NCBI RefSeq assembly: GCF_011745625.1
Contig: NW_027191521.1
Span: 1 to 38,175 of the forward strand
Reading direction: 5' to 3'
Source of the DNA: Cladosporium halotolerans
Lineage: Eukaryota
Length of the DNA: 38,175 nucleotides
The notes under the pieces are model-generated. The model made no database searches. It was not told the origin of the DNA and was given only the letters and a program-made list of their open reading frames with translations. Positions 1 through 38,175 of the stretch are shown piece after piece. Both the position numbers and the translations under genes were made by a program. The first letter of the stretch is position 1; each line of letters begins with the position of its first letter.

Positions 1-813
1 GGAATAGATACTAGGAGCTATATACTATCGAATAAAGCTTTAAAATTAATAATAAAATAACTTTGTTTTTCTAAATCTATACCCATACTTCCTTATATAT
101 AATCTCCGCCCACATGTTCGTGTTCGAATGAGCTTCGGCGCTTTGTGATGTCGCCTGCGTCTTTTTGATATGCTCCGGATTTCGATCGATTCTTTTTATT
201 CCTTTGTCTAGTTTTCCGACTCGACTGTCTTTTCCTCCTAACTTTCTTCCACCTTCCTCTACTGATTTCCCCTCACCGCTATCTCCCAATTATCGTTCCC
301 CGATCTATATTGCGGCTTCTCCCGCCTGACGCCACTCCAAACCTCTCTCCTCTATCCTCTTACTATCACGGGTAGCGGCTCTAAACAACCCGAAGCGCCC
401 TCGTCATTCTCTATTCGACCTATGACGTTTTATCACCATCTGCCTAGCCTAAGCGCTCTCCCATTCCTTTCCTGACTCAAGCGGTCTCACATTTCTCTCC
501 CTGACTTGACTAGTCTCCTCTTTTTTTTTTTTTTCCCTTTCTTTCCTAACCTAAGCGGCTTTTTATTTTCTCTCTCATCTCATCAGCACGGTTAGCGGGT
601 CTGACCTTCATCTCTGAGCCCGCTGCTGACTCATCTTCGCGTTCACGCCCTGCTGACATAATACGTCCTCGTCGAATATAAACGACTTCTTTGACCGTAC
701 GTATCCATTCCGTTGTCTTGTACGTATGATTTGTTCATTCGGATACCGCCATCGATCCCCCACTCAAATCTCTCCGCCGTATAATAAATGAATGCCCGGC
801 CGATCTGACAACC

Positions 814-2847
814 CTATCCTTCGTCACCCTCTACCGGTGACCCCAAAAAATTAGCCATGTTTCCTGTTATCGCCGGCGGACCAAACGTCTCTTCCATGAA
901 CCTCCGAACCATGGGATTGCCTCCTCCAAGCCTGCCACGCTCCTGGAGTACGTCTAACCCGACTCTACTAACTACCTTCAATCCCCTCAGACCGCGTACC
1001 CGGGACAATGCCACGTAAGCCATCTGCGGCTCGAAGATGTGCTCTAGATTCACCACCGCTTTCTCTAGCGTCATCCCCTGCGACTTGTGAATCGTGATCG
1101 CCCACGCCGGGAGCAGTGGGATTTGCGTCCGCGCCACCACGCTGAACGGCGGCGGGTCTCCGAGCTCCGTGTCTTGACACACGGGGTACACCGGGACTTG
1201 CACCCCGTTCTCGAACCGAACGATGGGCAATGGGAACTCGGCCGCCTGCTGTTGGGTCCACGACACGATCTCGTGCTCTTCCAAATGACTGAACTCGCCT
1301 GACTCTCGCAGCCGACGTTCCCGCTGCTTCATCAGTGGCTTATGCGGCGAGTATCCCACGATGCGCCCTTGGCTCCCGTTGACCAGTCCCGCACCGGCGT
1401 CGATGTTTGCCAGCAGAATGACGGGCATGCCGAACTTGGTCTCCAGCAGCGGCGGGAAGCGATGTTCCCGGCAGCCCACCTTGTTGCCCTCGCCATCCTG
1501 CTCTTCCTTGTTTGCCAGATGCGGGTGGTGCGGCTGGATGTGCACGTAGTCCTGGCATTTGTACGCACGAACCGCCCCGTGGATCGCCTGGAAGCCTTCA
1601 TGGTTCTTCTGCTCGACCTCCCGTCGTACCGGAGAGAGCTCTACCGCCTCTCCCACATCCCCCTCCCGGCCGTCGAGAAGTGCCAGTTGGTGTTTATCCA
1701 GCTTGTCACCTATCCGAAGACTGTTCAGAATGCCGATAAACGCCGGGTCGCTCTGCCGATGCACTTCTGCCAGCGACACACAGTGGAAGTTGCACTCATC
1801 CCAGACCTCGCTACGGAATGGCCACTGATCATCTGTGCAAAATTCTTCTTTGCAGTGTGGACACTTCAACTGCTTCTGGAAACCCAAGCCGCAGCCCAAA
1901 CAACTCTCACGCGGCCGCGGATTTGACGGTTGCCGCGTATCCGTTTGTCTTCCCGGCGGCGGCTCGCACCCCTCGCAAAACAGTTTCGCTTTTAATTCGA
2001 CACCGCACTCGAAGCAAGTTTGGAACGCCTTGACGGGCGGCAGCTGGTAAAAATCGCCCGTCACGACGACTTGGATGCCACCGAACGGAACGTCATTCTG
2101 ATGTGCCGCACGACACGCCTGGTCCAACCGTCGGGATTGGTTTGACTCGAGCATGCTGATTTCGTCGATGATGAGTACGTCCGTGTCTTTTATCCTTTGA
2201 CGACGCTCCTTCGACATTGCCATGTGTCTGATCTCCTCGATCGTTTTCTTCACGACTCCGGGGTTCCATCCTGCGTAAGTGAAGTATGTACTTCCGCTGA
2301 CATTGAGCGCCGAGATACCAGTGGGGGTGACGACTTGAACCCGCCGGTGCCTCTTTCGCAGCTCTCTCACAATCGCTCGTAAGACTGTAGATTTGCCGGT
2401 CCCGGCTCCGCCCGTGTAGAAGACGTTTGCGCCTGAGAGTACCAGTTCGACGAGCTTCGATTGCTCTCTACAGAGCGTTGGATCCGAAAGCACTTTGGTG
2501 CGTGCGTCATCGACACTTGGACTTTCGTGATCGTCCTCGCTACCGTGCTGGCATTGCTGGCGGGGTAGATCTACGGCTTGGTCTGTTGGAGGTCGTCCAT
2601 CTTGCCCTTCTGTGTACTCACGCTTTCCTGGGTACTCCAATACAATGTCCAGTCCTTTACTCGGCGTCTGCTCAGCAACGACGGACGATTTTGCGTCGTA
2701 GAATTGTGCGTGCAAGCGCTCGCGTCGGTCGTGGGCTTCCTTCTGTCGGAGCACACGCCTGCGGTCCACGTCTGCGCGTGCTTTCTCTGACGGGCTGGCG
2801 TACTTTGCTGGTCTCCCCCTCTTTTTGGACGGGGGTTCGTCGAACAT
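814..2847 (-). CDS. PIF1-family SF1B DNA helicase with Cys-rich (four CxxC) insert; probable start MFDEPP at 2847 (ORF is open to 3009)
   Basis: Walker A GGAGTGKS, PTGISA, Walker B IIDEISM, PFGGIQVVVTGDFYQLPPV, HRQSD, GLVNGSQG, RTQIPLLPAWAITIHKSQGMTL and YVALSR. Intronless, with an N-terminal KKRGRP AT-hook-like motif. Confidence 0.93.
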   Translation of the reverse strand: MFDEPPSKKRGRPAKYASPSEKARADVDRRRVLRQKEAHDRRERLHAQFYDAKSSVVAEQTPSKGLDIVLEYPGKREYTEGQDGRPPTDQAVDLPRQQCQHGSEDDHESPSVDDARTKVLSDPTLCREQSKLVELVLSGANVFYTGGAGTGKSTVLRAIVRELRKRHRRVQVVTPTGISALNVSGSTYFTYAGWNPGVVKKTIEEIRHMAMSKERRQRIKDTDVLIIDEISMLESNQSRRLDQACRAAHQNDVPFGGIQVVVTGDFYQLPPVKAFQTCFECGVELKAKLFCEGCEPPPGRQTDTRQPSNPRPRESCLGCGLGFQKQLKCPHCKEEFCTDDQWPFRSEVWDECNFHCVSLAEVHRQSDPAFIGILNSLRIGDKLDKHQLALLDGREGDVGEAVELSPVRREVEQKNHEGFQAIHGAVRAYKCQDYVHIQPHHPHLANKEEQDGEGNKVGCREHRFPPLLETKFGMPVILLANIDAGAGLVNGSQGRIVGYSPHKPLMKQRERRLRESGEFSHLEEHEIVSWTQQQAAEFPLPIVRFENGVQVPVYPVCQDTELGDPPPFSVVARTQIPLLPAWAITIHKSQGMTLEKAVVNLEHIFEPQMAYVALSRVRGLRGLKVVSRVGLDVLQERGRLGGGNPMVRRFMEETFGPPAITGNMANFLGSPVEGDEG

Positions 2848-2933
2848 CGTTTGCCGCTGTTGGTATACGTTGTGAGTGAAGTAACGGCGAGACAACGGTG
2901 CCCCACAGGCGCCCGCAGCGGCGTCAACGCGAC

Positions 2934-3001
2934 CGCGAAATTCCAGGCTGGGCTTGGCGTTGACCGCGAAAACCCGATACAGCCTAGTTTCGATCGCGAA
3001 A
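2934..3001. promoter_or_regulatory. Three CGCGAAA (SCB/MCB-like) motifs upstream of the helicase
   Basis: CGCGAAA at 2934, 2965 and 2995, each preceded by GAC or GAT, at 31/30-bp spacing. Confidence 0.35.
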
Positions 3002-3228
3002 TTCGCCATAGGGCTGCCAGGGCGGGCGTGCGGTCACGTCTCGCGGTGGTCACGCTGCTGCAACGGATCGTCGGAAGGTCTTATGTTTACTTCATGTACC
3101 TTGGCCGTGGTGTGTTCACGATGTGACGTGCGCTTCGTTCCATATCCCCTCCTCGTTGCATCTTGAGGCGCAGGGATACCAAGTCCAGCGCATGGCTATT
3201 CCAGCTGTTTGATCCAACCCTGACGGAC

Positions 3229-6200
3229 CTACATGCCTCCTCTCTCTATCCACTGTTGCCATTCTTCTTTGCCCCACTTCGTCCAGGCCGGGAAGTCTCT
3301 CGGCCTTCCTCTTTGCCATCCTTTCCTCGCCCATTCCCACTTTTCCGATCGTCTATCGTCCTCCGCGCTGCGCTGGATTGAGTACCACATTCGCTTTCCT
3401 GTCTTGGTGGTCTGGAGAAGTGCGTTCCCGCAGGGGTATGGCAACACCCAGTGGTACTCGTAAAGCCATTCCCACAGTCTTGCCTGGAAAAGCCTCTTGT
3501 ACTGCCGGTTCCGGATCCTGACGCCCGTCCTCGCTCGTCGATACAACACCCTGAAAGGCCGGTCCTCCCAGTGCTCCCTCACCACCCCGTCGTCGAAGCC
3601 AAAAAGGAAGTGGCCCAGCCTGGATACTTGCTTGAACTCGGTCTTGTTGCCCGACATCAAGTAGCAGCCTCCGCTCATGATCTCGTCGACGTATTCGTAA
3701 CACAGACCTTTCTCTCCCTTGACTGCCTCTTCTCGCACTTCCTCTTTGACTTCGCCCTTCACTGCGCTCATGACGTCTAGCCGAAACTGCGCCAGACAGA
3801 TGTGTACCATCCACGACACGAGTCGATCACAGAGCCGTTCGTTGTTCCGATGCTCTCCAATCCAGTCCAACGCGAGCTCAAGCTGGCGACTGATGTCGAA
3901 AAAGCCTCTCGCCTGCCTTCCGCGACGGAGGTACTCGCCTTGTAGAGTCTTATTGCCAAAAAGCACATTGTCCGTCACGTCCGAACGAAACTGGAGAGCG
4001 TTCCAGTCTATACGGGGCTCCAACCAGCAGTACTTATGCATGGGAAGGGTGTTCTTGAAACCAAGACCGTACCAAAACCGCAAGCGCGGTGGATCGCCGA
4101 CCGTTCTCTCGCGCTTGCTGTGCCAGAGCGCACCCTCTTGTTGGAGCAAGTGACCTCCACACACGTATCTGAGACAGCGCAAAAACATCGCCATCATTTT
4201 CGTTTGCTCCCAGGTGGTGAAGTCCTTACGGCTACGGGCTTTGACAATCTCGAATCCGGCGGCGAATTTATCCACACTGCGCCACAAGAAGTCGACGTAT
4301 ACTTCAGTCCTGATGGCCCACGAGTAAGAAGGGCATTCATCCAGGAGCATTGCTGGCTGTCGTGCGCTCTCGGTGCGGAAGCGATCCATGATTCCCTGAA
4401 ACACAGCCCACGTTACGCGGTGCTCCTCGCGGATGCCGTACGACTTCTGTCGTGCGTCTCGTAGTGCACGATGGGTTCGTTGCTTGCTTGCTAAGTACCC
4501 CACCTCGACGGTTTTCGCGTCTCGACGCCCCCCTCCAAGTATGTTCCTTGTTGCGTTCCGGATGTTGGGATCTAGGGCGAGCTCTTCCATGGCATCATTT
4601 GCGAACGGGAAGCACTTGTTGGCGTCGTAGATCTCCTTGACCGAGTTGTAGAACTGGCTGTATATGAGGCCTCCCTCTCTGTGCTTCGACTTCTTTGGAG
4701 TGACGCTCGTTAGGGAACCTGTGTCGTAGAGCATGTTTTGCGTGTAGTACTGCTGTCCTTCGCCTTGGATTGGAGGGCGATCATCGTACAGCCACTTCAT
4801 ATACCTTTCTAGGCAACATCGCTTCCAAGCATACACTTGTGGTTCATCGTCCAGGTGTCGCTCTTGTCCCTTAATCAGGCTGCTCTGAGGACAGATCTCT
4901 TTCCCGATGTCGACATAGAGCCTGTCCAGCTCAACAAAGTCGAGGTCGAGATAGTCCTCGAGGAATGTTTCAAAGGATTGCATTGCGTCGCCCAGACTTG
5001 GCCGAGTATCGCTGGTCTTGAATTGCAACTTCGTGCCTTTTGAAGAAAAAAATATCTGGGGGTCTCTGAAATCTGCCAGGCCTGGGACGGTTGCGATCGT
5101 TGTCAATACATCATCCCAGACGTGATCCAAGTACTCCGGTTGAAGGTGGTACCCTACGGCACGCTTGGCTTTGTAGCTCTGCCCTCCGACTTGTCGGGTC
5201 TCGACATTGTGCGCTCGTGAGTTGTCGGAGGCCGTCTGGAAGCTTGCCGGAATGTGCTGCGTGTAGTGAGCCTTGTAGAACTTGTGGAGGGCCGGAAGAT
5301 ATATTCGGTCCGCCCATCGGGAGAGCTGTTCCTTGTTGAGAGACTTGAACTTCTCCCCGAGTATCGGAATATGTGGGAATAAGACGTAGACGGTGATGTC
5401 GTGGGCACCTTCGATGCGGCCGAGCATGAAGTGTGGGATGCGCTGTAGCATCGCAACCCTGGAGTGGTCGGCTCTCTCGGGGTCTACATTTGGGGTAAAC
5501 ATGCGGTCGCGGATGTGTACATCTGCATTGATGTTCTGCCTGGTTTGCGGCGCGATCTGGGACCACAGGCCTTTCTTCGCGAACGCAAGCGACGTTGCGA
5601 AACCAAGGAAACTGTCGATGTCGAATGCTACATCGGCGTCGGTCGCGCGACTCTGTTCTTCGTGTAAGCATAAGTTGATGGGATAGCGCTGTCGGCCGTG
5701 GGTCGGTATGCCACAGAATATGGACTTCCACTGGTCAGATGTCGGCCTCCTTTCTCGAGCGAGACGCTCGGGTGTGATCATTTCCTGCAAACCTAGGACA
5801 GACGGGAAGGTATCGTCGTTGAACATCTCTGCAAGACCGTGGTGGTTATCGCCTACGTCAATTAAATGTCGCCTGCGGTGTTCATCGTGCTCTTCCTCCG
5901 TGCAGCCGTGAAAGCCGTGCACTAGTTCTTCGTAAAGCTTCTGGACCACAAACTCCAAGGGTGTGACTTCATCATCCTCACTGTCTTCACTAAGCAACGA
6001 CGAATGCTCCGATTGGAAGCTGACGTGGGATTCACTGTCACTGCGGTTGTGCTCTAGGCTACGAAGCTGCTCTTGGCCGAGGAGATCCTCGCTTCCGACC
6101 TGGTGATCACTCAATTCTTCCACAGGAGGATTGACACTCCAGTCTTGGTCTACGTCGCTGATGGCATTGTCCACGAAGCCTTCGTCCCTGCCCGCTTGCT

Positions 6201-6840
6201 CTTGCTGGGTATGTGTAAGCCCCTCCAGATTCTCTGCGGATGGTCCATTATCATACGACTCGGGCTGTGGCTGTGCTCTACTTGGTCCAGCAATGGGAGA
6301 AGATATAACCGGGCCGTTGAGACTGCTACTCACACGTCGTGTCGTTCCGCTATCTGTGGCGGTCCTTGCTGGGAGCGACTGAAAGTGTCCCGTGAGTAAG
6401 GATCGATTTTGAGAAGCGTCCTTTGGTAATTGACTCGGCCTTGCAGCAAATTGTTTGAAGAACCCCTCTGGTAACATTCTCTGACGCGGTATATAGTCCT
6501 GGGCTCTTTCTTGTTCTTGGTACATATCATGTTGTTCGTCGACATCCGTCGCGTTCTGTTGCAACTCCACTTCAGCGCAATCTTGTGGAAAGCTCATTCC
6601 CTGGACACGGAGCCCAAGTTGCATTAATGTTGCTGCTGCATTTTCTTCGGCAGAGGTTGTAAGGTTTATTATTTGTTCGCCCTGTACGAGTTGCTCTGTC
6701 GACCTTGCCGTCGTTCTGTTGTTTCCTTCTCGTTGCCTTTGGCGGAGCTGACGTACGCGTTCCCGTGTCTGCGTGCGCCGGCGCTCAACAGCAGCATCTC
6801 TGCTGTCGTCAAGGACTGGCCGGCCGCGTTTAGATGTCAT
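3229..6840 (-). CDS. Large intronless hypothetical protein (1203 aa), probably mobile-element encoded
   Basis: Uninterrupted 3.6-kb ORF. N-terminal KRGRP and basic helix, low-complexity linker, His/Cys patch (HGFHGC..HDEH), then a ~850-aa aromatic-rich globular region. Family not recognised. Confidence 0.85.
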   Translation of the reverse strand: MTSKRGRPVLDDSRDAAVERRRTQTRERVRQLRQRQREGNNRTTARSTEQLVQGEQIINLTTSAEENAAATLMQLGLRVQGMSFPQDCAEVELQQNATDVDEQHDMYQEQERAQDYIPRQRMLPEGFFKQFAARPSQLPKDASQNRSLLTGHFQSLPARTATDSGTTRRVSSSLNGPVISSPIAGPSRAQPQPESYDNGPSAENLEGLTHTQQEQAGRDEGFVDNAISDVDQDWSVNPPVEELSDHQVGSEDLLGQEQLRSLEHNRSDSESHVSFQSEHSSLLSEDSEDDEVTPLEFVVQKLYEELVHGFHGCTEEEHDEHRRRHLIDVGDNHHGLAEMFNDDTFPSVLGLQEMITPERLARERRPTSDQWKSIFCGIPTHGRQRYPINLCLHEEQSRATDADVAFDIDSFLGFATSLAFAKKGLWSQIAPQTRQNINADVHIRDRMFTPNVDPERADHSRVAMLQRIPHFMLGRIEGAHDITVYVLFPHIPILGEKFKSLNKEQLSRWADRIYLPALHKFYKAHYTQHIPASFQTASDNSRAHNVETRQVGGQSYKAKRAVGYHLQPEYLDHVWDDVLTTIATVPGLADFRDPQIFFSSKGTKLQFKTSDTRPSLGDAMQSFETFLEDYLDLDFVELDRLYVDIGKEICPQSSLIKGQERHLDDEPQVYAWKRCCLERYMKWLYDDRPPIQGEGQQYYTQNMLYDTGSLTSVTPKKSKHREGGLIYSQFYNSVKEIYDANKCFPFANDAMEELALDPNIRNATRNILGGGRRDAKTVEVGYLASKQRTHRALRDARQKSYGIREEHRVTWAVFQGIMDRFRTESARQPAMLLDECPSYSWAIRTEVYVDFLWRSVDKFAAGFEIVKARSRKDFTTWEQTKMMAMFLRCLRYVCGGHLLQQEGALWHSKRERTVGDPPRLRFWYGLGFKNTLPMHKYCWLEPRIDWNALQFRSDVTDNVLFGNKTLQGEYLRRGRQARGFFDISRQLELALDWIGEHRNNERLCDRLVSWMVHICLAQFRLDVMSAVKGEVKEEVREEAVKGEKGLCYEYVDEIMSGGCYLMSGNKTEFKQVSRLGHFLFGFDDGVVREHWEDRPFRVLYRRARTGVRIRNRQYKRLFQARLWEWLYEYHWVLPYPCGNALLQTTKTGKRMWYSIQRSAEDDRRSEKWEWARKGWQRGRPRDFPAWTKWGKEEWQQWIERGGM

Positions 6841-7183
6841 TTTATTGTTGTGGTAGGGGCTTCAGTATAAGGTTTGGACAGAATGTATTATAGTTGCCTA
6901 TAATACTATCATAGTTCTACCCCAAAGCGACTCCCCTTTTCAGCGGGAATTGTAACGCTCTTGGCGGGGATTTCCTATTCCGGCCTCGAATTGTAACGCT
7001 CCGCTTCGAAACTCTAATAAAGTCGGTGATTTTGACAATAACATACATAACAACCAGAGCTAATATAAACGTTATAAAGACATAGGGCGATAGAACTATA
7101 CTTATTCTATATACTAGTAAAGTAAAACAAGATGTAAGTCGTATAATGAAGTCTAACCCTAGGAGTATAGATAGCCCGTGACG

Positions 7184-9086
7184 CGAAGTGGTGCTGGGAC
7201 GTCAACCACGAGCCTTCCACATTTTGGCAGGTCTCCGTGATTGGGTACTGAACTCGCAATCTCTCAAAGTGACTGAGCAATTTCTCGAAGGTCGGAAGCA
7301 CTTGCCAGACGGCACCGGATTTGCCACCGGCGGATCCCTGCAACAATTGCGTTGCGTCCTTGAGTGGCTTCAAGATTTCGTGATACCGCGCAATCACAGC
7401 CCATTCGTCGCTACTGAGCTTGTCGCGGACGATCGAAGGCTCCCTTCTAGCGATTCGTCTTCCGCTATCTTGTGTCCGGCGGACGTAGTTGTTCCAGCTG
7501 TCTTGCTCTCGCTGGACAAACTCGTCGATGGCGGGGCGTAGGTAAAGTGCCCGTGCAGCACTGTCGTCGAAGCTGTTCCATCTAGTAATGACACCCTTCA
7601 CGACCTGATACACTTCCCTCTTGCCCTCAGGTTGCGTTGGACCAATGAGCTCGCGCTGCAGTCCTACGAGCGTTTCCCAACGCTGAGATGATGCGTCCAG
7701 GTACACAAGAACGTTGTGGAGCTTGCCGATTGGCCCTCTCCTCCGCCATTCGACTAACTGTCGCTCTTCCAGCTGGAGATCTTCAACTTCGCGCTCGAAT
7801 GCATCGAAATCTTTGCCGAAAAGAACGGCCTGTCCGCAGAGGTTGAAAATGTGACCAACGCAGCGGAGCCATCGGCGCTGTGGGTCGAAGTGGAACTCTG
7901 TCCCTAAAAAGCCTAGCGCCTTTGCATTGTTACGTGCATTGTCGCTTATGAAATAGCCGACCTTGTTCTCAAGACCATAGTGGCAAATGATCTCTGCAAC
8001 GGTGTCGGCAATGTTCGAACCAGTATGCCGACCTTTTTGTCTTGGTAGGGCGAGTAAGATGCTTTTGGGGCAGCCTGCGTTGTCGATGAAGTGGGCGATG
8101 TCACAGACTACACCTTGACTCTAGGCTGTGCCAAGAATATGTCTTTTCCCATAAGACATTCACGCACGTGACCCACAATAATCGTACGATGGTTGCATGA
8201 CGAGCACTGCACAGCATATGTACGCGGATTCTTGTCCTACCTTGGGTCTGTCTTCTCTTTAGCTTTACAATTTGGGTAGATAGCCTAGTACTTTGTGAGA
8301 AACATCTTACTTGAGCCCGTGTCAGGCGACCAATCCAAGCAAAGCCAAACGATTCTTCGAGGTCCACAGATCGAAGGAAAAATTAATCTTCGTCGCCGCA
8401 GCTCCTAAAGCTTCAGTGACAGCACCCAGCTGCTTGTCATAGATCTCTCCAATTGTTCGGCTGACTGTCTGGTGTGAGGGCAAAAGCCGCTCGCATCGAG
8501 AACTGAGATATCGTAGTAGCGCATGGAATGGTGGAGACTCGACCTTGCGAAAAGAAACGTTGTCGGTGACTATCCAGCTGTAAAGCAGGGCTTGGAAAGC
8601 ATTGGATGAGAAGTCCTCGGGGCCGCTGCTCCTAGCACTCGAGTTGACATTACACGAGAGCGCGTCGGAAATTTTCACCTCTCTCGTCTGAGTGGTGAGT
8701 ATCGGGATTGGACCAGTTTCTGTAAGCTTGTGTCTTATTCTCTTGTGATCCAGAGCTGAGCTTGTTGACTTTTCGGTCCGGTACAAGCATCCCTTCAGAT
8801 ACCAGTGCTGATGGCAGACCTTGCAGAGCCAATATTCGTAATCAAATCCACCTACGATCCTCCACCCGTGCTTCCAGATCCAGGATACCTTCTTCTTGTC
8901 ATCGGTCGGCAGTCTGTATCCTTCAAGGCGCTTCCAATTTACTCCATCCGCCGGGGCCTTTCGCTTGAGCTGCTGAAACAGTGTCGGTTTCACGCTCGCC
9001 AAGTCATCTTTGCAAGAAGACGGCTCGGATGTGGCTTTCGAATCATGTTCATTGTTGCAGCGTGCAAAACCACTGTCGCCGTCCAT
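7184..9086 (-). pseudogene. hAT (Restless/Tfo1-like) transposase, split by a solo LTR and 3'-truncated
   Basis: BED-like finger (WLCKVC..H....H), FDLWTS, HTGSNIA, SDNA, RCVGHIFNL and TRWNS. The frame is continuous (LGLVA|HFID) once 8099-8324 and one TSD are removed. The C-terminal dimerisation domain is missing. Confidence 0.9.
8099..8324. mobile_element. Solo LTR, 226 bp
   Basis: TGTCAC...GTGTCA termini with 5-bp TSD GGCGA at 8094-8098 and 8325-8329. It interrupts the transposase frame. Confidence 0.9.
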
Positions 9087-9239
9087 GCTTTTATTGACTG
9101 TTGCTCTAAGTCGCGTGCGCGTCGCGACCGTTACGTGACGAGTCCCGCTGGAGCTCGGGGCGTGGGGAAAGTGGACGGCGCTACGGCCGAACCTCGACCG
9201 TCTCCAGTTTAGGTGGCTGCGCGCAAGCGCGCTCTAGCA

Positions 9240-9259
9240 TAAACCCCAACCCAACCCTA
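9240..9259 (-). repeat. Candidate 5' terminus of the hAT element (TAGGGTTGGGTTGGGG on the minus strand)
   Basis: hAT-like TAGGG start about 170 bp upstream of the transposase ATG. Partner TIR not found. Confidence 0.35.
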
Positions 9260-9580
9260 GCAGTGGTCTTCGCGATTGTACTTTGGCAAGACTTGCAAAC
9301 CTTGACCACACTTGCTTTGTTTACTTGATCACGTGGTCAAGGGGGATATCCGTTGCTTTGTTTGTTTGGACAAACAAAGGGGGCAAAGGCTTTGTCACTG
9401 CTTTGTTTGTGGACCAGTCTGGATGAGGCTCTGCGGGCTCGTCCGGCCGAAGGAGCCTTACCCCAAACAGGGAGATACCCTTGAGTCGCAAGGGTTGGGG
9501 TTCTCCGCTGCCAAAGTGATGCTCAGGGAAACACAGTCCAATTAAAATTCTTGATTGTGTCATTCACTGGACGAATCTGC

Positions 9581-11313
9581 TTACAAGACCTTGTCAGTGA
9601 CGTACAAGTCCACATACTCGTCTACAAGCATCTCATATAGCTTTGACGGCTCGTTTCCCAAATCCATCAGCTTCTTGACGTGAGGTTCGCTGAAATGCGC
9701 CAGCAGATGCCTCTCGAACTTCGCCATGATCTCCGGCTTGGCCTCTTCACGTCTTGACATATGGCCTAATGGAGCTTCAACAGCTTCCTCTTCCAATACC
9801 GTCCCGTCTTTGAGCTTGACTGTAAGGGCGTTGGCGATAGTACGCTTATCAGGATTGTGGTAATCCTTGGTGAACTGCGGGTCTTCGACACACTTAATCC
9901 TTTTCCGCAGCGATTCGACTAGTGGTGAAGTGGCCGCATCGCTGCCGTCGGTGTAGTCTTCTGCTGCCAAGCGATTGAAGACGAACATGGTCGAGATCAT
10001 GTATTGCACGCAATGATCACGGTCGGCGAAGTTATCCATAGGCTTGAACTGCTTGTCGATGATCTTAACACAAGCCGCGTGCGTGCGGTTGGTCACACCC
10101 TCGATATCTTCGGCCGTTTTGCCCATGGCAGCGAGCGTTTTGTTCAACCGCTGAGCTGCCTCTATGGCAGTCTGAGAATGGAATTCGGCCGGGTATGAAA
10201 CCTTGAAGAGCAAATTTTCCATCACGTAGGAGCCGTACGGCCGCTGAAACTTGAATCTTTCGCCCTGGAAGTTGACGTCGTAAAAGCCCCACTTAGGAGC
10301 GGAGAGAACGGTGGCCATGCCACCTTCCCCAGCCATGACTTTCAGACACGCATTGATAGCGCGCTCGCACGCGTCGCCAGCGGCCCAGGACTTACGGGAC
10401 ATGGTGTTGGGACTGTGGCGGTAGGTACGCATGGATTGGCCGTCGACCCAGGCCTGGGAGATGGCGTCGCGGGTTTGCGCCTCGGACAGCCCGAGCATGT
10501 GCGAAACGACGGCAGTGGAGGCGACTTTGACATTGACAACATGGTCCAGGCCAACCTTGTTGAAGCTGTTTTCCAGCGCGAGACAGCCCTGAATCTCATG
10601 GGCCTTGACCATGGCCTCGAGAACATCTTTTACGGTGAAGATGGCGCCATTACCGACCTTCTTGCCACCTGCGCCTGCTTTGTTGGAACGGTTCATCCAA
10701 TCAGCCACGGCGAGGATTGCACCCAGATTATCGGACGGATGACCCCATTCGGCGGCGAGCCAGCAATCATTGAAGTCGAGCCAACGGATCATGATGCCGA
10801 TGTTGAAGGCACCACGGACAGGGTCGAGTTGGTAAGGCGTGCCAACTACTTTGGTGCCATTAGGGACGATGGTGCCTTTAACCACGGGCCCGAGGAGCTT
10901 GGTGCAATGGGGGAAGTCGAGGGCTTTCATACCGCAACCCAGCGTGTCGAGGAAACACAAGCGGGCGGTGTCGATCTAGAATATTAGTTACATGCGCGTC
11001 AATCCGTCCCGTTTGAACTTACAGCTAAGTCGGAATTGATCTTGTAGCGGTGGACATACGAAGCCATGTCAACGATCTCTTGATCATACTTGGCGGGCGA
11101 AGCGGGCGACGCAAAAGGTTCATTGGGGAAATTCCGCCCGAAGGTGGTCGAGAATGTGCGATGAAAGTTGTCCAGTGAAGCGGAAAGACCGTAAAAGGAT
11201 GTGGCGAGACGTTTGGCGGATATAAAACTAGAAATGGGAGCTCTGGGACTCGCGGATAGTGCGCTACTTCGAGAGGCTGTGCGGGCGAAGCTACGGCTGG
11301 ATATCAAACTCAT
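9581..11313 (-). CDS. prpD: 2-methylcitrate dehydratase (MmgE/PrpD family), mitochondrial; exons 11313-11023 and 10975-9581
   Basis: RWLDFNDCWLAAEWGHPSDN, GLDHV, RKSWAAGDA, PAEFHSQTA and DRDHC. 47-nt GTAAGT..TAACTAAT..TAG intron giving SDLA|IDTARLC. Arg/Ser-rich presequence. Confidence 0.95.
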
Positions 11314-12198
11314 AGCTGAAAGTGTCGAGAGACGAAGATTTGGCCTTATCAGGATACATACGACAATCGAATCTCGAGGGAGCGTCGTATCACTCAACAT
11401 TCATACGTGTCAAATGCTTTTAGTCTAAGGCGACGGCACCCTATAAACAGGCAAGGGCTCTGACACCGTCTGTTTAGGGCAGCACCGAGGCAGGGGTCTG
11501 AGGTGGTACGTCACAATGATTTGACCGTGATGTTTCATTCAGAGACAGCAACCAGCCTGCCCCATGCAATCGCTCGATCCTGTCATCCGGCAACCAGGCC
11601 AAACGCGACTCAATATTGCTACTCTCCTTAGCAAATCCCCGATCACAAAGCAATCGTTGTCCCTGCCGTGTCTAAGAACCTTGTCATGCACCGAGAATCG
11701 CATGTGCAAGACTGACGTCACGTAGGGTAATGTAACCATGAGTATTACTCGAAACGAATATGGCATCCCGTGGATTCGATTGGAAAACCTGGGGGACCAG
11801 AAGCATGAGGCATGCGAAGTTTATTGAAGGTTGAAGGCTGCTAAAATATATACTAAGCGTGCTCTGAGTCGGGCTGGGGGGTGCCGTCTCTCAATTCGTA
11901 GTGGTCCTTGTCAGTTGGAAATTGTAGGATCATTGCTGCAGCTGGCTCGCTTGCAGCAGCGTGTCTCATCCGGCGCCCCGCTGATACCCCGCTCGTCAAG
12001 TATTCCCCCTGTCTGGGAGCGTCATTGGCGGATGTGTATTCCTCACGATGACGAACGGCGAACGGAACAGAAGCTTCTATCTTTCAAAAACATTTGACGG
12101 AAAAAGATGACAAGATCTCGAAATACGATCCCAATCATTCTTCAATCTAGCGCCACCTCTGCCACGTCCGCTCCAACTTTACACTGCCCGCATCAACG

Positions 12199-13227
12199 AT
12201 GGTCTACAAGACTTCTACGAGCGCTTTCTTACGGCAATGCCCCGCAAAGCCAGGCCTAAGATGCTCCGCCCGCAGGGCATTCTCCTCGTCTCGTCTACTC
12301 CAAAGTGAGAACAGCCCTAGCGTCTTGATAGAAGATAGCGATCATGGGTATGGATTCGTCAGGCACAATCCACGCCCAGCAAAGCCGCGCAGCAACGGCC
12401 TCACCGAGATACGCGGACCTTACTATTCAGCCATGGGGAAGAATTACCTTTCCGACGTTCTCGAGACGATGGGTCACCATGTAGATGGGCTCAAATTTGC
12501 CGGCGGTAGTTTCAGTCTGTTCCCGGAGGTCAAGCTAAGGGAGCTCATCGACATGGCTCACGAGCACGGGGTGTATGTGTCCACAGGTGGATGGCTGGAA
12601 CACGTGCTCACTCAAGGGAGCGACAACGCTGTCGACAGGTACTTGGAAAAGTGCAAAGACATTGGGTAGGGACCCCTTTGCCCACGCCTTGCGGTCGATA
12701 CTGAGGTGCCCCGCTAACCACACTGCTCTAGCTTCGATGTACTAGAGGTCTCATCCGGATTCCTTTCCCTGCCTCAAGATGACTGGCTCCGCCTTGTCGA
12801 TCGCGTGCACAAAGCTGGTCTCAAAGCCAAGCCTGAGCTTGGTATTCAGTTTGGCGCTGGTGGCGATACCGCAGCTACCGATCTCGAATCAATCGGCACG
12901 GCTGATCCGAGTCGTGTCACAGCCATGGCGAAACGGTTCATCGATGCTGGCGTCGAGCTGATGATGATCGAGTCTGAAGGCATTACGGAGAACGTGAGAT
13001 CGTGGCGGACAGATGCGATCCAAAGCATCTTACGCGACGTACCGATGGAAAGGGTGATGTTCGAAGCAGCTGACCCTGCAGTGTTCAATTGGTATGTAAG
13101 GGAGTTCGGCGTTGATGTCAATCTGTTTGTGGATCACTCGCAGATTGTCCAGTTGAGTTGTTTGAGAGCAGGAATCTGGGGCATGGCAGACACGTTCGGC
13201 AAGATCGCGACGTTTAGGCCCGCGTGA
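12199..13227 (+). CDS. comA: Phosphosulfolactate synthase (ComA)/HSA32-like protein; exons 12199-12665 and 12732-13227
   Basis: PR..GLTEIRGPYY, DGLKFAGGS, VYVSTGG, GFDVLEVSSGF, KPELG, MIESEG, FEA and NLFVD. 66-nt GT..CTAAC..AG intron. Mitochondrial-type presequence. Confidence 0.9.
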
Positions 13228-13738
13228 ATCAGCTATGGCCGCATGTAGGGCAGCTTAAAATGTGTAATTCATGTTCAGCTCCACCGGCTAGCTACGTCAA
13301 AGAATGTCTTGCGTGATGGCTCAAGCTGATTGCAGGAAGGGATTAAGCCCGTATCAGATGATTGGAGTGGAGTCATTGAACAAGACTAACTTACGGCTAG
13401 TATAAGGTTACGGCGAGGTCGATCTTTACGAATGCGATACAGAGCTCGTAAGTCCAAGGTGATAGCGGCAGGTTTCGAAATTGCATACGGACCCCGTTCA
13501 AAAGCAGAAGCGACCTCCAATGCACATCAACGCCTGCTACTGTACTGTAACGTCGTACCGAGCTTGAGGTCTTCGGTGATTCTGTATCACGCCTGCTCAC
13601 TGTGTTGATCACTCCCGGGCCAAGACCATTCGAACGTTAACTTACACTTACAAGATTAACAGTGAAACGCGCTTCGTCGTGGATCTCTTGGCCGAATGAT
13701 TTTCCCGACATCATGGACTCAGGGCAGGGGTTGGGGTA

Positions 13739-15689
13739 ATCGTGCCGGCCAGGGCTTCGCGCGGCCCAGCTACCCCTCGTCTCGTCTCAGACTCGCGAGC
13801 GAGTGCCGCACAGCTCAATGCAAAACACAGCTCAATGCAAAAGTTGGTATAGCTACGCGTCTATTCCCTTTTCACATATACTATTCAATCGCCATGGCGT
13901 CTAAATACCACCAGGTCGAGGCGGAGATTGATGAAGCTATTAGTTTTCAGAGAGACCAAACGGAACCTCTTAAAATTACCCATTTGGCCTCATTGTTTGA
14001 CGTCCCCTACGACCGCTTACGTAGGCGGCTCCAAGGCAATGACTCAAGAACTACGCGCGCTCCTACAAACAGGAGACTGGACAAGGAGCAGGAGGCTGCG
14101 CTAGTCACCTACCTGGAGCGTTGTGAGGCCCTAGGAGTCCATGCACGGCCGCGCGCATTAACTATCTCTGCCGAATCAATCCTCCGGCGTGCGTATACAG
14201 ATATATCGCCGCCACCAACAGTCAGCCATTCATGGACCCTACGCTTCTTAGAACGCCACCCTACATGGAAGAAACGTAAACAGGCGCCCCTAGAGGCAGT
14301 TCGAGCAGCTGCCTACGACCTCTCCGATATTGAGGGCTGGTTTGAGAAGCTACACGCAGTCATTCAAAAGCATGGCATTACACCTGAGAATATATGGAAC
14401 ATGGATGAGACAGGCTTCCGAATTGGCACCAGCAAGAGCCAGTATGTGCTTACTGAGCAGCCTGAGAAGCCCCACTTCCTACCAATTGCGAATAACCGTG
14501 AGAGCCTCACGGTGGTGGAGGCAGTCTCAGCTGGTGGTATAGCTATACCGGCTATGCTTGTCATCGCCGCAAAACAGCACCAATCGAGCTGGTTTCAGAA
14601 CCTACACGACACGACACTAGTAGGAGCCGCTGATAATGGCTATATGAATGACGAGTTAATGGTTAGATGGATTGCGCACTTTGAGAAGCATTCTCAGCGC
14701 TCTCAAAGAGGTGCCTGGCGGCTACTTTTACTCGACGGCTACGGCTCCCACCACACCTACGAGTTCATTAAGTACTGCGATGAACATAAGATCATCCCCT
14801 TCGGACTGCCATCGCATTCAACACACTTCCTACAACCCCTAGATGTCGTGGTATTTCAGCCCTATAAACACTACCAATCTGAAGCTGTTAACCGAGCTGC
14901 GCGGCTTGGCTGTAGTGATTACAACAAGCTTGAGTTTTTCAATGACTTTGAATACTTCAGGCGACAGGCCCGGTCCCCTGGCACTATCAGAGCAGCTTTT
15001 GAAAAGACAGGGATATGGCCATTCAATGCAGCTATCGTGGTGGATTTCGTGCGCGCTCGGATCGAAGCAATCCGCCGAGCTCCTGCTCGAACGCCTATAC
15101 CACCACCAACCTACGATATCACGACTCCGCGTACAGTGCGTACGCTTAAGCGTCACTCAGATACTATCTTAAATGATAACCTACTTCATCCAGCTCTCAA
15201 AACTCGGCTCCTACCACTCCTTCGCGGTGCCCAAATTCAGGCTATTGCTGGGGCTGAGGCAGTCGAAGAATTAAAGGATTCAACTGTGGTAGCAGCTGCA
15301 TCTCGAGCTCGTGGACTACACAAGGGGTCTAGCCTTCAACGTGGCGGTATCCTTACGACTGCAAATGCGCGCCGCATGGTTCAAAATCGCGAAGATGATG
15401 AGATTGAGAAGGCCAAAAAGATGATTGAACGAGCAGATCAGGCTGCTTTTAAACAGCGTACGACCACCATGCTCAAAGCTATTCAGCCAGGTGGATCCCT
15501 ACCTATGTGGAAGAAATATCGCGCAAAGGTTATACCAACCTGGTGCCAGGTGATGGATGAATTAGTAAATACAACAAGTAGTAATGTATAGCTTTGCATT
15601 GAGCTGTGTTTTGCATTGAGCTGTGCGGCACTCGCTCGCGAGTCTGAGACGAGGGGTAGCTGGCCGCGCGAAGCCCTGGCCGGCACGAT
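13739..15689 (+). mobile_element. Complete pogo/Fot1-type Tc1-mariner DNA transposon (1951 bp)
   Basis: TIRs of about 100 bp (ATCGTGCCGGCCAGGGCTTCGCGCGG...) with internal ACAGCTCAATGCAAA repeats. TA TSD at 13737-13738 and 15690-15691. Confidence 0.96.
13894..15591 (+). CDS. pogo/Fot1 DDE transposase (CENP-B HTH + DDE_1), 565 aa, intact
   Basis: WNMDETGF, LLLDGYGSH and HFLQPLDV. First ATG inside the TIRs is at 13894. Confidence 0.95.
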   Translation: MASKYHQVEAEIDEAISFQRDQTEPLKITHLASLFDVPYDRLRRRLQGNDSRTTRAPTNRRLDKEQEAALVTYLERCEALGVHARPRALTISAESILRRAYTDISPPPTVSHSWTLRFLERHPTWKKRKQAPLEAVRAAAYDLSDIEGWFEKLHAVIQKHGITPENIWNMDETGFRIGTSKSQYVLTEQPEKPHFLPIANNRESLTVVEAVSAGGIAIPAMLVIAAKQHQSSWFQNLHDTTLVGAADNGYMNDELMVRWIAHFEKHSQRSQRGAWRLLLLDGYGSHHTYEFIKYCDEHKIIPFGLPSHSTHFLQPLDVVVFQPYKHYQSEAVNRAARLGCSDYNKLEFFNDFEYFRRQARSPGTIRAAFEKTGIWPFNAAIVVDFVRARIEAIRRAPARTPIPPPTYDITTPRTVRTLKRHSDTILNDNLLHPALKTRLLPLLRGAQIQAIAGAEAVEELKDSTVVAAASRARGLHKGSSLQRGGILTTANARRMVQNREDDEIEKAKKMIERADQAAFKQRTTTMLKAIQPGGSLPMWKKYRAKVIPTWCQVMDELVNTTSSNV

Positions 15690-15922
15690 TAGTTCTAATA
15701 CTCGAATCCGACATTCTTGACGAAACATCCTCACAAGCACACAAAACCAGGCCTGCCAAAAGTACTACTCATCGGCTATATATTGTGTCACAGTGTTCAT
15801 TAAGCAAATGTCCTGTTCAGTTCTCTACCCTTAAGAAAACGCCTACCCGCACAGGGTACCCTTTAGTGTTCGTACCATTGGCAAGCTTGAAGACTGTCAT
15901 TGAGAGCAACACCAATCATCTC

Positions 15923-17842
15923 TCACTTGGTAATAGCCCTGACCTCCTTCACGATGCTGTCAGGATCAAGTCCCTGCGCATAAATCTGTTCAAACAAGCC
16001 ACCGGCCCCTTCTCTCACGGCACCGATATTATTGAACTTGGGATGGAGGCCGCGCTGCAGCAAACTGCTGCCAAGTCGAGACCCAAGGCCGTTCTTCTGT
16101 GAGATGGACTCCACAACGAGAACAAATGGCGACGCGCCATAGATCTTGATAGTCTCTTCGTCGACGACATTAAGCGTCGGCTTATTCACAAGTCCAACGT
16201 CCAAGCCTTCGCCTCGAAGCCGCTCAACAGCGTCAAGCGAGCGATAGAGCATATCTCCAAATGAGATGATGTACCCTGCCGAGCCGCGACGGATGATTTC
16301 TTCTTTACCTGGGAAAAACTGGTACGCTGGTCCATACAGCAGGTCCTCGCTGCCCTCCTTCAGGATGTACGGCACTTTGGCCCTGGTAGAAAAGATAAAG
16401 CGTAGGCCTTTATCGAAGAAGACTTTTCGTACGACAGCCTTCATCTGTTCTCCATCGGCGGGAAAGTACAACGTGCTAGCTTGTGCATCCATCAGACCAT
16501 TATCGGCAAAGAAATGGTTCAAGCCAAAATGGCAAGTATTGTCGGCCATCTCGTCTACGCCACTGTGCGAGAAGTGCGATAGGACGCAGCATCTGTTGAG
16601 ACGAGCCATGGTGATTTCAGAAAGACACATCTCCAGGAATGCAGAAAAGGTAGAAAACACGCCTTGGCGCTTGCCGTCGCTGCCGAACCCGAATCCCGCG
16701 GCCGCGGAAAAGTTGCCTCGTTCCATGACGCCAGATGGGACGAATGCCTCTGGATGCTGTTCGTGTATGGCCTTGATGCCGGTTGAGCCCTCGAGATCCG
16801 AGTCAATAACCATGACGCGACGAGCTACTTCCTCGTTACTGAGTTCATCGAGGACCGAATTGACTGCCTCGCCGAATATGACGCGATTCGCACCTTTGTC
16901 CTTGGTCGAACCGCGAAACTCATACGCATCAGATTTGACTTTGATATCGTCGTAAAAGGACAGCTGTTTCTCAGTATAACCCTGTTTGGAGAGATATCGA
17001 CGTGCGACATCTACCTTGACCACGTCATGCGCCCCAACTTGCCCTTCTATGCCTTGTATTCCGGGGGCCATTCTGCGGTTGACCACTACGGCAGCTGGAC
17101 CATCGTGGTTGATGACCTCGCACATTGATACGTACAACGAATCAAGGTTCTCGCCTTCGGCCGGGACGACCTTGAGCCCATGACCCATTAAAGTGCGAGC
17201 CACTTGGAACCCCTTGGCGTACTCGGATGGATGGCCCGCGATGGTAACGTCGTTGTTGTCAATGAATAGTTTGACGCGCAAGTTGTTGGCCACAGCTATA
17301 CGAGCCGCCTCGGCATCGTTACCCTCTTGCTGCGACCCGTCTGATCCTAGAAGAAGTACGTTCTTGTCCCTGTTTGCCATGCTGATGCCATTGATTAATG
17401 CCCACATGTGGCCGAGACGGCCAGAGCTGAATTTCACCCCTGGAGTCAAGCCTAGCTCGGGGTGGCCCGGCAGCTTAGAGTAGGCAGACCTGTATTCCAG
17501 GAGGTGGTCGGGGTCTATCTTGCCGTCCATAGCAGCTAGAAGGTACTGCGTTGCGACACGATGGCCCGCTTCATCGAACAAGACGTTCACGTAGCCATTG
17601 GGATCGTTGTTGATGAATGCGAGTAGGATGCAGACCTCGGGAGCGGTGTCGAATGGACCGCCCGTGTGGCCGGCTACTCCTCTGGCAGCGCCGGTCGCCG
17701 TAAATGCAACAATGGCATCGCGGAAGATGTCGATATTGCGCTGTAGCTTTTGCTTCTCATCCGAAGAAAGTTGTGGGTTTCGCGAGTCAAGCTTTATCTC
17801 GTTGAATTTACTAAGATCGACGGGGAACTTGTGCGGTGCCAT
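15923..17842 (-). CDS. Divergent transketolase-family ThDP enzyme (dihydroxyacetone-synthase-like), intronless
   Basis: GHTGG, DEAGH, LPGHPE, SGRLG, ThDP motif SDGSQQEG..DNN, DSDLEGS, ERGNF, STFSAF, SHSG and ADNTCH. Probable start MAPHKF at 17842. Confidence 0.88.
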   Translation of the reverse strand: MAPHKFPVDLSKFNEIKLDSRNPQLSSDEKQKLQRNIDIFRDAIVAFTATGAARGVAGHTGGPFDTAPEVCILLAFINNDPNGYVNVLFDEAGHRVATQYLLAAMDGKIDPDHLLEYRSAYSKLPGHPELGLTPGVKFSSGRLGHMWALINGISMANRDKNVLLLGSDGSQQEGNDAEAARIAVANNLRVKLFIDNNDVTIAGHPSEYAKGFQVARTLMGHGLKVVPAEGENLDSLYVSMCEVINHDGPAAVVVNRRMAPGIQGIEGQVGAHDVVKVDVARRYLSKQGYTEKQLSFYDDIKVKSDAYEFRGSTKDKGANRVIFGEAVNSVLDELSNEEVARRVMVIDSDLEGSTGIKAIHEQHPEAFVPSGVMERGNFSAAAGFGFGSDGKRQGVFSTFSAFLEMCLSEITMARLNRCCVLSHFSHSGVDEMADNTCHFGLNHFFADNGLMDAQASTLYFPADGEQMKAVVRKVFFDKGLRFIFSTRAKVPYILKEGSEDLLYGPAYQFFPGKEEIIRRGSAGYIISFGDMLYRSLDAVERLRGEGLDVGLVNKPTLNVVDEETIKIYGASPFVLVVESISQKNGLGSRLGSSLLQRGLHPKFNNIGAVREGAGGLFEQIYAQGLDPDSIVKEVRAITK

Positions 17843-18560
17843 TGTGACTGCTTCTGTTTGGGGATGTGAGATGAGCAAGACAGACACGGAACAGTCACGG
17901 CACGACGAAAGGCGCCGAGGAGTATACCATACAAATTCAAGCTATGATGTAATACCACTTACCCACCCTTACGTTGTGTGCCTGCCGCATATCGTCATCA
18001 TGAATGCATCGACGGCTTGGCCAATCATTGGCCTGTGCCACCACACACATACATTCTCCGCCCACAGGCTCGCCGCTTTTCTCTCGCCCTGCAGATCGTG
18101 GCGCCCTACCCATAAGCTTTGTCCATGAGCCCTTCGTTCTTGGTCTCACATGTCGGCTGATGCAGGGGAGCATTGTGCGGCCAATGGAATTACCACGTTA
18201 GGGAATCGGAGTCACAAAGCGCTTAGCGCCCGGTCGGGGTCCAAGATAAACAGCTTATTCTCATTGTGCAAACTGTACTGATAACCCACAATATATGCTG
18301 ACGCTGATGTTGGTGTAACGTCAACCGTGGATCGTGGATCGAGGATTCGTAACGTCGTCATGTAAGTTAACCACAATCGAACCAGTACCACAAGCGAACC
18401 ACTTCAACTTAGTTTCTATAGACTCACATTGAACCTGACATCGCTACAACAATGCAATCGTCGCCAGATTATATATCTTCTTGATCGTCCCGGATTTTTT
18501 TGGATTTCTTTTTGTAATCATATTGTATACAAGCTGTTCAGCTTATGACAAGCCCGGGCT

Positions 18561-19620
18561 TTTTTTTTTTTGTTTTAATCATACTGCATTCAAGCTAAAT
18601 AGCTTATGGCACGTCGGCTATCTTCTCGACGATTTCTATGACTTTGATGTGTGCTCTCGCGTCAAGCTTCAAGTATACAATCCTGCTCGCTGTCCCGCCT
18701 TCATCAAGGCGCCACGGCTTTCGGGCTCAAGGCCCTCCTACTGGTTCTCGCGGGTGGCCGCAACCACTGGCCCTCGTCCCCTCTCCTCTCCGTCGTTCCG
18801 CTATCCTTCTCGTGCTACAGGCTGGACGACTCCGTTGACGGAGACGTACGCTGTCTTGTCTATACCAATTCCTTCTGGGGCTTGCCAGTCGAGACTGGAG
18901 ATGAACCCCAGAGGGACGAGTTCTTTGCTGTGCGCGCTTCCGGCCCTTCTAAGAAAGGTGAAAGCGGCTTGTTTTCTCGCTTGTGTACTGACGCGTGGCG
19001 TCTGCTGTGCTTGTCTTTGTCCAGCAGCTGGTCGAGTCCATCGAACGCTCGCGCTGTGTACCTTGTCCGATGTGACTCATCTCAATTCATGAGTCTATGT
19101 TTTGGTCTTCTTGCGAGAGCTGGCGGACTCATCGCGCTCTTGTGCAATTCCTGCATGGTTCTCCGACTCTTGCTCATCTGTGATGTCGAGTCGGCGTTGT
19201 CGTTGTCGGCGGTGGTGGTAGTGATAAGTCTTCTTGGCTGTGCGTGCGGCGTGCGCGCGTGTTTTGTCGTGTCGTGCAGAGTTTTCTCCTGACGGCTGGA
19301 CGATGAGGTGGGCGGTCTCATCGTCCATGTCGGGCCTTTTCGGTGGCGGTGGTGTAGTCGTGATGCCTGCCAGTGCGGCGTGCGTGCAGGCCTTGTCGTG
19401 TCGTGCAGAATTTTCCGGACGGCTGGACGATGAGGTGGGCGGCCTCATCGCCCATGTCGGGCCTTGTCGGTGAGGGAGGTAGGCATCGTCGAATGATGGC
19501 TTTGTGCGAGACTGCCACATGGGCTCATCGCTTTTCTGGTCTTGTGTAGCGCACTTGGTTTCACTGCATAGCAGCTACTCACACCGGACACCACGTGAAG
19601 GTGTGCGCTCTCTGTCCGGC
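18561..19620 (-). mobile_element. Non-autonomous non-LTR retroelement (SINE-like, 1060 bp) with LINE-derived 3' end
   Basis: 13-bp TSD ACAAGCCCGGGCT at 18548-18560 and 19621-19633. Poly(A) tail, 3' motifs shared with the LINE, no RT ORF. Confidence 0.9.
19548..19620 (-). ncRNA. HDV-like self-cleaving ribozyme (predicted)
   Basis: Minus strand: P1 GCCGGAC/GUCCGGU (G1-U wobble), J1/2 AGAG, P2 AGCGCAC/GUGCGCU, P3 ACC/GGU, L3 UUCACGU, P4 core CUGC-UAU-GCAG, J4/2 CCAA. G1 is the first base inside the TSD. Confidence 0.85.
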
Positions 19621-20041
19621 ACAAGCCCGGGCTAATCCCTAGACGAATCTCTTGGTCTTCTATCTGTGCTCCTGCGTTGGTGTCATTCCTTCGATCCTGC
19701 TCGCCATCCCGACTTAGTCAAGTCGCCACGGCTTTTGGGCTCAGCGCCCTCATACTAGCTTGTCTTTGGTTTTGCCACGTCCTCCCTCGCCGTCTGTACT
19801 CATCTCGCTTCCTCCCTGCTAAAGTGTTCTCTCATCGTCCGTGCCCTCCCGGTCGAGCAGACCAACGTCCCACTCATCTAGTCCTTGTGTGCTGTTCGCC
19901 TCTGCCCTTTTGCCGACTGCTGTGCATTCGATGAACCGCAATACTGCCTCGACAGCTGTCTCGCCGAACAGGACCAGTACGTCTTGCTTGTTTCTTCTCG
20001 TCGATATCTTGATTTTCTTCGCTTCGAGGGCATGCAGCATC

Positions 20042-20162
20042 TGTTGAAAAGATGGCTGAGTGTGTATTGTAGAAGGCTAAGTTACAATGTGCACTGCTAC
20101 AGTACTTGTAGTAGCATGTGGGTCCGTGCCTGAGCATCCATGCATCCATGCATACTTCAACA
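20042..20162 (-). repeat. Copia 3' LTR
   Basis: TGTTGAA...TTCAACA; 120/121 identical to 25959-26079. Confidence 0.97.
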
Positions 20163-20206
20163 CCACCCCTTGCTCAGTGTATTGCCACATTGCTGCAATG
20201 CGTCTC

Positions 20207-23200
20207 TCAGTCTCTCGCTTCCAATCCAAGCGCCATTCTGAATCGAGTGAACAACTCCTTGTTTAGTGGCTTAGTCAAGCCGTCTGCAATCATCTTCGAC
20301 GTCTTTGTCCACTGCATATCAACATCGCCATCTTCAGTCCGCTCGCGGACGTAGTGGTGCTGAATATCCACATGCTTCATCCTGCCATGAAATTGAGGGT
20401 TCTTAGATGAAGCAATAGCACCTTGATTGTCTCCAAATATCACGGTTGCATCCAACTGTGCATGCCCGAGGTCCTTCAAAAGCAAGCGTAGCCACATTGC
20501 TTCCTTGGTAGCCTGTGTTTGTCCGATGTATTCAGCTTCACAAGTGGATAGTGATACTGTAGCCTGCAGCTTGGATGACCAACTAATGGTCCCGCTACCT
20601 AGGTTGAAGACGTAACCAGAGGTTGATCGCCGAGTTTCTGAGTCTCCGGCCCAGTCTGCATCGGTGTATCCGAGCAGGGATGCTAGATGTCCAGTGTATA
20701 CAAGCTCGTAGTCGAGAGTACCTCGAAGGTAGCGCATAATACGCTCGACAGCTGTCCAGTGAGTCTGGTCGGGGTTGGAAGCAAATCGGCTTACAACTGA
20801 GACAGCATATGCAATGCCTGGGCGGGTGCCAAGCATAGCATACATCAGGCTACCGACTGCCTTCTGATATCGCTGCCTAAAGACCAAGCTAGCGACGTAC
20901 TCAGGATCAGGTTTCTTGAGCTTAGCTCCTGGATCCATTGGTACTGCGGCAGATTTGCAGTTCCACAGATTGTGGCTTTTGAGAAACTTCTCAATATATG
21001 CTTGCTGGCCGAGGTAAATGGTGCGGTTCGCTCGGTCACGACGTACTGCCATACCAAGGTAGTAATGACATGGTCCAAGGTCTGTCATTGTGAAGCGAGC
21101 GCTCAGCGCCCGCTTGAGAGCGTCAATCTCATCCATGTCAGGACTAACGATAAGAAGATCATCGACATAGACCGCAATAAAGGTAGCGCCTTTGTAGAAC
21201 ACGCTGACGTCTGCAGAAATCGGCTTATACCCAAGGCTCCGAGAAACTGAGTAAGGAGGTTATACCAAATCCGAGGGGACTGCTTGAGGCCATACAGCGC
21301 CCTGAGGAGTTCACAGATCCACTCCTTATTATTGTCTGGGGATCCATCCACGTCCAAGCCTTCCGCGTCTGGTTCGGCCTCAAACCCGGTTGGTTGATCG
21401 ACGTATACCTCATCTAGTATATCACCGTAGAGGAATGCAGTCTTAACGTCCATCTGATGGATATGATAGTCTTTTGCAGCAGCGATAGCAAATAGAGCCT
21501 TGTAGCTCATTGGCTTGACTGTAGAGGCAAAGGTCTCAGAGGTGTTGTCATCGTCTTGCTCGAAGCCTCTAACAACCCAACGGGCTTTGTATTTTGCAAT
21601 ACTACCGTCTGCGTTGCGCTTCAGGGTGAAAACCCACTTGCCCCGGAGTACTCGCTTGCCGTTGATTGAGGATCGCTTCTTCAAACGCCAAGTTTTGTTT
21701 AAGCGCAGAGATTTCACTTCCTCGTTCATTGCAGACTTCCACTGGCTCCAGTGACCACTAGTCTTCGCTTCGTCGACAGTCTTAGGTTCAAATGGCTCGG
21801 TGAAGAGTGAAGCAAGCATCAGCGTATAGCAAAGTAGCGTAAAGTGTCTGTTGTCAAAGGAATCTGGTTGCTTGATCGCTGGCTGATGAGCCAAAGCAAT
21901 CGCTGTCCATTCCTCATCTGGGTATAACGTGTTTGGCTTGTTGCGTCTCGGACTTCCGGTTGTAGTACGCTCTGATTCAGTCGGTGTTGATGGTCTCGAA
22001 GGTACCTCTGGTCGTTCAGATTCGTTATCTTCATCGCCGTTCCCTTGACCTATACGCCCGAGAGCTTCTCGAGCTTCCTCAGCTAATGCTATCTTCTTAG
22101 CTGTTGCGTCAGCTGCATTGGCTGCCGCGGCTTTGTCTGAACCAACAATGCTGTCCGGAGGAGCCACAAATGGCAGTCCCCCTGGCTCAACGGGCTGTGT
22201 TGTGCTATTCCCATCAGTTGTACAGTCTTCGATAGGTGAGAGTGTCTCTGGGCCAGTGTGTGGTCTGCGCTCCCTGATTACGACGTTGGTACGCCATTCA
22301 GGCTTGCCGCTATCGCCGTCAGGTGCCACAAGGTAGTTGAAATGTCCTTTGAAGCCGAGCAACCGTCCAGTAAATGCCTTGGTGCCTACGACTTTTTGCC
22401 TCTTCCTCTCTGTCTTGAGTACGTACACCTTGCTACCGAGTGCTCGTATATGAGAGATATCGGGCTGTTCGCCTCGAAACTTCTCGTACGGAGTGACTTC
22501 GTGCCTGCTACAGGGTGAGAGGTTTCGGACTTCCATAATGTAGTGTTTGACAACCGGAGCCCAGTAGTTAGGGCTGACACCAGCAGACAGCAGTGTGGGT
22601 TGAAGCTTTTCTTCAATAGCCTTGTTCAGTGCTTCTGCACATCCGTTGGCTTCGTGTTGTTCAGTATCTGAGTACTGCAAATCGATCGCTTTGTCGTAGG
22701 CCCAGTCTTTATATTCAGTGCTTGTGTACTCTCCACCCCTGTCTTGAATGATGCAGCGTGTTACCCGTTCAGGACGCCCATGTCGCTCGAGAAAGTGCCT
22801 AGTACTTCTGAATACCTCCGACTTGTGAGATATGGTATCTACCTCGGCCCACTGCGTATAATCATCTAGGTGGGTTACCCAGTATCTGCTACCGTCGATG
22901 GCCTCGTCAAACGGTCCAGCAACGTCCGTATGGATGACTTCCATCGGAGAAGTACCTCTACGGAGGTGGCCGTTGTGAGGCCGCTGTCGCATCCGTCCAA
23001 GTACGCAGGCTTCACAGATACAGCGGCCATCCGGCTGTGTAGCATCCATGCCTGTGACCATAGTGCGTAGTCTCTTCAGGCTGCTCTCAGAGAGATGGGC
23101 CATTCTTTCGTGCCATAGTCGTAGGCCGGCGTCTTCGACACTATACGCTGCCGCAGCCATGTCTACTCCGGCTAGTCACGCCGTTGTGTCTAGCATGAGC

Positions 23201-25377
23201 AGTCCAGCCTTAATGGTAGCGCCGAACCGATGGATGCCTTGCGTAAATGTGAGGCCGTTGTCCGTCTTGTGAATGTTGTCGATATATGGCCACAGTTCAC
23301 TTAATGAAAGTAGATTGACCCCTGCTTTCGGAGAGTATCGAACTTCCGGTATTTCGAGCCATCTAGTACCAGCAGCTGTCTTGCATTGCACTCGAAGAGT
23401 CCCCTTGGCTACCGGGGTAACCGTGGCTCCACCAATACCGTTAGCTGTGTGTCCTTCAATGGCTTTAAGTGATCCTTCGACAAAAGCATCTTTGCGGCCA
23501 ATGAGGTGTCCGGAGGCGCCAGAGTCAAGTATCCATGCGTCCCAGAGGTTTATGCCACGGTGAATTGCCATATACTCGCTGGACGTAGAGCTGTTTGTGA
23601 ACAATGCCGTATTGTCGGTAGGTTGCGCTGATTCGGTGCATAAAGTGATACCAAATTGGCCTTGGTAGTTATCGCCAAAGATTGCTTTCTTTGTAGCAGC
23701 ACCCATGATCGAGATACCTGTATCTTTGTTGTTATACGGACGCTTCTGCTGTGTTTGCTTTCGTGCCAGACGCGCCGCCTTCAACAGCTTCCACCACTCA
23801 GGTGCAGTAGAGTCATCTGCCTCCCAACACGGTTGGCCAGCTGGATGAGGATACTGCTTATTACACGTCAGACAAGCCTTTCGTTGTTGTAGGTTCTGTT
23901 GACGGTTTCCGCTGAAATAAGCCTTAGTCGCGTCTTTGAGATTGCGGCCTTCGTACTCTTCTGCGAGTTTGATTGTGCGTTTAATCGACACAGCCTTGTC
24001 TTGGTCCTTGCCTTGGTCCTTGTCTGAAGCCACGATGGCATATCTGAGGTTGAATGACGTTTTGAACTCTTTGAAGGAGTCTGTCAGCCCATGTAAGCAA
24101 GCTTGCCAATGGTACGAACACTAAAGGGTACCCTGTGCGGGTAGACGTTTTCTTAAAGGGTAGAGAACTGAACAGGACATTTGCTTAATGAACACTATGA
24201 CACAATGTATAGCCGATGAGTAGCACTTCTGGCGAGCCTGATTTTGTGTGCTTGTGAGGATGTTTTTTTTCAAAAATGTCGGATTCCTGTATCACCCCAA
24301 CCCCTACCCTGAGTCCATGCTGTCGGGGAAATCATTCGGCCGAGAGATCCACGACGAAGCGCGTTCGGTCGACGCGTTGCTTTGAGAGAGAGCTCTAGCA
24401 GTATAATACGCCGCCTGAAGTGCTTTGCGATGGCTGACATTAATATGTTGTCGGACGATTCATCCTGTGTTAGCGAACACGAGGGAAGCGGTTTCGAATA
24501 TGTGAGGACACGCAACACCCCAAAGCAGGAGTACACAAGCTAAGAATGTCCTTAGAGCTGGCTCATTCACTCGCTCATCGTTGAGAGTATTGTCAATCGT
24601 CTATAGAGCCCTGTCCCATGCGAAACTCTTCAACTGTCAATCTGTAAGTATATGTAAAGAAATGGAGACTGTCGTGTTCTTTAATTCTTCGATGAACACT
24701 CTAAAACAATGTCACGTGATTGCCAAGACTCCTTGTGGCACACCCGAACAGCCAAAAGGCTTAATGAACAGCGATTTTCTTAAAGGGTACGTATAGGGTA
24801 GGGCCCCTTATTGGGTATGCTTACCATCGCCAAGCTTGCATGTAAGAACTTCTGTACCACAAACGATTCTGGCAATGCTACCGTGCTATGCAGGGTTTGC
24901 ATATCGTCTGTCACCTTCTGAATCTGAGCCCCATAGTCGGAGACGTTCTTGCAGTTGGATAGTGACAGGTCGTTAAAGGTGGCGCAGAGATCTTCGTAGC
25001 GGCCAGATCCAGACTCTTTAAACTCCTTGTCAAGCACTTCAAGTGCTTGCTTGATAGGTGTTTTCTTTTCCTTCTCAGCCATGAGCTTGCTCGCTCGATA
25101 GCCACATGTCTCATCCACTGTTGCGAATGCTTGTGACTGCTTATCCATCCACGCTTCCAGTCTAGCTTGGTAAGCGCCATTGGCTTCATTTTCATTGTTC
25201 TCGCCTCCAGCTTCGTGCTGCTTTGGCATTTCTGTCTGTCGTTCGAGGATCGCTGTGAACCCAGTCATTATCAGGCAGTTTTTGATCTGCTTGTGCCATG
25301 ACGGCCAGTCCTCTGGCGACTCCAGCTTCTTGAATGTATTGAAGGTCCTTCTTGGACTGTTCACGATACACCGACAT
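20207..25377 (-). pseudogene. Copia gag-pol with frameshifts (about 25332 and 21235), a MITE insertion and an in-frame TGA (23176-23178)
   Basis: WILDSGASGH (protease); LWHERMAH, CEAC, IHTD, QDRGGEY and NGCAE (integrase); KARWVVRG, QMDVKTAFL and YVDD (RT); YTDADW, EAEY, DNQGA and ADGLTK (RNase H). Confidence 0.93.
24098..24838. mobile_element. Non-autonomous hAT element (MITE, 741 bp) inserted in Copia gag
   Basis: TIRs CAAGCTTGCCAATGGTA and CAAGCTTGGCGATGGTA (15/17). 8-bp TSD CATGTAAG at 24090-24097 and 24839-24846. Removal restores QKFLH|GLTDSF. Confidence 0.95.
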
Positions 25378-25574
25378 TGTGTTGTTGGATTGCTTTGTGT
25401 TACAAAGACACGAGAGGAATATAGTGGTTTGCTAGCTCGGTAATTGATGTTTGCCTTGCTGCTTACCACTATCTACTGCCTCGTCATATAAATATGAAGC
25501 TCACTGCCTATTTCGTTAGCAAAGTATCCAATTGATCGAGGGCTGCAGGGGTTGCAGAGTTTTTAGAAATGTTG

Positions 25575-25771
25575 TGTCGCAGCCACGTCGCAGCTACGTT
25601 TCAGCCATGTCGCATCTCTGTCGCATCTCTGTCGCAGCTACGTTTCAGCCATGTCGCAGCCTTGTCGCAGCCTCCTTGTCGCAGCCGTGTCGCAGCCACG
25701 TCGCAGCTGCGTTTCAGCCACGTCGCAGCCTTGTCGCAGCCTCCTTGTCGCAGCCGTGTCGCAGCCACGTC
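25575..25771. repeat. Minisatellite of ~11-bp (T/C)GTCGCAGCC units with a 69-bp higher-order duplication, in the Copia 5' leader
   Basis: Directly visible tandem units; CGTTTCAGCC recurs at 25641 and 25710. Confidence 0.9.
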
Positions 25772-25958
25772 ATGGATTATTGCTGCCTCAACAAAATCGT
25801 CTTATCTTCGAAGATTGGGTGTCTCCCAATCCGGTGCTCATTGCAGTGTTGTTGCCGTAAAGATAAGTTGAATCGTGGATAACAGCCTCCTTCTTAGCTA
25901 TGTGAGAACATAAAACGAGTGACAACAACGCGGAATAGAGCAATCCGGGCTCATAACC

Positions 25959-26079
25959 TGTTGAAAAGATGGTTGAGTGTGTATTGTAGAAGGCTAAGTT
26001 ACAATGTGCACTGCTACAGTACTTGTAGTAGCATGTGGGTCCGTGCCTGAGCATCCATGCATCCATGCATACTTCAACA
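25959..26079 (-). repeat. Copia 5' LTR
   Basis: Matches 20042-20162 with one substitution; followed by the PBS on the minus strand. Confidence 0.97.
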
Positions 26080-27458
26080 GCATCCGCTCTCGCTCTCTTC
26101 TCCATTTGCGACACTTGAGCATTAGGTGTGCCACGCTCTGTCTGTTGTCATTGCACCACCAGCAGCGGGCGTCGTGCACTCTCTTTGTCCTCATCAGATG
26201 CACACCTGTCATGGCGTGCCCCGACTTCAACTGCAGGTATCGCGTTGCTACCGCTTTGTTCGCGTCGCTGATGCGCTTGTTCAGCTTGGGTGATTGCTTC
26301 CCGCTTACCTTCACACATTGTTGCGCGTAGGAGATCGATGCGGAACGCATGTGTCGCGGTTGTTGTCGTGCTGCCCGACTTGCCAACGCATCGGCAATAC
26401 TCGCCCCTTCAGCCTCTGCATCGACAGAGATTGATGACAGTGTCAAACCGTATCCTTGCGCTTTAAGCTGCTTGGTTTGGTTTACGATCTGCTTCACCAG
26501 CGATGGCATCCACCGCCTGAGCCTGGTGACCGCTATGACAGCTTCTCGCGAATTCGTCACAATCTCTGCGTTTCGCTTTCCCGTCTTATGCAGGCTCGAG
26601 CAAGCTTCTTCCACCGCCATGCTGACAGCGAACAGATCTGCATCCACGACGGTTAGATATCTGCCGAGTGACGCTGCCTCTGTTCTCCAGCAGCCTTGCG
26701 CTTCCCACGCGACGCCCGCTCCGAAGCTGTTGCCTTCGGCGGTACCGTCTATGGTCCTTGCGAACAACGTGAGCTGTTCTGGCTGTTCCTCACTCCTCCG
26801 TTGTGTCGTTGTAATGTCCGGGCCGCGAACCCTGACATCGATGCCTGTTTCCGGCGAGCCCAGATCTTCGAGGAGGCCGAACCCGTATTCAGTGTCGTAG
26901 GCCAGCTTCTTAGCTATTTGCTGCGCCAGCCTGCCTCCGAGTGTACGGTGCGTTTTGTCGGGGCTGAGCCAGCCGACGCTTGACAAACGGTCTACGGCTC
27001 CTTCGTGTCTGTACAACTGGCCCATCCGAAAGTTCGGGGGCAACAGCTGATGTGTCGGGTGGTCTTGCGCGGCAGCAAGAGCTCGCACGGCAAACCGCGT
27101 TTGGCGATAGTCCAGCAGTTCTCCAGCACGTGGCAAGCAAGCTGCCGAGAGCAGGGTAGGGATCGGTGTAGACAATAGCATACCAGTGATGGCCCGCGCT
27201 TGACTATTCAGCAGTAGCTGCAGACGCTTCGAGCGGTCTTGTTGTCCCCTCAATCGTCCCGGATTTTCGAAGACGTAGGTTCGGATCTAGACCTACGTCG
27301 TTTACTTGTCTTTTTCTTCGCTGTCTCCGCTTCGGCTTGATGTAGAATTTCAACTACTTTCTCTTGTGAAAACAGGAATGTACCCTCCAAACGTACCCTC
27401 TTCCCTGTAGTTCTCTTTGCGCGGGTCTGAAATAGCTCATCTTTTGCCGCTAGCTCTC

Positions 27459-28650
27459 TTTTTTTTTTAATCATACTGCATTCAAGCTATATAGCTTATG
27501 GCACGCCGGCTATCTTCGCGACAATCTCTGTGTCTTCTATGTGTGCCCTCGCTTTGGTCTTCTACTGTAAAATCCTGCTCGCCGTCCCGACTCCACCAAG
27601 CCGCCACAGCTTTTGGGCTCAATGCCCTCATACCGTTCTGTCTTCAGTATCGCACCTCATCTGTCCCTCCCCTCGCTCAGTTCTCACGTCCTGATGTATT
27701 CGGCCTACATCTCACAGCTACACTTCCGCCGCCTGTGGCTGACCAGCATTAGATGAACATCAGTCTGTCTGCTGTTGCCGCACTGTGAGCATCGTGCTCT
27801 ACGAATAATCTCGATTCCCACGCTTCAGGGAGCGAGTCGTCCATACTCATGTCTGAGGATACCAAGATCGCATGCCGCGGTCCGTTCTGCCTAACGTCGA
27901 GCTGAGGCGCGTCTGTTTCTTCCTGGCTCTCCTTGCTTGGGTACTTTTCATTGTTGGACTCGATGTCCATCAACGGCGGGCTACTGCGCATTTTCTGCAC
28001 GTCGCTTGCACGTTTCTGCCGACTCGAAAACTTTTCAGGGCACTTTCGTGATGTCGCCACATGGGCTCCTCCACAGTTCGCACAGTTCGCCGCGTGGTGT
28101 TCGCACGGTTCTGCCTTCTTGCCGCAGCCTTCGGCGGCACATTCGGTGTTTGGCACCGTCGTGCTCGCCGGCGCAGATGTAGCATTTCGCCATTTCTGTG
28201 CACCGGCCGAAATGGTCGCGGCCACAGCATTGCATGCACATGCTGCCTTCTCCTCTTTCCCAGAACCTCTCTGCTTCGTGGCGCCTGCCGCCAAAGGATC
28301 ATCCTTTGGCCAGGATCGCATCCGCAGCGTGCTTGGTCTTCACAGTCAAGACTAATGTCGATCGCTTGATGTCTCCACTGTCGGATCGCTCGGCCAGCGT
28401 GTCGCTCTTTATCCATCGCGGTGCGTAAGGAAGTTGGGATCCAGTCATCACTTCGATCTCTTCCGTGCCAAGTCCAGACCACTTTCCGTCAAGTAACGGT
28501 CCAGTGCCACTGCATGCACGCGCAGTTTGCGCCACTTCTCTATCTTCTCAACATTGATGACCGCGGTGTCTAGTTTCTGCACAGCGGCCATGACGGCTGG
28601 CGCGTACTCCAGCAGTTCTTCGGCCCCCGCATGCCGGCGAACAGTATACA
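27459..28650 (-). mobile_element. ORF1-only Tad-like LINE derivative (degenerate gag with CCHC knuckles, then 3' UTR and poly(A))
   Basis: CMQCCGRDH..C, CYICAGEH and CANCGGAH..C, with frameshifts and a stop. The stop at 27749 is followed directly by the shared 3' motifs and a T-run at 27459. 5' boundary approximate. Confidence 0.8.
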
Positions 28651-29328
28651 TTGTCTACGTAGTGCAGTGTATCAAATGCATGGTGGCTTCGACAGGGCAT
28701 GTACATACCCACCACAATAACTTCCCATCATCACCGTTAGTCGCAAGGACGCCGGACTTTCTGACTCGGGTTCCAGGCCAGGCCAAACCTTTCCCCATAT
28801 CCTGCTCGCAGTTCACTCCTTAAGCCAGACCTGTCCCACCCTCGGTCGTACCGAGTTAGGCGCTCAATCTGACCGACACGCGCATCCTGTCCTCTCGGGC
28901 CACCTAGGCAGTGTCTCTGTCGCTACCATTAGGTGCCTCGCCCCAGAAGTGACCTTCCTTCGCGATACCTTGCCGGGTCTCCCTCTCATCAAGGCCGACC
29001 GTGTCTCGCAGCCTTGCTCGAGTACTATCTACAGCCGTACGGCAGTACTCTTGCTTTTCCGACCACTAACCAAAATGTCCGTCTGTTCTCCCACCTGCTA
29101 TGCCTGTTCTTCACTCTCTTCTCTCTTCCTGTCCTGCCCTGCTATGCCCGTGTCCCTCTACGAGTCCGGATGAACTGTCGTACGAGGCGCCCTGCCGCCT
29201 CCCGGCGTGGTACGTGGTAACATCTTTGCGCCTATTCGGACGGTCCTTAGACCCGGTGTACGCTCGGTGCGGAGTGGCGGGAAGGCTTTGTACCTGACGG
29301 CGAACGCCCTGCCTAGTCGTACAAGGTC

Positions 29329-29437
29329 TTAACGAGAGCTTCGAGCCGGATATTCGGAGGGGGAGAGATCCGATTAACAAGAGCTTCGGAATTGCGGTTA
29401 ACAGGAGCTTCGAGTGGTGTGGTTAACAAGAGCTTCG
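29329..29437. repeat. Four spaced direct repeats TTAACRRGAGCTTCG
   Basis: Copies at 29329, 29374, 29398 and 29423 with unrelated spacers of 30, 9 and 10 nt. Confidence 0.85.
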
Positions 29438-30525
29438 ATGGTTTTTCCGCGGCGTCGGCCGCATCGCGTGGTGCGACCGTGGCTGCGTCGTGAAAACTCT
29501 GCAACACCCCAGAGGTGTCCTTTCAACCGCCAAAGCCTTGGCTCTTCGGCCTGTACGCTGTACAACATACAGGGGATCTGCTTCCGACACAGATTAGCGG
29601 TTGTCGGATGGTTTTTAAAAGCGTTTTGGTGGTAGTCCTCTGTTCTGAGTTGGCAGCTCGCTGCAGCCGCCCTCCAGGCGCCCCTTGATGCGACTACGGC
29701 GCCCAACTCAGCTCCACCGTACTCTTTTAGGCTCTGAAGACGCTCGAGAGCGCTTCAGGTTCGTAGGATGCACCGGTACAGGTGAGAGTCTTCGCATCTC
29801 TCGCGCTTGTCTGTCTCGCTTCGCTGCGTCACGCTATTGCCTCTTCCAGCTTGCTGTGGAGACTCCAGCCACTCGCAAACCTGCGTTTACTGGCCACGCG
29901 CCTCTCTTCTCAGGGTTCAATACGCTCATAGTTGCCCCAGACACAAGTTCGCAACTCCTTCCGTTCCCACGGGCGATTGTCTTGTAGTATGTTAGACCAC
30001 AAGGAATCCGGAATCAGGGCAAAGAGATTCGGATGCGCAAGCTGAATATCCCAGCGTTCTATCTCTAACTTATCGCTTGAATCTTGTCGAATTCTAGTCA
30101 TAACACATTCTGGACATTGAGCGTTCGGATGCGCTTTGCCAGCTCGCTTATCTGCGCGTGTTGTGGTCCGGTCTCCATGAGCTCTGTTGCCAGACCCCGA
30201 GTGTTAGCGTGCGATACCCGAACTCAACCCCTTTTGCTGGGTCGATTCGCACAAAGCACGGTCAGCTAGAAGTAGAGATCTCGATCGTGCTTCTGCCCCG
30301 CTTCGTTCCATTATTCAACCTGTCAAGACTGTTAACTATACCATACCATTAGAGGGTCCGCAACATTTGAAAAGAACAGAAGGGAGAACGGCTGGCCCGT
30401 AATTGCAAAACCCTGAGAGCACATTGAAAGGTACGTATGTTGGATTCCACGCCGCACCATGAGTCGGCATCGGCTACCGTCATGATCGAAAACCGCAGGA
30501 GGCTGCCTGCAATCAGCGGCCTAGC

Positions 30526-30837
30526 GTGTGATCAGCAAACAAACAAACAAACAGATGCCTTAGAAATTCTGTTTGACAAACAGCTTGGCAAAGGGTCTCT
30601 AAACACGTAGTCATCGATGATATTTTTTCATCCTGGTTATGGACATCAAACATTAGTCTGTCATTATTGCAAATGTCTTCTTCACGTTTGCATCTGGATT
30701 TGGGAGTCGTCTGTAGTACACACGCGAAGACACGCGTCTACGTGAGCTGTTCGTGACATCTAATTTTGCTTCCTCTTATGGCAAGGCGTTGTTTGCCAAA
30801 CCGTGAAATCAGGCATCTGTTTGTTTGCTGATCACCC
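30526..30837. mobile_element. Mutator-type MITE (312 bp)
   Basis: TIR G(T/G)GTGATCAG(CAAA)nCAGATGCCT extending imperfectly to about 70 bp. 9-bp TSD CGGCCTAGC at 30517-30525 and 30838-30846. Confidence 0.9.
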
Positions 30838-30939
30838 CGGCCTAGCCTGTGCCAATGCGTCTGCCATGGACTTAATCCTATAGCCATCAACCTTGCGTAA
30901 TCCAAAGCGAAATAATGACCATGGAGCACAGCTTGGAGT

Positions 30940-32125
30940 ATGGAGTTCGACCCTGCCACGACCGGTAGCAGGTCAAACTCGGAATGCAAAAGACGAAAAA
31001 AACTTGAGTATAAAAGGGCCAACATTGCTTGTGGTATGGTTTCCCTAACCAGACAACCCCAAAGCTAGCATGAGCTTTCATGTCGCGTCGATACGTGTCT
31101 AAATTATCACGGGAGTAGTCTAACTCTTGAGCATAGTTCACTGTCCTCGAAGGAGGATCCGATGCCTCCTTACCGACGACGGCCCTCAAGGACGATGCCA
31201 GAGCTGCATTCGACTGAAGAAAGACTGCGTGTTCTGTTCGATTGGTCAGGAACAGGTTCTCGACAGCCGATCGCACACTAAAGCAGAATCTGGCGCTGAA
31301 ATTATCCCATTCTCTGCTGTCTCATTAGATCCTCCAGAGCCAGTCTTGGGAAGGCCACCCGAAGACCACCGCCGGTCTGGAAGTTCCCCCTCAAGTCCTC
31401 CACGCCCTTTAGTCGAACCTCCAGGGCTCGAACTACTCATTGGGCCTAAGGGGCCAATGACAGCCCGCAATTACTTTAAGCCCAGTTTTACAGCGCACAG
31501 TGCTACTGGCTCTGGGGAACTGCGAGTCTCTGCACCGGAGTTTGGCTTCCAGCCAACGTCTATGGACATCCAGCATACATGCCACAATAACGCCCTTCTG
31601 AGCTTTGCAAATGTCTCTGTGAGCCGAGCGAGAGACTGTGTGCAGACTCGGCATTGGCGCTCGAGCCCTATACTGAGAAATTTCTCAGCAGAGCTCGCTC
31701 ATACTTCCTGCACCAACAGCAGAGCAGCCGTATCTGACAGCTCGTTCTCGCACCCAATTTCGAATCCGCAGGCCTGGCACTCTACTCAAATTGTGCGATC
31801 GATGTCGCGTGATCAGGTCCATGATGGTGGACCGCCGACCTACACACCCTCTCCCACGGTATATCAGCCTCAGCACACACAAAAAGTCCCGCTTGTTGCC
31901 TTTGCAGGTGCAACATCACTTTATCTGGCCCATGGTACAGGGCGCCGGCGCGTACAATCCTGTAAAGCCATGAGTCAGTGCCTGACAACACGCTGGCTAC
32001 GCCTTTCGAACAGCGAAATCTTTTCGCGTTCCAAACGCAGGGCGCGGTGTTGGAGGCGCCTATTCCCGGTCAGCTTCCAAATATCAACAACTATCTTTGT
32101 GAGAATCCTTCATAGGCATGAATGA
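30940..32125 (+). CDS. Zn(II)2Cys6 transcription factor (exons 30940-31033 and 31137 to about 32125); C-terminus uncertain, possibly degenerate
   Basis: Splicing GTATGG..CTAAC..TAG gives KRRKKLEYKRANIACVHCPRRRIRCLLTDDGPQGRCQSCIRLKKDC with all six Cys. Confidence 0.75.
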
Positions 32126-32591
32126 ATTGCGTCCAGAATCTCAGTCGCGCCAAGCCTTATCGCTGGTAAACCAACAGAGTAATAATGCGCGACATAAGGT
32201 CAATGGCGGTGCATATTTGAGCACACTGGGTGGTAGCTTCAAGATGTGCGGACATCACTGTCTTCACACAAGAGAGTGCTTGCACTTAAATGCTTGAGCA
32301 ACAGATACTCGCTCTGATGCCTTTGCAAAAGTGCAAAGATCACTTTGCATACTTGGAAAGTTGAAGAGAATACATCGAAAGATATTGTGCAATAACGGAG
32401 AGATTCGACTGCACGAGCGGCTTACAAGATCGCATACACCCCTTGCCGCTGGTCAAGAGCCTGACACAAGTGGCTGGTATGGGCTTCATGCAGGACCATC
32501 AGAAGTCATCTGCAGTTCTTTGATGGGTCTTCCAGTCTAATACATGCCCTTGATGGATGGGGTATCATTCGACATTGAACCCAGCTGTATC

Positions 32592-33397
32592 TTTTTTTGT
32601 CCATACAGTATGCAAGCTATCTAGCTTATGGCAGGTCTGGGCTACAGACATTTTCTTGGCCTTATGTCTGTGTTCTCACGTTGGTGTTGCTTCAACCCTG
32701 CTCGCCGCCTCGACTGAGTCAAGCCGCCACGGCTTTTGGACTAGTGCCCTCATACGGGCTCTTGCGCGTGGTCACAACTGCTGGCCCTTCTCCTCTCGAT
32801 TACTCTCATCTCATCCCCTCCCCCTTCACATATCACAGGCTAGTTGCCTACAGTAGCGACGGTGCGCGCTGTCTTGTCCATGTTGCCAGCTTCATACTCG
32901 TTGCAGGGGGCTCATGCGTTATTCTTGCGGTCGCAGAGGTCTTCGTGAGCTCATTGCACAGAACGAGTTCGCTTCTTTCTTGTATCGTGAAATTGCTTGC
33001 CCTGGACTGTTGCATCTCCTTTTGCTGTCTTCCTTGTTGTCCGCCTCTTCGTCTCGGGTGCGAGCTGGCCTAAGGACTTGTTTGCGGCTATGTGCTTACG
33101 TGTAACGTCTGCCGTGCTCGTCGTGTTGTACCCGGCTGGTCGAGCCCATAGAACGCTCGTGACGGGTGTTTCTCAGGCGTGAGTCATCTCGTTCAATGAG
33201 CCCGTGTATGGGTCTTCTTGCGAAAGATGGGGAGCTCGTCGCGCTCTTGTGCATGTTGTGCGTGTTTTTCCGACTCTTGCTCACGTTCCATGTCGAGTTC
33301 GCATTGGCGGCCGCGTCGGCAGCGGTGGGGGCGTGTTGCCTGCTGGCGTGCGGTGCGCGCAATGCTTGGTTACAGGACCGGCAATTGAGTCTGTATA
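32592..33397 (-). mobile_element. Diverged, 5'-truncated relative of the 18561-19620 SINE-like element
   Basis: T-run, AAGCTATCTAGCTTATGGC hairpin and shared CCTGCTCGCC..CAAGCCGCCACGGCTTTTGG block. 33140-33310 aligns with 19030-19200. Confidence 0.8.
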
Positions 33398-33522
33398 GTA
33401 GAGTATGAGCTCCCGGTTAATGAAGATGGTCAAATTGGTGGTTCTGTCTGTAACGTGGTTCACGGGGTAGCGAATGTCCCCGGGAGACACGATGAATGAA
33501 AACACTCAAAACGATGTGATCG

Positions 33523-34612
33523 ATGTTGGGGGAGGTGGTGTTCGACGCGGGGAAGATGTTGGAGCCTGGGAGCTCGACGCCCGCTGCCGCCGCTGGCTTC
33601 GCCGCTGATGCGGGGTCGGAGGGCGGAGGGGGTGCGGAGTGGCAAATGGTGACGAGAGGGAAGGCGAAGGCGGGAGCGGTGAAGAAGACGGTGATGAGAG
33701 TCAGGTCAGGTGTGACGGACAGGAATGAAGGCTCGCAGCAGATTGCACTCAGTTTCGAGGCGGCCTCGACTGCGGAGCGCAAGAGGAAGGCTGAGGACAG
33801 CGTGAACGACAAGCTTGCGGCGATGGCGGCTAATATCGAGCAGCTCATGGCTGTTCAGAGGCAAATTGCGGAGAGTCAGAAGACACTTTTGGAAAGCAAC
33901 AAGACAATGATGGAGACGATCAAGGCGCAGGGCGAAGAGATCAAGTCGTTGAAGGTCATGATCCAGGACGGCGCAAGTCAGCGAACCTACAGCGAGGTCA
34001 TCTCACAAGGCAGCACGTCGGCGGGCTCCAAGGCTTTCCAGACTAGGTCGATATCTACGGCCAGCTCCAGGGTTACAAAGACAGACCTCAGGTACAGGAC
34101 GAGCGAGCGGTATCCATCGACATAGGCAGATTCAAGGGCGCGAAGAATAACTACAACGGTATCAGAGATGGCCTACGTGTCGGACTAGAAGTCAATAAGG
34201 TCACAGAGAAGCTAACGATCAAGTGTGTGCGGCCTGGCCCGGGCGACAGGATTGACGTAGTCTTAGCCGACAAGGACGAAGCCAACAAGGCGAAGCACCA
34301 CATTCGCTGGCTGACGTCGAGCCTGACTGGCGCGCGAGTCAAAAGTGAGCAGTGGTATCCAGTGAAGTTCGACAGTGTCGTGAAACAGTGCGTACTGGAT
34401 CAGGACATCAACGATGGTAAGCCGCGGAAGAAGGACTTTGCAAAAGACTTCAAAGCAGACAACAGCTGTGAAGCTTCAGACTGCACGGTGATGAAGGCAA
34501 CCTGGCTGAGTAAGGTCGACGCAAAGAAAAAGGTAGGATCGATGGTGGTCTGGCTGAATAACAAGGTCGACGCAGACTACCTGCTGCGGACAGGCACAGC
34601 TGCGGAAAAGCG
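33523..34612 (+). pseudogene. LINE ORF1 (gag-like), frameshifted near 34080 and 3'-truncated; a short diverged duplicate lies at about 34816-34865
   Basis: WQMVTR, coiled coil, RTYSEV, EQWYPVKFDSV and WLSK..KKVGSMVVWL. No zinc knuckles or ORF2 follow. Confidence 0.75.
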
Positions 34613-35087
34613 ACCAATCCTCTAGGACTTACAGTAATAGTTTTACCAGACAAGACGTGCAAATAAGGCGGTACACTATGGTATTGCAAAAGACAGCGTG
34701 CTGCGTCATGTAGCATCAAGCGTTCTGTGATGCGCATCTTCGTGCGAAGAAGACGGTGGTGAGGATCGTACCGAGCGCATCGCGTCAAGGTGAGTGCGCA
34801 TAGGGGGCTGCCTCCTTGCCGACAAAGAAGAGGCCAGCAAGGCGAAGCAGCACACGCGCTGGCTAAGTTATATCAGATGTGCGTTTCGTTCATCTTTCGC
34901 GCCTAACCGAAATGTTATACCTCCACCAAGGCATCACTGAATATGGGTAGCTCGAAGGCTACAATACACAAAACTTCCTTTTTCAATTTTTGAAAGGTAT
35001 TTCCGCCATCATTTAGGACAAACTGTCCGTATCCCATTATTAGCTGCATGTCCACACACAGCAACCCATGTGCTTTCCAGCCAGAGA

Positions 35088-35950
35088 TCACGTAGGCAGG
35101 AATTTCGGCACACCACGCTTGACACCAGGTTCGCCCAAACCAGGAATGACAAGTGGCGCACGCTTCTCCATGGGTGTCCGGCCAATTGGGAAGAACTTGG
35201 TGATTGCATGGCCGGGTCCGTATGCCTCCTCAACTAGGTATACAGTTACGCGCCACCAAGCTAGAAGAGCCGCGAGCATCCAGAAGTAAGACGCGGCTTT
35301 GATGCCCATAGTCACGCTGCCTGATTCGCTGTCGCCAGAGCCAGATCTCTCTGACGTTCCGCCATTGTAGGAGAAGAGGCAACAGGCGATCGTGCTGCCA
35401 ATGGCAAGCGAGGTAAGGCACGCCGTGAGCACGACGTCACGGGCAGAGGCTGCGAGTGCGCTCGACCAAGTGAAGACACAGAGTACGACGAACCAGGAAG
35501 CCAGTTCGGGAAAGTGTGTATGCACCGAATGCGGCTCGAGCGCGCCTGCAGCCTAGGAGTGTTTTAGCAGGCTGAAGCGCTGGAAGGAAAAACGGAGACT
35601 CCGCTACGTACCACGAAGGCGTACAAGATGCCGATCGCTATCCAGAAGCTACCCCACAAAGTATTGATGACCGTCACCAGCGTGTCGCGCGCCTGGAAAC
35701 CATAGATACCGGCTATGAATTGCGCCAGACCTCCGAAGATTCCTACGAAGGGAAAGAAGATCGTGGGTGACTCCGGGCCACCCCACCATTCCGCGATGTA
35801 GCTGCTGGTGATCCAAGTCGAGCCCGCGAAGCCTGCCAGACCAAGGGCGGCTGGCGGTGCGATTGGTTTGAGGAAGATTTGGACGTTTGGCGTCGACTGT
35901 AGGATGTCCTGTCGCTTTTCGTCGTGTCTAGCATCGCTTTCCACGGACAT
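35088..35950 (-). CDS. GPR1/FUN34/YaaH (AceTr/Ato) acetate/carboxylate channel; exons 35950-35612 and 35552-35088
   Basis: APPAALGLAGF, FGGLAQFIAG and WGSFW; about 6 hydrophobic segments; 59-nt GTACGT..CTAA..TAG intron. Confidence 0.9.
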
Positions 35951-36968
35951 GTTGGCTAAGCGTCGGATTAGAGCAGAGCAGAGTCAGAGAGTTAAGTACT
36001 CATGGAAGGGTGGATAGGGAAGTTCAAAAGCAACAGTGCCGGACACTTCCTCTATTAATGCGCGGTAACTATGCTTTTGTGCCAGATAGTATGACATCAA
36101 CAGTAAGAACGGAGCCATCGATGGCCTGCATGTAGATAGTGGGCATATCATTGCCATGGCTGGAGGTCTTGGAGTTTGCCGTCTTCTCCGTCCCAAGCAA
36201 GGTAGGGTGGGTCTGAATGGCGTAACGGTGACTTTACCTCCTGTGGAAAGCAGGCTGTACCCTGAGTTCGGATACCCTGACGAAGGGAAAGAATGCATGA
36301 TCGACACAAGGGCCGGAGCTTGCTCCACCAAGCTTTCACTCGCCAGCCGCCATCGTAAGGTGCTGGACAACCGTGCCGACTTCAACACGGCATTTAGTGG
36401 CCACCAGCAAACAAGCGTAGGACACGGAGCGTCTTCCGACTCCGGAAGGAAAGACGGGCAGTTATGACAGCATCACAGTCTAACTCGAAGATCCCCAAAC
36501 GTTGGCTACAGCAGGTGGGGTCGAATCTGACATCTGATCCCCATGATGATGCATTTGGTCGGCCGACTTGCCTCTACAGCTCTTTCCCACTAACGGACGA
36601 CGTACTGTAGCATCAAGAACTGGATCCATACAAGGCAGAGAACCCGTACGAAAGCTTCGGGCACGGTCGACTCGAGAGCAAGAATGCCAAAAATGAGGCA
36701 GCATAGCAGTGTGTAGTGTAAGAGAGGCGGCAAATATGTGAACTGCTGAGGGGACAGACAAGTTTATGCCAGCAAAGCTGGAAAGCGCTTGGCACGTGCT
36801 TGGGACGTGAACCCTGAAGAGGTCCCCAAAACTCCACTCAGCCCAGCAATTACGTGTAAACTTCTGACGTCAACGATTAGAAGCAAAGACACTTGCTACC
36901 CAGTTCAGGTTGCTAAACCTCCTTCGCATCCCTACTCATCTTTGCATTTAGCTGCATCGACCTTCAGA

Positions 36969-38084
36969 ATGTCTTCTTCTCTCGACCAGCTCAAAGCCAC
37001 AGGCACCGTAAGTCCAATGTTCCAAAGCTAATCTCGCCAACGGTTGGCCTAGAGTCATCCAACTCAGGTCGTTGGAACAACAACTGACAACGATTCCTTC
37101 AGACCGTCGTGAGCGACTCTGGCGACTTCGCTTCGATTGCCAAATACAAGCCGCAAGATGCCACAACCAACCCGTCCCTCATCCTCGCCGCCGCCAAGAA
37201 GCCTGAGTACGCCAAGCTCATCGACGATGCGGTTGCATATGGCATGATGCACGGCCAAGACCTCAATGAGCAGGTCGATTCCACTCTGGACAGTCTGCTT
37301 GTACAGTTCGGCAGCGAGATTTTAAATATTGTGCCGGGCAAGGTGTCGACGGAGGTCGATGCGCGGTTCAGCTTCGACAAGAAGGCTAATGTCGAGAAGG
37401 CGCTTCACATCATCGACGTAAGTGGCATGCATGCCATGAGAGGCACAGCCACAGCAAATGCTGAATACTCCGCAGCTTTACAAGGAGAAGGGCATCGACA
37501 AGTCACGTGTCCTGATCAAGCTTGCCTCCACATGGGAGGGCATTCAGGCCGCCTATGAACTTCAAAGCAAGCACGGTGTCAACTGCAACCTTACCCTCAT
37601 GTTCTCCATCGTCCAGGCCATCGCAGCCGCTGAGGCCGGCGCCTACCTTGTCTCTCCTTTCGTTGGCCGCATCCTCGACTGGTACAAGGCCAACACGAAG
37701 CAGGAGTTCACCGCCCAGGATGACCCGGGTGTCAAGTCTGTAAAACAGATTTTCAGCTACTACAAGAAGTATGGTTACAAAACTGTTGTCATGGGCGCTT
37801 CTTTCCGCAACGTTGGTGAGATCACCGAGCTTGCTGGCTGCGACTACCTTACTATTGCGCCGAATCTTCTCGAACAGCTGTACAACAGCCAAGACTCTGT
37901 GCCGCACAAGCTCAATGCGCAGGATGTTGAGACGCTCGACTTGGAGAAGAGGAGTTATGTCAACGACGAGGCGCTCTTCCGCTTCGACTTCAACGAGGAG
38001 CCCATGGCCGTGCATAAGCTGTCGGAGGGTATCAGCAAATTCGCTGCTGATGCTATCACGCTCAAGTGCATCCTCAGGGCATAG
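36969..38084 (+). CDS. tal1: Transaldolase; exons 36969-37007, 37103-37417 and 37476-38084
   Basis: [23 protein letters not shown], catalytic [24 protein letters not shown] and MGASFR. Two canonical GTAAGT..CAG introns. Confidence 0.96.
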
Positions 38085-38175
38085 ATCTTGAATCTTGATT
38101 TTCTCAATCAGATAATCAATCAGGTAATCAATCAATCAGGTCCCTGATTGAGCTCGGACCTGAATAATCAGATTC
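38082..38175. mobile_element. Probable DNA-transposon terminus (hAT-like subterminal AATCA repeats) running off the window
   Basis: Starts TAGATCTTG and is followed by dense AATC/AATCA/TGATT motifs immediately after the transaldolase codons. Confidence 0.45.

Follow-up and report, generated by a model that had tools for sequence, protein, structure and literature searches.

A 7.08-kb repeat unit that pairs a large unnamed protein family with a PIF1 helicase in Cladosporium halotolerans, a candidate telomere-associated element

What kind of DNA is a pair of neighbouring, co-oriented genes, one encoding a PIF1 helicase, that lies near the end of a Cladosporium halotolerans contig? A first-pass annotation had seen in it an unclassified, helicase-bearing and possibly rolling-circle mobile element. 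Part of that proposal stands: the helicase-bearing unit is discrete and repeated, its flanks differ from copy to copy and its 5' terminus is conserved. The rolling-circle reading, however, is not supported. The window, that is, the whole stretch of DNA analysed, is the complete 38,175-bp contig, and the features discussed below are, in window coordinates:

100..7181, minus strand: whole repeat unit, comprising 5' leader, FAM gene, PIF1 gene and 3' tail (run contigs; 5' end in relatives)
7122..7181, minus strand: 5' terminus (TCACGGG start; homology begins at the same base in relatives)
6948-6961 and 6989-7002, minus strand: two AGAGCGTKACAATT copies, 108-162 nt upstream of the FAM ATG
3229..6840, minus strand: FAM gene, 1203 aa (uninterrupted ORF; purifying selection; no family match)
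814..3009, minus strand: PIF1-clade helicase gene, 731 aa from the first ATG (Pfam; relatives' starts)
100..813, minus strand: 3' non-coding tail (28-nt tandem repeat, TAGCGG-like motifs, breakpoints)
1..99, no strand: flank outside the unit, AT-rich, at the contig end (GC; run contigs; comparisons)
7182..9233, minus strand: flank outside the unit, hAT transposase (alignment with full-length hAT proteins)

A discrete unit with a conserved 5' terminus

Contigs from all four public runs (4 studies) match window 100-7181 with 0-3 differing letters per 0.4-4.7 kb piece, and beyond these positions their sequence is unlike the window at both ends. Such near-identity inside and divergence outside make the gene pair one discrete unit of 7,082 bp (7.08 kb), on the minus strand, which holds both genes. 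Identity is ~99.9% within the unit and, in several contexts, breaks off abruptly at the same two positions. The X1, X3 and X5 contigs have one common left flank, different from that of the window, and right flanks that vary (three X1 contigs give one, with an agreement of 0.6, and X5 another); one X3 contig continues for ~3.7 kb on the right side.

Protein identity among the copies is only 63-81% (residues 300-1203), yet their 5' boundary is precise to the base. In the window and in L001, L002, L003 and L005, which belong to our sample of 80 FAM-related metagenome loci, the unit opens with TCA(C/A)G, ~15 nt and then TAGGGTTAGA; the sequence upstream is unrelated in all of them, and homology starts exactly there. 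The unit's telomere-like TAGGGTTAGAC stands at 7151-7161, ~320 nt upstream of the FAM ATG, and includes the only telomere-like 9-mer of the whole window (7153-7161, 1.5 repeats); the same motif stands 315-344 nt upstream of the ATG in L001-L003 and L005. Closer to the gene, the 14-nt AGAGCGTKACAATT was matched twice where 0.05 matches are expected by chance. It is present in 13 of the 80 FAM loci and in none of 80 bacterial loci. A locus has 1-3 copies, 12 loci having 2-3, and every copy lies upstream of FAM on the coding strand; these copies are candidate promoter or protein-binding sites.

The unit's 3' end reads ...GGAGATTA. The tail leading to it has a 28-nt tandem repeat at 451-506 and recurrent TAGCGG-like motifs, and contig breakpoints cluster at 585-664. 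The search for terminal inverted repeats of the unit found none, and no terminal hairpin is indicated, as the folding of the terminal 61-121 nt does not stand out from that of shuffled sequences (z -0.56 to 0.74). A target-site duplication is not visible at the unit's ends.

Since the window is the whole contig, the unit ends 99 bp from the contig end, toward which it is directed; the contig is rich in transposable elements. Window 1-99 is covered by no contig of the four runs and has no significant likeness to the unit, to hAT or to the relatives' flanks. It could be an assembly artefact, in which case the 3' boundary has one context only. On the other side, the truncated hAT said to abut the pair does start at 7182. 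It lies in two frames (7182-8120 and 8322-9233) and is cut after ...QHHFAS, so that the last third, including the dimerisation domain, is absent when compared with full-length hAT proteins. In the four runs, it is the unit's 3' end that adjoins hAT-like sequence rather than telomere; the two hAT junctions, 5' in the window and 3' in the runs, fall at the same codon, in opposite orientations. The window's DDE_1, hAT and Copia genes are all outside 100-7181. As for the AT-rich, decayed flanks described earlier, window 1-200 has a GC of 0.345, but 7000-7180 belongs to the conserved 5' leader.

The FAM protein and its PIF1 neighbour

The FAM protein had been called an orphan, which it is not: 154 relatives were found at E<=1e-3 among the candidates scored, and the FAM profile matches 1,978 of 1.84 billion cluster representatives (50% clustering). 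Relatives occur in several ascomycete genera, most of them on contigs of 4-9 kb, as for repeats; at least two diverged variants coexist within one run (X1 records 3-5), and Fusarium gene models include tandem FAM paralogs. The protein has a basic N-terminus with KRGRP (6817-6831), a poorly conserved acidic region (residues ~40-300), a conserved core (residues ~300-860) and a separable C-terminal domain (residues ~864-1153). It has no match in Pfam, NCBIfam, PHROG or PDB; the sequence-profile search of the PDB returned low-complexity matches only, and the Atlas no usable match.

The four motifs first picked out by eye are where the ORF coordinates place them (FDIDS ~5610-5625, RLYVDIGKE ~4900-4923, YSQFYNSVKE ~4633-4662 and GIREEHR ~4417-4437). 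Across 36 FAM sequences, with identity down to 22%, 22 alignment columns are invariant, with Asp, His, Glu, Lys, Tyr and Arg residues among them, and the Asp, Tyr and RxExR residues of these motifs are invariant too; conserved are the acidic strand D407/D409, YxxxYxxxK (Y727, Y731, K735) and R804-E806-R808. FAM is under purifying selection (dN/dS ~0.12 between L001 and L002; coding sequences intact in 9/9). It is a conserved, enzyme-like protein that may have an enzymatic activity.

The second gene is, as had been recognised, a PIF1 helicase gene (PF05970, E 1.2e-27; Pif1_2B, E 8e-7), with the P-loop GAGTGKS and the DE box DEISM invariant in the 11 members of its clade. Its probable start is Met55 (window 2847), where most relatives begin; the two co-oriented, uninterrupted ORFs are then 381 bp apart, in agreement with the ~380 bp first given, and 219 bp apart if the first ATG is used. 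The protein carries KKRGRPAKYAS...RRR as its N-terminal module, and also a Cys-rich insert. Residue 292 is S in the window and F in all relatives, and position 2135 is A instead of G in 4/4 runs. Within the tree, the unit's PIF1 forms its own clade (SH-aLRT 100), separate from the host-type PIF1s on megabase contigs, and it is a deep, divergent paralog of fungal PIF1. The shared N-terminus proposed for the two proteins is there in part: KRGRP occupies residues 4-8 of FAM and 63-67 of the PIF1 protein, with an Arg-rich stretch after each, but the likeness is a short motif only (BLASTP E 0.04), and a profile comparison leaves the two N-termini unpaired.

Domain searches of the unit agree with the early reading that HUH/Y2, DDE and tyrosine-recombinase motifs are lacking. 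No DDE, tyrosine or serine recombinase domain was found in the unit (Pfam; for FAM also NCBIfam and PHROGs), and 36 FAM members searched at E<=10 gave no family of transposases, recombinases or nucleases (Pfam). A Helitron Rep (HUH) domain is neither fused to the helicase nor beside it, and Helitron_like_N (PF14214) is in neither ORF, nor in any of the 120 PIF1 relatives listed. Nor does FAM match a classified transposable-element family in Pfam or a Starship gene family: the DUF3435 captain is absent from the window ORFs scanned, as is DUF3723 from the unit, and FAM has no Pfam family at all.

It is very improbable, on this evidence, that FAM nicks with Tyr731 as an initiator of the non-HUH Rep_trans type, to which the first-pass annotation had speculatively likened it, while PIF1 unwinds the displaced strand: the conserved Tyr/Lys, Asp and RxExR residues, a 5' end that begins with TC, Helitron-like, without inverted repeats or target duplications, and the presence of a PIF1 helicase speak for it, but FAM matches no Rep_trans, Rep, relaxase or Y1-Y2 transposase family at E<=0.1 and 36 members match no Rep_trans, HUH, Helitron_like_N or relaxase family at E<=10, there is no HUH triad, the 3' end has no hairpin and is not CTRR, the neighbour helicase in the 80 loci is RecQ-like (of the telomere-linked helicase, or TLH, type) and not PIF1, the stretch from FAM to the end of the unit or telomere is free of helicase genes in the closest relatives, L001-L003, and by domain content this PIF1 groups with fungal cellular-type PIF1s and not with Helitron helicases.

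The FAM family at chromosome ends

The FAM family is telomere-associated, with a fixed orientation. Wherever the chromosome end is visible, FAM is transcribed toward (TTAGGG)n, 1.3-7.2 kb away. Five of the 80 loci, the only ones with a terminal array, terminate in 3-20 TTAGGG repeats and 7 further loci hold (TTAGGG)2; all of these are downstream of FAM on the coding strand, with 0 on the other. On the coding strand, 23 telomere-like 9-mers lie upstream of FAM and 44 downstream; the other strand has 13 and 11, and the inside of FAM 0/1. The 3' side of the units in L003, L061-L066 and others bears terminal or short internal telomere repeats, and in L066 the telomere begins exactly where L061-L065 carry a short internal repeat. 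The window has no telomere repeat array, its 3' side included, the 9-mer at 7153-7161 being its only such sequence; its own copy may lie near a telomere.

A helicase-type gene often comes after FAM, and its partners are of two kinds. An OrsD/TLH-type (RecQ-like) gene lies next to it in 16 of the 80 loci, downstream and co-oriented in 13; the window lacks such a gene, which would encode C2H2 (OrsD) motifs together with a TLH domain, and has PIF1 instead. The linkage of FAM to PIF1 recurs in one FAM clade, that of the window, where cluster members on contigs of identical size give 9 matches in 4 cluster pairs and the PIF1-linked FAMs form a single 13-row clade (SH-aLRT 99), but a PIF1 helicase domain stands next to FAM in 0 of the 80 metagenome loci (L023 has one N-terminal PIF1 fragment).

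Among known fungal systems, the TLH-containing regions (TLHcr) come closest, those of Magnaporthe oryzae, Fusarium oxysporum, Botrytis and the Colletotrichum telomere-associated 'DHX' families. Like the FAM family, they form multi-kb repeat units beside (TTAGGG)n in one fixed orientation, with short telomere repeats at their borders and a helicase gene inside. They differ in that their helicase is RecQ-like (SF2), whereas that of the window is PIF1 (SF1) without OrsD zinc fingers, and in that the 5' border of our unit is a specific TCACG terminus and not a telomere tract; telomeric arrays are seen in other loci of the FAM family and not in the window. In the accessible parts of the literature, Fusarium TLH regions are bordered by telomere repeats on both sides (10.1101/2024.02.27.582403), and Fusarium subtelomeres carry a MYND-finger gene together with unnamed proteins of 1255-1543 aa (10.1101/2023.02.05.527183), an arrangement that L057 resembles. 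The same parts of the TLH-region literature hold no description of a FAM-like hallmark protein, the nearest being those 1255-1543-residue hypothetical proteins of one preprint.

Strain Vv3 of Botrytis cinerea has a 'Helitron-like' element at almost every subtelomere (10.1101/2022.03.07.483234). Compared by the available part of its description only, this element also has a helicase gene and no nuclease domain, clusters near chromosome ends alongside TLH genes, and has had its mobility doubted for want of a Rep domain; it is, however, 15.5 kb long with captured genes. True Helitrons share with the unit a PIF1-family helicase, the lack of inverted repeats and target duplications, and a 5' TC start; the unit differs by its unfused helicase without a Rep/HUH domain, its 3' end without hairpin or CTRR, the telomere association of the FAM family and the grouping of its PIF1 with fungal paralogs. 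Starships are fungal mobile units that share with this one large uncharacterised proteins, no obvious inverted repeats and a first gene at the 5' end reading inward, but they span tens to hundreds of kb, against 7 kb for this unit of a telomere-associated family, which has neither captain nor DUF3723. The Y' elements of Saccharomyces cerevisiae, compared by description and not by sequence, are subtelomeric, ~5-7 kb long and helicase-encoding, with short telomere repeats between units and a telomere-like motif on the centromere side, and are amplified by recombination when telomerase fails; they are not known to have a FAM-like gene, and their helicase is a diverged RecQ/SF2 type.

How the unit may spread and what it means

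We consider it somewhat probable that the unit is a telomere-associated element akin to Y' and TLH regions, with PIF1 in place of the RecQ-like helicase. Recombination-dependent DNA synthesis, driven by the unit's own helicase, would carry copies of it from a chromosome end or a broken end to another such end, and FAM would use its invariant Asp, His, Glu, Lys, Tyr and Arg residues for a step of DNA processing. Synthesis would begin at or near the telomere-like 5' seed and proceed toward the chromosome end, which would account for the fixed orientation. PIF1 promotes break-induced replication, RecQ helicases act in telomerase-independent telomere maintenance, and yeast work ties both helicase types to telomerase-independent end maintenance. 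Copying primed at the seed would leave behind the 20 nt upstream of it. With TCACG as the conserved boundary, the sharp and identical ends in non-telomeric flanks fit a transposition-like step better.

It is indeed conceivable, although we think it unlikely, that the unit is an autonomous DNA transposon of a new class, with FAM as a transposase or nuclease of undescribed fold and the helicase as an accessory. One might picture a defined-end molecule (5' TCACG, 3' GGAGATTA) that inserts without duplicating its target and favours chromosome ends or DNA breaks. The identical sharp 5' ends in at least five unrelated flanks (window, L001, L002, L003, L005), and again in several X1, X3 and X5 contigs, fit this, as do the 3' flanks, of which two that differ start at one and the same base, the position of FAM as first gene ~340 nt inside the 5' end and reading inward, the repeated AGAGCGTKACAATT near that end in 13/80 loci, the invariant residues under strong purifying selection, and the hAT copies met at one codon in opposite orientations, as if a free linear unit had been ligated to a recurrent break. 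However, neither terminal inverted repeats, hairpins nor a visible target duplication mark its ends, no transposase, recombinase or nuclease family appears in the 36 members, no empty site was recovered and the hAT sequence expected across a simple insertion is absent, while the telomere-ward orientation and border telomere repeats are traits of subtelomeric repeats spread by recombination.

Less plausible still is a non-mobile host gene family for telomere or subtelomere maintenance, duplicated passively along with chromosome ends, the "unit" being a recent segmental duplication. Selection on intact FAM genes (9/9) and a conserved promoter-proximal motif (AGAGCGTKACAATT) would suit it, TAGGGTTAGAC could serve a telomere-repeat-binding transcription factor, and the accessible TLH literature usually treats these genes as host genes; against it stand the ~99.9% identity of 100-7181 with abrupt ends at the same two bases, the base-precise 5' boundary despite 63-81% protein identity, the repeat-like 4-9-kb contigs of most relatives, and the diverged variants (at least two in one run) and tandem Fusarium paralogs.

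Beside the favoured reading as a telomere-associated element, a bolder one is a tentative, rather doubtful suggestion: FAM may be the overlooked catalytic protein of a new and widespread class of telomere-targeting ascomycete elements with interchangeable helicases, TLH regions being autonomous and mobile. Its fold would be new to Pfam and PDB sequence space, the partner would be the RecQ-like TLH in most lineages and PIF1 here, and the elements, with their defined ends, would attach to chromosome ends and breaks and not be passive repeats.

TLH regions are known in many fungi, and their function and spread are poorly understood. They are now tied to a very large unnamed protein family (1,978 representatives, no Pfam model), whose helicase partner can be swapped from the RecQ-like type to PIF1. 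For experiments, the unit offers base-precise ends, a conserved upstream motif of 14 nt and a limited set of invariant residues as handles. Should FAM prove to be a DNA enzyme, fungal subtelomeres would be home to elements of a new kind, selfish or end-healing, which would bear on the stability of accessory chromosomes and on the rapid turnover of subtelomeric genes in pathogens.

Two co-oriented genes and their protein families

The analysis centred on two uninterrupted genes read from the same strand.

The two genes of the unit in the window
3229 to 6840, minus strand: FAM ORF, uninterrupted, 1203 aa
814 to 3009, minus strand: PIF1 helicase ORF, uninterrupted, 731 aa, co-oriented with FAM

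The second matches the PIF1 helicase family of Pfam (PF05970, E 1.2e-27) and carries a Pif1 2B domain. Its relatives mostly start at the residue equivalent to Met55 in the window, and it is with this start that the spacing between the genes, already estimated in the first-pass annotation, comes to 381 bp. The same annotation had both proteins opening with KRGRP and a basic stretch. The motif is indeed found in both (FAM residues 4-8, PIF1 residues 63-67), each time followed by an Arg-rich stretch, but the N-terminal likeness is limited to this short motif (BLASTP E 0.04), the two N-termini being unpaired in a profile comparison. The C-terminal third of FAM (residues about 864-1153) is a separable domain; one Fusarium gene model repeats it after a second PIF1-type N-terminal module, and another has a second FAM core in tandem. 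The N-terminal module is common to different genes of these elements. In two Fusarium gene models (P0104 and P0110) a complete FAM is succeeded by a partial one; in P0110 the partial one is preceded by the RGRPAKYAS module that also opens the PIF1 of the window. At PIF1 residue 292 (window position 2135), a nearly invariant position directly after the DEISM box, all four matching sequencing runs and 10 of 10 aligned clade members read Phe, but the window Ser; given Ser292, this copy of the helicase may be slightly impaired.

FAM had been taken for an orphan, which it is not: a word-indexed search returned 154 relatives at 39-96% identity, the named ones from Verruconis, Fusarium and Exophiala, most on contigs of 4-9 kb, and a FAM profile run against 1.84 billion cluster representatives retrieved 1,978 at E<=1e-3 and 588 at E<=1e-30. 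No Pfam family matched FAM itself at E<=0.1, and none of meaning matched its members (26 close, 20 distant and 36 mixed, the mixed set even at E<=10). NCBIfam and PHROGs gave no match, PDB sequence profiles only low-complexity matches (E 0.23 and 5.2), and the ESM Atlas a best score of 0.79, below the usable level. Viral contigs scanned with the FAM alignment held no relative, Rfam found nothing in window 1-9600, and the open-access papers and preprints searched contained no description of FAM or of a PIF1-type telomere-linked element in fungi. The family is nevertheless strongly conserved. An alignment of 36 sequences, reaching down to 22% identity, has 22 invariant columns, among them D409, S410, H470, E547, K604, D644, C675/C676, Q729, Y731, R788, R804, E806 and R808, and D407, H442, K735, D739 and others are conserved in more than 90%; the motifs FDIDS, VDxGKE, YSQFYxSxKE and GIREEHR, picked out from the sequence at first pass, are therefore truly conserved. 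The coding sequence was intact in 9 of 9 cases examined; core pN is 0.11, with saturation at synonymous sites, and dN/dS is about 0.12 for the close metagenome pair L001/L002.

Boundaries of the unit and its surroundings

Contigs from four public sequencing runs of four studies (X1, X3, X5 and X8) were compared with window 1-12000; runs matching the window are mostly air or urban metagenomes. In all four, contigs agree with positions 100-7181, each piece of 0.4-4.7 kb showing 0-3 differences, before passing into unrelated sequence. The left flank is common to X1, X3 and X5 and unlike that of the window; on the right, three X1 contigs differ from each other, X5 has yet another flank, and one X3 contig runs on for about 3.7 kb. 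Nothing is concluded from window 1-99 and most of 7600-12000, where contig cover in these runs is little or nil. A second variant of FAM occurs in X1 as well; it differs at 24 of 308 letters and at 27 of 274. The FAM and PIF1 genes form one discrete unit. Its 5' end recurs in four metagenome relatives, which share 63-81% identity with FAM over residues 300-1203. Upstream of the gene, their alignment with the window starts only at the base matching 7181: all begin with TCA(C/A)G, about 15 variable bases and then TAGGGTTAGA, with unrelated sequence before. Two close relatives, L001 and L003, are near-identical inside the unit and different outside it. The window copy runs from TCACG... at its 5' end to ...GGAGATTA at its 3' end, the latter boundary being in part dependent on a contig's last 99 bp.

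We found no inverted repeats between the ends, no terminal hairpins and no target duplication. Further in from the 5' end the window holds two copies of AGAGCGTKACAATT, against 0.05 expected by chance; the motif occurs in 13 of the 80 FAM loci examined, with 1-3 copies per locus and 2-3 in 12 loci, in every case upstream and on the coding strand, and in 0 of 80 bacterial loci. Its copies are candidate promoter or protein-binding sites. Contig breakpoints cluster at window 585-664 in X1, X5 and X8, and one X1 contig, of depth 635, carries a short TAGCGGGT-like tandem repeat. Within the 3' tail of the unit, a 39-bp stretch seems to represent a dispersed or tandem repeat of much higher abundance.

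The window is one complete contig of 38,175 bp, in which the unit points toward the left end and stops 99 bp short of it. Transition-tolerant local alignment of this AT-rich flank with the unit, the hAT and the flanks of relatives gave nothing clearly above shuffles (best score 43.0, shuffle maximum 42.5). A telomeric position of the window copy is plausible. On the other side, the truncated hAT reported at first pass does abut the unit, cut after ...QHHFAS and without its last third. Full-length hAT proteins go on after QHHF with TTSINLGWQKL..., which neither the 99-bp flank nor the run flanks encode; since the remainder is absent from the other side, a simple insertion of the unit into a hAT copy was rejected. 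Both ends of the unit meet hAT at the same codon (...HHF): the 5' end does so in the window and the 3' end in X1, X3 and X5, the hAT copies at the two junctions being different paralogs and oppositely oriented. Once reverse-complemented, the final 15 letters of the run flank, before window 100, agree with window 7182-7196 at 13 of the 15. In a Cladosporium allicinum gene model (P0287), the C-terminal 60% of an element-type PIF1 is joined to a hAT dimerisation domain (66-133), a second instance of physical entanglement between hAT and the element PIF1 clade.

The rest of the contig holds metabolic genes, a Tc5/pogo transposase and a Copia element. The contig is rich in transposable elements: an apparently intact Tc5/pogo-type DDE_1 transposase ORF of 631 aa (13696-15591) and a Copia-type polyprotein in three ORFs (20207-23706) lie between genes for PrpD, a ComA-like protein, transketolase and transaldolase. 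The FAM of the window shares 99% identity (891/896) with a protein from a 4.9-kb contig filed as Hortaea werneckii, and the nearest named PIF1, from Cladosporium halotolerans, has 93% identity. The unit may pass between genera with hardly any change; the alternative is that a common airborne fungus has contaminated one of the records.

Telomeres and helicase partners of the family

The FAM family is tied to telomeres. Among the metagenome loci examined (the best 80 of 139 confirmed), 5 end in arrays of 3-20 TTAGGG repeats, beginning 1.3-7.2 kb past the FAM stop, and 7 more hold (TTAGGG)2, all downstream of FAM on the coding strand and none on the other; a further FAM contig, a sixth, ends in 13 telomeric letters. 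In six contigs of one element (L061-L066), L066 enters the telomere at the same base where the others have a short internal repeat and then other DNA, which in two of them is a reverse-transcriptase element. On the coding strand, telomere-like 9-mers occur 23 times upstream of FAM and 44 times downstream; the opposite strand has 13 and 11, and FAM itself 0/1. A single one is present in the window, on the gene strand at 7153-7161 and 20 nt inside the 5' end, and the same motif lies 315-344 nt upstream of the ATG in L001-L003 and L005.

Directly past the internal telomere repeat that ends the FAM/OrsD unit, L062 (10064-14238) and L064 carry, on the other strand, a reverse-transcriptase ORF of 980 or 802 aa that resembles a MoTeR/FoTeR-type, telomere-inserting retrotransposon; the first letters after the repeat are identical in L062 and L054 (8755-8839). 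Repeat arrays with telomere-like 9- to 13-mers lie upstream of FAM in L048 (2183-6367, period about 400-500 nt, opposite strand), L063 (1967-2080) and L065 (3389-3527; both about 50 nt), and resemble the 'helicase-associated repeats' described upstream of Magnaporthe TLH (telomere-linked helicase) genes.

The PIF1 helicase domain is found in 0 of the 80 loci, and L023 has a PIF1 N-terminal module starting right after (TTAGGG)2. A gene of the OrsD/TLH type adjoins FAM in 16 of the 80, downstream and co-oriented in 13; one upstream neighbour is a 1483-aa OrsD+DEAD+Helicase_C protein, the domain make-up published for fungal telomere-linked helicases. These counts do not use a tblastx cluster of 29 downstream regions, which was set aside because it is partly joined through telomere and simple repeats. 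FAM and a TLH-type protein align with a probability of 3% (hhalign). Outside the window, linkage to PIF1 rests on contigs of equal size: FAM and PIF1 cluster members gave nine such matches in four cluster pairs, three of them involving the clusters of the window itself. The FAM-PIF1 pairing is real in one lineage. A quick tree, in which several long branches meet, places all PIF1-linked FAMs in one 13-row clade (SH-aLRT 99) and the OrsD-linked FAMs elsewhere; in L001-L003, the closest metagenome relatives, FAM stands by itself at 1.3 kb from the telomere. The PIF1 of the element belongs to a clade of its own (SH-aLRT 100), on short contigs and 52-73% identical to that of the window, apart from the taxonomy-following PIF1s on megabase contigs (about 40% identity). 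The Helitron Rep domain occurs in 0 of the 120 PIF1 relatives listed, and prokaryote genome contigs scanned with the PIF1 alignment held only bacterial Pif1-like genes at 25-40% identity.

Nature and spread of the element

The best-supported reading, to which we give somewhat better than even credence, is a telomere-associated repeat element resembling Y' and TLH regions, with FAM as its hallmark and PIF1 as the helicase used in this lineage. Its main rival, that FAM is the enzyme of a genuine transposon belonging to a new class, is less probable. In favour of this rival, the unit has base-precise ends in non-telomeric flanks, its 5' end in the window and 3' end in the runs meet hAT at the same codon in opposite orientations, and the 20 nt upstream of the telomere-like seed are conserved, which seed-primed copying would not carry. 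That FAM and PIF1 belong to a passive host gene family would fit the selection data but not the sharp boundaries, and we think it improbable. The rolling-circle element with a Rep_trans-type initiator proposed at first pass has the conserved residues in its favour and nothing else, the ends being free of terminal hairpins, and is very improbable.

Pif1 has an established role in break-induced replication, as do RecQ helicases in telomerase-independent maintenance. TLH-type genes are reported to rise in telomerase-negative cells. On these grounds we propose that the unit, as a Y'/TLH-like telomere-associated repeat, spreads by recombination-dependent copying toward chromosome ends, and that its own helicase would aid this copying.

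Follow-up and report, generated by a model that had tools for sequence, protein, structure and literature searches.

A multi-copy, non-coding fungal retroelement with a candidate HDV-like ribozyme at its exact 5' end

Described ribozyme-headed retroelements and the fungal locus

Two groups of non-autonomous elements with an HDV-like ribozyme at the 5' end have been described. The R2 SIDEs and R2/R1 hybrid SIDEs of Drosophila consist of a 5' HDV-like ribozyme fused to a LINE 3' end, are mobilised in trans via recognition of the 3' UTR and have their exact 5' end fixed by ribozyme cleavage from a co-transcript (PMC3414825). In trypanosomatids, L1Tc, a dispersed LINE of the APE type, and its non-autonomous partner NARTc have in common an HDV-like head of approximately 77 nt, Pr77, which is better conserved than any other module in several element families and is also a proven promoter (PMC3185411, PMC3383444, PMC4035085). 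In the RTE, Baggins and R2 LINEs, HDV-like ribozymes are described as processing the 5' ends of non-LTR elements that lack a promoter and are transcribed by read-through, with such elements noted in introns or just downstream of LTR retrotransposons (PMC6765202). From fungi, 230 self-cleaving variant HDV ribozymes, with cleavage in vitro, were reported in 26 species, those listed including Eurotiomycetes (Li and Breaker 2017, PMC5640933). These variants are multi-copy with 'widely variable gene associations'; loop E partly replaces P4, the cleavage site typically has a C-G pair, and P2 and P3 are set apart by an extra nucleotide, mostly C. The text of that paper makes no mention of transposons.

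The locus described here lies in a 38,175-nucleotide stretch of fungal DNA (the window) and consists of a non-coding retroelement headed by a drawable HDV-like fold at its exact 5' end. The candidate design is that of R2 SIDEs, a ribozyme-type head plus a LINE 3' end. R2 SIDEs are site-specific in rRNA genes and cut from the 28S co-transcript, whereas the fungal family is dispersed (19 different flanks) and, unlike them, has a poly(A) tail, duplications of 8–13 bp, a body of approximately 800 nt and an APE-type LINE partner. NARTc, as described, is of like design in another host kingdom, with no sequence relation. RTE, Baggins and R2 are autonomous animal elements, whereas the window element is non-coding and fungal; like the elements noted downstream of LTR retrotransposons (PMC6765202), it lies approximately 420 nt downstream of a like-oriented Copia LTR. 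With the fungal HDV variants the window head shares a fungal host, a multi-copy state, a nested pseudoknot and possibly a loop-E-like P4 (AGUA/GAA); it differs in that a G.U wobble takes the place of the C-G pair where cleavage is predicted, and in that P3 follows P2 with no added nucleotide.

The earlier note knew of no description of such a family. As to design this did not stand, ribozyme-headed non-autonomous elements being known in flies and trypanosomes (R2 SIDEs, PMC3414825; NARTc, PMC3383444) and HDV variants in fungi (PMC5640933). The link between fungal HDV-type ribozymes and transposons is apparently new; in the literature searched, no study was found that connects fungal LINEs or SINEs with HDV-like ribozymes. 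The locus probably represents a ribozyme-processed, non-autonomous non-LTR retroelement made up of a 73-nt self-cleaving HDV-like head, a non-coding body and a LINE-derived tail.

The element, its LINE-type tail and its copies

The following features were assigned from the sequence, with additional evidence given in brackets.

18561–19620, minus strand: non-autonomous retroelement of 1060 nt with ribozyme-like head, non-coding body, LINE-type tail and poly(A)
19621–19633, minus strand: target-site duplication, 5' copy, 13 bp, AGCCCGGGCTTGT
18548–18560, minus strand: target-site duplication, 3' copy, 13 bp, AGCCCGGGCTTGT
19227–19480, minus strand: internal repeat of approximately 128 nt, two copies (self-comparison, matches D8 and D9)
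18561–18741, minus strand: 3' module common to LINEs and other elements, including the A tail at 18561–18571 (self-comparison, X2 depth)
approximately 18592–18605, minus strand: terminal hairpin AAGCUA-UU-UAGCUU within the 3' module
18499–27252, minus strand: host 5'-truncated LINE (protein homologs)
27250–26078 and 20046–19885, minus strand: C-terminal part of the host LINE ORF2, then 3' UTR
27253–27267 and 18484–18498: the host LINE's own duplication, AAAATCCGGGACGAT

The element reads from 19620 to 18561 on the minus strand and terminates in a run of 11 A, and the two copies of its AGCCCGGGCTTGT duplication agree at 13/13 positions. Each sense frame contains 9–11 stops, and the longest ATG ORFs are not the same from copy to copy and so do not represent a conserved ORF. 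No RT or endonuclease coding capacity was found in the element, and its longest ORF gave no match in a Pfam search. These data support a non-coding retroelement that has a poly(A) tail, is flanked by a duplication and exists in multiple copies, and they agree with the earlier description of a 1060-bp poly(A)-tailed insert with a 13-bp duplication and no RT. That description also used the term ribozyme-SINE. The element is of the LINE-dependent non-autonomous kind (SINE or SIDE in the wide sense), with an A tail, a duplication, many dispersed copies, 5'-truncated copies and a 3' end shared with a LINE; ribozyme-SINE is a loose label because the tRNA-, 7SL- or 5S-derived Pol III head of a classical SINE is lacking, neither tRNA-like sequence (ARAGORN) nor an Rfam match to such a head being found in the element. 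The number of approximately 128-nt repeat units differs among family members, the relative L067 having one unit more.

The element sits in sense orientation in the 3' UTR of a 5'-truncated LINE that is interrupted both by it and by a Copia element (approximately 20041–26079). Homologs of the host LINE ORF2 are 1270–1293 aa long and contain PF03372, PF14529 and PF00078, and the host ORF2 fragment is 89–94% identical to residues 831–1271 of P0002, a 1274-aa APE/RT protein. As had been proposed, for a LINE taken in the earlier description to be of the Tad type, the 3' tail is common to element and LINE: the last approximately 180 nt match this APE/RT LINE of a dothideomycete-like fungus, with 71–84% identity to the host LINE 3' UTR and 83–93% identity to the tail of an internally deleted LINE that retains the zinc-knuckle part of ORF1 (27459 to approximately 28700). 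Self-comparison matches of the tail comprise D2 (83%, to 27459–27633) and D3, D4 and D7 (to 19686–19775, 18509–18554 and 32592–32742), and a 5'-truncated relative is present at 32592 to approximately 33360; no duplication of at least 8 nt was found for either the ORF1-bearing element at 27459 or the element at 32592.

A metagenome scan using a 17-mer bait (nt 16–32 of the element) produced 103 loci, 26 of which contained the family. Together with the window copy these yielded 19 distinct 5' flanks (18 of them further insertion sites) with flank-to-flank identity of at most 55%. Similarity began at nt 1 at all 19 sites, the first bases being GCC at 17 and ATC at two, which bears out the claim that the predicted cleavage site coincides with the 5' boundary and agrees with the common start suggested as a check; copies extending upstream of G1, named beforehand as evidence that would count against a ribozyme head, were absent from the 19 flanks. 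The duplication adjoined the first base in five of six complete insertions, with lengths at G1 of 13 bp in the window, 12 bp in L050, 13 bp with one mismatch in L024/L062, and 8 bp in both L028/L076 and L073; for L067 none was found. Full-length relatives were L073 (87.9% identity over 1062 nt), L067 and L036. L067, L065/L034, L099/L090 and the window copy all match the family consensus exactly over nt 1–80. An exact common 5' end is also expected from an internal promoter.

Further copies were seen in sequencing runs, as assembled contigs in which starts, ends and levels are unreadable and stretches without cover carry no meaning. In run X2, a separate data set, the match in five contigs ended at 19620 and was followed by unlike sequence, read depth was 1015 in the head bin (the peak) against 58–200 at 19218–19379, and contigs at the 3' module showed a depth peak and loose ends at 18741–18743. 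Positions 18815–19585 were covered by RNA-library contigs (records 8–10) that show no difference from the window copy. A single RNA-library contig, record 11 of X3, derived from a diverged copy and extended 103 nt beyond the junction, representing either uncleaved read-through RNA or DNA carry-over.

One refinement of the explanation favoured here is that the head is a genuine HDV-like ribozyme and the element an internally deleted LINE of the SIDE/NARTc type, its head and tail having come from one autonomous LINE with the same ribozyme, as opposed to an independent SINE-like family with a captured tail. Head and tail are indeed two conserved modules joined by a variable body, the internally deleted LINE at 27459 has a similar tail, and R2 SIDEs, as described, provide a precedent (PMC3414825). 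Against this, tblastn with three ORF2 homologs picked up no copy in the 103 loci and, in the window, just the truncated host one; outside the tail, the body does not resemble the LINE pieces of the window. We regard this refinement as evenly balanced between right and wrong.

The HDV-like head and its variation

The head comprises nt 1–73 (19620–19548), which read GCCGGAC-AGAG-AGCGCAC-ACC-UUCACGU-GGU-GUCCGGU-G...CCAA-GUGCGCU and were divided as follows.

19548–19620, minus strand: candidate HDV-like ribozyme, nt 1–73, predicted to cleave 5' of the G at 19620 (descriptor match, RF02682, conservation)
19614–19620, minus strand: P1 5' strand, GCCGGAC, nt 1–7
19583–19589, minus strand: P1 3' strand, GUCCGGU, nt 32–38, directly 3' of P3'
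19603–19609, minus strand: P2 5' strand, AGCGCAC, nt 12–18
19548–19554, minus strand: P2 3' strand, GUGCGCU, nt 67–73
19590–19602, minus strand: P3 (ACC/GGU) and L3 (UUCACGU), nt 19–31
19560–19579, minus strand: P4, a 5-bp hairpin (nt 46–58) between AGUA (nt 42–45) and GAA (nt 59–61)
19555–19558, minus strand: J4/2, CCAA, nt 63–66, directly 5' of P2'

These strands allow an HDV-type nested double pseudoknot to be drawn, with its predicted cleavage site at the first base of the element. P1 (7 bp, nt 1–7 with 32–38) starts at that site with a G1.U38 wobble, in keeping with the definition of P1 as approximately 7 bp from the cleavage site with the 3' strand right after P3/L3, and U22 and G27 of the 7-nt L3 occupy the positions of the conserved L3 U.G, nucleotides with a described role in HDV-like ribozymes (PMC3774820). 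P3 consists of 3 bp (nt 19–21 with 29–31), and P2 (7 bp, nt 12–18 with 67–73) forms the second, outer pseudoknot. P1.1 has two pairs in HDV; here only C24–G39 (G39 at 19582) is possible and U23 faces U40. The sequence thus agrees with the fold first proposed, including the J4/2 cytosine and the reduction of P1.1 to one C-G pair. By the CNRA rule (C-N-R-A before P2'), C63 is the candidate catalytic cytosine. The AGUA and GAA strands around the P4 hairpin form a loop-E-like arrangement and are nearly invariant, with G43, U44, A45 and A61 unchanged in 14 copies.

For each descriptor, chance occurrence was assessed on 12 versions of the window with dinucleotides shuffled. The helices plus CNRA were found four times with a 6-bp P2 (mean 4.1 in shuffles) and once with a 7-bp P2 (mean 2.4), and being this common in shuffles the fold by itself is weak evidence. 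The full descriptor (G1.U, 7-bp P2, G-C P1.1, CNRA) was found once, against a mean of 0.083. For a match at one base fixed beforehand, the 5' end defined by the duplication, dividing 0.083 or 2.4 by the 76,350 positions gives a chance of approximately 1e-6 to 3e-5 per position. The non-pseudoknot MFE was no better than that of shuffles (z 0.01), a measure that is uninformative for a pseudoknot.

The model search that had been suggested gave a mixed result. RF02682, the HDV ribozyme of Faecalibacterium prausnitzii, matched 19562–19620 in register, with model position 1 at 19620, and was the best model and the sole Rfam match at E ≤2 in the whole window (E 0.41 window-wide, 0.0035 locally); its score of 26.9 bits falls below the gathering threshold of 44 and draws on P1, P3 and L3 only, which align from position 1 (CACaCCUCUaCGUGGuG vs CACACCUUCACGUGGUG). 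RF02682 is a bacterial family, and P4, J4/2 and P2' of the window head are unaligned. At gathering thresholds Rfam gave no match in the window, and other HDV-type Rfam families gave none at E up to 10. The copies L017 (28.0 bits) and L028 (25.9 bits) aligned to RF02682 likewise.

Between copies nt 1–73 are 84–100% identical, where nt 74–150 drop to 62–72%. With the bait excluded (nt 1–15 and 33–73), identity is still 84–98% in the diverged subfamilies L028, L050, L012, L025 and L101, and it is in these that nt 74–150 fall to 62–72%, the drop coming at the end of P2'. Pairings are intact in 94.6% of cells among 13 distinct copies (P1 92.3%, P2 97.8%), so that their predicted conservation was confirmed; G1.U38 is present in 12 of the 13. 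C63 is retained in 13 of 14 aligned copies, being G in L017, and C64 is U in L050. The predicted covariation in P1/P2 was absent, with 0/23 pairs changed on both sides in 14 copies, a set of very alike sequences too uniform to decide the matter and in which shuffles do as well. As the bait fixed nt 16–32, invariance of the P3/L3 columns among copies is uninformative.

Variants common to at least two independent insertions fall in J1/2 (A8G), in the L4 loop (U53C and a C insertion) and at nt 39. Private changes fall in stems too. Stem-breaking transitions are carried by L098, L004, L025, L050 and L101. G39A, present in the independent insertions L073 and L017, abolishes the P1.1 pair, indicating that a source without this pair still propagated.

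A covariance model, R1, built from P1, P3 and P4 only, gave four further weak matches (L017 1727–1805, 17.5 bits; L028 98–176, 16.1; L050 271–358, 14.4; L025 741–830, 9.7). Three of these have differing yet perfectly paired 7-bp P1 stems; since R1 rewards P1 pairing they were not counted as covariation, and no convincing P2 or CNRA was found in the four. Four apparently compensatory P2 changes in L028 98–176 were rejected, as the in-register alignment gave mostly one-sided transitions. The distant relatives L062/L024 and L059 have only nt 1–43 in common with the family and retain P1, P3 and L3; no clear P2 or catalytic C was found in them, J4/2 lacking a C where one is expected, and they were set aside as support for a ribozyme head. 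An 8-bp P2 forms in L062/L024 only with C18 unpaired, which in the window copy pairs with G67, and the extra C this requires between P2 and P3 is like that of the fungal HDV variants.

It is unlikely that the head is instead an internal promoter or initiator for RNA polymerase II, or a 5' UTR structure that binds protein, with the common 5' end a transcription start and the HDV-like drawing a coincidence. Some non-LTR elements begin transcription at their own first base (PMC3774820), and such a head would also accommodate the two to four occurrences of helices plus CNRA per shuffled window, the absent covariation, the MFE value and propagation of a subfamily without the P1.1 pair. Coincidence is harder to reconcile with a fold placed at the exact first base, a top Rfam match to an HDV model in register, conservation that stops at the final base of P2', and the retained L3 U and G together with the CNRA cytosine. 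The two functions are not exclusive, the 77 nt of L1Tc/NARTc being described as both (PMC3383444). That the head is a decayed, non-cleaving relic of past spread and the window copy inert is very improbable, for although many copies carry stem-breaking transitions and P1.1 is minimal, the window copy matches the consensus throughout nt 1–80, as several others do, and identical RNA-library contigs were found.

Proposed processing and its wider meaning

With a self-cleaving HDV-like head as the preferred reading, the element would be transcribed within a longer transcript, here in sense within the LINE 3' UTR and downstream of the Copia LTR. The head would fold as the nested double pseudoknot and cut 5' of G1, and the first base of the released RNA would then be the first base of the element. 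The 3' module of approximately 180 nt and the poly(A) would have been copied from the APE/RT LINE of the same fungus, attached to bodies of variable length. The LINE ORF2 protein would recognise this common tail with its terminal hairpin and, by target-primed reverse transcription, insert a copy of the RNA elsewhere, giving the A tail and the 8–13 bp duplication.

A broader proposal is tentative and, in our view, somewhat short of probable: that fungal HDV-type ribozymes, including much of the 230-variant class, may be 5' processing heads of LINE-dependent retroelements, the 73-nt head and 180-nt tail being exchangeable modules on several unrelated non-coding bodies in the dothideomycete lineage, with the resulting elements lacking a promoter and depending on read-through transcription. 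Models of head and tail used together would find complete non-autonomous elements that usually go unclassified in fungal repeat annotation, and the family, being small, abundant and present in RNA libraries, is convenient for testing LINE RT template choice by the 3' hairpin. Were cleavage confirmed, ribozyme-processed non-LTR retrotransposition would be known from filamentous and black-yeast fungi as well as from animals and trypanosomatids, and fungal HDV-type ribozymes, whose genomic contexts have been described only as 'widely variable', would gain a concrete biological role.

Structure of the element, its tail and its genomic setting

The element runs from 19620 to 18561 on the minus strand, ends in 11 A (18561-18571) and carries the duplication AGCCCGGGCTTGT on both flanks (19621-19633 and 18548-18560), so that the earlier note's description of a duplication-flanked, A-tailed insert stands. 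Each sense frame contains 9-11 stop codons, and the longest ATG ORFs of the element copies (141, 211, 148, 56 and 50 aa) vary in frame and length from copy to copy. The 141-aa ORF of the window copy gave no Pfam match, and no tRNA-like head was detected in the element by ARAGORN. Copies vary between ~675 and 1182 nt in length, partly through the copy number of a ~128-nt internal repeat. A 5'-truncated LINE of the same orientation hosts the element in its 3' UTR and has its own duplication, AAAATCCGGGACGAT.

Retroelements associated with the element in the window
27250-26078 and 20046-19885, minus strand: C-terminal part of host LINE ORF2, 89-94% identical to residues 831-1271 of P0002, an APE/RT protein of 1274 aa
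20041-26079, minus strand: Copia-type LTR retrotransposon with gag-pre-integrase, rve and RVT_2 domains, splitting host LINE ORF2
27459 to ~28700, minus strand: internally deleted or truncated LINE copy retaining an ORF1-like CCHC zinc-knuckle piece; its tail is 83-93% like the element's
32592 to ~33360: 5'-truncated relative of the element with the same kind of tail

Homologs of ORF2 are 1270-1293 aa in length with PF03372, PF14529 and PF00078 domains, PF00075 also being present in two; the best named homolog is from the dothideomycete Hortaea werneckii (94% identity), and a zf-RVT match, though weak (E 0.0019), is consistent with the ORF2 C-terminus. The Copia element has LTRs of ~128 nt that are 98% identical and a 5-bp duplication (GATGC), and its downstream LTR is located ~420 nt upstream of the ribozyme-like head in the same orientation. 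No duplication of at least 8 nt was found for the LINE copy at 27459 to ~28700.

The earlier note had also proposed that the 3' tail is common to a LINE, and a tail of this kind, with its terminal hairpin, is present in the host LINE. The tail of ~180 nt comprises two conserved blocks and a hairpin ~20 nt upstream of the A tail, with the sequence AAGCUA-UU-UAGCUU in the element (18592-18605), AAGCUG-AA-CAGCUU in the host LINE (18526-18539), and AAGCUAUAUAGCUU and AAGCUAGAUAGCUU in the other two window elements (~27487-27500 and ~32613-32626). Pair six of the hairpin is A-U in three tails and G-C in the host LINE, a single compensatory exchange. 'Stringent' template recognition by a LINE reverse transcriptase has as its standard signature a conserved 3' stem-loop that the LINE has in common with its non-autonomous partners, and the hairpin is likely to be such a recognition element.

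Other features were also observed in the window. An 11-nt unit (GTCGCAGCC-like) is repeated in tandem at 25561-25753, just inside the upstream-LTR side of Copia. A Tc5/pogo-type DDE transposase ORF at 13696-15591 (region 13666-15889) is accompanied by 61-nt perfect inverted repeats (13781-13841 and 15593-15653), and pieces lying within Copia (24098-24365) are 91-97% complementary to the ends of this DNA transposon and possibly represent a shortened derivative of it. Two long minus-strand ORFs at 814-6840, one of 731 aa with a PIF1-like helicase domain and one of 1203 aa lacking a Pfam match, may belong to a Helitron-like element.

Copies in public runs and metagenomes

Part of the window stretch was contained in 20 of 24 listed public runs, including air, plant and leaf-litter metagenomes and metatranscriptomes. 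Four of the 24 were compared with the stretch, all as contigs, and X2, X4, X6 and the RNA library X3 contained 132, 156, 14 and 4 contigs, respectively, matching at ≥80%. In X2 the match ended at 19620 in five contigs, which continued into unlike sequences (agreement 0.49). Contig breaks were observed at 18560 (X2, n=3; X4, n=4; X6, n=1) and also at 18741-18743, the end of the shared tail. Depth in X2 was maximal in the tail (2401 at 18570-18623) and in the head bin (1015 at 19542-19595), with values of 58-200 at 19218-19379. Joints skipping 18608-19650 correspond to paralogous LINE tails without the insert.

A 17-nt core of the head served as bait in a metagenome scan that yielded 103 loci, 26 of which contained the family (23 close, including one contig starting at nt 9 and one ending at nt 35, and 3 distant), the remaining 77 being unrelated. 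Among 19 distinct 5' flanks (window included), with flank-to-flank identity of ≤55%, similarity started at nt 1 in every case, with GCC in 17 and ATC in 2, a difference of two transitions. Both ends were available for six distinct insertions, and in five the duplication abuts nt 1: 13 bp in the window, 12 bp in L050, 13 bp with one mismatch in L024/L062, and 8 bp in each of L028/L076 and L073. No duplication was found for the sixth, L067. The non-coding element family is real and widespread, and an architecture of HDV-like head, with its predicted cut site at the first base of the element, followed by non-coding body, LINE tail, poly(A) and duplication is well supported.

The HDV-like head

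Re-reading of the first 73 nt (19620-19548) reproduced the sequence and helices described in the earlier note.

Parts of the head as read from the sequence
P1: GCCGGAC / GUCCGGU, 7 bp, G1.U38 wobble
J1/2: AGAG
P2: AGCGCAC / GUGCGCU, 7 bp
P3: ACC / GGU
L3: UUCACGU
P1.1: C24-G39, single possible pair
P4: 5-bp hairpin with AGUA and GAA on its flanks
J4/2: CCAA, immediately 5' of P2'

Our own helix descriptor was applied to the window and, for each setting, to 12 dinucleotide shuffles of it. With P1, P2 (6 bp), P3 and CNRA there were 4 matches in the window and a shuffle mean of 4.1, and with a 7-bp P2 the values were 1 and 2.4; because these looser descriptors match shuffles as often, a helix drawing of the head proves little taken alone. 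Addition of G1.U and a G-C P1.1 pair gave 1 match in the window versus 0.083 in shuffles. What carries weight is that this sole strict match starts at the base independently set as nt 1 by the duplication (chance ~1e-6 to 3e-5 per position), in agreement with the proposal that the predicted cleavage site is the 5' boundary of the element. At curated thresholds Rfam gave no match in the window. The HDV ribozyme model RF02682 was the only Rfam match with E ≤2 in the whole window. It aligns to 19562-19620 through P1, P3 and L3, its first position falling on 19620, and reaches 26.9 bits where the threshold is 44 (E = 0.41 window-wide and 0.0035 in a 321-nt search).

With the 17 bait positions excluded, identity to the window copy was compared between the head and the sequence following it.

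Identity to the window copy (nt 1-15 plus 33-73; nt 74-150)
L028: 96%; 68%
L050: 91%; 72%
L012: 98%; 62%
L025: 84%; 62%
L101: 91%; 69%

The identity step in diverged subfamilies is located at the 3' end of P2', and the tail forms the second conserved module of the element. In a 14-copy alignment the changes common to independent insertions were A8G (J1/2), G39A and, in the P4 loop, U53C plus an inserted C; their placement is suggestive and, with only four such changes, is not a test. Single-copy changes were mostly G-to-A and C-to-T and some break stems, a pattern that suggests decay after insertion. Such transitions, which predominate among the single-copy changes of L098, L004, L025, L050 and L059, are of the kind that repeat-induced point mutation would leave in an ascomycete.

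Several observations do not support a ribozyme. The covariation in P1 and P2 that the earlier note had expected alongside the common start was not seen, 0 of 23 head pairs being altered on both sides; 94.6% of cells are paired, and shuffles are equally good. The MFE fold of the head was no better than shuffles (z 0.01), plain MFE being unable to form pseudoknots. G39A abolishes the only P1.1 pair in L073 and in L017, which are independent insertions. One X3 contig comes from a diverged copy (16 differences over 129 nt, including those at nt 37 and nt 38); it extends 103 nt beyond the junction and represents either an uncleaved read-through transcript or library DNA. Three other X3 contigs are identical to the window copy over 18815-19585, their ends not being readable from contigs. 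A distant relative, L062/L024 (same locus; L062 6986-7660), is a shorter A-tailed element of ~675 nt with its own duplication, GCCAATGTA[G/A]ACC. It matches the head over its first 39-43 nt, with P1, P3 and L3 kept, whereas P4 and P2 differ; an 8-bp P2 forms only with C18 unpaired between P2 and P3, and there is no C at the expected J4/2 place. A covariance model built here from P1, P3 and P4 (R1) gave four weak matches with differently paired P1 stems, in none of which was a P2 found. Those on the minus strand of L050 (271-358, 14.4 bits), L025 (741-830, 9.7 bits) and L017 (1727-1805, 17.5 bits) have a perfect 7-bp P1 of different sequence and may be heads of other families. Two of these three have a GACGAG J1/2 in common, and the sequence after them is poor in T, as in the sense strand of a retroelement.

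On balance we regard the ribozyme reading of the head as probable, and we infer that the candidate ribozyme would be catalytic, with read-through transcription and mobilisation in trans.

Relation to known HDV-type ribozymes

Processing of 5' ends by HDV-like ribozymes is known for R2, RTE, Baggins and L1Tc (PMC6765202, PMC3774820). Non-autonomous elements with HDV-like heads are also described, namely R2 SIDEs and R2/R1 hybrid SIDEs (PMC3414825), and NARTc and other Pr77-bearing elements (PMC3383444, PMC4035085). In fungi, Li and Breaker reported 230 variant HDV ribozymes across 26 species, two of which cleaved in vitro; typically these have C-G at the cleavage site, P4 with a loop E, and one additional nucleotide separating P2 from P3, and their 'widely variable gene associations' are noted (PMC5640933). 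Compared with the variants as described there, the element head is alike in its loop-E-like AGUA/GAA but has G.U at the cleavage site and lacks the additional P2/P3 nucleotide. The unpaired C that an 8-bp P2 of L062/L024 would need between P2 and P3 is as in the published variants. Neither 'transpos' nor 'retrotransposon' occurs in the text of PMC5640933, and the literature searched contained nothing that ties the LINEs or SINEs of fungi to HDV-type ribozymes. The main value of the element is the likely link it provides between fungal HDV-type ribozymes and retroelements.
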